In this document: positions 1 through 40,621 of the stretch, piece after piece | How the letters are laid out: each line of letters opens with the position of its first letter | Position numbering within the stretch: position 1 is the stretch's first letter | Source: a phage | Direction: 5' to 3' (one strand) | DNA length: 40,621 nt | Sequence record: PX596819.2 | Notes under the pieces: model-generated | Database searches by the model: none | Told to the model about the DNA's origin: nothing | What the model saw: the letters and a program-made list of their open reading frames with translations, nothing else | Made by a program: the position numbers and the translations under genes

Positions 1-180
1 AGAGACTCAGAGACAGACCCATAGTCCCAACCTATCGTCTCCACCACCACCGATAGTCATGACCTATCGTTGACCTGAAGTCTTGACAATCGGTCCAACC
101 TTATGATAGACTTGGGTATGGCCTTTGGTCCGGACTGAAAGAGGGACTATGGGGATACTTGAGGTTCTTGAACTGTGAGA
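1..180 (-). repeat. Terminal-repeat-like region (single copy in this window); minus-strand reading begins TCTCACAG and ends GAGTCTCT at window position 1
   Basis: Minus strand of 173-180 reads TCTCACAG, as at the start of the T7 terminal repeat; it lies just beyond gene 19.5 and is flanked by ACTGTAGG-type short repeats. Window start and end are not identical, so the repeat is present once. Confidence 0.4.
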
Positions 181-204
181 TGTGGTCTCAAACTTTTGGT
201 CCAA

Positions 205-400
205 AACTCATCGTCACTACTGTAGGCCACAGCCACTGTAGGTCAAGGACCGTAGGTCAGGCGACACTAGGATAGACCAATAAGTAGGATGACCCTAAGT
301 GAGCTTCTATTAAGGTGTTACCTAAAGTCCTTGACTACAGTAGCTAAGGTCAGTAGAGTAGCGTCAGCTATGAACTGACCTTAGGTCCGTCTTTCGTTGA
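205..400. repeat. Array of short degenerate repeats (ACTGTAGG / CCTAAGG / CCTAAAG-like) next to the terminal repeat
   Basis: Repeated cactgtagg, accgtaggtc, gaccctaagt, cctaaagtcc, gaccttaggtcc motifs visible in sequence; analogous to the short repeat arrays flanking the T7 terminal repeat. Confidence 0.4.
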
Positions 401-417
401 TTGTTACCATGATTGCG

Positions 418-576
418 TTAACCACACTGAGACACCAGAGAACATACGAGAGTCTCGACCCACCCGACCCACTGACTTCCAGCAGTAATGCCAGCAGCAA
501 GTAGAACAGCAGCAAGAAACCTGTATGTAGCTCGATTGGTCGCCAGAGCTTTAAGTACAGCTTTGGTCTTTGCCAT
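418..576 (-). CDS. Small hydrophobic protein at the gene 19.5 position (52 aa)
   Basis: ATG preceded by GGAGGT; lies between the terminase gene and the terminal repeat, as gene 19.5 does in T7. Assigned by position only. Confidence 0.35.
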   Translation of the reverse strand: MAKTKAVLKALATNRATYRFLAAVLLAAGITAGSQWVGWVETLVCSLVSQCG

Positions 577-756
577 ATGCTACATACCTCCTGTATCTAT
601 GGTCGGTGACTATCTGTATTGGAGGGATTATGATTAATATCACCCTCCTTCCATCGGTGCAATCCTTAGGTAAGAACTCGGAGTCTGCCTCCTAAGGTCT
701 TGCATAAAGTCTGCATATGTATATTCACTACAGTAATACTATAAGTAACCATTGGT

Positions 757-779
757 CTTTCCTATAGTGATAGTTAAGT
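757..779 (-). promoter_or_regulatory. Phage RNAP promoter (phiOR-like), minus strand TTAACTATCACTATAGGAAAG
   Basis: Match to the 11-copy promoter consensus of this genome; located after gene 19 as phiOR is in T7. Confidence 0.6.
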
Positions 780-873
780 CCAAACTTCTTATAAAACAGT
801 AGGTTAGACTAGTAGTAACTATAGGTTACTAACTGCGTATTAATTCAGTTTTCGCCTATAGTTATTCATTCAG

Positions 874-2637
874 CTAGTGGAACGTAACGTATGACCCAAG
901 TCCAAGCTCATCGTCCGTATCGTGAGTTACCCTGACACCATTGTCCCAGAACTCAGTGTGGATGGACTCGAAGCCTTTCCGTGGGTTCTCCATCTGTTCC
1001 TCCAGCCACTCCTCAGTGACTTCACGTTCGCCTTTGTTGGCATCCTTAGCCATAGACTCAACGAAGAACTGTACACCGATAGCCAGCGCATCAAGTCGGT
1101 CATCGTGTGCCAAGGCTCCACGTTCACGAGATATACGTGTCATCTGGTAGAAGAGAGAGTAGATAGGGTTACGAACACCATCCTTATCAGAGGCTGACTG
1201 GTAGTCTTGGACGATAGCAGCAGCGTTAACGATAAGTCTGTGAGACCCCATGATAGGCTCCAGAACGTCACAGATTCGGAGTTCTTTCTGACCCTTACTC
1301 TTCACTTCAGTTACAGCAGCAGGATGGATACGGGCCGCTACAGGCTTGAATAACTCAAGGTACATACCATCACCGAAGTTACCCTCAATGACGTATTCGT
1401 TGACCTTCCACTTACGACCAATCTTAGCCAGAGCTTCCAGCGTAGAGTCTTCATAACCGCCACGCATACCACCAACTTCCATCGCGAAGATGTAGCCGTT
1501 GAGCTGGTACAATACAGCATAGCCAGTTTCATCCTTACCACGACCACTAGGGTCAATGACAAGAATCTTCTGGGTGTATGAACTGAAGGCAGAACCTACA
1601 GTCTGATACGTGTGGTATGAGTCACCCATGAGTCCAACGTTAGGAACGTCCTCACGCTTGTTCTGAGGGTTTGGCAGCCATTGGTAGACCATTGGGCTGG
1701 ACGCTGGGTCCAAGTCTGCTACGATAAGGTCACGGAGCTTCAGAGGGTACTTCTCGGCATCACTCAGGTTCGGGTTAAGCATGAACTGTAGAGCGAAGCC
1801 AGCTTTACCATAGGACAGCTCACGTTCCTTCAGGTCAATATCATCGAAGCGTACTTCATCAGTCGGACGCCAGTAGAAGGCCTCAGGGTCCTCTTCCAGC
1901 TCTGCTTGAAGCATAGGAGCCAGACGGTCGCCGTAAGACTGCCAGTCCTTCCTGTCGCGTGGATAACGAGCTGGCCAGATAGTAGTGGTGTACCCACGAC
2001 CTTCCAGCTCACGGTACAGGGTCATCTCGTTCTGAGGAGTACCCAGATAGATGATTGTACCTCCCGGCTTCAGGATAGCGTCGAACTCTTTCACAAGCTC
2101 TGATAGACGGTCTCGCGCAGCCTGAGTAGCAGAGTTGTTTGGAACCTCCACGTCATCGGCAATCAGGATGTCAGCACGACTACCAGTTAACTGACCAGTG
2201 ATACCAACTGACTTAACCGAAGGTGAGTGGTCTGGCTTGGCTGGCCCAACGTCGAAGCTAATAACCGCGTCCCTCTGTCCCTGCTTAGGCTTGAGTTCCT
2301 GAAGCTGAGGCATGAGGTCGATGATACGCTTGATGAAGATGGAGTTCGCATCGGCTCGTTCCTTTGAGGCCGACACAATCATGAACTTCAAGTCTGGGTT
2401 GTTCCATAGCTTCCAGACAACGAAACCACAGGTTAGAAACGACTTACCAATACCACGGAAAGCCTGAAGGATGAAGCGGCGATTATCCCCAGCAGCCAGC
2501 TTCTTACACATATCTATCTGGCAGCGGGTTGGAACCGGAAGGCTAAGAGCTTTCCAGAGAACGAAGATGAAGAACACGAAGTCTGCCTTCATACGGGCAG
2601 TCATTAGCGCCTGACGCGCCACTAAGTCTTTACTCAA
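874..2637 (-). CDS. gp19: Terminase large subunit (DNA maturase B, gp19)
   Basis: 587 aa, same size class as T7 gp19; last large gene of the map; ATPase and nuclease regions recognisable. Confidence 0.93.
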
Positions 2638-3083
2638 TGCGTCGCCTCCTTATCTTGCTGTAAGGCTCTCACAGTGTCCTGAAGTGCCTTAATCCACTTG
2701 TCTCCTTTCACTCCGATGGCGATAAGACGTTTAGCATCTCGTTCGTCAAGTTCGGCGTAACTAGCAATGACGCATCGACCGTCACTTTGTGTGGTTCCAC
2801 TCGTTGGTTTGACTCGGATGCGCAGCCGCTTATTGTCAGACTGAAGGTCAGCAATAATCCTATCAGTGCTGCCTTCCAGCGAGGACATTTCGTCCTGAAA
2901 CCGTTTTGACACTTTGTTGACTTCAGCTTGGACAGCAAGCCTTGTATCTTCCGATGCCTTAAGATTCGAGGTGTATTCTGCATTGACCTTAGCCTCCCAC
3001 TTATTGTTAGCGGTGTGGTAGCCACCAGCAAACATCACTGCTGCAAGTAACCACGGAGCCGCTCTCTTTAAAAATTCGAGCAT
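2634..3083 (-). CDS. gp18.5: i-spanin (Rz-like, gp18.5)
   Basis: 149 aa, N-terminal TM segment ([12 protein letters not shown]) then charged coiled-coil region; sits between small and large terminase genes as in T7. Confidence 0.75.
2708..2983 (-). CDS. gp18.7: o-spanin lipoprotein (Rz1-like, gp18.7) embedded out of frame in gp18.5
   Basis: Alternative frame inside the i-spanin gene encodes a lipobox LTISGC followed by ASESNQ; start taken at the internal Met of the 107-aa ORF, so the exact start is uncertain. Confidence 0.6.
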   Translation of the reverse strand: MQNTPRILRHRKIQGLLSKLKSTKCQNGFRTKCPRWKAALIGLLLTFSLTISGCASESNQRVEPHKVTVDASLLVTPNLTNEMLNVLSPSE

Positions 3084-3143
3084 AGTTGCCCTCCCGGTTT
3101 ATCAGATTTTCACGTAGAGTCTCCTCCACTAGTTAGTGTTAAC

Positions 3144-3185
3144 CATAAAGGCCACTACACATAGTAATGACCTTGAGTCTAACAC
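3144..3185 (-). other. Conserved hairpin motif (copy 1 of 3), candidate RNase III processing site (R18.5-like position)
   Basis: Motif cat(a/g)aaggccac-N13-15-atgaccttgagtcta recurs three times; the transcript folds as an ~11 bp stem (AAGGUCAU.. / ..GUGGCCUU) with a 5 nt loop. Confidence 0.4.
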
Positions 3186-3449
3186 TTATTGAACTCCATA
3201 CCCTGTGTCATTATCTTCCGTAGCGGAGAGCACCTTATCGTACTCTGCGTTCAGGGCCTCCATATCAGCCAGCGTCTTCTCGTCCACAGACACCTTACTT
3301 AACACAAAGTTGTGACGAGCCAGTAGCTTCTCAATGGCGTTGTAAAGCTGAGGCGAACGCTTAGAGTCATCCCGCAGGTCTTGCAGCATGAGTCTAGCAC
3401 GTTCAGTATCTAGCATTAAGAGGAACTTCTCTAAGTCCATCTGCGTCAT
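3186..3449 (-). CDS. gp18: Terminase small subunit (DNA maturase A, gp18)
   Basis: 87 aa; size and position as T7 gp18 between the holin and Rz genes. Confidence 0.75.
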   Translation of the reverse strand: MTQMDLEKFLLMLDTERARLMLQDLRDDSKRSPQLYNAIEKLLARHNFVLSKVSVDEKTLADMEALNAEYDKVLSATEDNDTGYGVQ

Positions 3450-3640
3450 GTTTTACCACCTCCTTTAATCGTTTTGTAGACTAGCACACCAATCTGGACA
3501 ACGGTGTACGCGATAGCTGCAACGTAGAACCATTCGTTCAGTGTAAGTCCGAAGAAGAACCGACTGGCACCATCAGCCGCAGCGGTCCCGACGATAGGAG
3601 AGGCTTTAAGGACCTCATTCTTGAAGTCTAACTCAATCAT
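3446..3640 (-). CDS. gp17.5: Holin (gp17.5-like)
   Basis: 64 aa with a hydrophobic TM segment (WFYVAAIAYTVVQIGVLVY) and charged C-terminus; follows the tail fibre gene as in T7. Confidence 0.75.
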   Translation of the reverse strand: MIELDFKNEVLKASPIVGTAAADGASRFFFGLTLNEWFYVAAIAYTVVQIGVLVYKTIKGGGKT

Positions 3641-3799
3641 AAAACCTCCAGTTTAAAGCGGGTCGTCCGTTACCCAAAGTTGTTACCATACGTTGGTCAG
3701 CGTGTAGTTAGCCTCTACCTCCACAACCTTCGATGGATTTTGATGATGAAATTCCATTCTGATACCATCAACCGCTTCTAAATAACGGGCCATTATTAT

Positions 3800-5995
3800 T
3801 TATACGATATTGTTCCCCATCGGTACCATGCTCATCGTAGGCGCTACGGAGTAGGATACAATAAGAGAATCACCGGGGGCGAGCATAACAAAGCCAGATG
3901 TCATACCTGTCACAGTTTGTGACCCACCGCGATTGAATTGGATACTCGTCACTGTGCCTCCAGTTGTAAGCACATTCTGGTACTCGCCTGTAGTATTTGT
4001 GTAGGTGAACGGGGAAGCCGTAACCGTGATAGGTTGGCGCAATTTTGTCGGGTACACATAAGCATTAGCGTCCAAGTCAAAAACATTACGGAAGCTACTA
4101 TTCGTGCCTGAATCGTAAATGCCTCCGCTGCCAGTGTCAAAATAGTTAACAGTCAGGTTTTCGATGTTCGCGGCAGAACAACCAGACTGCATTTCGATAC
4201 GCTCATGTAAGCCACCTACAATTCTCGCCCGGCGAGATGAACTGAGCAGAACGATGCTTTTGCCTGTATAACAGTTCTCCAGTACCGTATCTTGCCCACC
4301 ATCCAGCAGGTCTGCTGTCCCGTTAGCCTCAAAACCCATACCTACGAACTTATTCTGGCGTGACCCGCCTGAGGTAGTTATACCGTAGGTTCCGTTAGCC
4401 TCAGAAGTTCCGCCTATGAAGGTATTCAGGTCAGTGTCATTCAGGCGAATACCTGTACCCCCAACGCCTTCCATGATGGTATTAATAAACAGGTTTGCTG
4501 TTGACTTCAGGTTTCTGGACGGAGAAGTGCCAAGTACAAGACCGTAGTAAGGCTTGTTAGTAACTGGTTGCTCATTGATGGAATATGTTATGTTCTCGAA
4601 TACACTGGCAACGGTCCATAATAAACTCATAACCTTACCTGTTGTTGGGCTGGCCTCCCTTAAATTGATATTACGCATAGTTAGGTGTGAAGAATTCTCT
4701 ACATATAGAATGTGCTGGGTATTCGCATGACCTTCTATACCAATGTTTTCCACCACAACGTCGTAAACAGCTTGCAAACCATATTCTGAACCGTCGATCT
4801 TAAAAGCCTTCTCACCGGATGTACTTTTAAGGATAGTGTTATTTTTACCGTCCCCGAAAATATGAACACCTTTAACAGCAAAGTTTGGACCAGTCGCATA
4901 CGCATAAATACCAGCAGGGATGTATCCGCGTCGCTTATCTGTCTGGGCCACTACCGCGTTCCTGAATGCTGCCAGCTGTGCACTATTGTCAGTCACACCA
5001 TCACCGACGGCACCGAACCACAAGGCATTAATAGGGCCATCAAAGTCTCTCACCCAGCAACCGCTACCTGAAGGGTCTGATTCTCCGGTACCAGCCAAGA
5101 AAGCTGAGATGGAACTATACGGTACCGATGGGCTTATGATAGTACCACCATTGTGCGACGTTTTTGGCATGGTCGGTACGAAAATAAACTCGCCACCACC
5201 AGTAGGTTTTCCACCTGTTACTAATATATAATCAGAAGACCATGATTTTAGTTTTACCCTTGAGGTATCCCTCCCATATAAGCCATAAAATCCAGAAACG
5301 GAATCTAATTCCCCTATTAATGAATATCCAAGTTTGCTAGCAAGATGACTACGCAATGATGCATCACCAACACTAACCCACGCACCTACTCCAATCCCAC
5401 CGGAAGATTCAGGAGTTGAACCAGTAGGAACGTTCTTTGGAAGCGTACCATCCCAGCGGTAATAATCACTATCCTCCTCCCATAGCAGTACCTCGTTCCA
5501 TGTTGTAATGTTGAAGCCTTTCTCGAAGGAGCGACGGGTAATATAGCCAATTTTACCAGATGCCTTGATACTCTCAGCGATTCGTCGTGCTTCGTCCTCG
5601 CTATCCTTAGCGTTGCCAGCAGAGCTACCAGCGGCATCGGCATATTCCTTCGCTAAGTCAACCGTTTGGTCTCGACCTTCTTCTGCAATATGGATAGCCT
5701 GAAGCTCTGAATTGGTCAGGTCACTAGCTGTCAACACTGAGCCATTCCTGAAGTCTACCACTAAGTCAGTTCCAGTCTGACGGTGAATACGAACGATGTC
5801 GAAACCTGATTGGTCAACCAACATCTCAATCATCGTTGGATTAAAGAATCGGTAATCTCGGCCAACTTCCAGTACACGGTTCATGGTAGGGTTAGAGCTA
5901 TTCACCAGCGTAACAACAACAAACGTTCTGGCTAGGTAGTCGAACTCAATCCTGTAATGAGTGTTTCCTGAAGGGAATTGTGTAATAGTGGACAT
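3800..5995 (-). CDS. gp17: Tail fibre / tail spike (gp17) with T7-like N-terminal anchor and a distinct C-terminal beta-helix-like domain
   Basis: N-terminal ~150 aa (EFDYLARTFVVVTL, VDFRNGSVL, HIAEEGRD) resemble the T7 gp17 tail-attachment domain; the remainder is Gly/Asn/Thr-rich with repeated short strands, typical of tailspike beta-helices. Confidence 0.85.
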   Translation of the reverse strand: MSTITQFPSGNTHYRIEFDYLARTFVVVTLVNSSNPTMNRVLEVGRDYRFFNPTMIEMLVDQSGFDIVRIHRQTGTDLVVDFRNGSVLTASDLTNSELQAIHIAEEGRDQTVDLAKEYADAAGSSAGNAKDSEDEARRIAESIKASGKIGYITRRSFEKGFNITTWNEVLLWEEDSDYYRWDGTLPKNVPTGSTPESSGGIGVGAWVSVGDASLRSHLASKLGYSLIGELDSVSGFYGLYGRDTSRVKLKSWSSDYILVTGGKPTGGGEFIFVPTMPKTSHNGGTIISPSVPYSSISAFLAGTGESDPSGSGCWVRDFDGPINALWFGAVGDGVTDNSAQLAAFRNAVVAQTDKRRGYIPAGIYAYATGPNFAVKGVHIFGDGKNNTILKSTSGEKAFKIDGSEYGLQAVYDVVVENIGIEGHANTQHILYVENSSHLTMRNINLREASPTTGKVMSLLWTVASVFENITYSINEQPVTNKPYYGLVLGTSPSRNLKSTANLFINTIMEGVGGTGIRLNDTDLNTFIGGTSEANGTYGITTSGGSRQNKFVGMGFEANGTADLLDGGQDTVLENCYTGKSIVLLSSSRRARIVGGLHERIEMQSGCSAANIENLTVNYFDTGSGGIYDSGTNSSFRNVFDLDANAYVYPTKLRQPITVTASPFTYTNTTGEYQNVLTTGGTVTSIQFNRGGSQTVTGMTSGFVMLAPGDSLIVSYSVAPTMSMVPMGNNIV

Positions 5996-6043
5996 TATGC
6001 CTCCTGTTATGAATTAAAATGGAGACCTATGGTAGCGCCTCCA

Positions 6044-6066
6044 GTTTCCTATAGTGATAGTTTAGT
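6044..6066 (-). promoter_or_regulatory. Phage RNAP promoter (phi17-like)
   Basis: Minus strand ACTAAACTATCACTATAGGAAACTGGAGG just upstream of gene 17, overlapping the gene 16 stop. Confidence 0.65.
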
Positions 6067-9000
6067 CCTTGATGTGAATGCCTTGTTCCTCAAACGTTCC
6101 AAGCAACAGCTTCTGGGTAATGGGGTCGTTCGGAACCAGTTCACGGAGCGTATTATACATCCCGGTCATGTAGTCACGCTCGTTGACACGAGTATCAGCC
6201 TTGAGGTAGCCAGCCAAGTTGTAAGCCGAAGCGCCAACGTTAGCAGCATATCCGAAAGCTGGAACCTGCTCCAAGAAGTTACCAACAACATTCATCACAG
6301 GGTCACTTGTAGCTGCACCATACGCGATGGCACGTTCAGGCTTCTCTGTAGGAGAACGAGGTAGGATAGACGAACGGAGCATCTTAGTGTCCTCATACCC
6401 AGCGATGCCACCCAGAATGTTAGCTACCCCAAGTGGGCCACCCAGATGTGAACTACGGGACAGAGACGCATAACCAATCATCGTCGGGTCCAGAGCTTGC
6501 TTAAGGTAATCACGGTCTCGACCATCCTGCATGGCATAAGCCTTGACGTGCGCCTGAGCCATGTAGTAGATACCAGCCAGGCCCATAGACATCACGGTCG
6601 ATAGTGCAGCATCAATCGCTCGGTTGTTCTTCGTGGCGTTATAGAAGGTACGCATGGTTCGCCCATTGATGGACTTGATTACGAAGTTCTTAAACTGAAG
6701 GACAGTCTTAGCGATAGGACCATAAGCCTTGGCGTCCATGTTGGACAGCTTATAAGGACGGAGTAACGTTTCGTCAGCGATGGTGTCACCCATACGCCAC
6801 AGGTCCATAGCCCTTGGGTCCTGACTGAACGCCTTCTTATCCTTGATGGTATACTTCCCGTCTGGACCACGAGTCACTGACTCACGGATTAGGGACTTAA
6901 TACCATTCCACTGCTCGTTAGAGATACCAGCGGTCTTCAGCCATCGGTCATCGAACTTACGCTTACTACCAGTCAGGCTATGCTCCACGATGTCAGACAG
7001 GAAGCCTTGACGTCCAGCGTCTAACAGGTAGTTTGTTGTACCGTTGAGGACTTTAGTTAACGGCGAGCGTACTGCAAGTTCACCAGTGTAATACTTGGCA
7101 GTCCCAAGAGCTGTAGCCGCCCCGCGACCTAGGTCGCTATAGGAGCGAAGACGGTCAATGACATCCTGTTTAGACGGGCGGATTGAGTCATCAAGTTCCT
7201 TACCGAAGAGAACATTGTGAAGGTCCTTAATCTCTGAGGCTCCGACCTTCTTGTTACGGAAGGCTAGGTCACGGAACATCGGGACTCCATGAAGCATTGC
7301 GCGAACGTTACCGCGAGCCAGCATACCGCCAATCTCCGTTAAGTTCTGAACACCCATGTAGGCATTCTTAGCGAAGAACGATAGGTCCGTCATTGTGCGC
7401 ATCACGGTAGCGAAGGCCGCATCGTCAGCACCATCACGTCGAGCACGTCCAGTGAGAATCTTCAAGGTGTCACGCAAGGTAGATACCTCACCTTTCAACT
7501 TTCCGTCATCACCAGCTTTGTTCATCATGGTCTCAACTAAGTCCTTCATTTCCTTCGTGGTCTTTCCTGTACCAGCCATGATAGCAATGTCACCATTAAT
7601 TCGACGGTTGTAGGCCGGGACAATCTTGTCCATGTCCCACTCGCGAAGACTATTGACGCTGAACTGCTTACCATTTGGCAAGGTGATTTCCATGTCGTTA
7701 TCGAACAGGTTGCGAGCCTCAAGGAAGTTATTGTTCTCCAGACCAACCAGACCGTTGATGTTTTCTTCCATTACGGATGAACGCTCAAACTGCTCTGTAT
7801 GGGAGATACCATAAGCCTTATCATTAGCATACTTCTCTACCATATCCATAGTCACCTCTGGTGCTGCTTGAGATGCGTTGCCAGATGTAGTTTCACCAGA
7901 TGTAGTGTCCTGACCATCTACAGAAGACTTCTGCCCTTTGGCAGCTGCCACAGCCGATTCAGCTTCAGTTGTTGCTTTGGTGATTCTGTCTCGAACCTTA
8001 TCAGCCTGTCCTTTCATGTAGTCGAGACGCTCGGTGTTAATACGGACGTGAGACTTCTGTGTCTCAATCATCTGCTTCCGACTCTCAATCTTAACAGGAA
8101 TGGTCTTGCTATTAGGCTTAGCAGCTAGCTTTTCTTCCAACTCCTTCAGCTTAGCTTCATGAGAATCCAGTCGGTCCTTGGAGTTCTGGAGTTTCTTTTC
8201 ACGGTCTGCAACTCGCTTCTCAGCGTTGGTAAGGACATCTTTGAGTTCCGCTACCTTATCAATTGCCTGTGTAGCTGCATCGTCCAGTTTCATCTGGTCA
8301 CGAGCTGCTTCTACAGAAGAACGATGATTTGATGCAGTACCTACAGTCTTACCTGCCGCTGGTTGAGATGCCCGTAACTGCTCTGCTAACATCTCGTCCA
8401 CTCGCGCCTTGACTTCAGGTCTTGACGCATAGCTTGTCAACCATGACTTCTTGATGGCCTCCTGTAATGCCTCTGGGCTTCCAAGCTCATTGATATAAAG
8501 CTGCTTCATCTGAGAACTGTAGACTACAGGAACGTAGGTTCCCTTGAATCTACTACCCGGAAAGATAGACTTAGCGTCTGTACGACCAAACATCGCTGGG
8601 TTCTCCATCATTTCACGCTTTGCGTCAAACTGGTTCTTCAGCATGTCATAGACTTTCAGTTCCCCCGGAGTAAGTTCAGACTTCAGGTTCCCGCTACCAT
8701 CCTCAATAGCCAAAGCTACGCGCTTATAAACATCCTCACGCAGAGCTGAGTTATCTCGCCAGAACGCTGTCTGGAAGTACGGGTCCTTGAGAGCCTCAGT
8801 AACCGCATCGTCGATGTCGTTGTAGAACCGATGGTCCACAGCACGAAGTCTCTCGAATACGTCTGACGCAGTGGTCCCGATTTTACCTGAGGCCCCTGAC
8901 TGCATACCAGTCGGTGAACGCACTAGGTCAGCAGCGACTCCACGAATCTCAGGGTTCTCGGACCGAAGCAGCTTCAGGCCAATCTCAGTCAGACCACCAA

Positions 9001-10468
9001 GGTTCACACCAGCAGCGGCACGTTCAGGCTCAATCACTTCGTCAAATACTTGGCGTGTCTTAGGGTTCAGAGGGTTCTCACCAATCAGGATTGAACCATC
9101 TTCAAGTCGTACACTACCCGGCTCATTCGGAACGTCAGCGAACTTAACGCCTTGATGGCTAAAGGTCTGCTCACCATCCTGAATAGGTAGACGAGACAGG
9201 TCCTGACCATCAGTGTTGCGAGCTGTCTCACGAGCTTCCAGACGTGTAGCTGGGCCAGCGAACTCGTTAGTGTTGCGACCCAAGGCTCTGCCTAGACCAT
9301 CAGCGATAGCAGTCATACCTCCACCGAAGAGAGCACCACCAAGGATAGCCTCAGCCACATGAGCATCACCACCAGCCACTGATGTACGGGCCATCTCTGA
9401 CACACCAGCAAGTGCTCCAGATTGAGCAGCCACTGTGAACATCTTGTTGACCAGCTTACCACCTTTGCCAACCTGTCCAGCGATAGGAACGTAGGTCAGC
9501 GGGTCTACACCAGCACCAATCACACCAGCGGCTAACTGAGCACCAACCCCGGCCTTGGCCTTCTCTTGGTCCAACTTCTGGTTCTCAAGCGCCAAGTTAA
9601 TAAGCTCGGTCAGGTTCTGAGGGGAGCCACCAGTAATGACCCCGTAATACTGAGGAAGAACTCCAGCGTTACGAATCTGGTCCAGCTCCTCACGAGACCA
9701 CTTATGGTTGTTCCATCGTGTCGGGTTAAACACATCGCCAATGACATCAAGTGAGTCCTCGGTCTGACCAGCGCGGATAGCCACCCCGACCATAGAGTTC
9801 TTCACTTCAGCTTCTGTAGCCGCGCCGAAACCGAACCACGTAGAGCGATCCTCTCGTTCCTGCATGGTCTCGCCAGTAGATTTATAGAACATCTCACCGA
9901 ACGATTCGTTAGGAGCTTCAGGTGATTGACCCTCAATGTTTAGACCAGCAGCGGTCGGAAGGTTCTCGCCCAGAGCTACTTTAGGTTTCGCCTTTAATCC
10001 TTCCGTGAGTGCGTCAAATACGTTAGCGCTTACTGGTGGAGTCTTTGGGCTAATGCCATTGAGTGCTCGTGCGACTCCCTTCCGATAGACTTCAGGGTCG
10101 TACCTGGAGCCTGTCTCGTGGTAGCCGATAGCTTGAGCCAGAGAAGACAGGGTGTCAGGGTCCGATAGGTCGAGACTCTGGGTAGCTGGAATACCAGTCG
10201 CAGCAACCACTGAGTTAATATAAGACTGAGTGTCGTTCTCGTTAGGAGGAGCCCATCGGTTGATAATCTTCTCGATGGAGTCATAACCTTGGCGACCGTA
10301 GCTTTGAAGGTTTTTCGCTAATGCTCTTACTCCTGATTCAGGACTATCGAAGATAACGAATGCACCATCATCGCCCACAGCACCTTCCCATTGGTCCTTA
10401 CTTACCCGGAGGTTACCCAGATTATTATTGCGAATACCACGAGTCGCCATTATGTTACTCCTTACCAA
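6062..10468 (-). CDS. gp16: Internal virion protein D (gp16) with N-terminal lytic transglycosylase-like domain
   Basis: 1468 aa; N-terminus (GIRNNNLGNLR.., SPESGVRALAKNL) resembles the T7 gp16 transglycosylase domain; long coiled-coil segment mid-protein; position after gp15. Confidence 0.9.
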   Translation of the reverse strand: MVRSNIMATRGIRNNNLGNLRVSKDQWEGAVGDDGAFVIFDSPESGVRALAKNLQSYGRQGYDSIEKIINRWAPPNENDTQSYINSVVAATGIPATQSLDLSDPDTLSSLAQAIGYHETGSRYDPEVYRKGVARALNGISPKTPPVSANVFDALTEGLKAKPKVALGENLPTAAGLNIEGQSPEAPNESFGEMFYKSTGETMQEREDRSTWFGFGAATEAEVKNSMVGVAIRAGQTEDSLDVIGDVFNPTRWNNHKWSREELDQIRNAGVLPQYYGVITGGSPQNLTELINLALENQKLDQEKAKAGVGAQLAAGVIGAGVDPLTYVPIAGQVGKGGKLVNKMFTVAAQSGALAGVSEMARTSVAGGDAHVAEAILGGALFGGGMTAIADGLGRALGRNTNEFAGPATRLEARETARNTDGQDLSRLPIQDGEQTFSHQGVKFADVPNEPGSVRLEDGSILIGENPLNPKTRQVFDEVIEPERAAAGVNLGGLTEIGLKLLRSENPEIRGVAADLVRSPTGMQSGASGKIGTTASDVFERLRAVDHRFYNDIDDAVTEALKDPYFQTAFWRDNSALREDVYKRVALAIEDGSGNLKSELTPGELKVYDMLKNQFDAKREMMENPAMFGRTDAKSIFPGSRFKGTYVPVVYSSQMKQLYINELGSPEALQEAIKKSWLTSYASRPEVKARVDEMLAEQLRASQPAAGKTVGTASNHRSSVEAARDQMKLDDAATQAIDKVAELKDVLTNAEKRVADREKKLQNSKDRLDSHEAKLKELEEKLAAKPNSKTIPVKIESRKQMIETQKSHVRINTERLDYMKGQADKVRDRITKATTEAESAVAAAKGQKSSVDGQDTTSGETTSGNASQAAPEVTMDMVEKYANDKAYGISHTEQFERSSVMEENINGLVGLENNNFLEARNLFDNDMEITLPNGKQFSVNSLREWDMDKIVPAYNRRINGDIAIMAGTGKTTKEMKDLVETMMNKAGDDGKLKGEVSTLRDTLKILTGRARRDGADDAAFATVMRTMTDLSFFAKNAYMGVQNLTEIGGMLARGNVRAMLHGVPMFRDLAFRNKKVGASEIKDLHNVLFGKELDDSIRPSKQDVIDRLRSYSDLGRGAATALGTAKYYTGELAVRSPLTKVLNGTTNYLLDAGRQGFLSDIVEHSLTGSKRKFDDRWLKTAGISNEQWNGIKSLIRESVTRGPDGKYTIKDKKAFSQDPRAMDLWRMGDTIADETLLRPYKLSNMDAKAYGPIAKTVLQFKNFVIKSINGRTMRTFYNATKNNRAIDAALSTVMSMGLAGIYYMAQAHVKAYAMQDGRDRDYLKQALDPTMIGYASLSRSSHLGGPLGVANILGGIAGYEDTKMLRSSILPRSPTEKPERAIAYGAATSDPVMNVVGNFLEQVPAFGYAANVGASAYNLAGYLKADTRVNERDYMTGMYNTLRELVPNDPITQKLLLGTFEEQGIHIKD

Positions 10469-12737
10469 TTAGTACGTTTGCGATACCCTCCAGTGAGACG
10501 TCATTGTACATCCCACCGCGCTTCTCGATGTTGTCCTCTCGGTCAGCTCGACGTTTGTCACCAGCAGCTTTAGTCCAGACGATACGCGCTCGCTTGTTAG
10601 CGTCACGTTCTGCCTGAGCATATGCGGCATCTTGTTCCTTCTGCTGTTGTTCGCGGTAGAGTTTACCTACAAGTTCTTTATCGTAGCGAATACGAATAGT
10701 CCCTGTAGCGTCTTGGAGGAAGATAGAGCCGTTCTGTTCAAAAACGGACAACTGAGAGTTCACTACCCAAGGGTTGGCCTTAATGAGCTGCTTACGAGCG
10801 GTGTCGATAATGTCTCGACCCACCTGCCACGACTCTAGGTTATCCCCGACAATAAGCTGGTGCTTGGACACCATGCCGATGGACTTACCGTCAGAACCTT
10901 CAGACTGGAACGTTACTGTGTTCTCATTCAGCCAGCGTTGAGTCTGCTGAGTTGCATCGTCAGCGTTACCTGTACGATAGTACCATGAGTCCCAGACCTT
11001 ACGAGCACTTGCGTCCAGAGACGTAGGAATACGCGAAAGGTCCTTATTCCGAGAGTCGTTCTTCAGCTCCTGCCACGCCTTGTCTGACTCCATGCGCATC
11101 TCACGGCTTTGACTTGCAGCTTGCTTATCAGCTTCAATCATCGTCTGAGGGTCCAGACCCATCTTGTCCATCTGGTCGAACGTAGAGAACAACTGAGCTT
11201 GGTCAGGATACAGAGCAGCGAAACTTGAAGGGTCCTGAGTGTAGGCACGACGAAGAGACTCGAAGCGTTTCATCTTGTCTGGGTCGTACTGTCCACGGAT
11301 GACCGCAGCTTGCCACTCACCAGCAGCGTCCTGAGTAAGCGTCTGGAAGGCATTACGGAACGGACCGTTGTTAGTGTCAGCCCTCAACAATGCCACCTTC
11401 TGAGCGTCCTTAGCGGCCTCAGGGATGTCCATCTGGTCAATCTGCTGTAGCTTGGCAGACGCATAGTTGTTCATGTCAGAACGCTTGAACTCGCCTGTAG
11501 CGTCAGAGACCGGAAGGTCCTCATAGTTGGTGGACACGTTGTCCCCAGCCAGACGTCGCTGATACACTTGGTCAATGACCAGTTGCTTGTTCTGGGTCTG
11601 GATTAACTTAGTGTTCTCCTTCGCCTGTTCAGCAGACTTACGCTTTACAGCTTCAAGCAAGCTAGCTTCGGCATTAATAAGCATCTGACGCTGAGGCGTT
11701 AGTTCTTCACCTGGCTGAAGCAGGTTGTTCTGCTCCTTGAGTTTCTGAATCTGGGCAAGACCGATGGTTGGGTCATCCTGAAGAATCGCAGACTGAACGC
11801 CTAACGCTAAGTCTTCCTGATACTTAGCCACCAGCTTGTACTCAGTACCTTGAGCCTCAACCACAGCAGCATTGAATACGTCAGGGCCTACAATCTCTTC
11901 GATGGTAGCGTCAACACCATTAAGGGTGATACGCTCGCCACGGACTTGCTGTAGGAAGTTTGAGCCTCCTGACTTCTGGATTGCGTCACGGACCGTCTGG
12001 GTGATGACCTCTCGTGCTCTCTGGTCCGAAGGTATAGCAGCAGTCGTCAGTCCATCCCGAAGGTAGGCCATGAAGGTCTTTCCAGACTCAGGCGAACGCA
12101 TCAGGTCCCCATCGTTAAGGAACGAGTTCATCTCAATACGAGTGTTCAACATTGCTGTCTCTTCAGACTGCTTGCTGAAATACTTATTGAATGACCCGTA
12201 GATAGCGATGTTTCGGTCCGTGATGTTATCGTTGAAGCCACGCTGGAAGAACTCGTCGGTAGGGTTAATACCCGCCTCTTCAGCATAGGACTTAGCGGCA
12301 TCCTGAAGTCGCTGGTGGCGATACTCTTCCATGTCCTGACGCGTACGGAACTCACCGTTCTGAATCTTAACGTTAATCTCGTCGTCTACAGCAAAGGCAG
12401 CATTACGACCAGTCTTGACTCGAAGTGCTTCCATAGCGTAAGGGTCATCCTGATACAGCAATGTGCCGTTCTGGATAGCCTCACGTCTTTGCTGAGGTGT
12501 CAGCTTACGGATAATCTCGTTAGACCGCTCGTCGGCCCGTGTTTTCTCCTCGTCTTTGAACTGCTTGTATAGTCCAGTACCAGACTCAACGAAGTTGGTT
12601 AACGCCCGAGCCAGACCTGAGTCACCAGTTGGAGCCTGAACGCTGGCTGCTTGATAGTTGACGGCGATAGTTTTACCCGGCGCTCTGCCACGACCCATAG
12701 TCCGATTAGCAAGAGCTGATTCAATATTACTAGCCAT
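10455..12737 (-). CDS. gp15: Internal virion protein C (gp15)
   Basis: 760 aa vs 747 in T7; position between gp14 and gp16. Confidence 0.88.
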   Translation of the reverse strand: MASNIESALANRTMGRGRAPGKTIAVNYQAASVQAPTGDSGLARALTNFVESGTGLYKQFKDEEKTRADERSNEIIRKLTPQQRREAIQNGTLLYQDDPYAMEALRVKTGRNAAFAVDDEINVKIQNGEFRTRQDMEEYRHQRLQDAAKSYAEEAGINPTDEFFQRGFNDNITDRNIAIYGSFNKYFSKQSEETAMLNTRIEMNSFLNDGDLMRSPESGKTFMAYLRDGLTTAAIPSDQRAREVITQTVRDAIQKSGGSNFLQQVRGERITLNGVDATIEEIVGPDVFNAAVVEAQGTEYKLVAKYQEDLALGVQSAILQDDPTIGLAQIQKLKEQNNLLQPGEELTPQRQMLINAEASLLEAVKRKSAEQAKENTKLIQTQNKQLVIDQVYQRRLAGDNVSTNYEDLPVSDATGEFKRSDMNNYASAKLQQIDQMDIPEAAKDAQKVALLRADTNNGPFRNAFQTLTQDAAGEWQAAVIRGQYDPDKMKRFESLRRAYTQDPSSFAALYPDQAQLFSTFDQMDKMGLDPQTMIEADKQAASQSREMRMESDKAWQELKNDSRNKDLSRIPTSLDASARKVWDSWYYRTGNADDATQQTQRWLNENTVTFQSEGSDGKSIGMVSKHQLIVGDNLESWQVGRDIIDTARKQLIKANPWVVNSQLSVFEQNGSIFLQDATGTIRIRYDKELVGKLYREQQQKEQDAAYAQAERDANKRARIVWTKAAGDKRRADREDNIEKRGGMYNDVSLEGIANVLIGKE

Positions 12738-12748
12738 TAGTCCTCCTC

Positions 12749-13336
12749 TTAGCTATGACCTGTAGGTGTGCCTTTAGCAGCACTAATTGGTGCAGCACCA
12801 CCAGAGCTTGATGCCCCAGATATTGATTTACCAGCGGCGTACCCCTGCATCCCGGCGCTTGCAACATTAAGTGCATGAGCCAGTGGGCTGGTCTTGATGA
12901 TTCTACCTTGACCTCGGATAGCAGACTTGGTGTTCTCAATGTTGGCGATACGGTTCCCGAAGATAGCCGCATAGTCGCGGTTGTAACTTTCGGTAATCCC
13001 TACTCTCTCCTTGACTGTATCTCCTTCGACCTGACGTTCAATCCTGTCCATAGAGTTACCTTCCAGACCGGACTCAGCCACCGCAGCTCGTACCATACCC
13101 TGATTGCGTACACCGTTGAGCGTGGTCTCTGTAAGTTCAGCCATCTGCTGCTCCTTCAGGTCTCGCTCCTGCATCTTCAGGTTGGCGTCAGAGTAGTTCA
13201 TCTGCTTAACCATTTCCTGAGCCTGTCGGTTCTGAGCGTCAATTGCTGCTCCTTCAGCCTTGGCCTGTTGTGATGCGGACATAGTGGCCCCGGCTACAGA
13301 CATGACTCCTAGACCGATACTTATGGGTTCACACAT
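12749..13336 (-). CDS. gp14: Internal virion protein B (gp14)
   Basis: 195 aa vs 196 in T7; synteny. Confidence 0.8.
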   Translation of the reverse strand: MCEPISIGLGVMSVAGATMSASQQAKAEGAAIDAQNRQAQEMVKQMNYSDANLKMQERDLKEQQMAELTETTLNGVRNQGMVRAAVAESGLEGNSMDRIERQVEGDTVKERVGITESYNRDYAAIFGNRIANIENTKSAIRGQGRIIKTSPLAHALNVASAGMQGYAAGKSISGASSSGGAAPISAAKGTPTGHS

Positions 13337-13791
13337 ACGTCCTCCTTAGAGATAGTGAATAGTTGAAAACGCTCACCAGTTACTGGGCTTACAGTCCAAT
13401 CATCATGGAATTTAGCGCCAAGCAACTTCAAGAATTTAATGTGAGACTTATTGCCTGACCACACGTAGTTCCAGATGGTACCGTATTGGTCTAACATTAA
13501 GTCCCTGTACTCAGAGATACGCTTTATGAACTCTCGCTTCTCTTTAGGTCTCAGCTTGTTGACCAGACCTGAAGTCAAGAACCATACGTTATCCCCTTGG
13601 TTTCCACCATAGGCAAACACTTCTCCTACACCGTTCGTTAAAACCACAGATGACGGAGATAGGTGCTTAAGCAGTCTTTCAGAGAGACCCACGGTTGACC
13701 CGTAGTTTGCTTTGCATTCATTAACATCATCTGCTGAAAGATGCCACAGAAAGTAATGGACATCTGGTTCCGTAGCCTTGCGAATATACAT
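13321..13791 (-). CDS. gp13: Internal virion protein A (gp13-like)
   Basis: 156 aa at the gene 13 position, directly downstream of a phage promoter. Confidence 0.65.
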   Translation of the reverse strand: MYIRKATEPDVHYFLWHLSADDVNECKANYGSTVGLSERLLKHLSPSSVVLTNGVGEVFAYGGNQGDNVWFLTSGLVNKLRPKEKREFIKRISEYRDLMLDQYGTIWNYVWSGNKSHIKFLKLLGAKFHDDWTVSPVTGERFQLFTISKEDVCVNP

Positions 13792-13820
13792 AAAGTCTCC
13801 TTATAACCTTAAGGGCCTAT

Positions 13821-13843
13821 AGTCCCTATAGTGATAGTTAAGG
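13821..13843 (-). promoter_or_regulatory. Phage RNAP promoter (phi13-like)
   Basis: Minus strand CCTTAACTATCACTATAGGGACTATAGG upstream of gene 13. Confidence 0.65.
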
Positions 13844-13867
13844 TAAATCTATAGGCCCTTCAATAAG

Positions 13868-16225
13868 TTAGACGGAACGAGCTTTCTTAGCGTATGACGC
13901 CTCCCAGCCACAACCAACGATGGACACTGGGGTAGGATAATCTGACTCTAAGGTTAGACTCGTGGTTAATGCGTTACCATTCATAGCGAAGCGATACTGA
14001 CCATCCCCAATGTTGGTAGTCCCGATGGTTTGCTGACCAAGGGTGTACCCGTTGAAGGTATTCACGAACTCCCGCTCACCGTTTCTGACAATGAGTCTCA
14101 GAGCGCCAGTGTCTTTGTAGTTGATCCAAGCCCGACGAAGCTGTAGACGACCAGTGTCTTCAGACTGAGTGCCACTATCATCTTCAATCTTAATCAGGAA
14201 CCGTGAGAACTTGTAGGACATCAGATAGGACCGTCCGATGAACACTGTGCGTCCTGACCAATCGCCGTTGAGGATAACAACAGTAGAGATACTGGTCAAG
14301 TCCCCAAGGTCCACATAAGCACCCTGACTGTCAATTAGATAGTACCGACCGGGAGACGGAGCGTTGCCGCCATAAGCAGCACCAATGTCAACCGTAGTCT
14401 TATAGGTGTCAGCATTATATGAGCCAATTGGAATTACCATAGACACCTTGGAGTCAACGTGTAGTCTATATGGCTCTGACGGTAAGTCAGTTGCCTCCTT
14501 GATGAACTTAAGGTGCTCAATGTCTACCCCTCCTTGGTGCTGACGAACGATGAACATGGTAGAGCCAATAGAAGCAGACGCCAGAATCTTATCATCTTTA
14601 GGGAACTCCCAGTGTGACCAAGAGGCTTGAAGCTGTACGCCGTCCTTAAACAAGAACTTGTAGATGTAGATACGGTTGTATGCACCTGTAGAGTTGACGC
14701 AGATGTAGTTCTCAGTCCCTGTACCTTGAATATCAAACACCCCGTTAGGGATGTAGGACAGTACGTGACCAGTTGTATCATCGGCATCCTTCACATCAGA
14801 CACATCAGCTACAGCGAAGTATCGCTTAATGCTGGTGAATGACCCACGAGGAGCTGAGAAGAAGACTGAGCGTCCTACAGCGAACGGTCTGGCATTATCA
14901 CCTAAGGCAAACTCTGAGCCTACATCAAGCTGGATAGACTTCGCAGTTAGGACCCCAGAGCTTGTCATCACGAACTGCACCTCGTCTGACCAAAGTAGTA
15001 GTTGCTCGCTAAACGGGACTGCATACTTAAGGATTGAGATTCTAGGGTGACTTACGGCTACGTCAATAGGGTCGTCATCACTAAGTGTCGCCACACTCTT
15101 AGGGAAGAACGCAAAGTAGCTGGCTGAACGACTCATGATTACGTTCTCTCCTGACAGGAACCCCAGCCTGTTCCTGTAGAAGAACACATCGTTAATCGTA
15201 GCATCCACGAAGCTAGGCATGGGGTTTGTGTCATCATTACCAGCACCACGCTTAGACCAGTCCAGAGTCTTGAACTCAAAGGAGCCGTCAGATTGTCTCA
15301 CCAGAGCGTGAGGCATTGTGGTGTTATCGAACCCAGTGACCACTCCCGGCTCTACTGTCTCCTTCCACGTCTTAGTGTTGGAGTCATACATCACGTAATA
15401 TTCATCTGCACTACTGTTGGTCTCACCTTGGATCTTAATGATATACCCATTAGGAGCTGCAAGAGGTAGTTTAGAGATTGTCTGCACAGTGTCTAGGACT
15501 GGGCTTATTAGCTGATTAGCGTAGCCATCCTCCGTCTCCACTGAGTTAATGTTGGTCCCTGAAGGGGCTGTGATTAGCAGGAAGCCAGACCCAAGGTCGA
15601 ACGTGAAGGTAGGATAGGCAGCAACAAGAAGGTCTCTCAGAGCTGCACCGATGGCCTGAGCATCCACCTTAGGTGGGTCATTCTCGGCATCATTACCTGC
15701 TGGCAACTTATGTGAAACCTTAACGCCTCCATTGATTCCAACCTTAAGGGTGCGACCATACTGTCCACCACGCAGGTTGATTAAAGCACGAGCTTTACGA
15801 TTATAACCAGAGTGTGACTTCTCGCTTCCACCTTTAACGACAACCTTACGGTTAACAACGAACGTATAGTCTGCCACGGTAACGACACGGATGTCATCTC
15901 GTGGGTTGGAGGACTTAACGTAGTCTACCGCACCGGAAACTGAGTATTGATTACCACTCAAGTCAACTACCTGAATGTTGGACCCGTTGAACACGATGTA
16001 ATACTGCTCCTGCTCATCACGGTTAATCAGGTGGAACTTAGGGTTGCTCCCAACGTCGATGTCAAGACGTCGCTTGAAGACTGTAGGCGGGCGCTTCTGG
16101 AGGCCATCACTCTCTGAGGACCAGCAGTTAACCTGTGACTCGCCTTGGTCTGAGAACCTCAGTATATCAGGCTGCTGGCTAATGCCCCCTTTAAGATTTT
16201 TTATACTCTGTGTGATAAGCGGCAT
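13868..16225 (-). CDS. gp12: Tail tubular protein B (gp12)
   Basis: 785 aa vs 794 in T7; synteny. Confidence 0.9.
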   Translation of the reverse strand: MPLITQSIKNLKGGISQQPDILRFSDQGESQVNCWSSESDGLQKRPPTVFKRRLDIDVGSNPKFHLINRDEQEQYYIVFNGSNIQVVDLSGNQYSVSGAVDYVKSSNPRDDIRVVTVADYTFVVNRKVVVKGGSEKSHSGYNRKARALINLRGGQYGRTLKVGINGGVKVSHKLPAGNDAENDPPKVDAQAIGAALRDLLVAAYPTFTFDLGSGFLLITAPSGTNINSVETEDGYANQLISPVLDTVQTISKLPLAAPNGYIIKIQGETNSSADEYYVMYDSNTKTWKETVEPGVVTGFDNTTMPHALVRQSDGSFEFKTLDWSKRGAGNDDTNPMPSFVDATINDVFFYRNRLGFLSGENVIMSRSASYFAFFPKSVATLSDDDPIDVAVSHPRISILKYAVPFSEQLLLWSDEVQFVMTSSGVLTAKSIQLDVGSEFALGDNARPFAVGRSVFFSAPRGSFTSIKRYFAVADVSDVKDADDTTGHVLSYIPNGVFDIQGTGTENYICVNSTGAYNRIYIYKFLFKDGVQLQASWSHWEFPKDDKILASASIGSTMFIVRQHQGGVDIEHLKFIKEATDLPSEPYRLHVDSKVSMVIPIGSYNADTYKTTVDIGAAYGGNAPSPGRYYLIDSQGAYVDLGDLTSISTVVILNGDWSGRTVFIGRSYLMSYKFSRFLIKIEDDSGTQSEDTGRLQLRRAWINYKDTGALRLIVRNGEREFVNTFNGYTLGQQTIGTTNIGDGQYRFAMNGNALTTSLTLESDYPTPVSIVGCGWEASYAKKARSV

Positions 16226-16234
16226 AGTCCCTCC

Positions 16235-16462
16235 TTAAATCATACTCATTATGACGTATCCTTCAGCAATGTCGCCAACGTCGGAAATGTGGACAACCTT
16301 ACGCGCTACCTGTTGTCCAGTATACCCGTTGTCCCACTCATTCAGGATAAGCCAGTCGCCAACCTTAAAGTCCCGGTCGTTAAGTCTCAGCTCTGCTGTC
16401 TTTAGACCTAGTTGTATCGGACCAAAGTGCTGGCGGTGAATCTTCAGGTTGTGACTAGCCAT
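16235..16462 (-). CDS. DUF3850 / ASCH-like small protein inserted between tail tubular genes
   Basis: 75 aa with the pattern LKIHRQHFGPIQLGLKTAELRLNDRDFKVGDWLILNEWD..GYTGQ..GYVIM, which I recognise as the DUF3850 (ASCH/PUA-like) family signature; T7 has no gene at this position. Confidence 0.55.
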   Translation of the reverse strand: MASHNLKIHRQHFGPIQLGLKTAELRLNDRDFKVGDWLILNEWDNGYTGQQVARKVVHISDVGDIAEGYVIMSMI

Positions 16463-17028
16463 TAGTCCCTCCCGATGTCAGACATCATGTTGTAACGACC
16501 AGTGTCCATCTCGTATTCCATGACCTGCTGATAGAGTTCTGCTTCCTGCTCACGAAGGTACAGTTCAGACTCTGGGCTACCGAAGAACTTAGCGTTGAAC
16601 TCACGGCTAGCCTTTGTAACGATGTAGTCCCTGAAGACCACTGGCATCTCAGAGAATGGTTTCATCTCAACAAGCTCTACCGTTATAGGGTCGGTGAAGG
16701 TGGTTGACTGAGTGGACAGGTCGTACAGGTATCCACCCATGTTGCTATAATAGCTGGTGGCCCCGGCAGTCATTACACGAAGGTATGACGGTAGGAATCG
16801 AATCCTGTTGTCTTTGACATCAGGTGTCAGGATAGCAGCTTCGTTGATGTTAAAGTTCCAGCCTTTAGCTTGGACCTGACGATTGACACGATGCAGGATA
16901 CGCTGAGCGTTCGAGATGTCAGCGTTCCCCTCGTCAAGCTGTAGGACTGCTGGTTCACCGATAGCAGCTAACATATCGTTGATGGCATCTAAATCATCGT
17001 TAGCGTTAAGTGGAATGTATTGAGCCAT
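16462..17028 (-). CDS. gp11: Tail tubular protein A (gp11)
   Basis: 188 aa vs 196 in T7; synteny. Confidence 0.88.
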   Translation of the reverse strand: MAQYIPLNANDDLDAINDMLAAIGEPAVLQLDEGNADISNAQRILHRVNRQVQAKGWNFNINEAAILTPDVKDNRIRFLPSYLRVMTAGATSYYSNMGGYLYDLSTQSTTFTDPITVELVEMKPFSEMPVVFRDYIVTKASREFNAKFFGSPESELYLREQEAELYQQVMEYEMDTGRYNMMSDIGRD

Positions 17029-17040
17029 AGGCCCTCCTTA

Positions 17041-17086
17041 AGCAAAAAAAAAAACCCTCAAGCACCCGAAGGCACCCAAGGGGTTT
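17041..17086 (-). terminator. Tphi-like intrinsic terminator after the capsid gene
   Basis: Minus strand AACCCCTTGGGTGCC-TTCG-GGTGCTTGAGGG followed by T11: GC-rich stem, UUCG tetraloop and U-tract; same position as T7 Tphi. Confidence 0.7.
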
Positions 17087-17089
17087 CAA

Positions 17090-18402
17090 TTAGTTTGTGA
17101 AAGATACGTTGAAGGAACGCACAGGCGAACCGTCATACAAAACAATCACTGGACCTTCCACGCCAGAGGTGGCCCTGAAGTAGAGACTGTTGGTTCTACG
17201 GGAGTAACTAACACCATCAGGCGTAGTAACATCAAGAAGCGACCAGTCGGTCACATCTGAAAGCTCCGGGAAGTCAACCTTCAAGCTGGTTCCCACCGTA
17301 GAACTATACGTCTCTAAGGTAGGACCCTCTGTAGAGAGGGCCTTAAGGGTCGTTAACCCCCTGCCGCTGCTGTGAAAACCAGTGCGCCAGCAGCTTCAGG
17401 ACGCAGGCCACCGTGTCCCATAGCGTACTTACCAACAATCAGGTCGCCCTGAGCATCGACGTCACGGTCACGTTCCAGTGCCAAATCACGCAGCTTAACA
17501 GTACCAACAGCAGAACGGTGAGAGAACAGGCCAACAACGTTGTCAAGAGCAACTTTAGTATCACCACCAGCAGTAGCTGGGAAGGCGTGCTTCTGACCAC
17601 TCGCAATAGTGATGCCGTCAGCGCCACGAGTTTCACCAGCACCACCCTGAGTCAAGTGTGGAACTTCAACAACAACGAAGCCCATCACGTTACGGATGTT
17701 ACCAGTCTCTGGGTCAATCAGCGCAGCATAGTTAGCAGCGTTAGGCATCAGAGCAGCGAGGATTGCAGAGTAGTTGTCAGGTGTGGTGTAGAAGTAACGG
17801 TCGCCAGCAGGAACGTAGTTGGCGGTCAGCTTCGCACGAGCAATAGTCAATTGACCAATGATTGCTTCACCTAGTTTAGCTGGAGTGTTGAGGTCAGCTT
17901 TCTTACCAACTTCCAGTACGGACGCAGTACCTAGACCAGCGATGTTCTCGTTGGATGCGGATGGTAGGTTGCACAGGATAGCCATTTCAGCCAGAACAGC
18001 ACCATCAGCAGCGATAGCCAGAGCTTCACCCAACTGGTTGGAATACTCACCAGCAACGTCATAGTGGTTCATCGCGTCTTCAATGTCGAAAATCATCACA
18101 TCGGCAGTCAGAAGACCATCAATGGTAATCACTTTCTCGGTATGTTTGATACCTTTGCGCTTATCGGACAGTCGCTCACCGGGAGCCAGATACACACCAG
18201 AGGTGCGACCCATGACCGGGAACTGAGCAGACTTGCCATTCTGAATGGTACGGACAATATGCTTGTCAGCCGTTACAGAGCGGCGAGTGAATGCGGTCAG
18301 GACTTCACCAGCAAATACCTTCAGGAACAACGCTAGAGCATCGGAACTGGATTTACCTTTACCTTGGTCTGTACCAATTTTCTGACCAGGAACGTTTGCC
18401 AT
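17090..18402 (-). CDS. gp10B: Minor capsid protein 10B, predicted -1 frameshift product of gene 10
   Basis: Slippery heptamer G GTT TTC (plus-strand gaaaacc at about 17374-17380) about 6 codons before the 10A stop; the -1 frame stays open to 17090, adding roughly 94 aa. The 68-aa track ORF 17090..17296 is in exactly that -1 frame. Confidence 0.5.
17353..18402 (-). CDS. gp10A: Major capsid protein 10A
   Basis: 349 aa vs 345 in T7; ends ..ALVFTAAAGG; strong promoter and leader upstream, terminator downstream. Confidence 0.93.
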   Translation of the reverse strand: MANVPGQKIGTDQGKGKSSSDALALFLKVFAGEVLTAFTRRSVTADKHIVRTIQNGKSAQFPVMGRTSGVYLAPGERLSDKRKGIKHTEKVITIDGLLTADVMIFDIEDAMNHYDVAGEYSNQLGEALAIAADGAVLAEMAILCNLPSASNENIAGLGTASVLEVGKKADLNTPAKLGEAIIGQLTIARAKLTANYVPAGDRYFYTTPDNYSAILAALMPNAANYAALIDPETGNIRNVMGFVVVEVPHLTQGGAGETRGADGITIASGQKHAFPATAGGDTKVALDNVVGLFSHRSAVGTVKLRDLALERDRDVDAQGDLIVGKYAMGHGGLRPEAAGALVFTAAAGG

Positions 18403-18505
18403 ATGATAATTCTCCTATTCAATTGAAAGATAAAGTTTATTACTTACTGTACGCCCAATCCGTATGGACTGAAGTAATATGGGAAACCTTGAGTCTTTCT
18501 CTTGG

Positions 18506-18528
18506 TCTCCCTATAGTGATAGTTTAGT
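18506..18528 (-). promoter_or_regulatory. Phage RNAP promoter (phi10-like), ACTAAACTATCACTATAGGGAGA
   Basis: Identical to the T7 promoter from -8 to +6 (TCACTATAGGGAGA) and different at -12 to -9; upstream of the capsid gene. Confidence 0.7.
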
Positions 18529-18529
18529 C

Positions 18530-19489
18530 CTACAGGCTTGAGGCTGCTACCTTAGCGCGAACTTCCATCGTGTACTTAGCGTCACGCAGGTATCGCGGGT
18601 CACTCATAGCCTTAATCATGTCAGCCTTGGAGCTGAATGCTTCGGTCTTAGGAGACTTAGGTGCTACCACAGGTTTAGCCTGAGTGGTGATGGTACGCTT
18701 AGGTTTAACACCTACAGCTTTACCCAGAGTCTTTCCAGCCAGATTGAGCAGAGCTTTGGTAGTCGCAATGTCCTTACGAACGATAGCAGCTTCAAGTGCT
18801 TCACGAGTTGACGGGTCGTTTGACTCAAGGTGGTACAGGATTCGATTAAACTGTTCAGCACCACCAGCGTAGCGAACCACACCAGCAGCATACTGTTCAG
18901 CCAGAGCTTCCTGACCCCGTACAAACGAATCTACGAAACGCTTGGTGTAACCTGCTTCCTGCAACTTAGCGTAGGATGCGTCAGACAGCTTACCGTCCTT
19001 GGCGTATTCAGCCTTGATAGCGGTAATTTCATCAGCAGTGACCTTGCCAGCTTCTACAGCAGAAGACACCATGTCGTCGAATGCAGCTTCGTTTTCATCC
19101 AGAGCGGTGACACTTTCGGTCAGATCTTTTGGTGCATCACCTAGTTCGATGAACTCAGGCTGCTCACCATCGGTCTCAGACTCTTCGTCATCTGACTCGT
19201 GGTCTTCTTCACCTTCAGTCTCTTCGACGTTCCCGTCTTCTTCGGTCGCCTCTTCGTTTTCGGCTTCCAGTTGCTTGAAGGTAATAGCGTCGTCGCCATC
19301 ACGAACAGCTACGTCCTGTTCAAGCATAGACTTCTGGTGTTCGTTCAGGTCCTCAACGGAACCAGTGATTGCATTAGAGCTAACGCCGAACTCGGCATAA
19401 ACTGATTGAGACATTAAGTCGTTCTCCTTTAAGTCGTTAATAGGAAACACAACAACCTGCCAGTCAGTTACGGCTGGCCATGCGTTCAC
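18530..19489 (-). CDS. gp9: Scaffolding protein (gp9)
   Basis: 319 aa, highly acidic with Glu/Asp runs; position between portal and capsid. Confidence 0.85.
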   Translation of the reverse strand: MNAWPAVTDWQVVVFPINDLKENDLMSQSVYAEFGVSSNAITGSVEDLNEHQKSMLEQDVAVRDGDDAITFKQLEAENEEATEEDGNVEETEGEEDHESDDEESETDGEQPEFIELGDAPKDLTESVTALDENEAAFDDMVSSAVEAGKVTADEITAIKAEYAKDGKLSDASYAKLQEAGYTKRFVDSFVRGQEALAEQYAAGVVRYAGGAEQFNRILYHLESNDPSTREALEAAIVRKDIATTKALLNLAGKTLGKAVGVKPKRTITTQAKPVVAPKSPKTEAFSSKADMIKAMSDPRYLRDAKYTMEVRAKVAASSL

Positions 19490-19504
19490 TCACTCAAGTT
19501 GTGT

Positions 19505-19527
19505 TGTTCCTATAGTGATAGTTTAGG
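19505..19527 (-). promoter_or_regulatory. Phage RNAP promoter (phi9-like)
   Basis: Consensus match upstream of gene 9. Confidence 0.65.
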
Positions 19528-21091
19528 CTTGAGCCATGTCCTCACCAGCTCCCTGACCTACAGCAGCACCCATGTTAGCGCCAGCAGCTGACGCACCGTT
19601 GACCACAGCTCCTTGAGCGGATTGTTCAGCCATGCGCTGAATCTTCTCGTCTTGCGTCAGGAGTAGGCCAGCGGTGTCAATACCAAGAGCGTTCAGGAGT
19701 CGCAGCTTAAGGGTTGGCAAGTTGATGTCAGGGTCCTGAGCTAGCGGCTGAAGACCAGTCATCATGTTAACCGCCTGAGTCAGCTTCTCCAAGTCCTGAC
19801 CACGACCTAACGCTTCCAGACCAGTGGAGACCGTAGGCTCTACCGCTTCTTTCGGAAGTTCAGGAATCATGCCAGCAGACTGAAGTTGGTTCATCAACAC
19901 ACGGACGATAGGTAACTGAAGCTCTTGTGATTGTACTGAGTACACGCCACCTAAGGTCGCCTCCAGTTCGCCAGCAACATAACGAATCTCTTCAGCAGTA
20001 ACTCGCTCAGCATTACGCTGAACAGCACTATTAAGAAGGAAGGCCCAGCCTAAACGTTGCTCGATAGCGTCAGCCACCGACTTGGCAATCGTAAAGTCCT
20101 GACCTTTCGTCAGTTGCAGGAAGTTGATGTCCTCGACGCGACCAGCCACGAACTCACCTGTGGCTGCCTTGTTCAGACGACGAGGCTGCGTGATGCCGTT
20201 CGGGTTAACGAGGCCAACCACCTTGGAGGCTACCTTAGCCATTTTGGTGATAGCTTCTGTAATCGTCTCCAGCGAGTTCAGGTCTCCCAGATACTCCTCG
20301 CAATAAGAACGACCATAGTCTTCACCATCCAGTCGAACCATTCGTACCGGGATGTATGGACATGCAGTCAGTGGGTAGGAACCCTCGGTCCCTGCTACCT
20401 CAATTCCTTCCACTTCCTCATAGCGTAGATACTCGTCGTCCTGACGGTAGATGTGCGTGTACACTTCCAGCTCTGTGTCAGGCTCATAGTCTTCTGCGTT
20501 GAGTTGAGACTTCACGTCTTCTGGTAGAGCACTAAACGCTACCTTGTCGAGAGTCACAATCTGTAAGACGTTACCGAAAGCATCACGTTGAACAACGTAG
20601 GACACTAAGCGGTACATTCGCATAGGACTGTAGGTTCCCTGTTCAGGCTCTGGAATGTAGAGCAGACAGTTACCGGAGACGATAAGCTGCTTCAGAGCTT
20701 CGAACAATGGGACACGGAAACTGTTAGTCTCCATGTAGGCCATCAATACACGCTCGACCATAGCAAGCCCTTCGTCAACACGAGCAGCAGCCTCTGAGTC
20801 CTGACTCAAGGTCTTGGCTTCATATTCTGAGACTGTCAGTCGCATCCACGGTGACTGAGGGAATAACGCCAACATCAGCTTTGCAGCTAAGTTGTTCAAA
20901 CAGCGAGCACCTACAGCTTGCCACGGCGTCACGTATTCCGTAGACGAGTTGTCGGACTCCTTAGGAAACAGTGACGGGATGGTAACGGCAGCACAGTTTT
21001 GTGCGCGGGTCTCGTAAGGCTGTCGTCCGTTCTTCAGTCTATCATAAACTGCCTTCGCTCCTTCAGCAGCAAACCCTTCACGTTCAGCCAT
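19523..21091 (-). CDS. gp8: Portal (head-tail connector, gp8)
   Basis: 522 aa vs 536 in T7; synteny. Confidence 0.9.
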   Translation of the reverse strand: MAEREGFAAEGAKAVYDRLKNGRQPYETRAQNCAAVTIPSLFPKESDNSSTEYVTPWQAVGARCLNNLAAKLMLALFPQSPWMRLTVSEYEAKTLSQDSEAAARVDEGLAMVERVLMAYMETNSFRVPLFEALKQLIVSGNCLLYIPEPEQGTYSPMRMYRLVSYVVQRDAFGNVLQIVTLDKVAFSALPEDVKSQLNAEDYEPDTELEVYTHIYRQDDEYLRYEEVEGIEVAGTEGSYPLTACPYIPVRMVRLDGEDYGRSYCEEYLGDLNSLETITEAITKMAKVASKVVGLVNPNGITQPRRLNKAATGEFVAGRVEDINFLQLTKGQDFTIAKSVADAIEQRLGWAFLLNSAVQRNAERVTAEEIRYVAGELEATLGGVYSVQSQELQLPIVRVLMNQLQSAGMIPELPKEAVEPTVSTGLEALGRGQDLEKLTQAVNMMTGLQPLAQDPDINLPTLKLRLLNALGIDTAGLLLTQDEKIQRMAEQSAQGAVVNGASAAGANMGAAVGQGAGEDMAQA

Positions 21092-21101
21092 TCGTCACCT
21101 C

Positions 21102-21350
21102 CTATATAGAAATACCGCCACCAGAGGAGCGAGAGACCTGAAGGCTACGCTTACCGGAACGCTTCACTTTCTTCTCGTCAGATGCGGTTGTTTCAATATC
21201 CACATCCTCAACTTTGTCGTTCGGTACTTCCACTGGTGCTGCTGGGGTCTGAGCCTCAACAACCTTAGGTGCATCGTCAGCTCCAAGACCAACGGTCCCT
21301 AGCGTACTTTTCACCACTTTCTTGAAGGCCTTACTGATTGATTTACCCAC
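21102..21350 (-). CDS. gp7.3: gp7.3-like virion / tail assembly protein
   Basis: 82 aa, basic N-terminus (MGKSISKAFKKVVK) and C-terminus ..RSSGGGISI; position before the portal gene. Confidence 0.6.
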   Translation of the reverse strand: MGKSISKAFKKVVKSTLGTVGLGADDAPKVVEAQTPAAPVEVPNDKVEDVDIETTASDEKKVKRSGKRSLQVSRSSGGGISI

Positions 21351-21765
21351 GATTAATCTCCTTGTTCGTGCTAACGCACTTTGTTGTTACGATGTCTACC
21401 GACCCAGAAACATGCTTGATACGAGAATACCAGCCAAGACCCCAACGCTTGCACTCTTCGTTTACGATGTGCCTGACAGTCTCAAGAACCTTGCGGGAGG
21501 ACTGCGAGTCACGACGAATAGCGACGATTGAAAGGTCAAGACCGGGAGTCGGTCGGTGCCAAGATGTGGTAGCCAGCATGTAGAGATACGCTACTGGTTG
21601 ACCTGAGACATCGTAGATTGTGTACTCTTCACCGTCGAACTCGTCAGCCATACGGTAAGTATGAACCTTGAAGTCCTCGAATGACTTGAAGTTAGACTGC
21701 CCGTCTTCCCAGAGGCGACAAGCGCACATGTGGCGACCTTCGCGTGAGTTGAGATATGGTAGCAT
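21343..21765 (-). CDS. Hypothetical protein at the gene 7 position
   Basis: 140 aa ORF between gp6.7 and gp7.3; assigned by position only. Confidence 0.45.
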   Translation of the reverse strand: MLPYLNSREGRHMCACRLWEDGQSNFKSFEDFKVHTYRMADEFDGEEYTIYDVSGQPVAYLYMLATTSWHRPTPGLDLSIVAIRRDSQSSRKVLETVRHIVNEECKRWGLGWYSRIKHVSGSVDIVTTKCVSTNKEINRG

Positions 21766-21769
21766 TGTC

Positions 21770-21994
21770 TTACCCCATGTTGACGCCAGAGGCTCGCATA
21801 GCGCGGCTAACTGACGATTTATCTTTAGGTGCAGACTCCTTCTTGACCTTCAGGTCTTTGATACCTTTGGTCTCGTTGGTGTCCACATCCGATTCAGCCC
21901 CGATGTCAACTGACGCAACTTCCTCACTCAGAGGTGCTGGTTCAGGTGCTTGGACCGAAGGCTTCGGAGTGCTAATCTTTGGACTGAAACACAT
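21770..21994 (-). CDS. gp6.7: gp6.7-like virion protein
   Basis: 74 aa starting MCFSPKISTPK, the same start as T7 gp6.7 (MCFSPKIKTPK); synteny. Confidence 0.75.
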   Translation of the reverse strand: MCFSPKISTPKPSVQAPEPAPLSEEVASVDIGAESDVDTNETKGIKDLKVKKESAPKDKSSVSRAMRASGVNMG

Positions 21995-22008
21995 AGTCCC
22001 TCCTACAG

Positions 22009-22281
22009 TTAATCGAACTGAACGGTATCTTTCAGCTCACGACGCATAGCAATCGCAGAGTCGAGAGTGTCCGAGCAATACTGGAGACCCTTGATGAACC
22101 CGGCGATGAACGCATCGCTATAGCCTTGCTGCTTTAGGAGACTGATAACTCCCATCTTCTCAGCGTAGCTTGCGTTGAACAGTACGTGCAGGAACTGGAT
22201 GGCAGACTGGGAGATGTTCGGGACATCAAGTCTTTCTTCCTGTAACTGCTTAACAACGTTTTCAATAGCATTAATCGCCAT
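22009..22281 (-). CDS. gp6.5: gp6.5-like protein
   Basis: 90 aa at the gene 6.5 position, directly downstream of a phage promoter. Confidence 0.6.
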   Translation of the reverse strand: MAINAIENVVKQLQEERLDVPNISQSAIQFLHVLFNASYAEKMGVISLLKQQGYSDAFIAGFIKGLQYCSDTLDSAIAMRRELKDTVQFD

Positions 22282-22342
22282 CTTGAATCTCCTCTTTAAG
22301 TTAAGACTAAAGTCTATCTTATAGTCATATCTTAGGTCCTAA

Positions 22343-22365
22343 AGTCCCTATAGTGATAGTTTAGT
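22343..22365 (-). promoter_or_regulatory. Phage RNAP promoter (phi6.5-like)
   Basis: Consensus match (minus strand ACTAAACTATCACTATAGGGACTTTAGG). Confidence 0.65.
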
Positions 22366-22414
22366 GTTTCACCTATGGATGACTGTTGGATTGATAGGAT
22401 ATGACTATCGGTTA

Positions 22415-22510
22415 GACTCAGTGTTTAGGGCGGTTGTTCGACTCGAACCACTTGTACATGCAGTAAAGGGCTAGAAGTCCGGCCCAGTAAATTACACGGA
22501 TGGTGTCCAC
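22415..22510 (-). CDS. Possible small hydrophobic ORF at the gene 6.3 position (about 31 aa, GTG start)
   Basis: AGGAGGT 6 nt upstream of GTG; overlaps the gene 6 stop; too short for the ORF track. Weak. Confidence 0.25.
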
Positions 22511-23361
22511 AGGATGACCTCCTTGGACTTAGGATCATAGTCAGATGCTCGACAAATACGAGCGACCTGAGCTTGGACCAGAAGTTCCTCCTCGGTCATT
22601 CCAGCTTTAGCAGCAAGAGTCACCATGCAGTCCCATAGCGTCATGTCTTCACGCTTTGGATACTTCTTCCACTCAGTCTTAATCTGGCCTTTGTTCCTAC
22701 CAGTCTTAAGCTCACGGCTCTCCTGCACGAAGTAGTATGGCTCGTCAAGGAATGCACGAGTGGTATCCTCACCCATCCCCGGAATCCCACCGTATCCATC
22801 TGTAGTGTCACCCTTGATGGTCTGCTCCATGTGCCAGTAGTCTGCCTCAGCAGTCGTATGGCTTAGAATTTCACCAGTGGTTAACCAGAAGAACTCACAG
22901 TTCGGGATAGTCTTAAAGTCCTTATCGCAGGACACCAGCACCGCATGGTCACAGCCCACAATCTGAGGTCGTGTCCCGATGATACCCATACAGTCATCAC
23001 CCTCAAGCGTAGGACGCAGGAAGCTGTTGAACCGTGGGTCAGCCATCACTTCTGCTACGAACTTCTTGTACCCTACAGGCTTGCGAGAACCTTTACGGTT
23101 GGCCTTATAGGTAGGAAGAACGTCCTTGCGCCAGTTAGCGTCATCAGTGAAGCACATCACAATCTTAGCGTCTTTCCATGCCTTACGCTTCTTAACGATT
23201 TCAGCGATGGTGTTCTCAAGGATACGACGAGCCTTGGCATGGTCGCAGATAATGGTCCAGATGTCATCACCCCAGTCTGTCTCGTCCTCGGCAGCAGCCA
23301 TAGATGAAAACACTAAGTAGTCACCATCCAGAACAAGAGCTATCTTCTTATTCGAAGTCAT
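22492..23361 (-). CDS. gp6: 5'-3' exonuclease (gp6)
   Basis: Track ORF is 300 aa (to 23394); motifs LVLDGDYLVF, CDHAKAR, PVGYKKF, DKDFKTIPNC, TEWKK resemble T7 gp6. Start placed at the internal ATG that overlaps the upstream stop (ATGA); may extend to 23394. Confidence 0.88.
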   Translation of the reverse strand: MTSNKKIALVLDGDYLVFSSMAAAEDETDWGDDIWTIICDHAKARRILENTIAEIVKKRKAWKDAKIVMCFTDDANWRKDVLPTYKANRKGSRKPVGYKKFVAEVMADPRFNSFLRPTLEGDDCMGIIGTRPQIVGCDHAVLVSCDKDFKTIPNCEFFWLTTGEILSHTTAEADYWHMEQTIKGDTTDGYGGIPGMGEDTTRAFLDEPYYFVQESRELKTGRNKGQIKTEWKKYPKREDMTLWDCMVTLAAKAGMTEEELLVQAQVARICRASDYDPKSKEVILWTPSV

Positions 23362-23486
23362 TCTTTCACCTCCTTGTTGCATTTGAGACACCACCAGTAT
23401 GAGCTACCAGCATATCCCTCCAGCATAGGATGTTGTCCACACTTTTTACACTTTAACCTAGATGCAAATAAACCTTTCAGGCTCAT
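23358..23486 (-). CDS. Small Cys4 zinc-ribbon protein at the gene 5.9 position
   Basis: CKKC-N17-CLKC; the 42-aa form starts at an ATG overlapping the gp5.7 stop and ends overlapping the gp6 start (ATGA at both ends). The track gives a longer 60-aa form to 23540. Confidence 0.45.
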   Translation of the reverse strand: MSLKGLFASRLKCKKCGQHPMLEGYAGSSYWWCLKCNKEVKE

Positions 23487-23692
23487 AGACAGCCTCCGTG
23501 TTGATTCAGGAACTTGGTGCCAGCAGCGGTAATCTCCCACGCACCATTGTTACGCCCATCCATAGACAGGCAGCTTAGATGTCCACGACTCGCAGCCTCA
23601 GCCACAAGTGCAGCGTTGTTGCGCACATAGTTGGACTGGAAGGTCTTCGGGCAGGACTTAAGGGCCGCTAGGACCCGTAAGTATTCACTCAT
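23483..23692 (-). CDS. gp5.7: gp5.7-like protein
   Basis: 69 aa starting MSEYLRVLAALK..FQSNYVRNNAALVAEAASRGH, as I recall for T7 gp5.7; synteny. Confidence 0.7.
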   Translation of the reverse strand: MSEYLRVLAALKSCPKTFQSNYVRNNAALVAEAASRGHLSCLSMDGRNNGAWEITAAGTKFLNQHGGCL

Positions 23693-23973
23693 TGCTTGAC
23701 CTCGAATCGCAGGTTGGACACGCCGAACTGGTGATCATCAAAGGCGTACATCAGCTCCTTCTTGACGTACTTCTTGACGGCAATCTCAATGGCAGACTCA
23801 GGGCCTGACTCGATTGCTGCTTTGACCATGGCAAACTGAAGTCCATCCAGCTTCTCACCCTCAGCGTAGGCTTTAGTAACCTCAGCCAATTGGCGACACA
23901 TGGTCTCTTCTTCTTTTGAGTTGACAACCATCTTCAGGTCGAAACTTACACGAATACGTTTAGTAATAGCCAT
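23689..23973 (-). CDS. gp5.5: gp5.5-like protein
   Basis: Track ORF starts at GTG (23991); I place the start at ATG 23973 (MAITKRIRVSFD), which overlaps the DNA polymerase stop as TAATG. Confidence 0.6.
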   Translation of the reverse strand: MAITKRIRVSFDLKMVVNSKEEETMCRQLAEVTKAYAEGEKLDGLQFAMVKAAIESGPESAIEIAVKKYVKKELMYAFDDHQFGVSNLRFEVKQ

Positions 23974-23975
23974 TA

Positions 23976-24128
23976 GTGACACTCCTTCCACGTTGGTCCA
24001 ATCTTACCTTCGGTATCAAGGACACATTTAAAGTTATAGAACTCACCCACCTTACGCATAGCAAGTTGAGCAATTTCGACTGTACGTTCTGCTATTTCTT
24101 GAGTACGACAAGCAATCTGTAACTCATC
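23976..24128 (-). CDS. gp5: DNA polymerase, 3' exon (C-terminal 51 aa: DELQIACRTQEIAERTVEIAQLAMRKVGEFYNFKCVLDTEGKIGPTWKECH)
   Basis: No start codon or RBS; translation continues the polymerase exactly where the upstream ORF stops, and resembles the T7 DNAP C-terminus (DEIQVGCRTEE...LDTEGKMGPNWAICH). Confidence 0.8.
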
Positions 24129-24728
24129 CTTTCTGTATTCTCCCATTACTGGAAGTGTCGGACTATATCATCAGTCTTTGAGGTGACTGTCTGGCGCTTC
24201 GGGTTACGTGGGAATCTCACCCACGGCCCTACTCCTTTCGGATAGTCTCTACGCCTTCCACTCTCTCTAATCCACCCACAGGCGGCTGAGAACGACACAT
24301 TGAATACTTCGGCTAACTTCGTTCCAGTACACCCAGTCTCTACCCAGTAGTCTCGTGCTTCTAGCTTCCTAGCAGCGTATCGCTCTTGGTTTGTCTTGAC
24401 TAAGTGTGAGTCCCGGTCTAATACTTGTAGATGTTCGACGTTGCAGCAAGCTCTATTATGACACTTGTGGTCTACTTCGAAACCTTCAGGTATTGGACCA
24501 TTAGCTTTAGTCCATAAAGTTCTATGATACATCTCTAGGACACCGTTAGTCCTCTTTCGGAAGTATCCATCCTGATTCAATTTATGTGACGTAGGGATTA
24601 TGCAGCCAGTCTCAGTGGCCTCAAGAATTAACTTCTTGCCTCTCATACATCCTCCCTATGGCTTGGCTCGGTATTGTCCCATTAGGAGTTCACCGAGTTC
24701 ACCAGATTTAATGTGCACCATGATGTTA
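24129..24728 (-). mobile_element. Intervening sequence (about 600 nt) in the DNA polymerase gene: putative group I intron carrying an HNH homing endonuclease ORF
   Basis: Polymerase reading frame is interrupted after ..AYMAWVH by an in-frame TAA and resumes at DELQ.. 600 nt downstream; the upstream exon ends in T and the insert ends in G (AAAG|GAT), as at group I intron boundaries; the insert encodes an HNH protein. Confidence 0.7.
24146..24646 (-). CDS. HNH homing endonuclease encoded inside the polymerase intervening sequence
   Basis: 166 aa with HNH motif EVDHKCHNRACCNVEHLQV and the upstream GYFRKR..YHRTLW..GPIP pattern typical of phage HNH endonucleases. Confidence 0.8.
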   Translation of the reverse strand: MRGKKLILEATETGCIIPTSHKLNQDGYFRKRTNGVLEMYHRTLWTKANGPIPEGFEVDHKCHNRACCNVEHLQVLDRDSHLVKTNQERYAARKLEARDYWVETGCTGTKLAEVFNVSFSAACGWIRESGRRRDYPKGVGPWVRFPRNPKRQTVTSKTDDIVRHFQ

Positions 24729-26744
24729 ATGCACCCATGCCATGTACGCGAAGTCTCCTTCCCAGCCGTGTACATACCCGGCCTCTTCGAGCATACGTTC
24801 AGTCTCAACAATCCAGTGCTTACAGACTACCGCACCATCACCTTGAAGTAAGGCGTTCAGTGCTGAGTGTGGAGACCGGATGTGAATGCGGCGACCGTCA
24901 AGTCCACGCAGCCAACGGCGTTTCCACTTAACGATGTTCTCTCCGTCAACCCACTTAGAGTCTGAGATTAACGTACTACTCACAGCTTCCCTGAGGTCCT
25001 TGATGGCTGGTGTACCCTCAATGAATTTCTTCATGAGAGCTGAACCTTCCTTCTTACCACCTCCTACTATCAGTCCAATCTTAGCGGCCCCTGCGCCATA
25101 CAGGAACGCATAGATGAACGTCTTAGCGTTGTTACGGAAAGCATCATGGTCGTGGTTAGACTTATCGCGTGGGACGTTAGGTGCTAACCCAGCGTTGACT
25201 GCGTTGGCCCAGTGGATGTCACCTTCGACCACAGTCTTCGCATAGTCACCACCATCAAACGGAGCCGCTCTGTTCCCCAGACAACGAAGCTCAAGACCTG
25301 AGGCATCCACACCTACTTGAATCCAAGGGTCTGGATTACCGTCCTTCTTGTTCCATGCTGCACCGAAAGCACCACGGCAAGTCTCACCATATGGAGCACC
25401 GTTAGCAGGGACCTGAGCCATGTTTGGTGAACTATGAGTAGCACGTCCGGTTACTGCCCCGCATGGGTTGATTGAACCATGCATACGTCCGTCTGGACCT
25501 ACAAGTTTCAACCATGCGTTCTTACCTTCAGCCGCCTGACCAATGCGCTTCTGGACTACCAGATACTCACGGACCAGCTCTACGCAAGCCTGAGCCTCTG
25601 CGTCTGGTAACTTAACGTGTTCTAACGTCTCGTCATCGACTACAGGTTTCCCGGTGTCAGTGAAGTCCACAGGCTCCCAACCACGCTCCATCAGAACTTT
25701 CGCTAAGTGGTCTCCGCTTCCCGGATTAAACTCAACGTAAGTGATAGGTGTGAACGGTGCTCCCTCCATCGTGTCTCGTGAGTCGAACTCACAAGGTTCC
25801 AGACCTAAGCGTTGAGCTTTGTTCTTCGGCTTCTTGAATACTGACCCGACCTTAGGATACACGACTCGCGGATACTTCGGAAGGTCCTTGCCTGTCCGTG
25901 GGTGCTTGAAGAACTCCTTGCCACCCTTCGGTGCATACCAGCTACCGAAAGTCGAACGCAGCTTGTCCAGCAGCTCTGCACGTTTGACGGTGAGTTCACG
26001 ATATAAGCCTTCGACCATCTCGGTGTTCATCGGGTAGCCGTTACGTTCCATCTTCGCACAGGTCCACGCAGCATCATGTTCCAGACGCAACGCATAAATC
26101 TGGTCGAAGGCGAACTGTTCAGACTGGAAGTAATACTTGTCAGTCAGGAACTTCTTGAACAACGCCAGTGTGACCACAACGTCTTGAACGTTATAGTCCA
26201 GCATCTCCTGAGACGGTAACAACCATTCGTCCCCAGCCTTATATTCGATACCTTCAGCCTTGCACTTGGCAACGTAATCGTGTTTGTATTCACCTTTCAT
26301 CTCACCAAGACGATAGCCCCAAGCCTCAAGAGACTGACGTCCCATCATCTTAGGTGGCAGACGACCAGCTTTCACCGCGCCCATGTCTGAGAACTTAATG
26401 TTTGGATACATCAAGCGCCCCAGCACCAAGGTATCAATCATCTTGTGTTTCGGGAAGTTAAAACGTTTCCCAAAGTACAGACGTTTCAGCTTGTCAATAG
26501 CAGGGACGTCATAGTTTATACCATTATGGAAGACAAGCATACCATCAGGTGATGCGGCAATCTCTTCCACTTTATGCACATACTCTTTGAAGCCACCGAC
26601 GATACCGACCATCGGAGCTACCCCATACTTAATGGTCTCATTCGACTCGGCGTTAATCAGGACCCCGCAGTGGAACTGGGAGACTGTATCAAGGAGACCG
26701 TTTGTCTCGATGTCAGAACACCAGATACTCTTAAGGTCAAACAT
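24729..26744 (-). CDS. gp5: DNA polymerase (family A, T7 gp5-like), 5' exon
   Basis: Strong resemblance to T7 DNAP throughout (DIETNGLL, FHCGV, MDYNVQDVVVT, KNKAQR, GRATHSSPNMAQVP, DASGLELRC, FAYMAWVH). Start placed at the internal ATG with GGAGGA 6 nt upstream (MFDLKSIW); the track ORF begins earlier at 26780. Confidence 0.93.
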
Positions 26745-26765
26745 GGTTAATCCTCCGTTTAGTCT

Positions 26766-26806
26766 AATCATAAAGGCCACTCGATGTGAATGACCTTGAG
26801 TCTAGA
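26766..26806 (-). other. Conserved hairpin motif (copy 2 of 3), candidate RNase III site (R4.7-like position)
   Basis: Same motif as at 3144 and 34998; lies between genes 4 and 5. Confidence 0.4.
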
Positions 26807-26807
26807 C

Positions 26808-26936
26808 CTAGAAGTCTGTACGCAAGAAGTGGTACATGAACTTACGGTTAGCCTTCTTCCATGCCTTAGAATCGAACCTATGGTCTCCCAGAATGTTGGA
26901 CAGGCAGGTTGCCTCATCGCTCCACCATTTGTACAT
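26808..26936 (-). CDS. Possible small ORF (about 42 aa) between primase-helicase and DNA polymerase
   Basis: ATG-initiated ORF MYKWWSDEATCLSNILGDHRF.. filling the intergenic gap; no clear RBS. Weak. Confidence 0.2.
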   Translation of the reverse strand: MYKWWSDEATCLSNILGDHRFDSKAWKKANRKFMYHFLRTDF

Positions 26937-26983
26937 GAACCGATGGTAGCGAGCTTTAAGTTTTCTTAGCAATGTACTCCTCC

Positions 26984-28687
<1,704 letters not shown>

Positions 28688-28734
28688 TCACTCCTTAATC
28701 ACAAATGCGAACAAAGGGACAGGACTCATGGTCC

Positions 28735-28757
28735 CATCCCTAAAGTGATAGTTTAGG
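28735..28757 (-). promoter_or_regulatory. Phage RNAP promoter variant (phi4-like) with CACTTTAGGG in place of CACTATAGGG
   Basis: Minus strand CCTAAACTATCACTTTAGGGATGGGAC upstream of gene 4; A-to-T change at -2. Confidence 0.5.
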
Positions 28758-28968
28758 CTTTGAAGAACTTAGACAACTGGTCAGCTTTGGTGTCAGCTTG
28801 ACGCGCCTTCATTCCAGCTTCCAGTGAAGCGATGGTCAGCTTGTCAGCCAGAGCAGCAGCATCAGCCGCACCATCAGCAGTCTTCTTTTCTACCTTTCGT
28901 TCCAGTACCGCAGCACGACGATAACCACGCACCACCAGACGACCAAGAAATTCTATGAGTTTAATCAT
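28753..28968 (-). CDS. Hypothetical small protein (gene 3.7/3.8 position)
   Basis: 71 aa ORF between lysozyme and primase-helicase; Ala/Lys-rich. Confidence 0.45.
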   Translation of the reverse strand: MIKLIEFLGRLVVRGYRRAAVLERKVEKKTADGAADAAALADKLTIASLEAGMKARQADTKADQLSKFFKA

Positions 28969-28992
28969 TGAGTTATTCTCCTTTAGAGTTTA

Positions 28993-29463
28993 TTAACCAC
29001 GGTCGGAAGTGACCAGTTCATTGGTAGACAGCCAGCGTTGCAAGTCGAAACTTGGGCACGCCTTAGGTGCTACGTCATGGTGTGCTTTGATTTCTGCCTG
29101 AGGATACAGGACCTTCAGGTCAGCCAGCTTGCTGCGCAGGGAGTTCATCTGGGCTGGAGTGAAGTTAGCTTCAAACTGACCCTTATCGTTGATTCCACCT
29201 ACAAGGCAGACGCCTACGGACTTGGAGTTCCAGTCCTTAACGTGTGACCCTACGACATTGACCGGGCGACCCTCTTCCACAGTACCATCTCGCTTGATGA
29301 TAAAGTGGTAGCCTGCGTCCAGCCATCCCTGCTGCTTGTGCCACATACGGATGGTATCTACCCCGATGTCCATCTCTGGCTTGGTAGCCGAACAGTGAAC
29401 GAAGATAGCGTCAGTTGACTTGCGTGGCATGAATTGTACTTTACTTCCCATTATTATTTCCAC
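28993..29463 (-). CDS. gp3.5: Lysozyme (N-acetylmuramoyl-L-alanine amidase; gp3.5-like, also the likely RNAP inhibitor)
   Basis: 156 aa; DAIFVHCSATKP, GYHFIIKRDGTVEEGR, GVCLVGGI, APKACPSFD, ending NELVTSDRG, all resembling T7 lysozyme. Confidence 0.93.
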   Translation of the reverse strand: MEIIMGSKVQFMPRKSTDAIFVHCSATKPEMDIGVDTIRMWHKQQGWLDAGYHFIIKRDGTVEEGRPVNVVGSHVKDWNSKSVGVCLVGGINDKGQFEANFTPAQMNSLRSKLADLKVLYPQAEIKAHHDVAPKACPSFDLQRWLSTNELVTSDRG

Positions 29464-29495
29464 CTCTTGTGGTTCCTGATTCGACTTATGGTTGT

Positions 29496-29834
29496 CTAAC
29501 TTACTGAGTATTTTTCAGCCATAAACTTAAGGGTCTCGCTTGAGGTGCGAATATCCCTAACGTCCTCTTCAGTTAGTTTTAAATTAAATGTCCTACATAC
29601 TGAGCAGTCCATCATGTTTTCTTCCTGAGTCCCCAGCTCAAGGTGCTCAATGTTTACGCATGCACGGTTATCACACTTGTGTCTTACGACAAGACCTCCC
29701 GGTATAGCACCATTGGTCTCTATCCAAGCGGCTCGATGAGCACCCATAGATTGGCCACGGAATTTACGTCTACCATAGCCATTCTTATTGCGACTATTAG
29801 TCCACTCGATGCAGTCACTTTCCATTGTAAACAA
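29496..29834 (-). CDS. HNH endonuclease (free-standing)
   Basis: CIEW..NGYGRR..AHRAAWIETNGAIPGGLVVRHKCDNRACVNIEHLELGT is a typical phage HNH pattern; C-terminal LTEEDVRDIR segment. Confidence 0.8.
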   Translation of the reverse strand: MFTMESDCIEWTNSRNKNGYGRRKFRGQSMGAHRAAWIETNGAIPGGLVVRHKCDNRACVNIEHLELGTQEENMMDCSVCRTFNLKLTEEDVRDIRTSSETLKFMAEKYSVS

Positions 29835-30288
29835 CTATCTCTACGACCACCAGATTCAGATGTGACTGGAAGCGCTGTGAGTCAGTCGTGTGCATCTGGA
29901 GACGCTTGTGGTTGAAGACGTGTGATTTGCTAATCTTCACGTAAACTTCGTCAGGCTTGCCGTGGACGATGAACGTCTGACCCACACCAATCTTGTCGAT
30001 TGTCAGGACTTCTCGTTTCACTGTCACAGGAGGTACACTCGAAGCTGGCAGGACCTGAGTTTTCTTCTCACCAGTGCGTTTCCCAGCATCAATAAACTTC
30101 AGGCGCTTACCATACATGGCAGTAATCCAACATTTTCCATCACGAGATATATCCCACAGACCTCCATCAGATGGGTTAGTTGTTTTGCATATATGGCGAA
30201 CGAAGACTTCTTGCCCCTCTTCGAAACCACAGCACACGCTTGTGCTCAAGTCGGACAGGTCAACGATTGTTGCTCTACGCGTCATCAC
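29815..30288 (-). CDS. Hypothetical protein (157 aa), lineage-specific insert between endonuclease I and the HNH/lysozyme genes
   Basis: Start abuts the gp3 stop; 20 nt overlap with the downstream HNH ORF; no motif I recognise. Confidence 0.45.
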   Translation of the reverse strand: MMTRRATIVDLSDLSTSVCCGFEEGQEVFVRHICKTTNPSDGGLWDISRDGKCWITAMYGKRLKFIDAGKRTGEKKTQVLPASSVPPVTVKREVLTIDKIGVGQTFIVHGKPDEVYVKISKSHVFNHKRLQMHTTDSQRFQSHLNLVVVEIVVYNGK

Positions 30289-30737
30289 TTAACTCCTTTC
30301 TTCTTGGGAATGAGTATACCTGAAGGCAGATGTACAGTCGCCTCTCGGAGCCACTCAACCGGGATGAACTTATCGGCATACTTAAAGCCGTTCTTTTCGC
30401 ACCATGCGCCATACGTGGTTGGAGACCCTTTGTATAACTTGGAGCGGGAACTTGAGAACACGAACCGAATGTCTAACTCAGGGTGCTGTTCTTTAATCAA
30501 TAAGTGCTTCTTACGGTCTTCCACTGCGAAGATTCCCTTGGTCTCCACAATGATGCCATTTGGTAGCACAAAGTCTGGACAATAGGTATGAAGGGATTGA
30601 GGGATTGTGTACGCTATTTTATACATCTCGTACTCAGCCTTAACCCCGTTCTTCTCCAGCCACTCTTGGTTTTTTGCTTCCAGTCCAGACCGATAGATTC
30701 CTACCGAGTGTCCCCTACTCATGCTACGTGTCGCCAT
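30285..30737 (-). CDS. gp3: Endonuclease I (Holliday junction resolvase, gp3)
   Basis: 150 aa; HTYCPDFVLPNGIIVETKG, DRKKHLLIKEQHPELDIRFVFSSSRSKLYKGSPTTYG resemble T7 gp3. Confidence 0.93.
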   Translation of the reverse strand: MATRSMSRGHSVGIYRSGLEAKNQEWLEKNGVKAEYEMYKIAYTIPQSLHTYCPDFVLPNGIIVETKGIFAVEDRKKHLLIKEQHPELDIRFVFSSSRSKLYKGSPTTYGAWCEKNGFKYADKFIPVEWLREATVHLPSGILIPKKKGVK

Positions 30738-31168
30738 GTTTCTCTCCTTAGTATCTTACCTATTGTTGGCTGAGACACTCCGTAGATTGTAGCGAGTTGT
30801 CGCTGAGTAAGGCTCGAAGACCTAATTTCCTTGACTTTAGTGTCAGTAAGTTTGGACATACCGCACTTCTCTCCCGGAACATGAGGAGGGTTTACACCGC
30901 GCCCCTTGTTACGCATGTCCTGAAGGTTATCCAATTGGGTCCCTACAGTAAGATGCTCAGGGTTACAACACAGCGGAGTATCACAGGTGTGTAACAGAAC
31001 GCCATTAGGTTCTTCACCTGTAATCAGCTCGTAGGCTACGCGATGTGCAAGCATGGTTTTTCCATTGTGCCTAATCTGACCGTAGCCTTTGTTGTTAACG
31101 CAGCCAGTGAAAAGCCAGCAGCTACCTGAAACCACAAGTCGCTGCTTAAGGCTTTCTACTGTAGCCAT
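30719..31168 (-). CDS. HNH endonuclease with C-terminal HTH (free-standing)
   Basis: CWLFTG..NKGYGQI..AHRVAYELITGEEPNGVLLHTCDTPLCCNPEHL; C-terminal LTQRQLATIYGVSQPTIGKI helix-turn-helix. Confidence 0.8.
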   Translation of the reverse strand: MATVESLKQRLVVSGSCWLFTGCVNNKGYGQIRHNGKTMLAHRVAYELITGEEPNGVLLHTCDTPLCCNPEHLTVGTQLDNLQDMRNKGRGVNPPHVPGEKCGMSKLTDTKVKEIRSSSLTQRQLATIYGVSQPTIGKILRRETWRHVA

Positions 31169-31866
31169 TAGAAGTCGTAATCGCCACCAGAGCTGGAGTC
31201 GTCACCACCTTCGGAACCATCGTCACCGAAGTCATCGTCACCGAAGTCACCATCGGTTGACGCTTTGTAACCAGTGCCTAGGTCTTCATCATCACCCCAT
31301 CCACCATCGCCACCAGCACCATCACCTTTCCATTCCTTCAGTTCTACCAGAAGGCAGGACTCAAGCTGGAGCTTAACGCTTGCACCAGTCGCAGCATTCC
31401 ACTTGAACGGCAGGACTTTAAACTTGACCTTCAGCTTAGACCCAGCACCAATATTCGGGACGTCACGGATGAGTTTAGCATCGGTGTCGTAGAACCGTAA
31501 TACGATAGGCTCGGACTTGCCGTCTTTCAGGTAAGACGCAAAGCATTTAAACTTCATGGTAACAGTACCGTCACCATTCTCAATCCACGGCATGTCGCCT
31601 TCTCGTGGTTCAATAGGCTTCTTGCCACGCTGAACCTGAGGTGGGTTCTTCTCGTGGTCTGCGAGTGCTTTCGCATACGCATCGTCGTGAATCTTCTGTA
31701 AGACATCAATCATCTTACGGACCTTCGGGTTGCTCAGGTCGAATGTCAGGTTAACCTTATGCTCACCACGCTCGTTAAACTTGGTGTCTGCTTTGTTCAG
31801 CCATGCGTAAGGCTCAACGATACCAGCTACCGGAGTGGTGAAAGTCTTCAGTTGCTCTTTAGCCAT
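31168..31866 (-). CDS. gp2.5: Single-stranded DNA-binding protein (gp2.5)
   Basis: 232 aa, the same length as T7 gp2.5; acidic C-terminal tail ending in F (..GGDYDF). Confidence 0.93.
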   Translation of the reverse strand: MAKEQLKTFTTPVAGIVEPYAWLNKADTKFNERGEHKVNLTFDLSNPKVRKMIDVLQKIHDDAYAKALADHEKNPPQVQRGKKPIEPREGDMPWIENGDGTVTMKFKCFASYLKDGKSEPIVLRFYDTDAKLIRDVPNIGAGSKLKVKFKVLPFKWNAATGASVKLQLESCLLVELKEWKGDGAGGDGGWGDDEDLGTGYKASTDGDFGDDDFGDDGSEGGDDSSSGGDYDF

Positions 31867-31906
31867 TGGTGTAAATCTCCTAATTTAAAAGTTACGAACT
31901 GGACGT

Positions 31907-31929
31907 CTGTCCTACAGTGATAGTTTAGG
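31907..31929 (-). promoter_or_regulatory. Phage RNAP promoter variant (phi2.5-like) with CACTGTAGG
   Basis: Minus strand CCTAAACTATCACTGTAGGACAGACG upstream of gene 2.5. Confidence 0.5.
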
Positions 31930-32161
31930 TCTCAGGACGAATCCGTCCGACCACAAACCCAGCGTCCTCATACTCTTGGGACTTCAGGGTAGCCTCTTCA
32001 AGAGACTTTGCGTACACCGGAACCTCGAATGACTGAACGCGACCCTCAAGCTCAACGATGTATTTCTTTTCTACGTCAGTCATAGACCGCGCTCCTTCCA
32101 TTGGTTGTATAACGTAATGTAGTCCGGGTTGAGAGTCTTCTCGTACATCTCCCGGCACCAC
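31925..32161 (-). CDS. gp2: Host RNA polymerase inhibitor (Gp2-like)
   Basis: C-terminal part [14 protein letters not shown]...[13 protein letters not shown] resembles T7 Gp2 (SFEVPIYAETLDEA...AGFEVTRVRP); the true start is probably an internal Met. Confidence 0.6.
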
Positions 32162-32170
32162 TCACTCGGT

Positions 32171-32434
32171 TTAAGCATATCGGTTCACCATTACACAGTC
32201 GTCAGAATGGTCATACTCCTCTACCCTAATAATCATACTAGGAGTCTTCATATAAGCAAACGGTAGGAGGTCATAGTCATAATACTCACTGTGTCCTAAT
32301 GAGAACGCTAACATACCCTTACGCAGCGCCTTGTATGATCGGTAAAAACTGAGCGCTCTACGCTTCACCCCTACAGCTTTAAGTTCTTCATGCGTCATAA
32401 CACTTGTCCTTATGTTTCTCGTAAAGTTCACCAT
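32171..32434 (-). CDS. Hypothetical protein (gene 1.8 position)
   Basis: 87 aa ORF between the 1.7-like gene and gene 2; synteny only. Confidence 0.4.
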   Translation of the reverse strand: MVNFTRNIRTSVMTHEELKAVGVKRRALSFYRSYKALRKGMLAFSLGHSEYYDYDLLPFAYMKTPSMIIRVEEYDHSDDCVMVNRYA

Positions 32435-32714
32435 AGAACTCAGCTTTCGCCATGTCCTTCTCCATAGTAGCTAGCTCTGACTTCTTGCCAGCCCGGAGTC
32501 GATACTTCAGGACGTTCCCCATGCAGAACCCACGAAACTCGCTGACAGTCATAGACCGAGCGATAATCTCAATGGACTCAACACCATCAAAGACCTGATA
32601 GTGGGACGGCTTGCGTACACCGTCATCAGCTACAGCAACTGGATGAGGTGTTGAGACGCCGCATCGATAGGCATCATAACGTTCATAGCACGTCTTGCTT
32701 TCGTAGTGTGACAT
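32388..32714 (-). CDS. gp1.7-like protein (DUF3310-type; putative nucleotide kinase)
   Basis: 108 aa with a GNVLKYRLRAGKK segment that I associate with the DUF3310 / T7 gp1.7 family; position between 1.6 and 2. Family assignment is uncertain. Confidence 0.35.
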   Translation of the reverse strand: MSHYESKTCYERYDAYRCGVSTPHPVAVADDGVRKPSHYQVFDGVESIEIIARSMTVSEFRGFCMGNVLKYRLRAGKKSELATMEKDMAKAEFYGELYEKHKDKCYDA

Positions 32715-32968
32715 TAGAATACCTCCTTCACGAACTCAACGAACAGGCGAACGCGAGGCCACTTAGTGTAGACCACAGGTACGTTGGTCTCACGCTTCTG
32801 GCGAGCCTCTTCGGCTTTGCTCGGAGTAATCAGAGCGAATACTGTAGGTGATAACTTAATGGCCTTCCCGAAGTAGCCCAGCTTCTCGTTGCGCTTAATG
32901 CAAGCGAACGGGTTGTTGGAAAGGTGGAAGGTACTGGAATAACGGTTGAACATTAAGTTCTTAGACAT
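32714..32968 (-). CDS. Hypothetical protein (gene 1.6 position)
   Basis: 84 aa, directly downstream of a phage promoter. Confidence 0.45.
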   Translation of the reverse strand: MSKNLMFNRYSSTFHLSNNPFACIKRNEKLGYFGKAIKLSPTVFALITPSKAEEARQKRETNVPVVYTKWPRVRLFVEFVKEVF

Positions 32969-32992
32969 AGCGTCTCCTTAGGTTGTTGGTTG

Positions 32993-33015
32993 TAGTCCTA
33001 TAGTGATAGCTTAGG
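32993..33015 (-). promoter_or_regulatory. Phage RNAP promoter (phi1.6-like)
   Basis: Minus strand CCCTAAGCTATCACTATAGGACTACAACC; G at -12. Confidence 0.55.
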
Positions 33016-33033
33016 GTCTATATGGTGGCCCAG

Positions 33034-33070
33034 ACGCAAAGAAACCCAGCAGTCAGAAGACCACTGGGTT
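33034..33070 (-). terminator. Intrinsic terminator, candidate early terminator (TE-like) for host RNAP
   Basis: Minus strand ACCCAGUGGUC-UUCU-GACUGCUGGGU stem-loop followed by UUCUUUG; lies after the ligase/HNH block and just before the phi1.6 promoter. Confidence 0.5.
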
Positions 33071-33074
33071 GACG

Positions 33075-33536
33075 TTATAATGAATCCCTTAAGGCTACTG
33101 CCTCGGCTATGGTATCGAACGTACCGTATGACTTACGCTTTATCCGCAGTTGCCAGCGACCAGTTGATTTCTGGTATTGAACGTATTTCTCTCCAGATTG
33201 GCAGTGACTACGGGTTGGAACGTTAGTTAGGTTCACCGCCTGAGTCACACACCTGAGGTTCTCAATCCTGTTATCCGAAGGGTCCCGGTTGATATGGTCA
33301 ATCACCATCCCTTCTGGTATAGGACCGTGGGTTAGTTCCCAGACTACTCGGTGGGCCAGCAGTTGGCCCTTTGTCGTACTTAGAATCCAGTACCCATCCT
33401 TTCGTCTATAACCAAGATGTCTACCGTTTAGGTTTGAGACTCCAGAGGGAGCCGCCCTGTCTGCTTTAAATCTTGACCGTAGGGTCGTCCTCAGTTCCAC
33501 GCCACTGGTCGAACGAGGGATGCCGTAGTAAGCCAC
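33075..33536 (-). CDS. HNH endonuclease with AP2-like C-terminal domain (free-standing)
   Basis: AHRVVWELTHGPIPEGMVIDHINRDPSDNRIENLRCVT; C-terminus GRWQLRIKRKSYGTFDTIAEA. The start overlaps the ligase 3' end by about 70 nt, so the true start may be downstream. Confidence 0.75.
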   Translation of the reverse strand: MAYYGIPRSTSGVELRTTLRSRFKADRAAPSGVSNLNGRHLGYRRKDGYWILSTTKGQLLAHRVVWELTHGPIPEGMVIDHINRDPSDNRIENLRCVTQAVNLTNVPTRSHCQSGEKYVQYQKSTGRWQLRIKRKSYGTFDTIAEAVALRDSL

Positions 33537-34515
33537 TTGGTGTCTCCTCCATGTAGGTAATCTGGCAGGCCCAGCCTTTATAATAATCAGGGTCTGACTT
33601 TACGTTCTCTGTGAACTCGGACATTAGGGCGCGACTAATATTAGTTGCGGAGACCTCCATCCCGTTCTCAAGCATAACGTCAAAGCCTATTACCAGTCCT
33701 TCGTTGGTAAGACCTTCTGTTCCCCATATAGGCCGTACAACGTGACCGTCTGCCTCTTCGCTTGGTTTCATCTTGAACATACCTGACTTCTTTCCACGCT
33801 TCCAGCGTCCCAGTGGGTCTTTAACCACCAGACCCTCATGGCCCTCTTCTCTCTTCTTCTCATACAAGTCAGTAAGCTCGTCTAAGCTAAACACTGTATG
33901 ACTCTCAGATAATACCCAGTCGATTTCCGGGAAGTATTTCTGGAGGAGAGGGACGATAGCTTCGGCCTTCAGGCGCGTGACGCTATGGATAGGACCTTCA
34001 GCTTTCTGGTCGAGGATGACGTTGAGGTCTATGATACCGTAGACGATTACCTTGATATGTTCCGGCTTAAGGTTGAACAGCTCCTTGCGGGACTTGCGGT
34101 CTGTTGGCGTCCCACCCACTGCGAACTCGTGGTTCTTGTGGTCTCGGTACTTCGTGCGGATAAGACCTGAGGATGTGTTGAAGTCTACACCCTTGACCAT
34201 CACCTCGCCATCAATCATCAGGCCAGAGACCTCGTGTCCTGCTTGCTTCAGGAACCAGCGCCAGTCATCTGCTCGTGTTACTACACCTTCGTGCTGACGT
34301 GAGGCTGGGTTGCTTAAGTGACTCAATGCTGGAAGCTCTTTAGACTCACGGCTCAACCATTGAGTCTCACCAGTAGGGAAGACCGGAATATTCAACCGGA
34401 CACCATCGTACTTCACTTCAGCTTCCAGCGACCCAGCAGCTTCCAAAGCCTTCTTAACGCCAGACTCAGAGTAATCTACAGCGCGGTGCGGGTTAGTTTT
34501 GATAGTCGTTGTCAT
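33466..34515 (-). CDS. gp1.3: ATP-dependent DNA ligase (gp1.3)
   Basis: 349 aa; IKTNP start, adenylation motif VKYDGVR, GHEGLVVKDP, GWACQITYMEETP, all resembling T7 ligase. Confidence 0.93.
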   Translation of the reverse strand: MTTTIKTNPHRAVDYSESGVKKALEAAGSLEAEVKYDGVRLNIPVFPTGETQWLSRESKELPALSHLSNPASRQHEGVVTRADDWRWFLKQAGHEVSGLMIDGEVMVKGVDFNTSSGLIRTKYRDHKNHEFAVGGTPTDRKSRKELFNLKPEHIKVIVYGIIDLNVILDQKAEGPIHSVTRLKAEAIVPLLQKYFPEIDWVLSESHTVFSLDELTDLYEKKREEGHEGLVVKDPLGRWKRGKKSGMFKMKPSEEADGHVVRPIWGTEGLTNEGLVIGFDVMLENGMEVSATNISRALMSEFTENVKSDPDYYKGWACQITYMEETPSGLLRHPSFDQWRGTEDDPTVKI

Positions 34516-34777
34516 TATGATTTCTCCATGTGTCTAGTTGGTCAGCGAGACCGTTAAGGAAGTCGGTTGCAGTGTTGTACAGTACGTCTTCATCGTGGTG
34601 TGCGAATGTCTCAAGCGCGAAGATGTTACCAGCTCGGTCCTCAACCCTGAGTTTCATGCACTCTTGTCGAGACGCAGGGTCTTGAAACTCCTGAGAAATG
34701 ACAGCTAAGTCTAACTGATAGAGCCTGTTACACGCTGCTTTGAGAGCGTTGAGGTTGCCACTATAAAGTCGGCCCAT
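34493..34777 (-). CDS. gp1.2: gp1.2-like protein (dGTPase inhibitor homolog)
   Basis: Starts MGRLYSGNLNALKAACNRLYQLDLAVI and contains HHDEDVLYN, closely resembling T7 gp1.2. Confidence 0.75.
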   Translation of the reverse strand: MGRLYSGNLNALKAACNRLYQLDLAVISQEFQDPASRQECMKLRVEDRAGNIFALETFAHHDEDVLYNTATDFLNGLADQLDTWRNHNDNDYQN

Positions 34778-34781
34778 AGCG

Positions 34782-35009
34782 TTATGCTCCTACTAAGTAT
34801 TTTTCTCGGTTTACCAGAGAGTCTTTACCTTCAGCGTTACGGAAAGCACCCTTGACACCACCGCCGCGCTTGGTCTTGTTCAGCTTGCGGCCCTTCGGAA
34901 TGTAATATTCAGTCTTCTGACGTTCACGGATGCGCTCGAAGTTGATAGTGTTCTGATACATGTGGTTAAATCTCCAGTAGTTTACGTTAGGATTAATCAT
35001 GAAGGCCAC
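34782..35009 (-). CDS. gp1.1: gp1.1-like small basic protein
   Basis: Contains KGRKLNKTKR as in T7 gp1.1; the track ORF starts at GTG and the true start is probably an internal ATG. Confidence 0.5.
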   Translation of the reverse strand: MAFMINPNVNYWRFNHMYQNTINFERIRERQKTEYYIPKGRKLNKTKRGGGVKGAFRNAEGKDSLVNREKYLVGA

Positions 35010-35035
35010 GACTTTGAGTCATGACCTTGAGTCTA
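34998..35035 (-). other. Conserved hairpin motif (copy 3 of 3) at the 5' end of the phi1.1 transcript, candidate RNase III site (R1.1-like)
   Basis: Minus strand UAGACUCAAGGUCAUGACUCAAAGUCGUGGCCUUCAUG: 11 bp stem with two G-U pairs and a 5 nt loop, immediately downstream of the promoter. Confidence 0.45.
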
Positions 35036-35055
35036 ATCCTATAGTGATAGTTTAG
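35033..35055 (-). promoter_or_regulatory. Phage RNAP promoter (phi1.1-like)
   Basis: Minus strand CCCTAAACTATCACTATAGGATTAGACTC; first phage promoter downstream of gene 1, as in T7. Confidence 0.65.
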
Positions 35056-35131
35056 GGTTAACCTCTTCTGCGTTGGACTAAAATGAATACTGCGAGTGTT
35101 CCCAGCCACAAGGCCAGCAACTGTAGGTCTG

Positions 35132-35362
35132 TCATTTGGTTGCCTCTTCCCGTAGGGCCTTCTCGTGTGACCACTGTATTACCTGAATCAGCTCCTTCTG
35201 GCTGATACATTTGGCCTTAGCCGTTCCAGTCGGTACCATAGTCACCTTGACCAGACCTTTACCCGCCACTGTGGTTACGGTAACTACCTTGTTGCCACCA
35301 GATACGTTTGATACACGGTGTGCGAATTGCATGTTGTCTCTCCTGTTGTTAAGCGAATGCAA
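35132..35362 (-). CDS. Hypothetical small protein between gene 1 and the phi1.1 promoter (gene 1.05-like position)
   Basis: 76 aa ORF with TTG start overlapping the RNAP stop by 14 nt; an internal ATG (MQFAHRV..) is also possible. Weak. Confidence 0.3.
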   Translation of the reverse strand: MHSLNNRRDNMQFAHRVSNVSGGNKVVTVTTVAGKGLVKVTMVPTGTAKAKCISQKELIQVIQWSHEKALREEATK

Positions 35363-38030
35363 AGTCTGAAGACAAGATGTCTTCGATATTCAGTTTACCT
35401 TTCTTCGGAAGCTCAGGCAACTTGTCGCGCTGGCTCTCGTGAAGCTGGTACTCGAACTGCTCGTAGAAGTCGAGCAGCACATCGTTGTCGCGGTAGGTCT
35501 CGACCATCGTCTCACGGACACCACGGAACAGATACTCAGCATCAGCAGGAATGGTCCCGAAGCTATCGTGAATAACTGCGAATGACATCACACCATACTT
35601 GCGGTGAGTGTGGACTACAGTCTTGCGGAGGTGGCTGCCATCTTGTGAGTGAACGAAGTTCGGGCTAATGCCTGACTCCTGCTTGTGCTTGTCCAGCTCT
35701 TTCTTCGTGCCTTTATTGACTGTAGGTTGAAGGTTAAATGACCCTAAGAACATCAGGTTCAGACGCGTGGTATCCTTCTTGCGGTATTCCTGCCAGACCG
35801 GGAAACCATCAGGTGTTACCCAGTGTACCGGAAGGCAAGGCTTCAGGATTTCACCAGTTTTCTTGTCCTTCACCTCAGCAGCCAGCAGCTTGGCAGCACC
35901 TTGAAGCCACTTCATCGCGTCTACCGCAGCAACCACGGTCACACTCACAGCCTCCCAGATCATCTTAGCCATGAAGCGAGACGCTTGTCTTGGTTCAGTG
36001 AACATAGCGCCAGACCCTGAGTCAATCGCGGGCATCACGATGTCCTCGTACACTTGGTCTGCGAAGCCATACTCTTTCGACCCGTAGGCCAGAGTCATGA
36101 CCGAACGCTTAGTGACCTTGCGTGACATGCCGTAGGTCAGCCACTGACGGGCCAGCTCTCGTGTCCCCAGCTTGAGACGTTCGGTAATCTCACCAGTTTT
36201 CTTGTCCTCGTGAGTCACCATCTCGTTGTCCGTACCGTTAACCAGCAGGACTTTAAGCTCCTCCTCAATGCGGTCAGACACAATGCGGTAGATGTCTTGG
36301 ACCTTACCGGATGGAGTTAGGTTTACTGCATGTCCACCGATGTGGTCACGAAGCATCGCGCTGAAGTGCTGAATACCAGAGCAGGACCCGTCGAACGCTA
36401 TTGGCAGCGAACATGAGTAAGACAGTCCGTGGTGCATTACGCCAGCATACTCGAAGCAGAACGCTAGGAAGCAGAACGGAGAGTCTAACTTGCCCCACCA
36501 CTCAATGCTATCCATCGGTGCTTTGGCAGCAGCCATGATGTTGTCGTGGTTGTCTTCCACCCACTTGATGCGCTCCTCGAAGGTGACTTTATCGACACCC
36601 GCACAGTTTGCACCGTGGACCTTCAGCCATTTGAAACCATCAGCACCAATAGGCTTACCGACTGCCAGAGTCAGTAGACCCTTCTGCATGTCGTTACCCT
36701 GAGGGTTGAACATCGGCACAGCGTAGACGCGACCGCGCCAGTCCATGTTGTACGGGAACCAGATGGCCTTGAACTGAGAGAACTTGTTCGCTTGGTTGAC
36801 GATAAAGCTCAATGATAATCTGCGTGACTGTCTGGCCTTCTCGCGGCGATAGATGCCAGCAGCAGCCTTCTTCCACGCCTTGAGGTCCTCTTCAGTCTCT
36901 CCCACATAGTCTTCAGGCTTCAGTGGTTCCATCTGAGGGATGTCGTCAATAGGCGTGTTGTTCAGCTTCTCGACCATGTTCACTACGTCCAGCACCTTCT
37001 TGTTCACTTTCCAAGGTGTATTCTGGATGATGTTCACAGCGTCATAGACTTCAGGCATGTACACGTCTTCGTAACGTGCTACCGCAGACTTAGACCCTAA
37101 GCGAATCAATGGTAACGGTCTGCGACCTTTGGCCCAGTAACCACCGCCTACGACACCCGTCCACGGCTTAGGTGGAACGACGCACGGTTGGTAGACTGGC
37201 GCGATACCTGCAAGGCTGAAGCCACGTTGCGCCATCTTCTTGACCCAGAAGTCTGACAGGTGGACCATCTCAACATCAGCCGCTGCATTGCCAGCACCAT
37301 AACGCTTAAGCTCGACCAGTTGTGTAGACTGTATGACAATCTCAAGCATCTTGATGCCGACGTGTACCGCTTCTGTAGGACTCCAAGTACCCCACGCATC
37401 TTCCAGTTGGCCTTGCTCCAGCATGGAGGTCTCAACCGCTTGCATGTAGGCTTTCTTGTAGGATACCCCTGCTCGCTTGTTCAGGTTCTCAGCAATCGCC
37501 TTCTTGAAGTGCTCCTGCTCCTTATCACGGATGCGGCCGAAGCGGATTTCATCTTCCAGTGTGCGACCTATCGCGGATGCCATAGGAGTTATCGGAATGC
37601 CTTCAGGCTTGACCAGCTTGCTGAGGATGACTTTCAGTATGATGATCGCAGCAGACTCCGCAGAGATTAGCAGAGAGCGGTCTTTTACAGCCTTCTCGTC
37701 AGTGCTCAGCATGGTAAACGCTACGCTTGGACGCGAGGTCGATGACTTACCGTCCGGGCCTTCATGCCACTCACGGAAAGCCTTAGCGATGGTCGGAACC
37801 AGCGTTTGCATCAAAGGTTTGGCGACCTGATTGTCTGCCAGTTCCCCTCGCTCGGTCTGGCGCTCAAGGTTCTTGATGAAACGTCGCTCGCCTTCAGTGT
37901 ATGCCTCATGCTCAAGCTGAAGCTGTTTGACTGCAAGGTCTTGCCCGTAGTGGTTGGCCAGCAGGTTAAACGGCTCAATGGCGTTCGACACATCAGAGAA
38001 GTCGTGTTTGTCAATAGAGATGACGCTCAT
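35349..38030 (-). CDS. gp1: Single-subunit DNA-directed RNA polymerase (T7 gp1-like)
   Basis: 893 aa vs 883 in T7; ends ..DFAFA like T7 RNAP; AAGGA 8 nt upstream of the ATG. Confidence 0.97.
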   Translation of the reverse strand: MSVISIDKHDFSDVSNAIEPFNLLANHYGQDLAVKQLQLEHEAYTEGERRFIKNLERQTERGELADNQVAKPLMQTLVPTIAKAFREWHEGPDGKSSTSRPSVAFTMLSTDEKAVKDRSLLISAESAAIIILKVILSKLVKPEGIPITPMASAIGRTLEDEIRFGRIRDKEQEHFKKAIAENLNKRAGVSYKKAYMQAVETSMLEQGQLEDAWGTWSPTEAVHVGIKMLEIVIQSTQLVELKRYGAGNAAADVEMVHLSDFWVKKMAQRGFSLAGIAPVYQPCVVPPKPWTGVVGGGYWAKGRRPLPLIRLGSKSAVARYEDVYMPEVYDAVNIIQNTPWKVNKKVLDVVNMVEKLNNTPIDDIPQMEPLKPEDYVGETEEDLKAWKKAAAGIYRREKARQSRRLSLSFIVNQANKFSQFKAIWFPYNMDWRGRVYAVPMFNPQGNDMQKGLLTLAVGKPIGADGFKWLKVHGANCAGVDKVTFEERIKWVEDNHDNIMAAAKAPMDSIEWWGKLDSPFCFLAFCFEYAGVMHHGLSYSCSLPIAFDGSCSGIQHFSAMLRDHIGGHAVNLTPSGKVQDIYRIVSDRIEEELKVLLVNGTDNEMVTHEDKKTGEITERLKLGTRELARQWLTYGMSRKVTKRSVMTLAYGSKEYGFADQVYEDIVMPAIDSGSGAMFTEPRQASRFMAKMIWEAVSVTVVAAVDAMKWLQGAAKLLAAEVKDKKTGEILKPCLPVHWVTPDGFPVWQEYRKKDTTRLNLMFLGSFNLQPTVNKGTKKELDKHKQESGISPNFVHSQDGSHLRKTVVHTHRKYGVMSFAVIHDSFGTIPADAEYLFRGVRETMVETYRDNDVLLDFYEQFEYQLHESQRDKLPELPKKGKLNIEDILSSDFAFA

Positions 38031-38099
38031 ACTTAAAGTCCTTGTTATTAGTCTTTCACTTAAAGTCTCTTTGTTCTTTCACTTGGAGTCTTAGACCTT

Positions 38100-38122
38100 G
38101 AGTCCTATAGTGATAGTTAAGT
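38100..38122 (-). promoter_or_regulatory. Phage-RNAP-type promoter directly upstream of the RNAP gene
   Basis: Minus strand CTTAACTATCACTATAGGACTCAAGGTC, a full match to the consensus core, placed between the last early ORF and gene 1 and oriented into gene 1. Confidence 0.55.
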
Positions 38123-38127
38123 CAGAA

Positions 38128-38520
38128 TTACTTGCATATCAGCTGGTTAGCGTGGAGATGACTGAAGTCACCGTGAGTCGTGTGCTTGATGGTTGACCGT
38201 TGGTCTATCGCCTTCCAGCCTGAGACCAGAAGTTTACCATCGTCGGTGATTGGTCGTCCACCATACGCCAGACACATCTGCTCGGACTTATGGCCCTCGG
38301 CCAGGAGTCGTGCTTGCAGAACCCGGTCGCGCTCCTGCTGTTGACGTGCGGTATGTGACGAGTGGCGATGAACATAAGCGGTCTTGTTCCCTGTCTTCTC
38401 CCAGTAGTTGCGACCGCGAGGGTCCGTGCCGACGTACTTCCACTCTACGCCGTTCTTATCAGTGAATGTGTGAAGCGATGTGATTGAGTCCATTGCATGT
38501 ACCAGATTTGCCATATTCAT
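38128..38520 (-). CDS. Hypothetical early protein (130 aa), His-rich, immediately upstream of RNAP
   Basis: Start overlaps the upstream ORF stop (TAATG); no motif I recognise. Confidence 0.5.
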   Translation of the reverse strand: MNMANLVHAMDSITSLHTFTDKNGVEWKYVGTDPRGRNYWEKTGNKTAYVHRHSSHTARQQQERDRVLQARLLAEGHKSEQMCLAYGGRPITDDGKLLVSGWKAIDQRSTIKHTTHGDFSHLHANQLICK

Positions 38521-38723
38521 TACAGTTTACTCCCAAGAGTTGCTATATCCCAGACGTTCGCTAAGTTGCGCATGAATCGTCCGTTAGGTTGACGCACAGT
38601 CCAGCGACCCAGACGTACATAGTTGAATTTGTAGACTTTACGCGCTTTGTGGATGTCTTTCACCAGCACGTAGGCGATAAGTCCATAGCCTATGGCTATC
38701 AATAGTGCAAGACTCATAGTCAT
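38520..38723 (-). CDS. Small early membrane protein (67 aa, N-terminal TM then basic tail)
   Basis: MTMSLALLIAIGYGLIAYVLV then KDIHKARKVYKF..; ATG overlaps the upstream mini-ORF stop (ATGA). The track shows a 106-aa TTG-initiated extension that I consider less likely. Confidence 0.45.
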   Translation of the reverse strand: MTMSLALLIAIGYGLIAYVLVKDIHKARKVYKFNYVRLGRWTVRQPNGRFMRNLANVWDIATLGSKL

Positions 38724-38824
38724 AAACCCCAGAACAGTTGAGTAAGGACAGGAAGTTTGCCGACTAGAGTAAACATTCCCCACGCTACGAAGCCTGAGAT
38801 AGTCCAGATGATTGCAGTGTTCAT
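38720..38824 (-). CDS. Mini-ORF encoding a 34-aa hydrophobic peptide (MNTAIIWTISGFVAWGMFTLVGKLPVLTQLFWGL)
   Basis: GGAG 7 nt upstream of the ATG; stop overlaps the next start; single TM-like segment. Below the ORF-track size cut-off. Confidence 0.35.
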   Translation of the reverse strand: MNTAIIWTISGFVAWGMFTLVGKLPVLTQLFWGL

Positions 38825-38899
38825 AGTTAACTCCTATCAATGCAAGTGGTAATCTTTGAGGCCACCTGTCAGTTAGATGACCTCTCGTCTATCACTCTC

Positions 38900-39271
38900 C
38901 TACACTTCTACCGCGACGGTTGTCATCTTGGTTACAGTAAGTCCACCAGCCAGCTCAACTGCATAGCGTATCGCCTCGTCTTTGGACCTGAAATCTTTAC
39001 CAGCAAGGTGGTAAATGTCGCCGTTTATTACTTTGGCTGGCTTGCGGCTAACTGCTATAGCGTTGCTAAGGGAAAGCTCACCCTTCGACCACTGAGAGTG
39101 CCAGCGGCATACGCTCTTAGGAGATACGTTGAAGTCACTGGCCACCTTCGCAAGCATAGAGTCAAGTCTAGAAGAGCTACATTGAGGCTGGCGCACCAAG
39201 TCGTATGCCTTTGCTACTCGTATTTTAAAATCTACCGTGTAGCTGTTGCGGCTTTTAGTAGTTGTGTTCAT
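38900..39271 (-). CDS. Early helix-turn-helix DNA-binding protein (IS3-type transposase HTH-like N-terminus)
   Basis: YTVDFKIRVAKAYDL...LAKVASDFNVSPKSVCRWHSQW matches the pattern I associate with HTH_Tnp_1-type domains; no transposase catalytic ORF follows. Confidence 0.45.
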   Translation of the reverse strand: MNTTTKSRNSYTVDFKIRVAKAYDLVRQPQCSSSRLDSMLAKVASDFNVSPKSVCRWHSQWSKGELSLSNAIAVSRKPAKVINGDIYHLAGKDFRSKDEAIRYAVELAGGLTVTKMTTVAVEV

Positions 39272-39344
39272 GAGTGTATCCTTTGTTAATTAATTAAATA
39301 AGTGACAATCAGTCAGGCCACCAGCATTGATGACCTGTAGTCTA

Positions 39345-39494
39345 TCACTTAGCGTGCAAACTGTCGTGTATGCGCTTGCGGCCATCATAGACCGCTTTCA
39401 GGTGACGCATAGCGGCATCATGGTTTAATTGCCCGTTCTTGACCATAATCCGGGCGTTGGTTACGTGGTGTTGACAGAGACCATAAGTTACCAT
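39345..39494 (-). CDS. Possible small basic ORF (about 49 aa) coupled to the end of the kinase-like gene
   Basis: ATG lies 2 codons before the upstream stop with GAGGTGAGG upstream; fills an otherwise empty 216 nt gap. Weak. Confidence 0.25.
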   Translation of the reverse strand: MVTYGLCQHHVTNARIMVKNGQLNHDAAMRHLKAVYDGRKRIHDSLHAK

Positions 39495-40012
39495 CTTGAT
39501 GACCTCACCTCTTGCAGCTTGGAAACAAGGAAGAAGCAGTCCACCAGTATCAGCTTACCATTAATAGCCCGTACATTTCGTGGGCTTATCTCAAATTGAA
39601 TGTCTGACCCGAAGTTAGCGCAAGCATCCAGCGCCATCAGCACATCCATCAGACCTTCCCGCACAGTCTCAGTATCAGACCTGTCGTGTGCAGCTTGGAA
39701 TATCTCGTACCACCTGTGATACAGTTCAGCAGGTCTAGAGAATACAGGAGACCGTGAGAAGCAATCCCGCAGCACCTGATAGAGTTGCCACTGGTCATCA
39801 TCTAAATGCGCTTTGAGACCTCGTGTTGGTGGTATGTAGTCCATCTCATACGTGCCTACCTCAATCATCTTGACTTCAGGGAACAGTGGAGACTCAGGGA
39901 ACCATCCCCACGCCATACACTCCTTTATCGGGTCAGAAGAGACCAGAAGAACACGCTTCCCGCAATCCTTCAGGTAGCACTTAGTGAACGCGCCTTTGCC
40001 TATCAGTTTCAT
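39488..40012 (-). CDS. First early gene: gp0.7-like protein kinase domain protein (174 aa), lacking a shutoff-domain extension
   Basis: Gly-rich loop KLIGKGAFTKCY, then FGSDIQFEISPRNVRAINGKLILVDCFF, resembling the T7 gp0.7 kinase-domain segments LGNGHFSAAY and [25 protein letters not shown] as I recall them; AGGA 8 nt upstream of the ATG. Confidence 0.4.
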   Translation of the reverse strand: MKLIGKGAFTKCYLKDCGKRVLLVSSDPIKECMAWGWFPESPLFPEVKMIEVGTYEMDYIPPTRGLKAHLDDDQWQLYQVLRDCFSRSPVFSRPAELYHRWYEIFQAAHDRSDTETVREGLMDVLMALDACANFGSDIQFEISPRNVRAINGKLILVDCFFLVSKLQEVRSSRW

Positions 40013-40209
40013 GTTGTTTATCCTATAGTTAGTGACTATCAGTCAGGGCCTTCAGATGTAGACTCAAAGACCCTGTAGTTAATCACTATCGCTAGCAAGC
40101 TAGCTATCGGCGCACATTAAGAGTTTATCCAGATTGTTAAAGAGCACTCCCTTCAGTCAGAGGACTTCAGGTAGACCATTTCAGTGTTGGTCATCACCAT
40201 TGTTTCGAT

Positions 40210-40246
40210 GTGGTGCATACTACTTTAAGTCGGTACATCTTGTCAA
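40210..40246 (-). promoter_or_regulatory. Candidate host sigma70 early promoter (TTGACA-18 nt-TAGTAT)
   Basis: Minus strand TTGACAAGATGTACCGACTTAAAGTAGTAT about 200 nt upstream of the first early gene; perfect -35, good -10. Confidence 0.4.
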
Positions 40247-40497
40247 CTGCTTTCTGTCATCTGCCTGTTGTTCGTATGACTTATCAGGCTGTCTACTTAA
40301 CCGTGATGACCCGGCGTCTTCACTATCCGGTTGTTGCCGTGTCGTGTTGACGGAAGCTATTAGGCCATAGTCTAGACCTATAGTCAATAGGTAATTTGAA
40401 TTAATATCAATTAAGCTATCGTCGGCCCCATAGTGACTAAGAGGATATAGTCTTTGACTAAGATGTCTTCGACCTTAAGTCTATAGCTTTGTGTTTA

Positions 40498-40592
40498 TTA
40501 ACTGTAGGTCCTTGACTGTAGGCTGTGAGTGTCTTATGGTTGTGACTGTAGGTTAGTGAGACTGTAGGTTAGTGAGACTGTAGGTGTAGGAC
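40498..40592. repeat. Short direct repeats near the genome left end, including gactgtaggttagtga present about 2.5 times in tandem
   Basis: gactgtagg occurs five or more times in about 95 nt; analogous to the CCTAAAG-type repeats at the T7 left end. Confidence 0.5.
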
Positions 40593-40621
40593 GTAATGTT
40601 ATACTATATCACTATACAGAT

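What the first reader, a model, noticed from the sequence alone, without database searches (positions are those of the whole stretch)
23973..26744. DNA polymerase gene split at the catalytic WVH|DE motif by a 600 nt insertion carrying an HNH endonuclease
The polymerase ORF stops at TAA immediately after ..FAYMAWVH (24726-24731). About 600 nt downstream, with no start codon or RBS, a frame encodes DELQIACRTQEIAERTVEIAQLAMRKVGEFYNFKCVLDTEGKIGPTWKECH, the missing polymerase C-terminus. The insertion (about 24129-24728) encodes a 166-aa HNH protein. The upstream exon ends in T and the insertion ends in G, as expected for group I intron boundaries. Group I introns with homing endonucleases have been reported in DNA polymerase genes of some T7-like phages, and this looks like one, inserted at one of the most conserved sites of the enzyme.
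Basis: partly seen in the sequence, partly recalled or inferred. Interest (0 to 1): 0.8.

Follow-up and report, generated by a model that had tools for sequence, protein, structure and literature searches.

The report
Known self-splicing intron in phage polymerase
The DNA polymerase gene of this K1F-like (T7-type) phage is interrupted by a 600-base self-splicing group I intron carrying a homing-endonuclease gene, the same element already annotated in phage K1F and shown to splice in phages PhiI and W31, so it is a real but ordinary, known feature.

Summary
On the minus strand the polymerase ORF ends ..FAYMAWVH + TAA (His codon 24731-24729, TAA 24728-24726). After 600 nt (24728-24129) the frame resumes with DELQ...KECH (24128-23973). 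Joining the two parts gives a 723-aa protein that aligns with T7 gp5 without a gap.

The insertion is a group I intron of the IA2 type:
- U.G pair at the 5' splice site in P1, a terminal G, and a P10 guide.
- A P3-P9 core with P7.1/P7.2.
- Rfam RF00028 E=4e-7, but below the curated cut-off.
- Across 10 homologous introns, 97% of cells are paired and 23 of 61 pairs show compensatory changes, including pairs with exon codons.

The intron is 98.3% identical to the K1F and CLB_P1 introns, whose GenBank records already join the two polymerase exons. It sits at the same H|DE site as the experimentally spliced PhiI/W31 introns.

- An in-frame ATG exists (24146-24144), overlapping the HNH stop. It has no Shine-Dalgarno sequence and is not conserved in relatives.
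- The 166-aa HNH ORF is a private variant. A 2-nt insertion (about 24268-24267) replaces the canonical 131-aa ending and runs the ORF through the ribozyme's 3' core.

Verdict: already known, low interest.

The parts
24729..26744 (-). DNA polymerase exon 1 (672 codons, MFDLKS...FAYMAWVH). Its start ATG at 26744 is preceded by GGAGG.
   Evidence: aligned to T7 gp5 residues 3-653
24129..24728 (-). Group I intron, 600 nt, IA2-type architecture (no P2; P7.1/P7.2 present), with the ORF in the P6a loop.
   Evidence: Rfam RF00028, full-model match, 35.5 bits, E 4.3e-7. 98.3% identical to the K1F and CLB_P1 introns. Covariation.
24726..24728 (-). TAA forming the first three intron bases, in frame with exon 1. 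It stops ribosomes at the 5' splice site.
   Evidence: All 11 introns compared have an in-frame stop within the first 10 intron codons.
24713..24734 (-). P1. Exon GUGCAU (24734-24729) pairs with the internal guide GUGCAC (24718-24713), with a U.G wobble at the splice site (U 24729, G 24718). The loop holds the P10 guide: UCAU at 24723-24720, or CAUC at 24725-24722 in the other register.
   Evidence: P1 is 93-100% paired, and exon GUG->AUG covaries with guide C->U in 3 sequences
24659..24706 (-). 5' half of the ribozyme core: P3 (24706-24700), P4 (24697-24691), P5 hairpin (24687-24677), P4' (24673-24667), P6 (24666-24665), P6a (24661-24659).
   Evidence: P3 has 5 of 7 pairs compensatory; P4/P5/P6 each have compensatory pairs; centroid fold recovers P4-P5
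24651..24656 (-). Shine-Dalgarno sequence GGGAGG for the intron ORF.
24146..24646 (-). HNH homing-endonuclease ORF, 166 aa in this window. Residues 1-127 match the canonical 131-aa K1F gp5.3. Residues 128-166 are a frameshifted tail read from the ribozyme's 3' core.
   Evidence: Pfam HNH_3, E 2.1e-15, residues 40-81; frameshift shown; the exact 166-aa sequence is absent from a 15-billion-protein collection, whereas the 131-aa form is seen on many contigs
24267..24268 (-). 2-nt (AG) insertion in a (GA)n run relative to K1F and CLB_P1. It shifts the HNH frame and lies just 5' of the P6a 3' strand, in the ORF loop.
24249..24251 (-). UAG that ends the HNH ORF in K1F, 13a, CHRF_10037, Vp_R1 and ECBP2, immediately before P7. 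It is out of frame in this window.
24140..24260 (-). 3' half of the ribozyme core: P6a' (24260-24258), P6' (24255-24254), P7 (24247-24242), P7.1 CC-GAAA-GG (24241-24234), GUA linker, P7.2 (24229-24201), P3' (24196-24190), P8 (24189-24172), P7' (24166-24161), P9 with GUAA loop (24155-24140).
   Evidence: P8 has 4 of 5 and P9 4 of 6 pairs compensatory; P7 is invariant; centroid fold recovers P7.1, P7.2, P8 and P9
24144..24146 (-). In-frame ATG six codons before exon 2, overlapping the HNH stop (TAATG). It lies at the P9 loop/3'-strand junction (the A is the last base of the GUAA loop; U and G pair in the stem), and there is no Shine-Dalgarno sequence.
   Evidence: Not conserved: ATA in 13a, and an ATG followed by an in-frame TAG in CHRF_10037.
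24129..24129 (-). Terminal intron G (omega-G) at the 3' splice site.
   Evidence: invariant in all 10 aligned introns
23973..24128 (-). DNA polymerase exon 2 (DELQIACRT...GPTWKECH plus TAA stop). Its first bases pair with the P10 guide.
   Evidence: The exon-2 Asp codon GAU->GAC covaries with guide A->G (pair 19-310).

Best explanation
[quoted passage not shown] The proposed mechanism has three steps.

1. Splicing. The gene is transcribed as one pre-mRNA. Ribosomes translating exon 1 stop at the UAA that forms the first intron codon. The intron RNA folds into the P1-P9 ribozyme. An external guanosine attacks after the U of ..GUGCAU, which is held in P1 by a U.G wobble. The freed exon-1 3'-OH then attacks after the terminal G (24129), with exon 2 aligned by P10.
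2. Product. The exons are ligated as CAU|GAU. This restores the motif C sequence WVH-DE and a full-length 723-aa polymerase.
3. Mobility. The ORF looped out of P6a encodes an HNH homing endonuclease, a homologue of K1F gp5.3 and of free-standing gp5.3 of phiYeO3-12. In mixed infections it would cut intronless polymerase genes near this site, and repair would then copy the intron in.

Shown here: the boundaries, the conserved and covarying RNA structure, the collinear ligated ORF, the HNH domain, and near-identity to annotated introns. Inferred, not tested here: actual splicing and endonuclease activity of this copy.
For: - Rfam group I model: the whole model (1-253) matches 24738..24139 at E 4.3e-7. 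Alignable homologues pass Rfam's curated cut-off: Aeromonas phage MQM1 at 61 bits and the ORF-less Salmonella phage Arash intron at 58.9 bits, against a cut-off of 50.
- Covariation: on 10 homologous introns with the ORF removed, 96.9% of cells are paired, against 37-44% when partners are slid. 23 of 61 pairs show changes on both sides. The covariation score is 0.353 against 0.04-0.08, and no shuffle out of 500 reaches it.
- Exon-guide covariation: P1 and P10 covary with exon codons. Val GUG->Met AUG is matched by the guide, and Asp GAU->GAC is matched by the guide.
- Independent fold: an energy-based fold of the ORF-less intron recovers P1, P4-P5, P7.1, P7.2, P8 and P9.
- Ligated protein: it is collinear with T7 gp5 at E 1.5e-270 with no gap at the junction.
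- Intronless alleles: the ligated junction is contiguous in 127 intronless relatives.
- Existing annotation: the intron is 98.3% identical to the K1F and CLB_P1 introns, whose records annotate the polymerase as a two-piece join.
- Literature: PhiI and W31 carry a self-splicing IA2 intron with an HNH ORF in P6a at Pol I site 881, which is H|D of motif C (PMC3428280 citing Bonocora & Shub 2004). K1F is described as having a putative group I intron in its polymerase (PMC4925675).
- Endonuclease: HNH_3 domain at E 2.1e-15, and 47.8% identity to free-standing gp5.3 of phiYeO3-12.
Against: - The window's own Rfam score (35.5 bits) is below the family's gathering score (50), and the whole-window scan at gathering level lists nothing. 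The likely reason is the roughly 400-nt ORF insertion in P6a and the P7.1/P7.2 insertion, but this was not tested directly.
- P7 and P7.1 are invariant in the set, so they give no covariation evidence either way.
- The structure was drawn partly from these same sequences, which favours it in the slid control.
- This copy has a 2-nt insertion that makes the HNH ORF run through P7-P9. Ribosomes on that stretch could impair folding, and the altered C-terminus could affect the endonuclease.
- No RNA data exist for this phage.
Confidence: 0.93

Rival explanations
1. The polymerase is made as two polypeptides from unspliced RNA: a 672-aa N-terminal protein ending at the TAA, and a 57-aa C-terminal fragment started at ATG 24146. 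That start would be translationally coupled to the end of the extended HNH ORF through the TAATG overlap. The two pieces would then assemble non-covalently.
For: An in-frame ATG exists and overlaps the stop of the 166-aa ORF. Seven of the 11 related introns have some in-frame ATG within 6 codons of exon 2. Several GenBank records annotate the C-terminal piece as its own CDS.
Against: - There is no Shine-Dalgarno sequence before the ATG.
- The ATG sits in the P9 hairpin (GUAA loop plus stem), and its bases vary as compensatory stem changes.
- 13a has ATA at that position. CHRF_10037 and RCIP0053 have an in-frame TAG directly before exon 2, and Vp_R1 has only one open codon.
- The stop-start overlap with HNH exists only in this window's frameshifted allele; in K1F the HNH ORF stops 105 nt upstream.
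- The split would cut between His and the catalytic Asp-Glu of motif C.
- It would leave the strongly conserved, covarying ribozyme unexplained.
Confidence: 0.03
2. The intron in this particular genome is crippled. The 2-nt insertion is real, translation of the extended HNH ORF through P7-P9 or the altered endonuclease tail impairs splicing or homing, and the element is on its way to decay. Alternatively, the 2 bases are a sequencing or assembly error and the true allele is the canonical 598-nt intron.
For: The insertion is private to this window. K1F, CLB_P1, Ro45lw and the other close relatives have 598 nt. The 166-aa protein is not in a 15-billion-protein collection, while the 131-aa form is on dozens of contigs. 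In 9 of 10 relatives the ORF stops at or before P7. Ribosome occupancy of core sequences is reported to cause splicing defects in the I-TevI intron (PMC3073962).
Against: The inserted bases lie in the ORF loop, outside every helix of the model, and all paired core positions are intact. The HNH catalytic region (residues 40-81) is untouched. The polymerase is essential, so a non-splicing allele would not give a viable phage. ORFs that overlap core elements are known in other working introns (Table 1 of PMC3073962).
Confidence: 0.03
3. The gap is bridged by some other route: an intein, a split-intein 'fractured gene', or ribosomal bypassing or frameshifting.
For: Split genes with a homing endonuclease gene between the halves exist (PMC2677866, listed).
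Against: The insertion starts with an in-frame TAA and has many stops in the polymerase frame, so it cannot be an intein. The ligated exons match T7 gp5 residue for residue with nothing left over for split-intein halves. 600 nt is far beyond known ribosomal bypasses (own knowledge: T4 gene 60 bypasses 50 nt).
Confidence: 0.005

Closest known systems
[quoted passage not shown]
   Same: Same genus, same insertion site and same architecture. The intron is 98.3-98.5% identical in sequence over its full length. The GenBank records join the two polymerase exons across it. It is described as a putative group I intron encoding a homing endonuclease (PMC4925675).
   Different: There are 10-12 differences from K1F and CLB_P1. 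One is a 2-nt insertion at about 24268-24267, which lengthens the intron to 600 nt and changes the HNH ORF from 131 to 166 aa. The flanking exons are only about 96-97% identical.
Self-splicing IA2 introns of T7-like phages PhiI and W31, encoding the HNH endonuclease I-TslI (Bonocora & Shub 2004, J Bacteriol 186:8153; 2009, Curr Biol 19:223)
   Same: [quoted passage not shown] Teseptimavirus 13a carries an 80% identical intron.
   Different: The PhiI and W31 sequences (AY769989/90) and the original papers could not be retrieved here, so identity to them was not measured. Splicing and homing were shown for PhiI, not for this phage. The statement that I-TslI and T3 gp5.3 cut the same site comes from my own knowledge of the 2009 paper.
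Free-standing homing endonuclease gene 5.3 of T3 / phiYeO3-12, placed just after an intronless gene 5
   Same: The HNH_3 protein is homologous: 47.8% identity over residues 6-89. It lies next to the same polymerase gene.
   Different: It is not inside an intron, the polymerase gene is uninterrupted, and the protein is shorter (110 aa).
Other phage family A DNA polymerase introns: SPO1, SP82 and Bastille (I-HmuI, I-HmuII, I-BasI), Pf-WMP3 (I-PfoP3I) and phiL7
   Same: They are group I introns with HNH endonucleases in conserved polymerase motifs. Pf-WMP3 is also IA2 with its ORF in P6a.
   Different: They use different insertion sites (Pol I positions 674 and 676, against 881) and were not found as DNA homologues of this intron.

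Membership tests
Group I intron (Rfam RF00028) | Match to the family covariance model at the curated gathering score | tested here: inconclusive
   The window scores 35.5 bits against a gathering score of 50, at E 4.3e-7, with the full model 1-253 covered. There is no hit at gathering level. Alignable homologues MQM1 (61 bits) and Arash (58.9 bits) pass.
Group I intron (Rfam RF00028) | P1 helix between the exon-1 end and an internal guide, with a U.G wobble at the 5' splice site | tested here: met
   GUGCAU pairs with GUGCAC, and U24729 forms the wobble with G24718. The U.G is invariant in 10 of 10 introns, and the outer pair covaries G-C/A-U with the exon codon.
Group I intron (Rfam RF00028) | Terminal G at the 3' splice site, and P10 pairing of exon 2 with the guide | tested here: met
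   G24129 is invariant. P10 is 93.8% paired, and the exon GAU/GAC change is compensated in the guide. In the window itself the homologous register gives 4 bp (UCAU/AUGA), and a shifted register (CAUC/GAUG) also gives 4 bp.
Group I intron (Rfam RF00028) | Conserved core P3-P8 pseudoknot with P4-P6 and P3-P9 domains, supported by covariation | tested here: met
   P3 has 5 of 7 compensatory pairs, P4 2 of 7, P5 2 of 3, P6 1 of 2, P8 4 of 5 and P9 4 of 6. Overall 96.9% of cells are paired. P7 is invariant and therefore uninformative.
Group I intron (Rfam RF00028) | Guanosine-dependent self-splicing giving ligated exons | not testable with these tools
   No RNA data are available. Splicing was shown only for the PhiI and W31 homologues, according to the literature.
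Subgroup IA2 | Extra helices P7.1 and P7.2 between P7 and P3', linked by G-U-A | tested here: met
   P7.1 is CC-GAAA-GG (24241-24234), followed by GUA, then P7.2 (24229-24201) with compensatory pairs. The defining criterion is as stated in PMC3428280.
HNH homing endonuclease (Pfam HNH_3; I-TslI / gp5.3 group) | HNH catalytic motif | tested here: met
   PF13392 at E 2.1e-15 and 56.5 bits (cut-off 24.8), residues 40-81.
HNH homing endonuclease (Pfam HNH_3; I-TslI / gp5.3 group) | Cleaves the intronless allele near the insertion site and promotes homing | not testable with these tools
   Inferred from homology to K1F gp5.3 and phiYeO3-12 gp5.3 and from the patchy intron+/intron- distribution among close relatives. 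There is no sequence match to any solved structure.
Intein / split-intein fractured gene | In-frame insertion without stops, or intein halves flanking the break | tested here: not met
   TAA is the first codon of the insertion. The ligated exons are collinear with T7 gp5 with no extra residues.

The most novel reading that the evidence does not exclude
The 2-nt insertion is real and creates a new expression arrangement. The HNH ORF now runs through the whole 3' catalytic core (P7 to P9) and ends in a TAATG overlap with an in-frame ATG six codons before exon 2. Endonuclease translation would then both antagonise splicing and, by termination-reinitiation, produce a free 57-aa polymerase C-terminal peptide carrying the catalytic Asp-Glu. 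This would be a live example of an intron ORF 'creeping' into the ribozyme core with consequences for the host gene.
Probability: 0.04. Interest if true: 0.45.

Novelty: already known. Interest (0 to 1): 0.15.

Why it matters
For annotation, gene 5 of this phage should be written as a two-exon join (26744..24729, 24128..23973). It should not be recorded as a truncated polymerase plus an orphan 57-aa ORF, an error still present in several public records of related phages. Biologically it adds one more copy of a well-known mobile intron. The intron persists at the most conserved site of a family A polymerase because its homing endonuclease targets that site. The only new points are minor. One is a private frameshift that extends the endonuclease ORF through the ribozyme core. 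The other is evidence that the same intron family occupies the same H|DE site in several unrelated phage lineages.

Tried and rejected
- Primary papers: Bonocora & Shub 2004 and 2009 and Scholl & Merril 2005 are not held by DOI or PMC id. I relied on papers that cite them and on my own knowledge, marked as such.
- PhiI intron record: AY769989 is not in the collections, so identity to PhiI and W31 was not measured.
- Rfam at gathering threshold: a scan of the whole window found nothing. The intron appears only with the E-value threshold.
- HNH protein against PDB sequences: no match up to E = 1.
- An alternative P6 pairing (GCC/GGC) was considered and dropped. Covariation supports CC/GG instead: position 72-88 is C-G, U-A or G-C.
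- The intein, fractured-gene and ribosome-bypass readings were rejected on the in-frame TAA and on exact collinearity with T7 gp5.
- An independent start for exon 2 was considered because of ATG 24146. It was rejected as a conserved feature.
- A review of bacterial group I introns (PMC3984707) had nothing specific on T7-like phages.
Full report
**What is in the sequence**

All genes in this window run on the minus strand. The window is a complete T7-type genome, with RNA polymerase at 38030..35349, primase/helicase at 28684..26984 and terminase at 2637..874.

- The DNA polymerase ORF starts at ATG 26744, behind a GGAGG, and runs to ..TTC GCG TAC ATG GCA TGG GTG CAT. TAA follows at 24728-24726.
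- Exactly 600 nt further on, after a G at 24129, the sequence GAT GAG TTA CAG... encodes DELQIACRTQEIAERTVEIAQLAMRKVGEFYNFKCVLDTEGKIGPTWKECH up to a TAA at 23975-23973.
- Both exons are multiples of three (2016 and 156 nt).
- Joining them gives a 723-aa protein that aligns from residue 9 to the last residue with T7 DNA polymerase (6n7w_H, E 1.5e-270). FAYMAWVHDELQIACRT lies over FAYMAWVHDEIQVGCRT with no gap at the junction.
- A 174-nt query made of the last 78 nt of exon 1 fused to the first 96 nt of exon 2 is found as one uninterrupted piece in 127 phage genomes, at about 90% identity in the best. These include Citrobacter phage SH5, EcoDS1 and Enterobacter phage IME278. The boundaries proposed are thus exactly those of a presence/absence polymorphism.

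**What the insertion is**

The Rfam group I intron model (RF00028) matches 24738..24139 on the minus strand over its whole length, at 35.5 bits and E 4.3e-7. This is below Rfam's curated cut-off of 50 bits, and a scan of the window at that cut-off lists nothing. I therefore tested the structure independently.

A sensitive DNA search with the intron alone found 63 phage records:

- K1F, CLB_P1, Ro45lw and other Kayfunavirus members at 95-98.5% identity.
- Teseptimavirus 13a and many T7-group phages at about 80%.
- More distant copies in Aeromonas phages PT2 and MQM1, Vibrio phage Vp_R1 (Grimontviridae), Kuravirus/Suseptimavirus phages (1-6af, ECBP2), Edwardsiella phage DT115P1, Klebsiella phage RCIP0053 and Salmonella phage Arash.

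Two of these homologues pass Rfam's cut-off: MQM1 at 61 bits and the ORF-less Arash intron at 58.9 bits.

I removed the ORF from ten non-identical introns, aligned them (A1) and wrote down a group I structure for the window. The helices are:

| Helix | Window sequence / coordinates |
|---|---|
| P1 | exon GUGCAU 24734-24729 with guide GUGCAC 24718-24713; U.G at the splice site |
| P2 | absent |
| P3 | UCUGGUG / CGCCAGA |
| P4-P5 | hairpin, 24697-24667 |
| P6 | CC / GG |
| P6a | CCA / UGG; the ORF lies in its loop |
| P7 | GACUAU / AUAGUC |
| P7.1 | CC-GAAA-GG |
| linker | G-U-A |
| P7.2 | 24229-24201 |
| P8 | CAGUC / GACUG |
| P9 | CUUCCA-GUAA-UGGGAG |
| P10 | guide in the P1 loop with the first bases of exon 2 |

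Results on the alignment:

| Measure | This structure | Controls |
|---|---|---|
| Cells forming standard pairs | 96.9% | 37-44% when partners are slid by 1-3 columns |
| Pairs with compensatory double changes | 23 of 61 | 2-8 (slid) |
| Covariation score | 0.353 | 0.04-0.08 (slid) |
| Shuffles reaching the observed values | — | 0 of 500 |

Two pairs are especially telling, because they tie the ribozyme to precisely these splice sites:

- The outermost P1 pair changes from G-C to A-U where the exon codon changes from Val GUG to Met AUG.
- A P10 pair changes from A-U to G-C where the exon-2 Asp codon changes from GAU to GAC.

An energy-only fold of the window's ORF-less intron independently recovers P1, P4-P5, P7.1, P7.2, P8 and P9 in its centroid (z = -2.5).

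Two caveats apply. P7 and P7.1 never vary, so they are neither supported nor contradicted. The structure was also drawn with these sequences in view. The architecture (no P2, P7.1/P7.2 joined by G-U-A, ORF in P6a) matches the description of subgroup IA2 used for the PhiI, W31 and Pf-WMP3 introns (PMC3428280).

**The intron ORF**

ORF 24646..24146 has a strong Shine-Dalgarno sequence (GGGAGG, 24656-24651) and an HNH_3 domain at residues 40-81 (E 2.1e-15). It is 97.7% identical (residues 1-128) to the best-matching close-relative copy, the one in Citrobacter phage NS1. It is 47.8% identical to free-standing gp5.3 of phiYeO3-12, which lies just after an uninterrupted gene 5.

The 166-aa length is peculiar to this window:

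- K1F and CLB_P1 have 598-nt introns and a 131-aa ORF ending ..GWIREWKA.
- The window has two extra bases in a (GA)n run at about 24268-24267. From codon 128 it reads ..GWIRESGRRRDYPKGVGPWVRFPRNPKRQTVTSKTDDIVRHFQ, that is, through P7, P7.1, P7.2, P3', P8, P7' and half of P9.
- In nine of ten relatives the ORF stops at or just before P7, usually with a UAG overlapping the first bases of the P7 strand.
- The exact 166-aa sequence is absent from a 15-billion-protein collection. The 131-aa K1F form is in a 65-member cluster seen on dozens of contigs.
- The inserted bases lie outside all helices, so the ribozyme itself is intact.

Whether the two bases are a real mutation or a sequencing error cannot be decided here.

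**The rival: two polypeptides**

That is not correct. An ATG at 24146-24144 is in frame six codons upstream and overlaps the stop of the 166-aa ORF (TAATG), giving the 57-aa ORF listed.

Several points argue against it being a functional start:

- It has no Shine-Dalgarno sequence.
- It lies in the P9 hairpin (the A is the last base of the GUAA loop; U and G pair in the stem), and its bases change as part of compensatory stem changes. For example, 13a has CUCCUA-GUAA-UAGGAG and hence ATA.
- In CHRF_10037 and RCIP0053 an in-frame TAG lies directly before exon 2. In Vp_R1 only one codon is open.
- Seven of eleven introns do have some ATG within six codons of exon 2, but at different positions and never behind a ribosome-binding site.
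- The stop-start overlap with the HNH ORF exists only in this frameshifted allele.

I rate independent translation of the C-terminal fragment as a real but very unlikely alternative.

An intein or split-intein arrangement is excluded by the in-frame TAA and by the exact collinearity with T7 gp5.

**How it most likely works**

The pre-mRNA is translated up to the UAA that forms the first intron codon. Such a stop just inside the intron is typical of bacterial group I introns and keeps ribosomes out of the ribozyme (PMC3073962). All eleven introns compared here have one within ten codons.

The intron then folds, guanosine attacks after U24729, and the exons are ligated after G24129, restoring ..WVHDE... 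The HNH protein, expressed from its own Shine-Dalgarno sequence in the P6a loop, would cut intronless polymerase genes of co-infecting relatives and drive homing.

This fits two observations: the patchy distribution (42 records with most of the intron against 127 with the empty site), and the presence of the same intron at the same H|DE site in distant phage lineages.

Splicing and cleavage by this copy are inferred from homology, not shown.

**Comparison with what is known**

This is the intron already annotated in K1F (DQ111067) and CLB_P1 (KC109329), where the polymerase CDS is a two-piece join and the ORF is called a homing endonuclease. It is mentioned as a putative group I intron in K1F gp5 (PMC4925675).

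The experimentally studied members are the PhiI and W31 introns. They are IA2, with an HNH ORF (I-TslI) in P6a, inserted at Pol I position 881, and they splice in vivo and in vitro (as summarised in PMC3428280).

From my own knowledge of Bonocora & Shub 2009, I-TslI and the free-standing T3 gp5.3 cut intronless gene 5 at the same position. I could not read that paper here.

**Verdict**

The feature is already known. The only new elements are a private 2-nt frameshift in the endonuclease gene and some by-products noted below. Interest is low.

Noticed in passing
window 24267-24268 (and ORF tail 24265-24146): A 2-nt AG insertion in a (GA)n run, relative to K1F and CLB_P1, extends the intron HNH ORF from 131 to 166 aa by reading through the ribozyme 3' core. 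The exact 166-aa protein is not in a 15-billion-protein collection. It could be a real mutation or a sequencing error.
   Followed up: yes
L014 (Citrobacter phage NS1, MN715150.2) 814-1479: NS1 has an intronless polymerase gene (record 15158-15331). It also carries a 95% identical copy of this intron, plus about 50 nt of exon 1, in its early region. That copy has no exon 2 after the terminal G and has a changed P7' (GATATACTCC). It is either an ectopic insertion or an assembly artefact.
   Followed up: partly
window 30719-31168 (-): A second, free-standing HNH_3 endonuclease gene (149 aa, HNH_3 E 1.2e-9, C-terminal HTH-like region) lies between the gene 2.5-like and endonuclease I genes. It is only distantly related to the intron HNH (37% identity over 63 aa).
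   Followed up: partly
L007, L008, L009, L010, L011, L012 (MQM1, 1-6af, Vp_R1, ECBP2, RCIP0053, DT115P1): Homologous introns with homologous HNH ORFs sit at the same His|Asp-Glu site of family A polymerases in phages of quite different groups: Autographiviridae, Grimontviridae, Gordonclarkvirinae and unclassified. Many of these records annotate the polymerase as separate fragments rather than a join.
   Followed up: partly
L013 (Salmonella phage Arash, OQ632216.1) 849-1120: An ORF-less 272-nt group I intron (RF00028, 58.9 bits) has a 3' core 74% identical to the window's. It lies between two polymerase fragments annotated 'DNA polymerase nu' and 'DNA polymerase theta', at a different site from H|DE.
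   Followed up: no
window 3800-5995 (-): The tail fibre/spike has a T7 tail-fibre N-terminus followed by a pectate-lyase-like domain, not an endosialidase as described for K1F. The host capsule specificity probably differs from K1F.
   Followed up: no
window 24144-24146 and equivalent positions in L002, L005, L007, L008, L010, L012: Seven of eleven related introns have an in-frame ATG within six codons of exon 2. In three it uses the terminal intron G as its third base. Four have none or an in-frame stop. It is probably incidental, but it explains why annotators often call the C-terminal exon as a separate gene.
   Followed up: yes

Follow-up and report, generated by a model that had tools for sequence, protein, structure and literature searches.

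Three free-standing HNH genes and one in a predicted polymerase intron in a K1F-like phage genome

The 40,621-nucleotide stretch of DNA analysed here (PX596819.2; the window) is a complete Kayfunavirus genome (K1F-like, T7 family) whose genes lie on the minus strand, and we consider it likely that it carries four independent selfish HNH elements, three of them free-standing homing genes and the fourth in a group IA2 intron. We refer to these as HNH1 (ligase end), HNH2 (SSB/endonuclease I junction), HNH3 (lysozyme side) and HNH4 (polymerase intron). All four ORFs were present on the minus strand where a first-pass annotation had placed them. Its tally of four free-standing genes and one intronic gene was wrong, the actual numbers being three and one: a six-frame hmmsearch of the window, using a profile derived from the four, gave no match to a fifth HNH better than E~1, and Pfam and PHROG scans of the 26 other window ORFs found no extra HNH or other homing-endonuclease domain. 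The described placements otherwise hold, with the correction that a 157-aa ORF of unknown function (ORF157; 29815-30288) separates endonuclease I from HNH3. The reported overlaps with gene ends are real (HNH1 with ligase, HNH2 with endonuclease I, HNH3 with ORF157), but the description of these neighbors as essential fails for ligase, a non-essential gene in T7.

Scores against Pfam HNH_3 (PF13392; beta-beta-alpha-Me endonucleases) ranged from 38 to 79.5 bits for the four ORFs, each above the cutoff of 24.8 bits, and PHROG HNH endonuclease families matched them at 1e-28 to 1e-45. Degenerate HNH motifs had been named as a finding that would speak against homing endonucleases; in alignments the catalytic motifs are intact in all four ORFs, each retaining the general-base His, the catalytic Asn and the metal-ligand Asn/His. 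The motif residues of HNH2 are H60...C62, C67, C68, N69, H72...N81, and HNH3 and HNH4 display the same pattern, H-K-C-x-N-R-A-C-x-N-x-E-H-L.

HNH2 (30719-31168, minus strand) is a free-standing, Cys-rich HNH gene of 149 aa with a C-terminal HTH (HNH_3, 38.0 bits, 1.2e-9). Its C-terminal fragment matches HTH_psq at 21.9 bits, and a PDB sequence search with HNH2 returned nothing significant. The HNH2 ATG and the SSB stop codon overlap as TAATG, and at its other end the gene extends 19 nt past the start of endonuclease I (30285-30737, minus strand), whose Shine-Dalgarno sequence (TAAGGAG) is provided by the HNH2 3′ end. The first ~55 nt of endonuclease I differ from HNH-less alleles, and across its 5′ 200 nt identity is ~70% to HNH-less phages versus 84.5% to the carrier HC13. 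The HC13 HNH homing endonuclease (URY99500), with copies in UFJF_EcSW4, Emlis and Midid, is also 149 aa long and sits at the same junction; these copies are 92-93% identical to HNH2 in DNA and 95-97% in protein (96.6% aa identity for the HC13 homologue by tblastn), with no notable difference. T7 gp7.7, another free-standing HNH, is 46-48% identical to HNH2 over its full length and occupies a different genomic niche.

HNH1 (33075-33536, minus strand) is a free-standing, I-HmuI-like gene of the HNN type (HNH_3, 79.5 bits, 1.4e-22) that lies between the ligase stop codon (TAA, 33468-33466) and a downstream hairpin. Both HNH1 (97% DNA identity) and HNH3 (96%) have counterparts in PH1061 (WKV16783/WKV16791), inserted at the same junctions. 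The PH1061 HNH1 copy, unlike ours, has an ATG directly after the ligase stop; the corresponding codon in the window (33455-33453) is GCG, so HNH1 must start inside the ligase gene, at a putative GTG at 33536 that would yield a 153-aa protein and a 71-nt overlap with the ligase 3′ end. The ligase gene (33466-34515, minus strand) contains both this GTG and a Shine-Dalgarno sequence (GGAGGAG). A fusion of ligase to HNH1 by frameshifting was also considered, and nothing pointed to it. GCG is also found at the post-ligase codon in SR04 and CHRF_30111, and in JSS1 that codon is ACG while the upstream position is occupied by an ATG; an upstream start may therefore be normal for HNH1. The predicted protein aligns with I-HmuI, the intron-encoded nicking HNH enzyme of Bacillus phage SPO1 (PDB 1U3E; E=8.6e-4), and D80, H81, N93 and N102 correspond to I-HmuI D74, H75, N87 and N96, a D-H...N...N catalytic pattern common to both. 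HNH1, a predicted nuclease, differs from I-HmuI in being free-standing and in its C-terminal region. No AP2-like or other Pfam domain was detected in the C terminus of HNH1 or of intact HNH3.

HNH3 (29496-29825, minus strand; HNH_3, 60.7 bits, 1.1e-16), also free-standing and Cys-rich, is truncated. It encodes 109 aa from an ATG at 29825, which overlaps the end of ORF157 by 11 nt, or 112 aa from a TTG at 29834; the intact ORF in PH1061 and SD6 has 123 aa. The terminating TAG at 29498-29496 is GAG in PH1061, ZH4 and SD6, making the change specific to the window. The missing residues, ETTISRIRNHKRWK, correspond in alignment to the recognition helix of the HNH2 HTH; through this GAG-to-TAG nonsense mutation HNH3 has thus lost its predicted DNA-recognition helix, and it is probably inactive here. 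The former 3′ end of the gene (29452-29495, minus strand), which sequence and alignment place beyond the new stop and hence outside the translated region, retains the lysozyme Shine-Dalgarno sequence (AAGAGGTGG) just 5′ of the lysozyme ATG at 29451. ZG49 has kept the same ~105-nt HNH3 3′ piece and lost the remainder of the gene, and ZH4 carries an independent 1-nt frameshift, so decay of HNH3 does occur in nature.

The remaining element interrupts the DNA polymerase gene. Excision in silico of 24129-24728 (600 nt, minus strand) joined exon 1 (24729-26780, minus strand, from the ORF list and spliced translation), which ends ...AYMAWVH and probably begins at an ATG near 26744, to exon 2 (23973-24128, minus strand; DELQIACRT...KECH and stop, from the spliced translation), generating a continuous 735-aa polymerase (...AWVH/DELQ...). 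The intron-less PH1061 allele is collinear across this junction. Removal of the insertion thus rejoins the polymerase frame, as the first-pass reading of a genuine intron had anticipated, and splicing is predicted. By its predicted structure the insertion is a group I intron of subgroup IA2 and displays features described for that subgroup in PMC3428280: U is the last base of the 5′ exon (CAU/) and pairs with G in P1, the last intron base is G, and P3-P9 are present, with P7.1 and P7.2 linked by GUA. The IA2 introns of PhiI and W31, which encode I-TslI, are of the same type as those of K1F and the window, with an HNH ORF in P6a and insertion at Pol I site 881 (PMC3428280), and a putative group I intron that includes a homing endonuclease has been described in K1F (PMC4925675). 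The K1F intron (NC_007456, CKV1F_gp19A/B; HNH ORF gp5.3) is 98.3% identical in DNA over its whole length and shares the VH/DE insertion point, the HNH ORF in the P6 region and the GUA between P7.1 and P7.2; the K1F and 13a records both annotate the polymerase as a join. We take H881 and D882 to be the H and D of the polymerase VHDE catalytic motif, between which the intron is inserted. The PhiI and W31 introns were reportedly shown to self-splice by Bonocora and Shub in 2004.

The intron-encoded ORF, HNH4 (24146-24646, minus strand; 166 aa; HNH_3, 56.5 bits, 2.1e-15), contains an extra AG in an (AG)n run at 24268-24261 that is specific to the window and causes a +2 frameshift. As a result, the last 3 residues of the normal ending (...IREWKA and stop; 131 aa, TAG at 24251-24249) are replaced by a 38-aa read-through tail extending through P7-P9. 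In alignments the ORF is 131 aa long in K1F, 13a, CHRF_10037 and Sal_R1S. The N-terminal ~90 aa of HNH4 are 47% identical to an annotated T3 homing endonuclease (ORF 15188-15472), which is presumably gene 5.3, adjoining the polymerase gene; its genomic niche is different. A relationship between the intron ORF and T7 gp5.3, as a fellow HNH protein, was considered and ruled out (BLASTP E=3.5).

A non-splicing insertion, in which a free-standing HNH gene divides the polymerase into two separately translated fragments, would account for the ATG at 24146 that overlaps the HNH4 stop codon (TAATG) in frame with exon 2, and for the failure to reach the Rfam gathering threshold: a scan of the whole window at that threshold gave no match, and the intron surfaced only in a relaxed scan. 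Nevertheless, the full RF00028 model (1-253) aligned, treating the ORF as a single large insert, at 35.5 bits and E=3.6e-7 against a gathering score of 50, and the break falls exactly between H and D of VHDE with canonical U/ and G/ boundaries. All 51 hand-assigned core pairs are retained (100% paired) with 4 compensatory changes (P1, P5, P7.2, P9) in 5 sequences that represent ~2 lineages and from which the structure was itself drawn, versus 38-48% paired and 0 compensatory in shifted controls. In 13a the ATG in question is ATA and the element is kept, and the polymerase introns of PhiI and W31 at the equivalent site are group I introns (PMC3428280). A split polymerase gene therefore strikes us as hardly credible, and we treat the insertion as an intron. 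The condition of the HNH genes themselves also allows two readings. That they might prove to be pseudogenes, as the first-pass annotation had allowed, is true in part. Judged by ORF completeness, including the DNA-binding module, HNH2 is complete, HNH3 (nonsense codon) lacks the recognition helix, HNH4 (+2 frameshift) has an altered tail, and HNH1, without the post-ligase ATG, has an uncertain start; thus only HNH2 looks fully intact, and the elements appear to occupy different stages of a homing life cycle, HNH1 presumably relying on its GTG start inside the ligase gene. If instead the TAG of HNH3, the added AG of HNH4 and the GCG of HNH1 were errors of sequencing or assembly, or variants without effect, all four nucleases would be intact and active. 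The HNH3 and HNH4 changes are indeed confined to the window among 3-4 close copies each, as expected of an error, and the GCG of HNH1 is common to other carriers, where the upstream start may be normal. We consider this unlikely, however, given that HNH3 decays elsewhere, in ZH4 and ZG49, and that a dinucleotide insertion and a G-to-T substitution are not typical systematic errors.

Whether the genes are mobile was addressed through their distribution. The recommended comparison with relatives located HNH-minus alleles and mapped the insertion junctions. DNA searches of 50,697 phage records for near-identical copies found HNH1 in 10 records, HNH2 in 4, HNH3 in 3 and the intron in 40, at the same junction in each case, and the free-standing genes are accordingly polymorphic by presence (10, 4 and 3 of 311 related records). 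No genome in the database contains all four elements, and among the records found by these searches only PH1061 has two. Relative to K1F, which lacks HNH1, the insertions are exact, with short end repeats (TAA, TAATGGC, ATGGnAAGT). This occurrence, sporadic among >300 related records and always at one exact junction, bears out the first-pass proposal of homing-endonuclease-type elements, and we infer that the target sites lie near the insertion junctions. Flanking sequence also varies with the genes: over its 3′ ~400 nt the ligase gene shows 93-98% identity to HNH1 carriers versus 66-89% to non-carriers, and the top five ligase matches all come from the close HNH1 carriers, of which there are five. 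For HNH3 there is a small difference on the lysozyme side, a weak co-variation, and none on the other flank. The co-variation at HNH1 and HNH2, and weakly at HNH3, fits the prediction of homing with co-conversion, although shared descent or ordinary mosaic recombination could also produce it. Homing endonuclease genes are known to cluster beside essential genes and to mark recombination boundaries (PMC10448857). Like T4 Seg/Mob genes, which are free-standing and carry out intron-less homing with co-conversion, the window HNH genes are intergenic beside conserved replication genes, are sporadically distributed and have flanking markers that travel with them; T4 Seg enzymes are GIY-YIG, so that the nuclease families differ in part, and the likeness is drawn here from sequences. 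One might still suppose that the HNH genes, rather than being mobile parasites, persist through some benefit to the phage, for example by excluding or degrading co-infecting relatives or by processing DNA. They lie in a DNA-metabolism module, co-oriented and translationally coupled with it, and both intronic and free-standing endonucleases can favor flanking markers in competition (Goodrich-Blair and Shub 1996, cited in PMC3428280). Yet no HNH gene is needed, since most close relatives lack each of them, and copies decay in the window, ZH4 and ZG49. Retention for benefit is thus distinctly improbable; exclusion and homing can operate together, which makes exclusion an added effect more than an alternative.

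With homing as the preferred explanation, three free-standing HNH genes would have inserted seamlessly into the replication module at the ligase/terminator, SSB/endonuclease I and ORF157/lysozyme junctions, and a fourth would occupy the P6 region of a group IA2 intron, itself self-splicing and located at VH/DE of the polymerase. In a mixed infection, if T4 Seg/Mob, I-HmuI and I-TslI are a guide, the nuclease would nick or cut the HNH-less allele near the junction, and repair would then copy the HNH gene and a few hundred flanking bases, with the carrier genome serving as template. HNH2 and HNH3 would take over the stop/start coupling signal of the upstream gene and bring a new Shine-Dalgarno sequence and ATG for the gene they displace; the intron would avoid harm to the polymerase through splicing. 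We offer as a tentative possibility that HNH genes at SSB/endonuclease I and ORF157/lysozyme are hard to delete on account of such "RBS capture", a form of addiction that would shape decay in T7-like phages. A dead HNH3, or the ZG49 remnant, might be kept as a translation-initiation region, its last codons giving the downstream Shine-Dalgarno sequence and start context.

The HNH elements and the intron are of already known kinds, and their significance beyond annotation is small. Annotation should give the polymerase as two exons joined by splicing and record the three small ORFs as HNH homing endonuclease genes, one of them truncated. A single genome here shows several states of the homing life cycle at a glance, with intact, debatable, frameshifted and nonsense-truncated copies side by side, in a phage genus in use for K1 E. 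coli therapy. The mapped junctions are concrete candidate target sites for enzyme characterization, and they illustrate the use of homing endonuclease genes as markers of mosaic boundaries in T7-like replication modules. The density of HNH genes emphasized in the first-pass annotation is not unusual for the genus, because the same module houses three nuclease genes in relatives: PH1061 has 3 HNH ORFs, and HC13 carries HNH, Endo VII and PD-(D/E)XK ORFs.

The 40.6-kb window is an entire T7-family genome read from the minus strand, with the gene order RNA polymerase (35349-38030), ligase, SSB, endonuclease I, lysozyme, primase/helicase, DNA polymerase, exonuclease and structural genes. In a megablast search, positions 22000-35000 matched 311 phage records, among which Kayfunavirus (K1F-like) phages ranked first, with 92-94% identity. 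Coverage by the best of these relatives was just 75-83%, because each lacks some of the inserts. Four ORFs match Pfam HNH_3 well over cutoff as well as PHROG HNH endonuclease families, as the first-pass annotation had proposed: HNH1, after the ligase gene (33075-33536); HNH2, between SSB and endonuclease I (30719-31168); HNH3, ahead of lysozyme (29496-29834); and HNH4, inside an intron of the DNA polymerase gene (24146-24646). That annotation's heading of four free-standing genes plus one intronic was a miscount. A six-frame search of the window with a profile built from the four ORFs returned no fifth HNH, and Pfam scans of the 26 other window ORFs gave no further HNH or other homing-endonuclease family. 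HNH3 does lie between endonuclease I and lysozyme, but a 157-aa ORF (29815-30288) also intervenes before it; the four relatives compared lack any match to the N-terminal half of this ORF (30069-30281), and its C-terminal half alone matches PHROG 16385/15211, of unknown function.

Together the four elements make up ~1.8 kb, or 4.4% of the genome. Their supposed high density stands to the extent that four is at the high end, but the relatives PH1061 and HC13, with three nuclease ORFs each, display the same phenomenon. PH1061 has three HNH_3 ORFs in the corresponding module, whereas HC13 has one HNH, one Endonuclease VII-family and one PD-(D/E)XK ORF, the latter two flanking polymerase. In the HC13 sequence (L003), the Endonuclease VII-family ORF (4885-5316) overlaps the polymerase start and the PD-(D/E)XK ORF (2333-2749) overlaps its end. 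Other junctions of this module are occupied by different nuclease families. In at least one further phage, Klebsiella NahiliMali, a homologue of HNH2 (~47% identity) sits between SSB and endonuclease I, annotation indicates the same location for homologues in Salmonella BSP161, PC127 and PC192, and T7 gp7.7 is a member of the HNH2 family. The HNH set is real yet ordinary, a new combination of known elements.

Comparison with related genomes yielded the HNH-minus alleles that the first-pass annotation had anticipated. K1F is without all three free-standing inserts, and relative to it the window has three clean insertions (33077-33470, 30716-31163 and 29453-29816). Near-identical copies of the free-standing genes are rare and scattered across phage records. 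HNH1 was found in 10 records, five of them at 97-99% (SR04, EFA-1, CHRF_30111, PH1061 and Zappy) and the remaining five, at 83%, representing four phages (PE3-1, with two records, JSS1, vB_EclP_26 and phiHAO1-1). HNH2 was found in 4 records at 92-93% and HNH3 in 3 at 96%, with ZG49 retaining a remnant. Of the records that the DNA searches recovered, PH1061 alone has two of the four elements and none has all four. Every carrier checked has the gene at the same junction (PH1061 and JSS1 for HNH1; HC13 for HNH2; PH1061, ZH4 and SD6 for HNH3).

HNH1 is placed between the ligase TAA and a conserved hairpin, CAACCCAGTGG...CTGCTGGGTT, with a TAA at either end of the insert. Immediately downstream (32990-33075), the GC-rich hairpin leads into T's (CAACCCAGTGG...CTGCTGGGTTTCTTTG), next to which is a phage-promoter-like CTATCACTATAGGA; HNH1 therefore closes the ligase transcription unit. 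The insertion point of HNH2 is TAATGGC, where the stop of SSB overlaps the start of endonuclease I. The ATG of HNH2 takes over this overlap, and its final codons (...CTAAGGAGAGAAACATGGC) provide endonuclease I with a new SD and a new ATG. HNH2 carriers have a rewritten 5′ end of endonuclease I, over ~55 nt (MATRSMSRGHSVGIY vs MAQWSAKRGHSVGAY), and an unchanged end of SSB. HNH3 repeats this arrangement at the lysozyme start, ATGGnAAGT, with left junction ATGGAAAGT, right junction ATGGGAAGT and ATGGTAAGT in K1F; the SD AAGAGGTGG is located in its last codons.

Sequences next to the inserts vary with them. The five close HNH1 carriers, and no other phages, make up the top five matches to the 3′ half of ligase (94-96%), most relatives being at 80-90%. 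In 200-nt windows, identity across 33500-33900 is 92.5-98% to PH1061 and SR04 vs 80-89.5% to K1F, with HC13 at 66.5% (33700 window only). At 30500-30700 it is 84.5% to HC13, an HNH2 carrier, vs 69-72.5% to three non-carriers. This pattern fits a prediction of co-conversion during homing, although shared descent could also account for it. It agrees with the reported location of nuclease genes at the edges of exchanged segments (PMC10448857).

All four ORFs keep intact catalytic motifs, as judged by alignment to I-HmuI and motif comparison, and the loss of catalytic His/Asn considered in the first-pass annotation is not seen. HNH1 aligns with I-HmuI (1U3E) at E=8.6e-4 and keeps the equivalents of D74, H75, N87 and N96. 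A Cys-rich pattern, H-x-C...C-x-N-x-x-H-L...N/H, is common to HNH2, HNH3 and HNH4; their pairwise identity is only 36-37%, so recent duplication is not their origin. Beyond the domain identity, insertion polymorphism, junction design, flank co-variation, intron structure and lesions established here, we infer that in mixed infection the enzymes would nick or cleave alleles without the HNH gene, close to the junction, and that the HNH genes would then be copied in by recombinational repair. The targets are most likely the junctions of the HNH-less alleles; K1F, PH1061 and SR04 have identical sequences there, and in carriers these are split or rewritten. The polymerase intron probably self-splices, as its PhiI/W31 relatives reportedly do.

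Exon 1 of the polymerase gene ends ...AYMAWVH at 24729 and exon 2 starts DELQ at 24128. Removal of the intervening 600 nt (24129-24728) gives an uninterrupted 735-aa polymerase, collinear with the intron-less PH1061 allele. The last exon base is a U that pairs with G in P1, and the final intron base is G. A full-length alignment to Rfam RF00028 (E=3.6e-7) scored 35.5 bits, under the gathering score of 50, and the default Rfam scan missed the intron for this reason. In that alignment the HNH4 ORF is a single large insertion in the P6 region. The structure drawn by hand comprises P1, P3, P4, P5, P7, P7.1, P7.2, P8 and P9, with P7.1 joined to P7.2 by GUA, an IA2 signature (PMC3428280). Across the window, K1F, 13a, CHRF_10037 and Sal_R1S, 255/255 pair-cells hold standard pairs and four pairs, in P1, P5, P7.2 and P9, have changed on both sides; shifted controls were 38-48% paired, with zero compensatory pairs. 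With five sequences from about two lineages, and a structure drawn from the same sequences, this test is supportive rather than conclusive. The H|D junction corresponds to Pol I site 881. The PhiI/W31 introns, also IA2 with an HNH ORF in P6a, are located at this site (PMC3428280).

The intron is present in 40 phage records, with identities of ~98% for K1F-type phages and ~80% for Teseptimavirus (13a, for instance), and its RNA core is near-invariant whereas the ORF diverges to ~75%. In the K1F and 13a records, polymerase is annotated as joined segments around an HNH, and a putative K1F intron has been mentioned (PMC4925675). Homologues of HNH4 include polymerase-gene intron HNHs in unrelated phages such as Aeromonas MQM1 (60% aa identity), an ECBP2 protein annotated merely as 'homing endonuclease' (54%) and the T3 ORF at 15188-15472, also annotated as a homing endonuclease (47% over ~90 aa).

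The copies differ in state, and at least one of the four is probably dead. HNH2 equals the HC13 copy in length (96.6% aa identity) and has a recognisable C-terminal HTH. In HNH3, position 29498 is T, against G in PH1061, SD6 and ZH4; this converts GAG to TAG and removes ETTISRIRNHKRWK, a segment that lines up with the HTH recognition helix of HNH2. In ZH4 the gene carries an independent 1-nt frameshift, and in ZG49 only the last ~105 nt are left, within a local duplication fusing lysozyme and endonuclease I pieces; the element is thus visibly decaying in nature. These ~105 nt occur twice in ZG49 (L013), where 40 N-terminal aa of lysozyme and a C-terminal portion of endonuclease I are joined in a chimeric ORF (492-905); the duplication looks like a recombination scar at the HNH3 homing site. 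HNH4 has (AG)4 at 24268-24261 vs (AG)3 in K1F and three other aligned relatives, a +2 frameshift. The usual 131-aa ORF stops at a TAG just 5′ of P7, and that of the window continues 38 codons through P7-P9. The frameshifted ORF ends TAATG (24144-24148), whose ATG is in frame with exon 2 (MGEYRK|DELQ...); this is probably coincidence, since TAATG is the loop of P9 and the ATG is replaced by ATA in 13a. Right behind the ligase stop, PH1061 has an ATG; the HNH1 of the window, SR04 and CHRF_30111 has GCG at this position, and that of JSS1 has ACG. The start given in the first-pass annotation, predicted from sequence alone, is plausible, because the frame is open upstream in all as far as a start codon (GTG in the window, ATG in JSS1) that lies 71 nt within ligase and has GGAGGAG in front of it.

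Elsewhere in the window, a 75-aa minus-strand ORF with an ASCH/DUF3850 domain (16235-16462; Pfam 7.9e-20) is a small accessory gene of the structural module, flanked by ORFs 16462-17028 and 13868-16225, whose positions point to the tail tubular genes gp11 and gp12. A ~130-nt segment (23350-23481) missing from K1F, PH1061, SR04 and HC13 creates a 60-aa minus-strand ORF (23358-23540) between gene 5.7 and exonuclease, with two CxxC pairs (zinc-ribbon-like) and no match in Pfam or PHROG. SR04 has a different 149-aa ORF there, making this spot another variable niche. At 32171-32714, a DUF3310 ORF (32388-32714) and an 87-aa ORF without hits replace the gene 1.7 nucleotide kinase of K1F, and a fall in identity to relatives to 70-85% suggests a module swap.

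Follow-up and report, generated by a model that had tools for sequence, protein, structure and literature searches.

The window, that is, the whole 40,621-nucleotide stretch of phage DNA analysed here (PX596819.2), is a complete Kayfunavirus genome (K1F-like, Studiervirinae) read on the reverse strand. CLB_P1, SD6 and other members of this group are about 93% identical to it over 82-85% of 25 kb. The genes of the locus all lie on the minus strand. The gp2.5 SSB (31168..31866) is followed by an ORF with HNH and helix-turn-helix (HTH) parts (30719..31168), gp3 endonuclease I (30285..30737; Pfam Phage_endo_I, E 4.8e-75), the ORF under study (29815..30285), a second HNH ORF (29496..29825; HNH_3, E 9.9e-17), the gp3.5 amidase (28993..29451), gp3.7 and then the gp4 primase/helicase. 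These Pfam matches agree with the neighbours, endonuclease I and an HNH gene, that the original prediction had assigned to the ORF. The ORF, here called gene 3.2, sits in the class II DNA-metabolism block together with the SSB, endonuclease I and amidase genes.

The minus-strand reading frame 29815..30288 is uninterrupted, in the ORF list as well as in the sequence, as had been predicted with the strand left unstated. The predicted length of 157 aa is obtained when the count starts at GTG 30288, directly before the ATG at 30285..30283. A product of 156 aa from this ATG to the TGA at 29815-29817 is more likely, because a Shine-Dalgarno sequence, AAGGAG (30293..30298, minus strand, read from the sequence), precedes the ATG with a 7-nt spacer and because the ATG overlaps the gp3 stop. 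The TGA of gp3 (30287..30285) and the ATG of gene 3.2 have 1 nt in common (TGATG), so the ORF does begin at the gp3 stop. The same stop/start overlap was found in K1F, in the relatives L014, L015 and L016, and in L012, a Providencia-type T7-like contig. The TGATG arrangement suggests translational coupling of gene 3.2 to gp3, and the gene is apparently co-translated with endonuclease I.

Membership in the K1F gene 3.2 family

Megablast together with the K1F annotation identified the counterpart of the ORF as gene 3.2 of K1F, a 157-aa hypothetical protein encoded between genes 3 and 3.5. In profile searches the window protein matched PHROG 16385 (E 5.1e-51) and PHROG 15211 (E 8e-40), both of unknown function and both covering only residues 70/87-156. 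Pfam, NCBIfam and PADLOC searches of gp3.2 gave zero matches, the latter two with nothing beyond one sub-threshold DruB match and one thymidylate-synthase match, which is in keeping with the earlier remark that the ORF has no recognisable motif. The statement that T7 has no counterpart at this position was also borne out; T7 gene 3 (10257-10706) abuts gene 3.5 (10706-11161).

The number of homologous protein clusters in a large protein collection was 254. Since the ORF has these homologues, and since its C-terminal half shows a dN/dS of 0.03-0.14 at dS values up to 0.83, it is to be judged far beyond chance expectation. We conclude from these comparisons that the ORF at 29815..30285 is a genuine accessory gene, the allele of K1F gene 3.2 in this Kayfunavirus; the homologous C-terminal domain, the core motif, the slot and a recurrent N-terminal module were all found in it. 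An exhaustive phmmer search over 1.8 billion representatives gave only 13 matches, and the family is therefore narrow. Distribution counts were taken from the annotated phage collection; a locus scan of IMG/VR gave 8 loci only. By tblastn, the C-terminal domain was present in 219 phage records, the hosts being Escherichia, Salmonella, Enterobacter, Citrobacter, Cronobacter, Shigella, Klebsiella, Pectobacterium/Dickeya, Kosakonia, Hafnia and Providencia. In K1F-like phages and in some Providencia T7-like phages the gene always directly follows gene 3; in K1F, PH1061, L014-L016 and L012 it occupies the slot between gene 3 and the gene 3.5 amidase further downstream.

The family is already on record as hypothetical proteins (gp3.2 of K1F and EcoDS1, 3.01 of CR8 and CR44b), and gene 3.2 has carried this annotation ever since K1F was first sequenced. 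Literature searches on gene 3.2 of K1F or Kayfunavirus and anti-defence found neither functional data nor a description of the cassette architecture presented below.

We compared the window protein with three sets of relatives. The gp3.2 proteins of K1F (CAJ29361.1) and EcoDS1 (PHROG 16385; 156-163 aa) share the gene 3-3.2-3.5 slot and the gene 3 stop/start overlap, and their C-terminal domains are about 91-94% identical to that of the window (K1F 91%). However, the N-terminal ~70 residues of K1F gp3.2 ('type B', GWPRGTIVTKCEKDP…MWGAWV) are unrelated to those of the window ('type A'), and K1F lacks the HNH gene that stands beside gene 3.2 in the window. The proteins of Cronobacter phage Dev2 and Citrobacter phages SH3-SH5 (74-75 aa, PHROG 15211) share the slot and are homologous in the C-terminal domain only, at about 73-76%; unlike the window protein, they wholly lack an N-terminal module. 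The C-domain profile also reached a second, distant group in Providencia T7-like phages (PSTRCR_120, PSTCR2; P0164-P0178). These proteins share with the window a variable N-terminal module before a conserved C-terminal domain, the core motif and the overlap with the endonuclease I end, but their C-terminal domains are only 25-47% identical and their N-terminal module types are their own. They also have an additional ORF of 79 aa, Pfam-negative, between the gp3.2-like gene and the amidase (5438-5677 in L012).

The HNH genes around gene 3.2

A sliding identity map delimited a segment at 29440..29876 (minus strand) that is 90-100% identical to PH1061 only; in L014, L015, L016 and K1F it is absent or 56-63% identical. 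Within it lie the final ~50 nt of gene 3.2, the HNH ORF (29496-29825) and a rebuilt 5' end of gene 3.5. Such identity to PH1061 alone is the mark left by a homing-endonuclease cassette together with its co-converted flanks. We therefore read the HNH cassette as a discrete, recent homing-type selfish insertion, separate from the function of gp3.2.

The gene junctions were compared with those of relatives devoid of the HNH gene. The 20-nt overlap of gene 3.2 with the HNH gene, as originally predicted, applies only if the HNH gene starts at TTG 29834; from ATG 29825 (MESDC...; ATGGAAAGTGA) the overlap is 11 nt. This is exactly the overlap of gp3.2 with gp3.5 in the HNH-less relatives, where the junction reads TACAATGGTAAGTAA and gp3.5 begins at its ATG (MVSKVQF). 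In the window the ancestral gp3.5 ATG now starts the HNH gene, and the amidase gene has been pushed away from gene 3.2 by the insertion. It restarts downstream as MGSKVQF behind a ribosome-binding site of its own, GAGGTGG, which is new and was brought by the cassette. For gp3.5, the ORF list gives a GTG-extended frame of 156 aa (28993..29463), which probably overstates the length of the gene.

The HNH protein of PH1061 (123 aa) has a helix-turn-helix-like tail at its C-terminal end (…YSVSETTISRIRNHKRWK). In the window, a TAG stands in place of a Glu codon after …KYSVS, and the last 14 residues are lost relative to PH1061; the in-frame stretch past this TAG (29451-29510 region) still codes for the helix-turn-helix recognition tail, TTISRIRNHKRWK. 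As a homing endonuclease, the window copy is probably inactivated or in decay.

These data bear on a proposal of the original prediction, for which it had named co-occurrence of the two genes as a check: that gp3.2 might provide DNA binding or specificity to the HNH enzyme encoded next to it. In its favour are the adjacency and the 11-nt overlap in the window, and the presence of the same HNH gene after gene 3.2 in SD6, PH1061 and ZH4. These three are, however, the only phage records with a close (>80%) homologue of the HNH gene, and 216 of the 219 records with the gp3.2 C-terminal domain lack this HNH gene. The relatives closest to the window gp3.2 allele (L016, 91% identity; L014, 90%; L015, 74%) are HNH-free and keep the order gp3, gp3.2, amidase with the 11-nt overlap, and the overlap in the window is an inheritance from the ancestral gp3.2/gp3.5 junction. 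The N-terminal modules of the three HNH-bearing phages differ from that of the window. Moreover, the HNH enzyme has a helix-turn-helix tail of its own in PH1061, and in the window it is truncated by a stop. An accessory or specificity subunit of the HNH enzyme was ruled out by the distribution, the insertion mapping and this tail; the partnership is effectively refuted by the distribution, and we regard it as barely credible. The alternative offered at the same time, an independent accessory protein, fared better, as the K1F gene 3.2 family keeps its slot with or without HNH genes nearby. Loss of the ORF with retention of the HNH gene, which had also been named as telling, was seen loosely in ZG49, where gene 3.2 is missing and only 24-aa HNH remnants are left; the converse, the ORF kept and the HNH gene absent, is the rule.

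In Escherichia phage ZG49 (L003, KX669227.5, 1714-2600) the 3' half of gp3 is duplicated in addition, and the HNH-tail remnants are two in number. Either HNH activity has really deleted and rearranged this locus, or the assembly is at fault.

The HNH_3 ORF with a C-terminal HTH upstream of gp3 (30719-31168, minus strand) lies between gp2.5 and gp3, where T7 has its gene 2.8, and shares 19 nt with the start of gp3. K1F, PH1061 and L014-L016 do not have it, and the IMG/VR locus L011 carries a 98.7% identical copy. Next to it, the 5' half of gp3 (30520-30737) is 50-76% identical to relatives without this HNH ORF and 98% identical to L011. From this pattern, the gp3 5' half appears to be either a tract of co-conversion or a target variant immune to cleavage.

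A conserved C-terminal domain and exchangeable N-terminal modules

Structure prediction suggests that gp3.2 folds into a pair of small SH3-like beta-barrels with a Pro/Ser-rich linker between them. The N-terminal module (residues 1-66, 30088..30285, minus strand), the type A cassette, is predicted to be an SH3-like five-stranded barrel. The linker (residues 67-86, …GKRTGEKKTQVLPASSVPPV; 30028..30087) is predicted to be disordered (pLDDT <50). The C-terminal domain (residues 87-156, 29818..30027), hereafter C-domain, is a predicted basic small beta-barrel and is nearly invariant in sequence. In these predictions the five-stranded, partly open barrel with RT-like, n-Src-like and distal loops that characterises SH3-like folds was recovered. 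In predicted fold, both halves resemble the SH3-like small beta-barrels of eukaryotic SH3, KOW/Tudor, FeoA/DtxR-C and bacterial SH3b domains, and the nearest matches to the C-domain barrel fold were RNA-binding barrels of the EF-P, L2, eIF5A and RimP type.

The C-domain contains the core motif Y-x3-S-(N/K)-S-H-V-F-N-x4-Q-M-H-T-T-x3-R-F (residues 115-139, 29869..29943). Its columns are invariant across the Kayfunavirus and Providencia-phage groups, which elsewhere are 25-33% identical, and the window protein departs from it at N120K only. The pI of the C-domain is 9.6-10 (9.7 in the window), and the modules are neutral to acidic. In many phages the C-domain occurs alone, as proteins of 74-75 aa. 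Because the Dev2/SH3-SH5-type proteins have no N-terminal module, the C-domain can be regarded, from the sequence comparison, as the autonomous and defining core of the family.

Sequence-level searches for SH3-type or other known domains were negative. No match to Pfam SH3_1, SH3b (SH3_3/SH3_5) or another SH3-type family was found at E up to 10 in the window protein and 31 members. Neither a Pfam FeoA match nor a link to metal transport or regulation was found that would place gp3.2 with FeoA or the DtxR C-terminal SH3-like domain. A fold search of the viral structure library (BFVD) returned family members only, all uncharacterised. Several weak matches were rejected. The top hit of the C-domain profile in a PDB sequence search (E 0.075, to cilia proteins) is meaningless. 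When 32 diverse members were searched against Pfam with an E cut-off of 10, only scattered sub-threshold matches appeared (Imm11 in 5, best E 0.037; CFAP95), none of them in the Providencia group. The seven matching stretches in P0132 (6027 aa) are summed noise from a repetitive Ig-like protein, with per-domain scores of ~0 bits.

Nei-Gojobori dN/dS values were calculated among the window, L014, L015 and L016. They were 0.03-0.14 for the C-domain (dS 0.45-0.83 for most pairs), 0.50-0.73 for the N-terminal module and 0.08-0.18 for gp3. Thus, the C-domain is under very strong purifying selection and the N-terminal module is fast-evolving, 5-10 times faster than the C-domain at non-synonymous sites. 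In the same genome pairs the C-domain is even more constrained than gp3 (dN 0.01-0.07 versus 0.13-0.15). An overlapping DNA or RNA signal was ruled out as the source of this conservation: the synonymous divergence of the C-domain equals that of gp3, and the constraint therefore acts at the protein level, not at the DNA level.

Between the window and L014, dS was 0.09 in the module, 0.66 in the C-domain and 0.76 in gp3. This jump from 0.09 to 0.66, together with a switch of the identity profile within the linker, shows that the N-terminal module came by recombination, with the gp3/gp3.2 boundary and the linker as joints. L011 shows this too: its upstream HNH gene and gp3 are 98-99% identical to the window, yet its gene 3.2 combines a module of type E with a C-domain of 74% identity. 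CLB_P1, the nearest genome to the window overall, has a gp3.2 form devoid of the N-terminal part.

We observed at least six well-populated module types, with no BLAST similarity to each other and with hhalign probabilities all <5%. Remote homology between module types, and an internal duplication relating module and C-domain, were rejected on the same hhalign values. Among the 178 protein clusters retrieved, 68 had type B (as in K1F), 43 type A (as in the window), 17 type D (as in ZH4), 12 type C (as in PH1061), 10 type F (as in the Providencia group) and 9 type E. Singletons were also present, and in 8 proteins, including the 74-75 aa Dev2 type, the module is absent or a remnant. Every module type occurs once per genome and at the gene 3.2 locus only. 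Four metagenomic proteins of 220-227 aa, P0034, P0038, P0104 and P0124, carry two modules in tandem before the invariant C-domain (A+C, B+A, B+C and B+C, respectively). P0121 resembles a B-module with a frameshift; in P0123, P0143 and P0163 the B-module has internal deletions.

Type A was found in 10 phage records, mostly of Enterobacter phages, at up to 56% identity to the window, and the closest matches are metagenomic (85-90%). By these matches, the window protein is a new member of the family with a module variant otherwise mainly known from metagenomes and Enterobacter phages. The modules keep a constant hydrophobic core and differ in their loops. The barrel core of type A is fixed (G24, V27, F28, W44, S47, D49, G50 and W53). 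Variability is highest in loops 8-25 and 34-42 (1.7-1.8 bits, versus 0.2 for the C-domain); these correspond to the RT and n-Src loops, with which canonical SH3 domains face their ligands. We also considered that the N-terminal half is a non-coding or junk extension. This was ruled out by its confident predicted fold, the invariant core in 42 homologues and a dN/dS <1.

Possible functions of gp3.2

One domain of gp3.2 is conserved above a neighbouring essential-type enzyme and the other consists of exchangeable, fast-evolving cassettes, sometimes in tandem; proteins at the host-phage interface are expected to evolve in this way. We tentatively favour the reading that gp3.2 is an adaptor, in which the conserved C-domain is the anchor and the variable N-terminal module binds a host factor, a target of defence or takeover. 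The invariant basic C-domain would dock on a target that is invariant across hosts or phages, either nucleic acid or one of the core machines that serve DNA metabolism or gene expression. The exchangeable module would supply a second, fast-evolving specificity, most plausibly for a strain-variable host factor involved in defence or takeover. Such a protein would be an intracellular analogue of the 'conserved anchor plus swappable specificity domain' design. A more specific form, in which the modules neutralise or recruit strain-specific host factors in counter-defence or host takeover and are swapped by recombination in the linker, is conceivable but on balance rather unlikely. If true, it would be a kind of modularity not described before in T7-like phages, an intracellular equivalent of that of receptor-binding proteins.

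By analogy only, the evolutionary logic is that of phage receptor-binding proteins and polymorphic toxins, which likewise combine an invariant domain with linker-recombined cassettes and tandem arrays. Unlike them, gp3.2 is a small, presumably cytoplasmic class II product with its anchor at the C-terminus, and it has no structural or sequence relation to them. In size, neighbourhood, presumed expression time and accessory nature it resembles the small class II host-interaction proteins of T7 (gp1.2, gp2, gp5.5, gp5.7 and gp5.9), but homology to these was not detected and T7 is devoid of gene 3.2. Two observations count against every functional reading, namely the module dN/dS <1 and the absence of gene 3.2 from ZG49. 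Because of these, and because the function is putative, any role of gp3.2 is conditional.

The main rival to the adaptor is a nucleic-acid accessory factor, in which the basic SH3-like C-domain (compare Sso7d, KOW and Tudor) binds DNA or RNA and assists or modulates endonuclease I, with the N-terminal modules as minor add-ons. The pI of 9.6-10 and the similarity of the predicted barrel to RNA-binding barrels speak for it, as do the stand-alone C-domain of many phages, the location within the class II DNA-metabolism block, and the strict post-gene 3 slot with its stop/start overlap in two phage lineages. However, gene overlaps are common in T7-like genomes anyway, and T7 and most Studiervirinae manage without gene 3.2. 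The C-domain is also more conserved than gp3, and the gp3 5' half is mosaic, so that there is no sign of co-variation with gp3. This reading further leaves the retention, tandem duplication and exchange of folded N-terminal modules unexplained, and we consider it unlikely. If the C-domain were nevertheless a nucleic-acid-binding cofactor of endonuclease I, it would be an extra component of the T7-type recombination and DNA-breakdown machinery that is missing in T7 itself. It is improbable that the C-domain acts as a sponge for small molecules or as an enzyme, for instance against host immune-signalling nucleotides; in such a role, the invariant polar residues of the motif (S, N, S, H, N, Q, H, T, T and R) would make up a ligand-binding or active site, perhaps shared between the subunits of a dimer. 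That gp3.2 helps the neighbouring gp3.5 amidase as an SH3b-like protein binding the cell wall is very improbable: the Pfam searches gave zero matches to SH3_3, SH3_5 or other SH3b families, no signal peptide is apparent, and hypervariable modules would be senseless against the invariant peptidoglycan of enterobacteria. T7 lysozyme, moreover, works without a comparable SH3b-like partner protein.

Returning to the adaptor, Kayfunaviruses such as K1F, CLB_P1 and LM33_P1 serve in phage therapy and engineering, where a determinant that possibly modulates strain-specific success would be of practical value. K1F is genetically tractable, which makes the proposal for gene 3.2 cheap to test.

Two phage records, MT350292.1 and PQ039553.1, were noted for odd gp3/gp3.2 loci. 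'Enterococcus phage EFA-1' has a Kayfunavirus-type gp3/gp3.2 locus, which makes its host label doubtful. Enterobacter phage vB_Ecl_MII_002 (78,696 bp) carries the gp3/gp3.2 locus twice, probably as a result of a dimeric assembly.

What the first reader, a model, noticed from the sequence alone, without database searches (positions are those of the whole stretch)
38031..38127. Phage-type promoter placed directly in front of the phage RNAP gene (possible positive autoregulation)
In T7 gene 1 is transcribed only by host RNAP from the early promoters; the first phage promoters lie after gene 1. Here a sequence matching the genome promoter consensus core (CTTAACTATCACTATAGGA) sits about 75 nt upstream of the RNAP ATG and is oriented into it. 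If functional, it would let the phage RNAP amplify its own transcription. The leader also contains a duplicated AAGTGAAAGA element and the half-motif GACTCAAGGTC shared with the conserved hairpin family.
Basis: seen in the sequence. Interest (0 to 1): 0.55.

Follow-up and report, generated by a model that had tools for sequence, protein, structure and literature searches.

The report
Phage promoter before its own polymerase
This T7-like coliphage (genus Kayfunavirus) has a real, strongly conserved promoter for its own RNA polymerase right in front of the polymerase gene, so the enzyme can very probably boost its own production; relatives' database records already annotate the site and the idea has been described for other phages.

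Summary
The window is a Kayfunavirus (K1F/EcoDS1 group) coded on the − strand. A perfect copy of the genome's phage-promoter consensus lies at 38122..38100 (−). Its +1 G is at 38105, 75 nt before the ATG of gene 1 (RNAP, 35349..38030). It is one of 11 copies, all on the − strand (0.02 expected by chance). It scores 32.8 bits leave-one-out, rank 6 of 11; the best non-promoter site scores 12.8 bits.

All 21 close relatives fetched through the RNAP protein carry a phage promoter at this position, as do 219 GenBank records. The T7-, T3- and K11-like loci sampled do not; they have an RNase III hairpin there. The site also co-varies with the polymerase. GW1-like phages have a T3-type specificity loop and ACCCTC promoters. 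CR8 has its own loop and AGGTAC promoters. In each lineage the pre-gene-1 site carries that phage's own hexamer.

It is therefore almost certainly a working phage promoter. Self-amplification of gene 1 is a sound inference but is untested. It is not new: EcoDS1, CR8 and CR44b records annotate the site, and LUZ100 and φA318 papers propose the same loop. Interest is low to moderate.

The parts
38100..38122 (-). Phage RNAP promoter, positions −17..+6: ACTTAACTATCACTATAGGACTC (K1F specificity class, −12..−7 = ACTATC)
   Evidence: Perfect match to the 19-mer consensus. Leave-one-out PWM score 32.8 bits, rank 6 of 11; the next-best non-promoter site in the genome scores 12.8 bits. The orthologous site is annotated 'promoter, phi' in EcoDS1.
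38105..38105 (-). Predicted transcription start (+1 G of TATAGGA)
   Evidence: Placed by analogy with T7-group promoters, where +1 is the first G after TATA (established knowledge). The sequence is shown.
38031..38105 (-). 75-nt A-rich, unstructured 5' leader of gene 1
   Evidence: GC 0.36 against 0.49 for the window, 65% purine. MFE −14.2 kcal/mol, z = +1.47, with 187 of 200 shuffles folding at least as well. No Rfam match. Near-identical in relatives.
38094..38104 (-). GACTCAAGGTC, the orphan 5' arm of the RNase III-type hairpin family, at +2..+12 of the transcript
   Evidence: Full hairpins occupy the same position in T7-, T3- and K11-like phages.
38052..38091 (-). Two copies of a 17-nt imperfect direct repeat AGACTyyAAGTGAAAGA (38075-38091 and 38052-38068), which contain the AAGTGAAAGA duplication
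   Evidence: Conserved in the main Kayfunavirus group but not in sub-clade B or CR8.
38039..38043 (-). Shine-Dalgarno-like AAGGA, 8 nt before the ATG
   Evidence: Read directly from the sequence. Invariant in all Kayfunavirus leaders aligned.
35349..38030 (-). Gene 1, single-subunit phage RNA polymerase (893 aa)
   Evidence: Pfam RNA_pol and RPOL_N. The specificity loop is identical to those of K1F and EcoDS1.
38128..38520 (-). gp0.38 homologue (130 aa, unknown function). Its stop codon ends 5 nt before promoter position −17.
   Evidence: phrog_7066, 2.3e-43. EcoDS1 annotation.
35034..35056 (-). Next phage promoter, after gene 1 (counterpart of T7 φ1.1), followed by an RNase III-type hairpin at about 35039..34990
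   Evidence: Hairpin −23.6 kcal/mol, z = −4.18.
40100..40400 (-). Host (σ70) early-promoter region that must prime the first gene 1 transcripts
   Evidence: Homology to EcoDS1 positions 282-639 and 859-962, which carry annotated host RNAP promoters. TTGACA-18-TAGTAT at 40246..40217.

Best explanation
The element is a genuine promoter for the phage's own single-subunit RNA polymerase, placed in the leader of the polymerase gene itself. The proposed sequence of events is as follows. After infection, host RNAP starts at the σ70 early promoters near the left end. It reads through genes 0.3 to 0.38 into gene 1 and so makes the first polymerase molecules. Those molecules then recognise the promoter at 38122..38100 (−) and start at G 38105. 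They produce a transcript whose first cistron is gene 1, behind a 75-nt unstructured, A-rich leader with an AAGGA ribosome-binding site. The transcript continues into the downstream class II genes. Gene 1 is therefore expressed as both an early (host-dependent) and a middle (self-dependent) gene. This forms a positive feedback loop that keeps RNAP mRNA coming after gp2 silences the host enzyme. The loop is presumably capped, as in T7, by the lysozyme gp3.5 homologue binding the phage RNAP. What is shown: the sequence, its rank among the genome's promoters, its position, its conservation, its co-variation with the RNAP specificity loop, the lack of any intervening terminator or structure, and the presence of host promoters, gp2 and gp3.5. 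What is inferred: actual initiation at 38105, the size of the feedback, and the role of gp3.5 as brake.
For: There are 11 consensus copies, all co-oriented with the genes, against 0.02 expected. The site scores 32.8 bits leave-one-out, mid-rank, with a 20-bit gap to the background. Like the other promoters it sits at a gene-proximal distance: its leader is 75 nt, and 9 of the other 10 fall between 30 and 109 nt. Among relatives fetched through the RNAP protein, not through the promoter, 21 of 21 close loci (78-98% RNAP identity) have a phage promoter with its +1 between 75 and 102 nt before the gene 1 ATG. None of the roughly 55 T7-, T3- or K11-like loci has one within 300 nt. In all 20 testable loci the −11..−7 bases equal those of that phage's own downstream promoters, across three specificity classes: ACTATC, ACCCTC and AGGTAC. 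The RNAP specificity loops differ accordingly. The loops are RLNLMFLGSFNLQPT, RLDLMFLGTFRLQPT (T3-type D and R residues) and RIKLMFMG-VQYRPT. In GW1-like phages the flanks stay homologous and only the promoter bases changed. 219 GenBank phage records carry the promoter-leader module. EcoDS1 annotates it 'promoter, phi', and CR8 and CR44b annotate a 'promoter'. The leader is unstructured and no terminator-like site lies between promoter and ATG. A T7 RNAP carrying the K1F specificity loop was active on the K1F-subfamily consensus promoter (PMC3458549). gp2 and an Amidase_2 gp3.5 homologue are present. In LUZ100 the same architecture was mapped by ONT-cappable-seq and modelled as positive feedback (PMC10134795).
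Against: No 5'-end mapping, in vitro transcription or mutant data were found for any Kayfunavirus, so initiation and its quantitative effect are inferred. The initially transcribed sequence is GGACTC rather than the GGGAGA of the strongest T7-type promoters, which suggests a middle-class promoter of moderate strength (established T7 knowledge). One sub-clade has −2 A (CACTAAAGGA) at this site only, possibly a weakened variant. Conservation shows that the promoter is used. It does not show that boosting gene 1 is the selected function rather than feeding downstream genes or priming replication.
Confidence: 0.8

Rival explanations
1. The promoter is functional, but its selected role is not autoregulation. 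It would be the left-most entry point for phage RNAP: the first class II promoter feeding genes 1.1 to 2.5, and/or a replication or priming promoter like T7 φOL and φ1.1A/B. Extra gene 1 mRNA would be an incidental by-product.
For: The window has no φOL analogue. The only PWM sites above 12 bits are the 11 promoters, and none lies between the terminal repeat and 38122, so this is the left-most phage promoter of the mature genome. It is followed by a 64% A+T stretch, as T7 origin promoters are (established knowledge). Phage RNAP transcripts would continue past gene 1 into downstream genes.
Against: A second consensus promoter sits directly after gene 1 (35056..35034) and can serve the downstream genes without 2.7 kb of extra transcript. 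The promoter-to-ATG spacing, the ribosome-binding site and the unstructured leader are those of a gene-proximal promoter and are conserved with gene 1. Whatever the selected role, any transcript from 38105 necessarily carries gene 1 as its first cistron, so feedback follows. No origin features were demonstrated.
Confidence: 0.14
2. The site is a chance or decayed promoter-like sequence with no activity in vivo.
For: Nothing positive supports this. The only point in its favour is that no experimental data exist for this genus.
Against: The site is a perfect consensus match with 0.02 matches expected. It is present in 21 of 21 close relatives and 219 GenBank records. Its specificity bases switched in step with the RNAP specificity loop in two further lineages, which is very hard to explain without selection for recognition.
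Confidence: 0.03
3. The site is a host (σ70) RNAP promoter, as labelled in the PE3-1 GenBank record.
For: The PE3-1 record annotates the orthologous 23 bp as 'host RNAP promoter'.
Against: The σ70 scan finds no −35/−10 pair in 38031-38127. The annotated 23-bp interval is exactly the phage consensus. EcoDS1 labels the same site 'phi' and places its host promoters about 1.5 kb upstream.
Confidence: 0.02

Closest known systems
Annotated φ promoter upstream of gene 1 in Escherichia phage EcoDS1 (EU734172, 2244-2266), with equivalents in Citrobacter phages CR8 and CR44b and in phage Sparklingdew
   Same: This is the orthologous site. It has the same 23-bp sequence (GACTTAACTATCACTATAGGACTC), the same position straight after gp0.38, the same leader, and 93% identity across the region. 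The published genus consensus CTWAACTATCACTATAGG includes a copy at the 3' end of the gene before the RNAP gene (PMC13298934).
   Different: There is no structural difference. Those records only label a predicted promoter. No accessible text discusses autoregulation, co-variation with the RNAP loop, or loss of the RNase III site.
Pseudomonas phage LUZ100 promoter φ1 directly upstream of its RNAP gene (PMC10134795)
   Same: A phage-specific promoter sits immediately upstream of the phage RNAP gene. Priming is by host RNAP from an upstream promoter, followed by self-amplification.
   Different: LUZ100 is a distant, temperate-like Autographiviridae phage. Its φ1 was mapped experimentally and is proposed to be gated by a MarR-like repressor as part of a lysis/lysogeny switch. 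The Kayfunavirus window shows no repressor or integrase near the site, and initiation is unmapped.
Vibrio phage φA318 promoter upstream of the kinase and RNAP genes (PMC4099482)
   Same: A predicted phage promoter lies upstream of the RNAP gene, and the authors read it as autoregulation.
   Different: That promoter precedes a kinase-RNAP pair and belongs to a different lineage with a different consensus. It is prediction only.
T7 φOL (left-end phage promoter) and the synthetic 'T7 autogene'
   Same: φOL is a phage promoter upstream of, and co-oriented with, gene 1. It is seen here in T7-like L033 at −2746. The T7 autogene (Dubendorff & Studier 1991, cited from my own knowledge) places gene 1 directly behind a T7 promoter, which is the same circuit as here.
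   Different: φOL lies about 2.7 kb away, upstream of the host promoters, and is regarded as a replication-associated promoter. The autogene is man-made and needs lysozyme or lac repression to be tolerated. Here the direct arrangement is natural and fixed in a whole genus.
T7 R1 RNase III processing site upstream of gene 1
   Same: It occupies the same genomic slot between the last early gene and gene 1. The Kayfunavirus leader begins with the 5' arm motif ACTCAAGG, as in the T3-like R1 hairpin.
   Different: No hairpin forms in this window. T7-, T3- and K11-like phages have the hairpin and no promoter. CR8 has both the promoter and a 9-bp hairpin.

Membership tests
T7-group single-subunit RNAP promoter (K1F specificity class) | A conserved sequence of about 23 bp (−17..+6) matching the genome's own repeated promoter consensus | tested here: met
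   0 mismatches to the 19-mer, with 11 copies against 0.02 expected. Leave-one-out score 32.8 bits against 12.8 for the best background site.
T7-group single-subunit RNAP promoter (K1F specificity class) | The common T7-family core CACTATAG, with initiation at G (+1) followed by G (+2) | tested here: met
   The sequence TCACTATAGGA is seen directly.
T7-group single-subunit RNAP promoter (K1F specificity class) | A specificity region (−12..−8) matched to the cognate RNAP's specificity loop | tested here: met
   The window's loop is identical to that of K1F. Three loop types pair with three hexamers, and the pre-gene-1 site follows its own phage in 20 of 20 loci. The K1F loop with its consensus promoter was active in a chimeric T7 RNAP (PMC3458549); the literal promoter sequence could not be checked.
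T7-group single-subunit RNAP promoter (K1F specificity class) | Co-oriented with the genes and placed a short leader's distance upstream of a gene start | tested here: met
   The leader is 75 nt; 9 of the other 10 promoters have leaders of 30 to 109 nt.
T7-group single-subunit RNAP promoter (K1F specificity class) | Specific initiation by the phage RNAP in vitro or in vivo | not testable with these tools
   This needs run-off transcription or 5'-end mapping. No such data were found for the genus.
Self-amplifying phage RNAP circuit (LUZ100 φ1 / T7-autogene type) | A cognate promoter upstream of and co-oriented with the RNAP gene, with no intervening terminator | tested here: met
   Promoter, leader and ATG are contiguous. 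No terminator-like site lies in 38031-38127 and the leader is unstructured.
Self-amplifying phage RNAP circuit (LUZ100 φ1 / T7-autogene type) | An independent priming route for the first RNAP molecules (host promoters upstream, with read-through into gene 1) | tested here: inconclusive
   A host-promoter region was identified by homology to EcoDS1's annotated σ70 promoters, plus one strong σ70 match at 40246..40217. The only terminator-like hit on the − strand between there and gene 1 is a weak one at 39768..39748, and total hits are at the chance level. Read-through was not demonstrated.
Self-amplifying phage RNAP circuit (LUZ100 φ1 / T7-autogene type) | RNAP mRNA or protein accumulation depends on the phage RNAP itself | not testable with these tools
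   This requires infection time courses with rifampicin or with a promoter mutant.
T7-type RNase III processing site (R1 position) | A long interrupted hairpin of the GACTCAAGGTCAT…GTGGCCTTTATGATTA type | tested here: not met
   Only the 5' arm is present. The leader folds worse than its shuffles (z = +1.47). Full hairpins occur elsewhere in the window (z = −4.18) and at this position in the outgroups.
σ70 host promoter (PE3-1 annotation) | −35 and −10 hexamers with 16-18 bp spacing | tested here: not met
   No σ70-like site lies in 38031-38127.
T7 φOL / primary-origin type replication promoter | A phage promoter followed by an A+T-rich segment that serves as a replication start | tested here: inconclusive
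   The leader is 64% A+T against 51% for the genome. It is also a translated-gene leader, and no origin-specific feature could be tested.

The most novel reading that the evidence does not exclude
In the Kayfunavirus/Caroctavirus lineage, the ancestral RNase III site in front of gene 1 was overwritten by an auto-promoter. This would turn RNAP synthesis into a self-amplifying commitment switch. The switch would make expression of the key enzyme independent of host RNAP after the first few molecules. That could explain why these phages do without a φOL promoter, and in Kayfunavirus without the gp0.7 host shut-off kinase, and why they tolerate a highly variable early-gene cargo. The −2A variant in one sub-clade would then be a tuned-down version of the switch.
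Probability: 0.15. Interest if true: 0.45.

Novelty: already known. Interest (0 to 1): 0.28.

Why it matters
The feature shows that direct self-transcription of a phage RNA polymerase gene is a stable, genus-wide natural design, although in the laboratory the same circuit (the T7 autogene) is hard to tolerate. The three-way co-variation of this one site with the polymerase's specificity loop is a clean natural example of promoter-polymerase co-evolution. It gives strong indirect proof that the site is used. In practice, Kayfunavirus phages are widely isolated for therapy (219 GenBank records here), and K1F polymerase/promoter parts are used in synthetic biology. Knowing that gene 1 is both an early and a self-driven middle gene matters for models of infection timing and for engineering these phages. 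It does not open a new field: the site is already annotated and the autoregulation idea is already published for other phages.

Tried and rejected
(1) I tried to read the K1F genome paper (Scholl & Merril 2005) and Chen & Schneider 2005, to see whether the site was discussed. Neither is held. Whether the K1F paper already comments on it is therefore unknown.
(2) I looked for transcriptome or TSS data for K1F or Kayfunavirus and found none that was relevant.
(3) I tried to confirm the literal PK1F sequence in the Temme et al. supplement, which is not held.
(4) Rfam scans of the window and of the leader gave no match.
(5) I looked for the T7 class II pause or termination signal ATCTGTT downstream of the promoter. 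There are 3 sites in the genome against 6.5 expected, one of them inside gene 1 at 35527-35533. This is not significant and I dropped it.
(6) I tested whether the long early transcript could form an RNase III hairpin across the promoter. No convincing stem appeared.
(7) I asked whether the AAGTGAAAGA duplication is a specific element. It is only weakly above chance as a 10-mer and is not conserved in sub-clade B or CR8. The related GACTTTAAG-type words are enriched genome-wide, so I treat it as leader composition or a local duplication, not a defined operator.
(8) Pfam searches on gp0.38 and its neighbours found nothing that suggests a regulator acting on the site.
(9) I looked for an early terminator after the ligase gene. 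None is obvious in 33290-33480, and I make no claim about it.

Full report
**What the window is.** Megablast of 37700-38900 finds 221 phage records, nearly all Kayfunavirus (the K1F/EcoDS1 group of T7-like podophages). The best match is EcoDS1 at 93% identity. All long ORFs are on the − strand. The ORF 35349..38030 (−, 893 aa) is the single-subunit RNA polymerase, with Pfam RNA_pol at 1.6e-106 plus RPOL_N. The assembly is circularly permuted relative to EcoDS1. The terminal repeat maps to window 1-180, and the host-promoter region maps to about 40100-40400 on the − strand.

**Checking the observation.** In gene orientation the interval reads: stop codon of gp0.38 (TAA, 38130-38128), then ttctg, then ACTTAACTATCACTATAGGACTC, then the leader, then ATG at 38030.
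- The 19-mer CTTAACTATCACTATAGGA has 11 matches at ≤3 mismatches, all on the − strand, against 0.02 expected. The copy at 38121..38103 is one of two perfect ones.
- With +1 at the first G after TATA, as in T7, the start is 38105 and the leader is 75 nt.
- A weight matrix built from the other ten promoters scores this site at 32.8 bits, rank 6 of 11. Apart from the eleven promoters, the best site on either strand scores 12.8 bits.
- AAGTGAAAGA is duplicated exactly at 38052-38061 and 38075-38084, inside a 17-nt imperfect repeat.
- GACTCAAGGTC is at 38094-38104.

**Is the promoter used? Comparative evidence.** I fetched relatives through the RNAP protein, so the sample is not biased towards having the promoter. 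This gave 80 IMG/VR loci in three tiers: 78-98%, 62-63% and 58-59% RNAP identity.
- All 21 close loci with upstream sequence have a T7-family promoter core whose +1 lies 75-102 nt before the gene 1 ATG.
- None of the roughly 55 T7-, T3- or K11-like loci has one within 300 nt. The same scan does find their promoters just after gene 1.
- A 111-nt query covering promoter and leader finds 219 GenBank records, all with at least 80% coverage.

The decisive point is co-variation.
- Most Kayfunavirus genomes use ACTATC at −12..−7.
- Two loci close to Cronobacter phage GW1 (88% RNAP identity) use ACCCTC at all their promoters.
- Citrobacter phage CR8 (genus Caroctavirus, 78%) uses AGGTAC.

In each case the pre-gene-1 site carries that phage's own hexamer, in 20 of 20 testable loci. 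The RNAP specificity loops differ in parallel. The three loops are RLNLMFLGSFNLQPT, RLDLMFLGTFRLQPT (the T3-type D and R residues, matching a T3-like ACCCTC promoter) and RIKLMFMG-VQYRPT. In the GW1-like loci the flanking 3' end of gp0.38 and the leader remain homologous to the window, and only the promoter's upstream bases changed. A site that tracks the polymerase's recognition specificity through two switches is being recognised by that polymerase.

**Anatomy and likely mechanism.**
- The promoter starts 5 nt after the stop codon of gp0.38 (phrog_7066, unknown function).
- The 75-nt leader is 64% A+T and 65% purine.
- It folds no better than shuffled sequence (z = +1.47).
- It ends in AAGGA, 8 nt before the ATG.
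- No σ70-like or terminator-like site lies in the interval, and there is no Rfam match.
- The geometry matches that of the genome's other promoters: 9 of the other 10 have leaders of 30-109 nt, each in front of a gene.

Host promoters lie about 2 kb upstream, by homology to EcoDS1's annotated sites plus a TTGACA-18-TAGTAT match. The most likely sequence of events is therefore this. Host RNAP makes the first gene 1 mRNA as part of the early operon. The new phage RNAP then initiates at 38105, transcribes its own gene as first cistron, and continues downstream. The phage also encodes a gp2-type inhibitor of host RNAP (31925..32161) and a gp3.5-type amidase (28993..29463). In T7 these shut off host transcription and restrain the phage RNAP respectively (established knowledge). 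That would make a self-driven supply of gene 1 mRNA useful and also bounded. Initiation, the gain of the loop and the brake are all inferred, not shown.

**The 'half-motif'.** The GACTCAAGGTC family forms strong hairpins of the form GACTCAAGGTCAT…GTGGCCTTTATGATTA near 3180, 26800 and 35030 (z = −4.18 for the copy after gene 1). From my own knowledge, these closely resemble T7 R1.1-type RNase III substrates. In T7-, T3- and K11-like loci a hairpin of this kind sits exactly where Kayfunavirus has the promoter; this is the R1 site of T7. CR8 has the promoter plus a 9-bp hairpin in its longer leader. The Kayfunavirus leader keeps only the 5' arm. One reasonable scenario, which is inference only: a promoter was gained upstream of R1 in the common ancestor of Kayfunavirus and Caroctavirus, and the hairpin then decayed in Kayfunavirus.

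**Comparison with what is known.** The site is already annotated.
- EcoDS1 (EU734172) has 'promoter, phi' at 2244-2266, before gene 1 at 2336.
- CR8 has a 'predicted promoter' at 3356-3378, before gene 1 at 3460.
- CR44b has a 'promoter' under the same match.
- PE3-1 annotates the same 23 bp but calls it a host promoter, which the sequence does not support.
- A 2026 genome paper gives the genus consensus CTWAACTATCACTATAGG and lists a copy at the 3' end of the gene preceding the RNAP gene (PMC13298934).

The concept is also published. In LUZ100 a phage-specific promoter directly upstream of the RNAP gene was mapped by ONT-cappable-seq and modelled as a positive feedback loop (PMC10134795). For φA318 a predicted promoter upstream of the kinase and RNAP genes was read as autoregulation (PMC4099482). 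A T7 RNAP carrying the K1F specificity loop transcribes from the K1F-subfamily consensus promoter (PMC3458549).

T7-like genomes have a consensus phage promoter (φOL) upstream of gene 1 in the same orientation, seen at −2746 in L033 and similarly in other loci. What is distinctive here is a promoter inside the gene-1 leader, together with the absence of any φOL analogue in this window.

**Verdict.** The feature is real and almost certainly functional as a phage promoter. Positive autoregulation is the natural consequence but is untested. I could not read the K1F genome paper, so I cannot say whether it was discussed there. I file it as already known, at the level of annotation and of concept. 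The modest additions made here are: universality in the clade, absence in the T7/T3/K11 clades, three-way co-variation with the specificity loop, and replacement of the R1 hairpin. Interest is low to moderate.

Noticed in passing
L041 (about 2495 nt upstream of gene 1), also L043-L083 (K11-like loci), e.g. L057 at −2554 and L061 at −2319: K11-like phages carry a second promoter-like site, GATAACTATCACTATAGGTCTACA, 57 nt after their left-end φOL-type promoter. Its −12..−7 hexamer, ACTATC, is the K1F-class hexamer, not the K11-class GGTAGC used by their other promoters.
   Followed up: no
L012, L013, L014, L019, L022 (81 nt before gene 1): One Kayfunavirus sub-clade has CACTAAAGGA (A at −2) at the pre-gene-1 promoter only, while its downstream promoters keep CACTATAGGA. 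Its leader is also longer and diverged, at 81 nt. This may be a tuned-down auto-promoter.
   Followed up: partly
window ~3130-3180, ~26760-26805, ~34990-35039 (− strand): A family of strong hairpins of the form GACTCAAGGTCAT…GTGGCCTTTATGATTA resembles T7 R1.1-type RNase III processing sites. One sits directly after the promoter that follows gene 1 (z = −4.18).
   Followed up: partly
L033, L038, L041 (130 nt before gene 1); L084 3378-3460: T7-, T3- and K11-like phages have an R1-type hairpin where Kayfunavirus has the promoter. CR8 has both the promoter and a 9-bp perfect hairpin (CTTAAGGTC…GACCTTAAG) in its leader.
   Followed up: partly
window 1-180 and 757-779 (− strand): The assembly is permuted, and the terminal repeat maps to window 1-180. 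A φOR-type promoter lies about 580 nt before it. No φOL analogue exists between the repeat and gene 1, so the pre-gene-1 promoter is the left-most phage promoter of the mature genome.
   Followed up: partly
window 30719-31168 (−) and 29496-29834 (−): Two HNH endonuclease ORFs, probably homing endonucleases, are inserted among the class II genes, near the SSB (gp2.5), endonuclease I and lysozyme genes.
   Followed up: no
window 38900-39271 (−): A 123-aa early-region ORF with a weak, sub-threshold HTH_23 match has no counterpart in EcoDS1. The early region between gene 0.35 and gene 0.6 is variable cargo.
   Followed up: no
L002 (KJ748011 PE3-1) 2874-2896: The GenBank record labels the phage-consensus promoter before gene 1 as 'host RNAP promoter', which is probably a mis-annotation.
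   Followed up: yes
window, genome-wide: GACTTTAAG-like 9-mers (≤1 mismatch) are enriched, 35 against 9.8 expected, and lie mostly on the coding strand. Two exact copies are in the gene-1 leader, one of them between the ribosome-binding site and the ATG.
   Followed up: no

Follow-up and report, generated by a model that had tools for sequence, protein, structure and literature searches.

The window, that is, the whole stretch of 40,621 nucleotides analysed (sequence record PX596819.2), was found by megablast of the locus to be a Kayfunavirus, a K1F-like relative of T7, and the phage genome runs on its minus strand. Three ORFs of 34 codons (38824–38720), 67 codons (38723–38520) and 130 codons (38520–38128), which a first-pass annotation had reported as linked by overlapping stop and start codons, were confirmed, all on the minus strand. 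They lie between a conserved RNase III site, a homologue of T7/T3 R0.5, and the first phage promoter before gene 1. The features of the region are:

39345-39494: 49-aa ORF, T7 gp0.4 homologue (phrog_5058, E = 2e-27; 39% identity to T7 0.4 over 41 aa)
38844..38897, minus strand: predicted RNase III processing-site hairpin, T7/T3 R0.5 homologue (fold and alignment)
38831..38835, minus strand: Shine-Dalgarno sequence AGGAG of the 34-aa gene, 6 nt before the ATG (read from the sequence)
38720..38824, minus strand: gene for a 34-aa hydrophobic mini-protein, family A (CR8 gene 0.705 family), in the gene 0.5 slot (tblastn, dN/dS)
38520..38723, minus strand: gene for a T3/K1F-type gp0.6 of 67 aa, or 65 aa from the ATG at 38717 (phrog_2385, E = 3.1e-32)
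38128..38520, minus strand: gp0.38-type 130-aa gene, TAATG-coupled to the 0.6-type gene (phrog_7066, E = 2e-43)
38103..38119, minus strand: first consensus phage-RNAP promoter, TAACTATCACTATAGGA, just before gene 1 (most upstream match)

The hairpin folds as a stem, an internal loop and a second stem (-26 kcal/mol, z = -2.7). It can be aligned to T7 R0.5 as well as to the site annotated in T3 as 'RNase III recognition site R0.5', and the blocks AGTGaTAgAC..AGG.C..GTGGCCT..GATT are invariant among them. Cleavage of the early transcript by RNase III at this hairpin would leave a processed early mRNA whose 5' end lies here and whose first gene is the 34-aa one. The phage-RNAP promoter consensus was matched 11 times on the minus strand against 0.04 matches expected, and the most upstream match (38119–38103) coincides with a promoter annotated at the same place in EcoDS1 and CR8. 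It marks the 3' limit of the region served only by the host RNA polymerase, the enzyme that transcribes the left-end early region. The cistrons downstream of the hairpin are, in order, those for the 34-aa mini-protein, the 65/67-aa gp0.6 and gp0.38, and their position between the R0.5-type site immediately upstream and the first phage promoter downstream therefore identifies them as class I genes, in agreement with the earlier assignment to the early operon. The 67-aa gene is itself 3' of the R0.5 site and 5' of gene 1, and its gene order was also found in K1F, EcoDS1, CR8 and T3. The 34-aa and 67-aa products would be among the first proteins made after infection.

The junction of the 34-aa and 67-aa genes is an ATGA (38723–38720; 4-nt overlap), and that of the 67-aa and 130-aa genes a TAATG (38522–38518) in which one base is common to stop and start. 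In relatives, the junction between the mini-ORF and gene 0.6 always falls between a 7-nt overlap and a 3-nt gap, and in 27/28 Kayfunavirus-type loci the last base of the 0.6-type stop codon is also the A of the following ATG (TAATG or TGATG). Ribosomes ending one ORF would reinitiate on the next at such overlaps. No significant RNA structure hiding the 0.6 start was detected (the fold was no better than those of shuffles, z = 0.16), nor was there apparent conservation of a local stem in this fold in a by-eye comparison with CtuP_B1 only, and it is therefore the overlap geometry alone that points to the translational coupling proposed in the first-pass annotation. The counterpart of the 130-aa gene is annotated as gp0.38 in EcoDS1 and CR8; the AF2 model of the 130-aa protein was poor (pLDDT 57), too poor for a structure search.

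The 34-aa peptide (38824–38720) has the sequence MNTAIIWTISGFVAWGMFTLVGKLPVLTQLFWGL. Its best 19-residue Kyte-Doolittle window scores 1.66 (residues 4–22), a marginal hydrophobicity, and the summed Hessa value is positive (+0.99). One membrane helix (residues 4–22) is predicted from the sequence, followed by a conserved K-L-P-V-x-[TS]-Q motif and a hydrophobic tail. No match to the peptide was found in PHROG or Pfam. In a tblastn search, however, the ORF was found in 39 phage records with 47–94% identity. It shares the features of the CR8 gp0.705 family, namely a length of 34 aa, W7..S10-G11, G16 and K23-L-P-V-x-[TS]-Q29, and a position directly 5' of a gp0.6-type gene. With degenerate DNA patterns for the peptide, IMG/VR yielded CR44b and CR8 only, and the metagenomes a single Kayfunavirus genome, with the same layout as the window at the 34-aa gene. 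The TAGGAG-TTAACT-ATG context of the start is kept in Kayfunavirus relatives and also in K1F, where it precedes a different mini-ORF.

Absence from related genomes had been named beforehand as an observation that would speak against the ORFs. They are conserved, and in 11/13 related phages the frame of the 34-aa ORF is uninterrupted and neither longer nor shorter than 34 codons. The dN/dS of the 34-aa ORF is 0.06–0.30 (dS saturated), whereas both other frames of the same DNA have an omega above 1 and one of these two control frames carries stops. Judged by conservation and purifying selection, the 34-aa ORF is a real gene, and the earlier reading of both mini-ORFs as genes for small hydrophobic proteins (best windows 1.66 and 2.32, conserved, low dN/dS) is upheld. 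That the small ORFs are open merely by chance, in intergenic or leader DNA before gene 1, as their shortness and the lack of a Pfam or PHROG match for the 34-aa ORF might suggest, is hardly credible, being contradicted by the conservation, the purifying selection, the strong Shine-Dalgarno sequence and the conserved coupling, as well as by the PHROG match of the 67-aa ORF.

The purifying selection justifies annotation of the 34-aa gene, which several GenBank records omit or replace with a wrong frame. It is annotated in CR8, HC12, CtuP_B1 and EholP_HHH but absent from the LM33_P1, ZH4 and YZ1 records, and a wrong-frame ORF stands in for it in those of CR44b, phiHAO1-1 and 6925. The expectation that such ORFs would be missed by standard annotation thus held in part, for the 34-aa gene, which is only inconsistently annotated, but not for the 67-aa gene, which belongs to PHROG 2385 and which the records of nearly all relatives list as gp0.6 or hypothetical protein.

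The 67-aa protein matches phrog_2385 over profile positions 5–69 of 70 (E = 3.1e-32), and a second in-frame ATG at 38717 would give the 65-aa form annotated in relatives. BLASTP aligned it with T3 gp0.6 (41% identity, E = 5e-10) and phiYeO3-12 gp0.6A (E = 5e-9), hhalign against the Przondovirus/T3-type subfamily gave a probability of 98.6% (E = 9e-16), and its K1F and EcoDS1 counterparts are annotated gp0.6. By these sequence comparisons the 67-aa ORF is a member of the T3/K1F-type gp0.6 family, PHROG 2385. It has the architecture of that family, with about 65 aa, an N-terminal TM helix, a basic C-terminal domain and the TVRxxNGRF motif; the invariant columns of the family are Y13, G48, R49, F50 and A61. 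The best 19-residue Kyte-Doolittle window scores 2.32 (residues 3–21), the tail (residues 22–67) holds 11 K+R against 2 D+E, the protein has a pI of 10.8, and dN/dS in the C-terminal part of the gene is 0.04–0.28. An N-terminal membrane anchor (3–21) and a basic cytoplasmic domain with the W/F-T-V-R-x-x-N-G-R-F motif are predicted; in the AF2 model (pLDDT 86.6) a helix (2–30) is followed by three strands (32–54) and a second helix (57–66), and a TMHMM helix is annotated for CR8 0.71. An exhaustive profile search with the gp0.6 family returned just 15 clusters, of which P0120, a 910-aa repeat protein, was spurious.

Only a weak GGGG element lies upstream of the 0.6 start. In the window, no stop interrupts the 0.6 frame as far back as 38840, and a frame of the resulting 106-aa type is annotated in the CR44b, phiHAO1-1 and phage 6925 records, raising the question of whether the true gene is a TTG-initiated 106-aa extension of 0.6 (38840–38520), or else a -1 frameshift fusion at G GGT TTA, a heptamer of the canonical X XXY YYZ form located where the 34-aa ORF ends. 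However, the extension frame has an omega above 1 and is interrupted by stops in CR8 and EholP_HHH, and where a mini-peptide of another family (B or C, described below) lies upstream, the 0.6 protein begins at the methionine of MS(L/I)... The heptamer is present in just 3/10 relatives. The in-frame extension and the programmed frameshift were both rejected on these grounds, and either is very improbable as the true gene.

Within conserved flanks, the slot between the R0.5 site and gene 0.6 is filled by hydrophobic peptides of no fewer than four families unrelated to one another: A (34 aa), B (29 aa), C (55 aa) and D (T7-gp0.5-like), found in 39, 94, 71 and 82 records of the phage collection, respectively. 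No homology among the four was detected by hhalign (probabilities below 5%). The slot is empty of a mini-ORF in three loci (L025-L027) and doubly filled in another (L018), and in L023 a T7-gp0.5-like peptide is encoded 5' of a K1F-type 0.6 gene. The N-termini of gp0.6 can be identical while the paired mini-peptides differ, and there is therefore no tight co-variation of the mini-peptide with gp0.6.

That unrelated peptides can fill the slot would also be expected if the 34-codon ORF were a mere leader ORF that brings ribosomes to the weak 0.6 start, its peptide having no function, and both the ATGA overlap and the presence of the GGGG element alone before that start are consistent with this. 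However, such an ORF would not account for the low dN/dS (dS saturated) and the length fixed at 34 codons, nor for the W..SG and KLPVxTQ motifs kept across genera at 47% identity. In addition, CR44b retains the 34-aa ORF though 0.6 is deleted, and gene 0.6 occurs without an upstream ORF in the phages with an empty slot, making a leader role unlikely.

A further possibility, in our view a tentative one, is that phages compete with one another or evade defences by means of an exchangeable cassette in the gene 0.5 slot, whose sequence family changes with host or competitor; the mini-peptide, perhaps with gp0.6, would block the entry of a superinfecting genome or neutralise a membrane-bound host defence. 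The unrelated families between conserved flanks, the empty and doubly filled slots and the lack of tight co-variation with gp0.6 point in this direction, as does the expression of the slot genes first, from the host RNAP, but swapping is common to all early accessory genes of the T7 group. It is conceivable, though rather doubtful, that in T7/K1F-group phages the slot is a dedicated expression site in which unrelated 29–55-aa inner-membrane peptides are readily swapped, each a potential host- or competitor-specific effector. If so, the slot peptides could serve in superinfection exclusion, in neutralising membrane-bound defence or in modulating the membrane-anchored gp0.6, and the 34-aa KLPVxTQ peptide would be an effector class of its own.

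The best explanation as a whole, with a probability of about 0.6, is that the coupled early mini-genes encode inner-membrane, non-essential accessory host-takeover proteins. Within minutes of infection both small products would be inserted in the inner membrane: the 34-aa peptide would cross it once as a helix, with K23 and the KLPVxTQ motif on the cytoplasmic side, and gp0.6 would be an N-out/C-in anchor with its basic alpha-beta3-alpha domain facing the cytoplasm. They would probably be non-essential accessory factors in host takeover, because the mini-gene is missing from some relatives and 0.6 from CR44b, and because unrelated peptides replace one another in the slot. The membrane-tethered gp0.6 domain would most likely bind a host component in the cytoplasm close to the membrane; by analogy only, since the protein matches T7 gp0.6 in position and name, this may be an MreB/elongasome-type target. 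The mini-peptide would most likely target a host protein of the inner membrane or affect the entry of rival phages. The small membrane peptides of the gene 0.5 slot are a compact collection that could be tested in screens for host takeover, exclusion and antibacterial targets. A search for literature on the function of K1F/T3 gp0.6 or of the mini-peptide found nothing beyond T7 gp0.4, gp0.5 and gp0.6.

T7 gp0.4, an inhibitor of FtsZ, had been named in the first-pass annotation as the comparator. Like the mini-ORF products, it is small and encoded by a class I gene of a T7-group phage, but it is non-hydrophobic (best Kyte-Doolittle window 0.83) and unrelated to either; neither the 34-aa nor the 67-aa ORF matches gp0.4, and the homologue of gp0.4 in the window is the 49-aa ORF at 39345-39494. 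The analogy was wrong; the proper comparators are T7 gene 0.5 and T3/K1F gene 0.6.

T7 gene 0.5, a class I gene for a 47-aa hydrophobic protein, is like the 34-aa gene the first cistron after R0.5, and its stop codon overlaps the gene 0.6 start in an ATGA, so that the 34-aa ORF has the T7 gp0.5-type layout. T7 gp0.5 has been described as 'an uncharacterized class I gene' with a putative TM helix (PMC12798971). However, it has two hydrophobic stretches, whereas one helix is predicted in the 34-aa peptide, no homology between family A and the T7-gp0.5 family was detectable by hhalign (probability 2.4%), and tblastn of the 34-aa peptide against T7-type loci gave no match at the 0.5 gene. Another counterpart is gene 0.705 of Citrobacter phage CR8, also of 34 aa, which shares 47% identity and the pattern W..SG......G......KLPV.TQ, and is followed as in the window by a gp0.6-type gene (0.71, one TM helix) and then 0.38. 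CR8 belongs to another genus (Caroctavirus) and has a 3-nt spacer in place of the ATGA overlap, and a 0.7-like gene precedes 0.705 where the window has a 123-aa HTH ORF.

The 67-aa protein is similar in length to T3 gp0.6, phiYeO3-12 gp0.6A and the K1F and EcoDS1 gp0.6 (64–67 aa), and shares with T3/K1F-type gp0.6 the N-terminal membrane helix with its invariant Tyr, the RD-x-x-K after the helix and (W/F)TVRxxNGRF. It is 83–97% identical to Kayfunavirus copies of gp0.6 and 41% identical to T3 gp0.6. The last 15 residues follow the Kayfunavirus pattern NLANVWDIATLGSKL rather than the T3/Przondovirus ANKVGxFYxATH, and T3 gene 0.6 lacks a preceding mini-ORF, unlike that in the window.

T7 gp0.6A/B resembles the 67-aa protein in name, in being small and basic, and in being encoded directly after, and coupled to, a hydrophobic mini-gene. 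However, T7 gp0.6A has no membrane helix (best Kyte-Doolittle window 0.35). The 67-aa protein was rejected as its homologue, with no BLASTP alignment at E <= 100, hhalign probabilities of 0.4–1.2% and 2516/5000 shuffles scoring as well, which is not significant; T7 0.6A was also missing from the results of the exhaustive gp0.6-family profile search. A faint collinear TVxxPxGF motif is common to T7 0.6A and the gp0.6 family, and the C-terminal NK[VI]GxxYxxTH of T7 0.6A is shared with T3/Przondovirus-type members but not with the window protein; the similarity of T3 gp0.6 to T7 0.6A, at the C-terminus, is borderline (16/5000 shuffles). T7 gp0.6, a growth inhibitor against which suppressor mutants have been selected, is reported to interact with MreB, and both this activity and lemon-shaped cells on expression are known for T7 gp0.6 only (bioRxiv 10.64898/2026.09.14.751387; PMC9372555). 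As the T3/K1F gp0.6 family is membrane-anchored and without detectable homology to the MreB-binding T7 gp0.6A, placement in this family corrects the assumption that the name gp0.6 denotes an MreB inhibitor. T7/T3-type phages have long been known to carry a gene 0.5 / gene 0.6 pair; the 34-aa and 67-aa genes are its form in this phage and not a new kind of system.

The three overlapping early ORFs were found on the minus strand, followed directly by the RNA polymerase gene:

38824–38720, minus strand, 34-codon ORF (MNTAIIWTISGFVAWGMFTLVGKLPVLTQLFWGL)
38723–38520, minus strand, 67-codon ORF (MTMSLALLIAIGYGLIAYVLVKDIHKARKVYKFNYVRLGRWTVRQPNGRFMRNLANVWDIATLGSKL)
38520–38128, minus strand, 130-codon ORF (gp0.38)
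38030–35349, minus strand, gene 1 (893-aa RNA polymerase), directly downstream of the three ORFs

The first-pass annotation had proposed that the early operon contains coupled mini-genes encoding small membrane proteins, and the ORFs and both junctions were confirmed, a 4-nt overlap (ATGA) between the 34-aa and 67-aa ORFs and a single common base (TAATG) between the 67-aa and 130-aa ORFs. A canonical AGGAG lies 6 nt 5' of the ATG of the 34-aa ORF, and a second in-frame ATG of the 67-aa ORF, at 38717, is the start used in the annotation of most relatives (65 aa). The 34-aa and 67-aa genes are shown here to be genuine and conserved class I genes that form part of a chained translational unit directly 3' of an R0.5-type hairpin, with products that are predicted inner-membrane proteins.

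A megablast search with the locus matched 209 phage records, Kayfunavirus (K1F-like Studiervirinae) in nearly every case, and the best match was Escherichia phage pO2 (93.5% identity). The phage promoter consensus TAACTATCACTATAGGA is present in 11 copies on the minus strand (0.04 expected). As the most upstream copy (38119–38103) lies between the 130-aa ORF and gene 1, the three ORFs are in the class I region, transcribed by host RNA polymerase. Near the left end, the sole such motif to be seen is a degenerate phiOL-like GTCACTATGGGG (~40423–40434, minus strand). Three tandem CCTACAGTCTCACTAA-like repeats were also seen close to the left genome end (40530–40600, minus strand); such repeats are typical of T7-group terminal regions.

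The 75-nt spacer 5' of the 34-aa ORF forms a stem, internal loop and stem (-26 kcal/mol, z = -2.7) and can be aligned to T7 R0.5 and to the site that the T3 record annotates as 'RNase III recognition site R0.5', the blocks AGTGaTAgAC..AGG.C..GTGGCCT..GATT being invariant across all three. RNase III probably processes this hairpin, and if it is cut as in T7 and T3, the resulting early mRNA would have the 34-aa gene as its first cistron. Two more hairpins of the R0.5 family (AGTGATAGAC...GGTC...GTGGCC...GATTGTCACTT) were found at ~39300–39350 and ~40030–40090 (minus strand), and RNase III-type hairpins precede the 123-aa and 174-aa ORFs, which suggests that the early transcript, like that of T7, is processed into several mRNAs.

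The 34-aa peptide had no PHROG or Pfam match. However, tblastn hits came from 39 phage records, with at least 80% of the peptide aligned in 37. Among them is Caroctavirus CR8, whose gene 0.705 encodes a homologue of equal length (47% identity). The frame is intact at its exact length in 11 of 13 aligned loci; the exceptions are phage 6925, where the start codon is ATT, and 02_Eclo_IJM, where 1 nt is deleted and the record annotates no more than a short fragment of the RNAP gene. Nei–Gojobori dN/dS was 0.06–0.30, with dS saturated in distant pairs, while the other two frames gave omega >1; one of the two contains stops in the window, and some relatives have stops in both. W7, S10-G11, G16 and K23-L-P-V-x-[TS]-Q29 are conserved, and residues 4–22 reach the Kyte–Doolittle membrane-helix threshold (1.66; 2.19 in the CR8 copy). 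Close variants in a 15-billion-protein collection are all named 'hypothetical protein'. Pattern scans for the gene returned only CR44b and CR8 from IMG/VR, and one more Kayfunavirus genome with identical layout from JGI metagenomes. The earlier suggestion that such genes would be missed holds for the 34-aa ORF, and there in only about half of the related records that were looked at, but not for the 67-aa gene.

A pure leader-ORF reading is contradicted by the purifying selection and by CR44b, which keeps the 34-aa gene but has lost 0.6. The CR44b deletion apparently reaches from the N-terminus of 0.6 into the last part of an HNH gene, of which ...KYLQENQQ is left. A long in-frame upstream extension of 0.6, as annotated in CR44b (0.41), phiHAO1-1 (gp05) and phage 6925, was rejected because of omega >1 and stops. 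A -1 slippery heptamer of canonical form, G GGT TTA, was noted just before the stop of the 34-aa ORF (38720–38729, minus strand), and slippage at this point would yield a fusion with gp0.6. The window, CR44b and phiHAO1-1 have the heptamer, 7 other relatives do not, and frameshift fusion was rejected for this lack of conservation.

The 67-aa product is a member of the T3/K1F gp0.6 family. It matched PHROG 2385 (E = 3e-32), its counterparts being gp0.6 in EcoDS1 and K1F and 0.71 in CR8, the last annotated with one TM helix by TMHMM. The T3 gene 0.6 protein (41% identity, E = 5e-10), phiYeO3-12 gp0.6A and Przondovirus/KP32-like proteins of 65–68 aa (hhalign probability 98.6%, E = 9e-16) are homologous. 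The gene product was found in 297 phage records by tblastn, and an indexed protein search gave 118 clusters, all of which are named 'hypothetical'. The family is small, as a profile search run exhaustively against 1.84 billion representatives gave just 15 gp0.6 clusters, 1 of them spurious, and all members with an identifiable source are from T7-like phages. Residues invariant throughout the family are Y13, which lies in the membrane helix, and G48, R49, F50 and A61. Hydrophobicity (KD19 = 2.32, residues 3–21) and the charge of the tail (11 K+R, 2 D+E) point to an N-terminal anchor and a cytoplasmic basic domain, and an N-out/C-in topology is likely. Purifying selection is strong on the C-terminal domain (omega 0.04–0.28) and more relaxed on the anchor. 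An AlphaFold2 model from a 27-sequence alignment (pLDDT 86.6) has a helix (2–30), three strands (32–54) and a second helix (57–66). It resembled no solved structure, and its BFVD matches were only uncharacterised T7-like phage proteins and phiYeO3-12 'putative 0.6B'. Two natural chimeras were seen, P0112, with a K1F-type gp0.6 N-terminal half joined to a T3-type C-terminal end at the NGRF motif, and P0114, in which a deletion fused a gp0.4-like N-terminus to a gp0.6 C-terminus, indicating active recombination in the early region.

In 27 of 28 loci, the last base of the 0.6 stop is also the first of the following ATG, and this sharing persists where genes for HNH-type homing endonucleases (140–144 aa) have inserted exactly between 0.6 and 0.38 with the TAATG junction preserved:

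L012, 1704–2126
L022, 1686–2108
L027, 1686–2108
L030, 1686–2120

No significant RNA structure masking the 0.6 start was detected. Termination–reinitiation would couple the chained ORFs. In gp0.38, for which no family annotation exists, a C-terminal part of ~85 aa is conserved among relatives and the N-terminus takes at least three forms (130, 108 and 83–86 aa); its AlphaFold2 model had a pLDDT of 57.

The likening of these peptides to T7 gp0.4 did not stand, as gp0.4 is not hydrophobic and its homologue is a separate 49-aa ORF:

39494–39345, minus strand, 49-aa ORF, T7 gp0.4 homologue
39271–38900, minus strand, 123-aa ORF flanked by two RNase III sites

The 49-aa ORF (phrog_5058, E = 2e-27; 39% identity to T7 gene 0.4 over 41 aa) is named 0.4 in CR44b and 0.35 in EcoDS1, and a 7-nt overlap joins its start to the stop of the 174-aa ORF upstream. 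T7 gp0.4 is an FtsZ inhibitor. Phage K1F has been reported to mislocalise FtsZ (PMC9372555). The 123-aa ORF, which has weak helix-turn-helix/transposase-HTH similarity (Pfam HTH_23, E = 0.002, below cut-off), is found in few relatives (pO2, SH3-like) and thus looks like an inserted accessory gene.

The gene 0.5 slot, between R0.5 and 0.6, was surveyed in loci around K1F-type, T3/Przondovirus-type and T7-type 0.6 genes, and its occupants differ in the K1F and T7 groups:

Hydrophobic mini-peptide families in the slot, with records in the phage collection
Family A, 34 aa (window), 39 records
Family B, 29 aa (MSVGYWVCLAPVIW...), 94 records
Family C, 55 aa (K1F gp0.36), 71 records
Family D, T7-gp0.5-like, 82 records

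No homology among the families was detected by hhalign (probabilities <5%), whereas the flanks are conserved (RNase III site and SD upstream, 0.6 downstream) and the junction with 0.6 ranges, in all cases, from a 7-nt overlap to a 3-nt gap. A family D peptide (39% identity to T7 gp0.5 over 41 aa) precedes a K1F-type 0.6 in locus L023; the slot is empty in L025–L027 and holds two peptides in L018. In the T7-type genome L039 (1046–1204), a 52-aa peptide (MAILITVALFAVAGWYSESRK...), in which a hydrophobic N-terminal helix is followed by a charged tail, overlaps 0.6A by 4 nt, and may represent a fifth family. As the same gp0.6 N-terminus occurs with different mini-peptides, and CR44b dispenses with 0.6, the two are separable modules rather than obligate partners. 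The cassette-like swapping of the mini-peptide fits a function in superinfection exclusion or defence evasion, the strongest alternative to an accessory role in host takeover at the inner membrane, which is the role proposed here for the 34-aa and 67-aa products.

T7 gp0.6A is reported to bind MreB (bioRxiv 10.64898/2026.09.14.751387; PMC9372555), and no function for T3/K1F gp0.6 was found in a literature search. No homology of the 67-aa protein to T7 gp0.6A was detected by BLASTP (no alignment), hhalign (probability 0.4–1.2%) or a shuffle test (not significant), and T3 gp0.6 showed only a borderline C-terminal likeness to it (NK[VI]G..Y..TH; 16/5000 shuffles). T7 gp0.6A is also without the membrane helix predicted in the 67-aa protein. 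The name '0.6' is therefore shared by position more than by demonstrable homology; this and the variable slot are the most useful observations. The gp0.6 domain might, speculatively, have a membrane-proximal cytoskeletal or elongasome target, in analogy to T7 gp0.6 and MreB. T7 gp0.5 is an uncharacterised class I gene product with a putative TM helix (PMC12798971), and it is well supported that the window mini-genes belong to this already known, uncharacterised kind. T7 gene 0.5 encodes a 47-aa hydrophobic peptide with an ATGA overlap with 0.6A and, if RNase III cuts the window hairpin, the 34-aa gene occupies the same position, first cistron after R0.5.

Follow-up and report, generated by a model that had tools for sequence, protein, structure and literature searches.

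Which kind of protein does a T7-like phage keep in the last place of its early region, directly before the gene for its own RNA polymerase? The question is raised by a small ORF in a stretch of phage DNA of 40,621 nucleotides (sequence record PX596819.2), the whole of which is called the window here. The ORF was identified as gp0.38, in a T7-like phage of the Kayfunavirus (K1F) type. Kayfunaviruses (K1F, LM33_P1, CLB_P1 and many Salmonella Typhi phages) serve phage therapy and engineering, and to our knowledge hardly any of their early genes have been characterised. Among the small early genes, gp0.38 is the one kept by almost all Kayfunaviruses, in a fixed place and with a near-invariant tail of 18 residues. 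Near-universal presence, fixed position and conserved tail together recommend it as a clean starting point in the search for a new host target. It may also offer a route to how phages without the gp0.7 shutoff domain take over their host. At the same time it is one conserved ORFan among many, ordinary in phage genomics, although a well-defined experimental target.

The gene, its signals and its neighbours

The T7-like early region occupies the minus strand of the window, from approximately 40.6 kb to the RNA polymerase gene. The features around gp0.38 are the following:

35349..38030, minus strand: gene 1, T7-type single-subunit RNA polymerase (RNAP) of 893 aa (ORF listing; RNA polymerase in all matching records)
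38104..38116, minus strand: first phage-RNAP promoter core CTATCACTATAGG, 12 nt past the gp0.38 stop
38128..38520, minus strand: CDS of the gp0.38 family, long form, 130 aa, stop codon included in the coordinates (ORF listing, ATG start)
38530..38534, minus strand: Shine-Dalgarno GGGAG of gp0.38, 9 nt to the ATG (read from the sequence)
38520..38720, minus strand: 66-aa single-pass membrane mini-gene (PHROG 2385, E = 4.6e-32; N-terminal hydrophobic helix)
38720..38824, minus strand: 34-aa hydrophobic mini-gene, homologue of CR8 gp0.705 (ORF listing, tblastn)

An earlier note had placed a 130-aa ORF at 38128-38520 as the last gene before gene 1, and both statements are exact: this minus-strand ORF has an ATG start and is the final one before the RNAP gene, which begins 97 nt past its stop. 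The Shine-Dalgarno sequence of gp0.38 sits within the end of the preceding 66-aa gene, and the two genes meet at a TAATG junction (38520), where the TAA of the former and the ATG of the latter have one base in common. The 66-aa ORF overlaps in turn with the 34-aa ORF via ATGA; the latter showed by tblastn a 47% identity to CR8 and a 94% identity to locus L012 of the comparison described below. Judged from these signals, gp0.38 is arranged for translation predicted to be coupled to the gp0.6-like mini-gene, which fits the coupling to a membrane mini-gene that had been proposed.

The promoter core is present in 11 copies in the window (counted with at most two mismatches) where chance predicts 0.69, and every copy lies on the minus strand; the counterpart of the site at 38104..38116 is annotated as a phi promoter in EcoDS1. 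A scan of the window found no copy of the core upstream of gp0.38, and we infer from this that the gene is transcribed by the host RNA polymerase. Since the first phage promoter follows directly, gp0.38 is the last class I (early) gene, and would be the last one strictly dependent on the host enzyme. The 97-nt spacer before gene 1 revealed no RNase III-like hairpin, and its folding energy is no better than that of shuffled sequences (z = 0.69).

A narrow family, nearly universal in its clade

Database comparisons confirmed that gp0.38 is a real and strongly conserved early gene, the family of which has already been catalogued, as a hypothetical protein. Residues 43-130 match positions 4-95 of the 95 in the PHROG 7066 profile (E = 2.3e-43), which is annotated as "function unknown". 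The protein shares 92-93% identity with EcoDS1 gp0.38 (92% across the full length) and with the PE3-1 and SEA1f proteins. Other members carry the names CR8 gp0.38, PE3_006 (PE3-1), ORF6 (SH4) and Bas105_0013; the label "hypothetical protein" is used in Bas105, SH4, B1 and others, and more than 200 phage genomes are annotated in this way. The earlier note had spoken of an unknown protein, which is right for its function; as an uncatalogued protein it does not stand, given EcoDS1 gp0.38, PHROG 7066 and these genomes.

The DNA of the region is 90-95% identical to that of Kayfunavirus EcoDS1, LM33_P1, Bas105, SH3 and many Salmonella Typhi phages. EcoDS1 presents a 65-aa gp0.6, gp0.38 and then directly the phi promoter, so that position, overlap with the gp0.6-like gene and downstream promoter are the same as here. 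Nothing material differs between the two, the window protein being the long form. This form is in the minority, as most relatives have 83-108 aa. The family motifs T-x-x-G-D-F-x-H-L, DGKLL and AEG..YGG were all found in the window protein. Its gene also has the position typical of the family, as the last ORF before the promoter and gene 1, with a start overlapping the stop of the gp0.6-like gene.

A tblastn search detected gp0.38 in 213 phage records, while 220 records bear a Kayfunavirus-type RNAP (those covering at least 80% of a 1.8-kb RNAP probe); nearly every phage of the clade therefore carries the gene. Identity over the core is 64-93% in most phage records, and the recorded hosts belong to Escherichia, Salmonella, Citrobacter, Enterobacter, Klebsiella, Cronobacter and Shigella. 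Homologous protein clusters numbered 138 to 177. When 1.84 billion representative proteins were searched exhaustively with the HMM, 15 matches came out at E <= 0.001. About 12 of them are true members (clusters at 50% identity), small phage proteins throughout, and no bacterial relatives appeared in that search. The matches to long proteins were rejected as low-complexity ones. The family is narrow, clade-specific and nearly universal within its clade.

Compared with 23 relatives, the core (last 82 codons) has a dN/dS of 0.08-0.38 at a dS of 0.2-0.67 and evolves under purifying selection, whereas codons 1-46 are under weaker constraint (dN/dS 0.30-0.77). In the copy of K1F, codon 13 is an in-frame stop. 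gp0.38 may therefore be dispensable, at least in K1F, which suggests that a phage can survive the loss or shortening of the gene.

Synteny was studied in about 30 loci by tblastn and ORF tracing (24 from IMG/VR, EcoDS1, Bas105, K1F, CR8 and two metagenomic contigs). In 28-30 loci, gp0.38 is without exception the final ORF ahead of the RNAP, at a distance of 97-107 nt, or of 143 nt in CR8. Of 28 loci, 27 have an intact core, and in L025 the N-terminal part is degraded.

Architecture and searches for relatives

Three length classes can be distinguished in the family: proteins of 83-86 aa consisting of the core, proteins of 108 aa with a helix and the core, and proteins of 130-139 aa with a helix, a beta module and the core. 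The window protein is divided as follows:

38473..38520, minus strand: residues 1-16, N-terminal amphipathic helix (AF2 helix 3-15, low pLDDT)
38383..38472, minus strand: residues 17-46, small three-stranded beta module, an optional insert (AF2 strands 18-20, 26-32, 38-42)
38185..38382, minus strand: residues 47-112, conserved helical core (AF2 helices 55-74, 78-85, 93-112)
38131..38184, minus strand: residues 113-130, C-terminal tail HTTHGDFSHLHANQLICK, predicted disordered (alignment, AF2)

The N-terminal helix is populated in approximately 33 of the 62 aligned sequences and is missing from the forms of 83-86 aa. The beta module, populated in about 23 of 62, has the sequence FTDKNGVEWKYVGTDxRGRNYWEKTG, a stretch of about 28 residues (FTDKNGVEWKYVGTDSRGRNYWEKTG in the window), and its strands are modelled with a pLDDT of about 77-84; its DSRGRxYW motif is seen again in the distant members P0121, P0082, P0087, P0101 and P0018. 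The core is found in all aligned sequences, with a mean conservation of 0.66-0.84 and a pLDDT of about 88-91 for residues 61-100, and is the part that matches PHROG 7066. The most conserved segment is the tail (mean column conservation 0.89), with the almost invariant consensus HTTxGDFSHLHxNPLICK. T114, G117, F119 and L122 are invariant in it, H113, D118, H121 and H123 are conserved in at least 94% of the sequences and C129 in 77%. Its pLDDT is 44-54, and below 50 for residues 116-118 and 121-130. A conserved terminus of predicted disorder on a small helical scaffold looks, on this model, like a docking peptide. The AF2 model reached a pLDDT of 62 on a shallow alignment and of 72.6 on the diversified alignment of 62 sequences. 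The low values of the tail could also stem from the limits of the model and not from true disorder.

The earlier note had also described a separate protein with no recognisable similarity, a description borne out at the level of sequence, profile and fold, where no characterised protein was matched. Pfam, NCBIfam and PADLOC scans of gp0.38 gave sub-threshold noise (e.g., CBM_20, TrbM), and the same was true of Pfam when all 62 members were scanned. Searches of the PDB with the single protein and the family profile led to no match, and neither did Foldseek with the better AF2 model against the PDB at an E-value below 1. Against BFVD, the Foldseek matches listed were family members, namely EcoDS1 Gp0.38 and two others. 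None of these searches revealed a characterised housekeeping protein of phages as a clear homologue, and the literature that was searchable on gp0.38, EcoDS1 and Kayfunavirus early genes yielded no functional study. No homology points to a particular activity or target of gp0.38. The Pfam, NCBIfam, PADLOC and PDB searches also showed no enzyme signature, in keeping with a non-enzymatic protein.

Three individual candidates for kinship were considered. JSS1_004 is a gp0.7 homologue and was discarded as a relative. T3 gp0.65, the next gene after T3 gp0.6, is not supported as a homologue (hhalign probability 1.6%); a short resemblance, H-K-x-x-L-x-x-x-A-Y-G, can be seen between the two proteins. 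The N-terminal 16 residues of gp0.38 show an in-register likeness to the N-terminus of T7 gp0.7 with a score of 37, which 13% of shuffled sequences reach, and the gp0.7 N-termini of T3 and CR8 differ, leaving kinship unproven.

Candidate roles in host takeover

The reading that we prefer, tentatively and at a probability of roughly 0.3, is that gp0.38 is a small non-enzymatic early host-takeover protein with a conserved tail that binds a conserved host component, co-expressed with the gp0.6-like membrane protein. The helical core would be the scaffold, with the N-terminus of helix and beta module as an optional addition, and the almost invariant tail would dock onto a host component conserved across the Enterobacteriaceae. 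The protein would in this way contribute to early host takeover from the slot that holds the gp0.7 shutoff domain in T7 and T3, and the co-translated gp0.6-like protein of the inner membrane may be its site of action or its partner. A conserved target fits the distribution better than a strain-specific immune system does, because the gene is near-universal, is under purifying selection and keeps its tail across many host genera. Among the known T7 inhibitors, gp0.4 acts on FtsZ, gp0.6 on MreB, and gp2 and gp5.7 on RNAP. By analogy, gp0.38 would be like them in being small, non-enzymatic, lineage-restricted, encoded in the early or middle region and presumed to bind a host protein, although it has no sequence relationship with any of them. 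Several points count against the preferred reading: the optional link with the membrane gene, the K1F stop, an exclusion pattern bound to phylogeny, the lack of likeness to the shutoff domain, the lack of any homology that would indicate an activity, and the chance that the low pLDDT of the tail is a limit of the model. Going further, one could propose a new type of takeover effector, in which the disordered tail docks onto an essential host protein conserved in the Enterobacteriaceae and gp0.38 is a stand-alone replacement of the gp0.7 shutoff part, possibly positioned at the membrane by the gp0.6-like protein; we hold this fuller version to be unlikely.

The suggestion of the earlier note that gp0.38 may be a dedicated anti-defence protein, directed against a specific bacterial immune system, appears possible but doubtful. 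In favour of it, gp0.38 is a small early ORFan from the part of the genome in which T7-like phages encode Ocr, SAM lyase and the anti-defence kinase. Its N-terminus varies between relatives in a modular way, and the protein is apparently non-essential in K1F. On the other hand, its near-universal distribution (213 of about 220 records) argues mildly against this role, as do purifying selection and the almost invariant tail across six or more host genera. The known accessory anti-defence genes of the same genomes are, in contrast, patchy and swap with one another. The first slot of the early region is taken in alternation by Ocr, SAM lyase and a 174-aa protein (the one present in the window). 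Ocr and the 174-aa protein were never seen in one locus among those traced; loci with a kinase-only gp0.7 are mostly without both, while CR8 has Ocr and the kinase. Such swapping is the behaviour expected of arms-race genes, and gp0.38 behaves differently. In the loci traced, whether Ocr, the 174-aa protein or the kinase is present showed no correlation with the N-terminal form of gp0.38 (130, 108 or 83-86 aa). No known anti-defence family (Ocr PF08684, SAM lyase PF23780 etc.) was matched above noise in Pfam or NCBIfam. PADLOC, which holds models of defence and not of anti-defence, gave 0 matches.

A different explanation starts from the slot itself. The ORF had been noted to occupy the place of the C-terminal part of T7 gene 0.7, and CR8 and several Kayfunavirus loci bear this analogy out, with a kinase-only gp0.7, small membrane genes, gp0.38 and gene 1 in succession. 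In T7, this C-terminal shutoff domain is toxic, binds DNA and shuts off host transcription, acting independently of the kinase (PMC13645617). gp0.38 could be a stand-alone functional analogue that binds DNA or the host RNAP, stops host transcription and replaces the C-terminal domain, which in these phages is either absent from gp0.7 or missing along with the whole of gp0.7. Like the shutoff domain of T7 and T3, it is early, basic and largely helical and lies directly upstream of gene 1. In CR8 (Caroctavirus) the order is gp0.7 (242 aa), 0.705 (34 aa), 0.71 (64 aa, one transmembrane helix), 0.38, promoter and gene 1. Kinase-only gp0.7 proteins of 242-243 aa were identified in CR8, eight IMG/VR loci, phage B1 and L049/L050, and every gp0.7 found in gp0.38-bearing phages is of this kind. 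Where the kinase is present, one or two small membrane genes set it apart from gp0.38, which is a stand-alone ORF and not fused to it. The shutoff domain was not detected in the approximately 30 gp0.38 loci, nor a gp0.38 relative in the early region of 15 T7/T3-like loci with the shutoff domain, so that none of these 45 loci has both. This mutual exclusion tracks the clades, with Kayfunavirus and Caroctavirus on one side and Teseptimavirus and Teetrevirus on the other. As it follows genus boundaries, it may reflect just one or two evolutionary events, and phylogeny confounds it as evidence for replacement.

The shutoff domain differs from gp0.38 in being fused to the kinase and more basic, with a net charge of +15 to +17 and a pI of 11.2-11.4 against +4 to +5 and 9.4. 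Homology between the two is rejected by hhalign (probability 0.27% with T7 gp0.7, 1.3% with the shutoff-domain alignment). PF27024 (Phage_T7_kinase), which covers the shutoff domain and matches fragments consisting of that domain alone, was matched by none of the 62 family members, and T7 gp0.7 is not among the 50 Foldseek matches listed for BFVD. Besides, these phages already possess a Gp2-type protein that inhibits the host RNAP (PMC4925675, PMC12785254). A functional analogue of the shutoff domain is improbable on balance, and we treat the substitution as a possibility and not as a finding, because there is no homology and the exclusion runs along genus lines.

Equally, the neighbours of gp0.38 could be its partners. 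On this view, gp0.38 and the proteins of 34 and 66 aa would form a small complex at the membrane, with gp0.38 as its cytoplasmic subunit. The complex could affect the envelope or cell division, or else ion balance or superinfection exclusion. The 66-aa protein has homologues in T3 gp0.6 (41% identity, pairwise E = 8e-10), EcoDS1 gp0.6 and CR8 gp0.71; this "gp0.6" is a membrane protein of the T3 type and is unrelated to the MreB-inhibiting gp0.6 of T7. The three genes overlap (ATGA, TAATG), and the trio recurs in CR8 as 0.705, 0.71 and 0.38. The 66-aa gene lies upstream of gp0.38 in all loci except L012, and the 1-nt overlap of stop and start was found in 21 of 28 loci traced. Even the most divergent members (P0122, P0126 and P0129, with 34-48% identity in the alignment) have the same junction with a gene of 64-66 aa and the same distance to the RNAP. 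Four loci bear an insert of 340-430 nt between the 66-aa gene and gp0.38. In L018 the insert encodes an endonuclease VII-like protein of 140 aa, which is probably a homing endonuclease; the gene lies exactly at the junction, with the overlaps on both sides kept. Nevertheless the pairing is not obligate, since L012 lacks the 66-aa gene but has gp0.38, and T3-like phages lack gp0.38 but have the 66-aa homologue. Overlapping genes, moreover, indicate coupled expression and not physical interaction, and gp0.38 itself has no hydrophobic segment (GRAVY -0.83). We regard a membrane complex as an unlikely role compared with the takeover protein preferred above.

The richness in histidine, pointed out in the earlier note, is correct: with 10 His in 130 aa (7.7%), gp0.38 has the largest share of all 42 ORFs with 80 aa or more on the minus strand, for which the mean is 2.4% and the sd 1.6%. 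A metal-binding protein, sequestering Zn or Ni or folded around a metal centre, would agree with this content and with the conservation of H113, H121, H123 and C129, which all lie in the tail modelled at low confidence. Conservation across the family is nevertheless restricted to these three histidines, the other seven of ten being variable; some members are without H123 or C129, and the searches matched no family or fold known for binding metals, which makes metal binding a quite improbable explanation. Finally, a spurious or decaying ORF without function, to which the in-frame stop of K1F and the degraded N-terminal part of L025 could point, is practically untenable, as selection on the core and synteny already contradict it, the Shine-Dalgarno sequence and the start are conserved, the core persists in all but one of the 28 loci and the gene is conserved in distant genera.

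The overlapping genes around gp0.38 and an insert at their junction

The gene gp0.38, encoding a protein of 130 aa, is the last member of an overlapping trio of ORFs, preceded by a hydrophobic ORF of 34 aa and a membrane ORF of 66 aa. The overlaps are ATGA and TAATG. In Citrobacter phage CR8 the counterpart of the trio consists of 0.705, 0.71 and 0.38. The 66-aa protein is homologous to the gp0.6 of T3 (41% identity); it is not a homologue of the gp0.6 of T7.

Window 38520-38824 (-): 34-aa hydrophobic ORF and 66-aa membrane ORF
CR8 locus (L008) 2648-3306: 0.705, 0.71 and 0.38
Related phage locus L018 3594-4016: endonuclease VII-like ORF of 140 aa, with CxxC and HCH motifs

The 140-aa ORF of L018 is an insert placed exactly at the junction of the 66-aa gene and gp0.38, overlapping each neighbor by one base, and it is probably a homing endonuclease. 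An insert between the same two genes is also listed for three other related loci (L019, L025 and L026), and one record carries the annotation 'endonuclease VII' at this junction.

Copies of gp0.38 in K1F and CR8

Both K1F and CR8 bear a gp0.38 sequence:

K1F locus (L007, NC_007456) about 2208-2468: unannotated ORF of the gp0.38 core, between gene 0.6 and gene 1
CR8 locus (L008) 2950-3306: gp0.38 of CR8

The K1F ORF is broken past codon 12 by an in-frame stop of the TAG/TAA type (MKTVYINRPSIR, followed by the stop), which represents either a loss of function, natural or acquired in the laboratory, or a sequencing error. The CR8 protein harbors a perfect tandem duplication of 17 residues (SEDGKLLLAGLKAGIQK, present twice) inside the third helix of the core.

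Likenesses of gp0.38 to gp0.7 of T7 and gp0.65 of T3

Two short likenesses to other early proteins were compared:

Window 38473-38520 (-): N-terminus of gp0.38, MNMANLVHAMDSITSL, compared with residues 1-16 of T7 gp0.7, MNITDIMNAIDAIKAL
T3 locus (L006) 1614-1781: gp0.65, the next gene after gp0.6

The two N-termini are alike in exact register, with a BLOSUM62 score of 37 against a mean of -13 (sd 8) at other offsets. The local score of the match is attained by 13% of shuffled sequences, and the gp0.7 N-termini of T3 and CR8 are unlike the T7 sequence matched here. The likeness could be a remnant of the 5' end of gene 0.7 or a coincidence. Concerning T3, the gp0.65 segment KHVKTALYAMAYGASKR aligns with the conserved gp0.38 segment EGHKSELMCLAYGGRP at an hhalign probability of only 1.6%, and the two coincide in position and motif.

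The first early gene and its neighbors

Two further early genes of the window were noted:

39488-40012 (-): first early gene, 174 aa, PHROG 11084 (unknown function)
38900-39271 (-): early ORF of 123 aa

The 174-aa gene fills the slot held by Ocr in related phages and by SAM lyase in other relatives; Ocr and the 174-aa protein never co-occurred among the roughly 30 loci compared. The protein begins with a glycine-rich stretch (GKGAFTKCY) and has no match in Pfam or PDB. Its segment FEISPRNVRAINGKLILVD aligns weakly with FDLHRANVMVNGKGQLV of CR8 gp0.7, which we take, judging from known kinases, to be the catalytic loop; the 174-aa protein has E in place of D and S in place of H. Possible readings of this protein are a degenerate kinase-like fold and an alternative anti-restriction protein.

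The 123-aa ORF gives weak helix-turn-helix signals (HTH_23, E = 0.0024; HTH_Tnp_1, E = 0.03), both below threshold. Of the related phages, only a subset (L011, L015, L023 and L024) carries it, with 58% identity.

In two T7-like IMG/VR loci (L043 and L044) the kinase portion of gene 0.7 has been lost, and what is retained, immediately upstream of gene 1, is the C-terminal piece of the shutoff domain. This piece seems to be joined in L044 to the end of the Ocr gene, an arrangement shared with phiA1122.

Follow-up and report, generated by a model that had tools for sequence, protein, structure and literature searches.

Repeated hairpins in the early region of a K1F-like phage, very probably T7-type RNase III processing sites

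The repeated motifs in the early intergenic regions of the phage genome PX596819.2 are very probably mRNA processing hairpins of the T7 type, at which RNase III would be expected to cut by analogy with T7. The element belongs to a long-known textbook family, expected in any T7-like phage, and holds no new biology in itself. The hairpins, their homology to the T7 sites, their restriction to the transcribed strand, the covariation between their arms and their placement between cistrons are directly established. The original prediction favored palindromic operators for a dimeric regulator and offered RNA processing hairpins as the alternative; it is this alternative that is backed by the folds, the T7 homology, the covariation and the strand restriction.

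The window (the whole 40,621-nt stretch analyzed) represents all or nearly all of the genome of a K1F-like (Kayfunavirus) phage of the T7 group, with its genes on the minus strand, and its closest DNA matches are Kayfunavirus coliphages (e.g. YZ1, Penshu1 and GA2A) at ∼90-92% identity. A single-subunit RNA polymerase of 893 aa is encoded on the minus strand at 35349-38030. Eleven phage promoters (consensus AAACTATCACTATAGGA) are present in the whole window, all on the minus strand, the first in gene order being that at 38103-38119, and the promoter scan found no phage promoter in 38120-40621. Because the first phage promoter lies at this position, the interval 38865-40095 belongs to the early region transcribed by the host polymerase only. 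A sigma-70-type promoter (Table 1) is the likely point at which the host polymerase begins the early transcript containing sites A-C.

The first early gene (minus strand, 39488-40012) encodes a 174-aa protein of unknown function (phrog_11084) and fills the slot used in other relatives by SAM hydrolase or Ocr; its product may be a different anti-restriction or anti-defence protein. An assignment of this protein as a kinase, made by eye from a GxGxF motif, was dropped, as there is no Pfam match, no PDB relative and no similarity to T7 gp0.7. Near the left end of the genome, the plus strand at 40499-40584 carries five copies of (T/A)(G/A)ACTGTAGG (CCTACAGT on the gene strand) with a spacing of 14-30 nt. 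T7 has short repeat arrays beside its terminal repeat. Comparison of both window ends found no duplicated terminal repeat.

All of the sequences quoted in the original prediction are present on the minus strand. GTGATAGACTACAGGTC lies at 39332-39348 (the full 20-mer at 39329-39348), and the position first given for this copy, 39338-39364, was ∼10-15 nt too far right. GTGATAGACGAGAGGTC and GTGATTAACTACAGGGTC lie at 38879-38895 and 40069-40086, respectively, and GGCCTGACTGATTGTCAC and GCCCTGACTGATAGTCAC at 39302-39319 and 40032-40049. Both motifs are far more frequent than expected by chance, with four matches to the first at three or fewer mismatches (0.12 expected) and two matches to the second (0.06 expected), counts that were reached in 0/100 shuffles in either case. 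A plus-strand match to the first motif at 25632-25648 was taken as chance, being on the wrong strand and scored by neither of the two covariance models described below.

The two motif classes are thus real, but had been listed as separate, although they are the 5' and 3' arms of one hairpin. GTGATAGAC..AGGTC forms the 5' arm and GGCCTGACTGATTGTCAC the 3' arm of an irregular ∼60-nt hairpin in the minus-strand early transcript. The third locus (site C), which had been listed without a partner, pairs with GGCCUCAAAGAUUACCACU, and the genome holds three further copies of this hairpin element elsewhere.

Folding of the minus-strand RNA, proposed as a check at the outset, gives one irregular hairpin at each of the three loci, at -24 to -27 kcal/mol and with z-scores of -2.7 to -3.7 against shuffled sequence. 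In each hairpin, a lower stem of 9 bp and an upper stem of 9-10 bp are separated by an asymmetric internal loop with 4 nt in the 5' strand and 5 nt in the 3' strand. Site A folds at -24.5 to -27.2 kcal/mol (z -3.3) and site B at -24.1 kcal/mol (z -3.7), while site C folds at -26 kcal/mol (z -2.7) over 38825-38915 and at -18.6 kcal/mol over the site interval alone. The UGA stop codon of the 49-aa ORF (39347-39345) falls inside the lower stem of site B, in the conserved sequence AGUGAUAG, so that a ribosome terminating there would be positioned on this stem; in T7 R0.5 the stop codon of gene 0.4 (T7 1431-1433) is placed likewise. A permissive Rfam scan of 34000-40621 returned three sub-threshold matches only, all at chance level (E 1.5-8). 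No family covering the T7 RNase III sites was matched in this interval, and Rfam thus seems to offer no curated threshold against which to score the hairpins.

For comparison, the regions around the five early RNase III sites of the T7 genome were folded, and all five share the architecture of the window hairpins and differ little from them in sequence. Sites A-C align column by column with T7 R0.3, R0.5, R1, R1.1 and R1.3 (consensus AGUGnUAGACUCAAGGUCAU..GUGGCCUUnAUGAUUAnCACU). The six window hairpins and the five early sites of T7 align collinearly in MAFFT, and from this alignment RNAalifold gives a two-stem structure of 9 + 9 pairs, with compensatory changes in 11/18 pairs. The likeness of single sites is close; T7 R0.5, for example, reads GAGUGAUAGACUCAAGGUC...GUGGCCUUUAUGAUUAUCACUU and site B AAGUGAUAGACUACAGGUC...GUGGCCUGACUGAUUGUCACUU.

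To avoid circularity, a covariance model was built from eight T7 sites only, and the whole window was scanned with filters off. Exactly six sites in the 40.6-kb window are recovered by this T7-only model, and every one lies on the minus strand. Their scores range from 32.9 to 55.6 bits (E 4e-5 to 1e-10), with sites A and C lowest at 33-35 bits; below them comes a match of 14.6 bits, which is antisense to a genuine site. A mixed model recovers T7 R4.7, R6.5 and R18.5 (the last at T7 36812-36873), all of which lie outside its training set.

Table 1. Coordinates of the hairpin sites and the host-type promoter in the window, and of the long site A homologues in related early regions (positions of the named loci). 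Bits and E values are from the T7-only covariance model.
Feature	Coordinates	Strand	Detection	Location
Sigma-70-type promoter, TTGACA-18-TAGTAT	40217-40246	minus	consensus scan, 10/12 matches	
Site A	40024-40093	minus	34.6 bits, E 1.5e-5	leader of first early gene (174 aa, ATG 40012)
Site B	39294-39355	minus	54.1 bits, E 3e-10	between 49-aa ORF and 123-aa ORF (ATG 39271)
Site C	38838-38902	minus	32.9 bits, E 4e-5	begins at stop codon of 123-aa ORF (38902-38900), upstream of 34-aa ORF (ATG 38824)
Site D	34982-35046	minus	50.2 bits	just downstream of RNA polymerase gene; begins at transcription start of phage promoter 35037-35053
Site E	26753-26815	minus	48.3 bits	between primase/helicase gene and DNA polymerase gene
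Site F	3128-3192	minus	55.6 bits	between small terminase gene and Rz-like spanin gene
Long site A homologue, L008	830-922			
Long site A homologue, L012	747-839			
Long site A homologue, L013	615-707			
Long site A homologue, L014	164-256			
Long site A homologue, L017	629-720			
Long site A homologue, L018	411-503			
Long site A homologue, L019	617-709			

The positions of the sites also correspond to those in T7, the early ones sharing with the T7 early sites an intercistronic place in the host-transcribed early RNA. Site A has the position of R0.3 and site B that of R0.5. In T3 and T7, R0.3 lies between promoter A3 and gene 0.3 (PMC3276506), and site A is placed in the same way between the host promoter and the first early gene. 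Site D repeats the T7 phi1.1A/R1.1 arrangement, in which the site follows a phage promoter immediately beyond the polymerase gene. The T7 late sites R4.7, R6.5 and R18.5 are of one family with sites E and F, and the position of site F, between the small terminase and spanin genes, is exactly that of R18.5. T7 R6.5 has a phage promoter in its loop, whereas no window site is built in this way, and the promoter of site D lies immediately upstream instead. T7 reportedly has ten RNase III sites, compared with the six found by the model in this genome.

One T7 position is without a counterpart. T7 has R1 directly upstream of its RNA polymerase gene, while the window has a phage promoter there instead (38103-38119, minus strand), and the annotated T7 record has no phage promoter at the matching position. 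This promoter is a perfect TAACTATCACTATAGGA, directly upstream of the phage RNA polymerase gene, and is kept in most K1F-like relatives; it would let the phage polymerase transcribe its own gene. A fourth early site at the R1 position was considered and rejected: the leader after the promoter has GACUCAAGGUC and no fold (z 0.18), and it is scored by neither the mixed nor the T7-only model.

A motif-like copy at 38190-38214, in the 130-aa ORF, was likewise rejected as a structured element, since substitutions in relatives break its pairs without compensation. This copy sits in an irregular hairpin at 38188-38241 (minus strand; -23.2 kcal/mol, z -3.7), the 3' arm of which resembles the 5'-arm motif of the RNase III-type sites. 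The end of the 130-aa ORF has an unusually high DNA identity in relatives, ∼95% throughout.

There are also differences in detail between the window sites and those of T7. In the 3' strand of the internal loop, UGACU (sites A and B) or UCAAA (site C) replaces the usual UUUAU of T7, and the reactivity of sites A-C could therefore differ from that of the T7 sites. The window upper stem closes with C-G or G-C, not A-U, as in T7 R1, and the upper stem and loop of site A are longer than those of the T7 early sites. Other RNAs that are matured or controlled through host RNase III, including the lambda N leader, lambda sib and the stems of the 30S rRNA precursor, are double-helical over about two helical turns; these lambda and cellular substrates are commonly cut on both strands, and have no sequence relation to the T7 family.

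Conservation in related phages, also among the checks first proposed, was assessed in 18 early regions of K1F-like phages (loci L002 and L004-L020). Sites are present in 18/18 of these regions, and the T7-only model gives 52 matches, every one of them on the gene strand. In the alignment of the relatives' copies, 94.7% of pair cells are paired, a value favored by the fitting of the pair-counting alignment to the model structure, and the upper helix is 100% paired. When the partner columns are slid by 1-3 positions as a control, pairing falls to 26-52%. Double changes occur in 11/18 pairs (130 cells). For example, the pairing GGUCAUC/GGUGGCC of site B in the window becomes GGCCCUU/AGGGGCC in the orthologue of phage pO2, and compensatory changes are also present in the site C orthologues. 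G-U pairs are frequent, and the sense fold is more stable than the antisense fold in 47/52 of the relatives' copies; in the window this holds for 6/6 sites, and reflects the G-U pairs. Together, the covariation, the use of G-U pairs and the strand bias identify an RNA element on the transcribed strand, not a symmetric DNA site.

Site A homologues reach 92-93 nt in several relatives (Table 1), where ∼25 nt of extra insert in the loop region looks like a second small hairpin. In the related GenBank records inspected the sites are unannotated, and the features beneath them are given as 'none' or 'hypothetical protein'. No description of RNase III sites in K1F-like phages was found in the searchable literature, the K1F genome paper lying outside it.

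The operator reading, in which dyad sites would be bound by a dimeric regulator, perhaps the putative HTH protein of 123 aa encoded next to them, that would control the early units, fits these data poorly and is extremely unlikely. It draws on the placement of copies upstream of early genes, on a weak HTH_23 match in the 123-aa protein (E 0.0024) and on the palindrome TGAT-A-GAC..GTCATCA, which one copy indeed has. The palindrome is weaker in the second copy and missing from the third, however, and the dyad TGATnGACn5GTCATCA is found in 0/52 homologous copies. Its would-be dyad bases, of which the ATC(A) half varies among copies, covary with the distant 3' arm, its right half belongs to the upper stem, and the many G-U pairs make the pairing much stronger on the transcribed strand. 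A set of operators for early units also accords poorly with copies that all lie on one strand and occur between late genes as well, and the only sigma-70-like promoter on this strand, at 40246-40217, is upstream of site A, with none beside sites B or C. The proposed regulator does not follow the sites: of the 18 related early regions, all of which carry them, just 5 have a homologue of the 123-aa gene, and T7 has the same element but no protein of the 123-aa type. The HTH match itself is under the Pfam cut-off (18.1 vs 24.6 bits), and the 123-aa protein has no relative among PDB structures.

In the preferred scheme, the host RNA polymerase transcribes the minus-strand early region from ∼40210 downward into one polycistronic RNA, in which the irregular hairpins fold between the cistrons. 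By homology to T7, host RNase III would then cut each hairpin once, in the 3' strand of its internal loop. Cleavage is predicted within CCUGACU|GAU after U40041 (site A) and U39311 (site B), and within CCUCAAA|GAU after A38855 (site C). Each upstream mRNA would keep a protective 3' hairpin, and each downstream mRNA would gain a 28-39-nt leader carrying its ribosome-binding site. From the predicted cut to the next ATG (40012, 39271 and 38824) there are 28, 39 and 30 nt at sites A, B and C, respectively, close to the 27-35 nt of T7. The T7 cuts, reportedly at 890, 1468, 3138, 5887 and 6448 (Dunn & Studier 1983), share a single alignment column, which is the fifth base following GGCC in the 3' strand of the internal loop; this convergence supports both the reported coordinates and the homology.

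Several features of this scheme are documented for T7. The T7 early precursor of ∼7000 nt carries five RNase III signals, and its processing is needed for optimal protein production (PMC3867540). Single-strand cleavage in T7 RNA leaves stabilizing 3' hairpins, which shield the upstream RNA from 3' exonucleases (PMC1540722, PMC3867540). Internal loops confine RNase III to one phosphodiester, and a helix-length requirement for RNase III substrates is also described (PMC1540722). On this basis we infer RNase III cleavage, the exact bond cut, and effects on mRNA stability and translation in this phage.

The hairpins might instead be structured elements that are not cleaved by RNase III, serving as 3'-end stabilizers, as pause or termination signals for the host polymerase, or as sites for binding only. 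Stable and conserved folds would be expected in this case too, the internal-loop sequence of sites A-C is unlike that of T7, and R1.1 variants that bind RNase III yet resist cleavage are known (PMC1540722). Nevertheless, sites B and C share their upper stem (ACAGGUCAUC/GGUGGCCUGA) exactly with T7 R1, one of the five T7 early processing signals (PMC3867540), and the window sites have the overall geometry of T7 R1.1, down to the spacing between predicted cut and loop. In addition, the intrinsic terminator scan called none at the site coordinates, where there is no terminator-like stem and U-run. Hairpins without cleavage are therefore very unlikely, and RNase III processing remains the preferred explanation of sites A-C.

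The sites also coincide with differences in gene content. The nearest relative, YZ1, lacks exactly 453 nt, corresponding to 38896-39348 of the window (minus strand; compared with L015 1435-1499), a unit that runs from within site B, whose 3' part it includes, through the 123-aa gene and into site C, of which it takes in the 5' part. In YZ1 the junction falls in AGUGAUA(G/A)AC, the 5' lower-stem arm common to sites B and C, and the difference looks like the product of recombination between two RNase III sites. Among 19 early regions, compared over the window interval 38031-40621, the sites make up 6.8% of the sequence but hold 25% of the unique internal HSP ends, a ∼3.7-fold enrichment of homology breakpoints that is confounded by non-independent endpoints (the sequences being related) and by the intergenic location of the sites, as all intergenic DNA may be enriched. 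Gene content between the sites varies widely among relatives and includes SAM hydrolase, Ocr, protein kinase and genes of unknown function, and the sites thus mark cassette boundaries and, on the evidence of YZ1, apparently acted as a substrate for recombination at least once. It is quite possible, and is proposed here tentatively, that the sites also serve as portable homology 'linkers', through which recombination adds, removes and swaps early-gene cassettes, each with its own leader and 3' hairpin.

Taken to its extreme, this behavior could mean that the repeats persist chiefly because they act as recombination linkers or form a small mobile element, the RNA fold being incidental. That the cassette missing in YZ1 is delimited by 5' arms which sites B and C have in common, and that breakpoints are enriched at the sites, would both fit, with the confounding noted above. 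The compensatory changes and G-U pairs, however, show selection on the RNA fold itself, and the sites are strongly homologous to functional T7 sites. Moreover, the repeats could recombine and still be processed by RNase III, so that recombination does not exclude processing. The chance that the fold is incidental is close to nil, and a role in RNase III processing is preferred, with the cassette-boundary behavior as the sole mildly new point.

The importance of the sites is mostly for annotation, as they fix the likely ends of the early mRNAs. They explain conserved intergenic blocks without invoking a regulator, and they warn against calling small ORFs across them. For phage engineering, the sites represent natural cassette boundaries in K1F-like phages, and the cassettes that they bound offer a modest point on how mosaic early regions arise.
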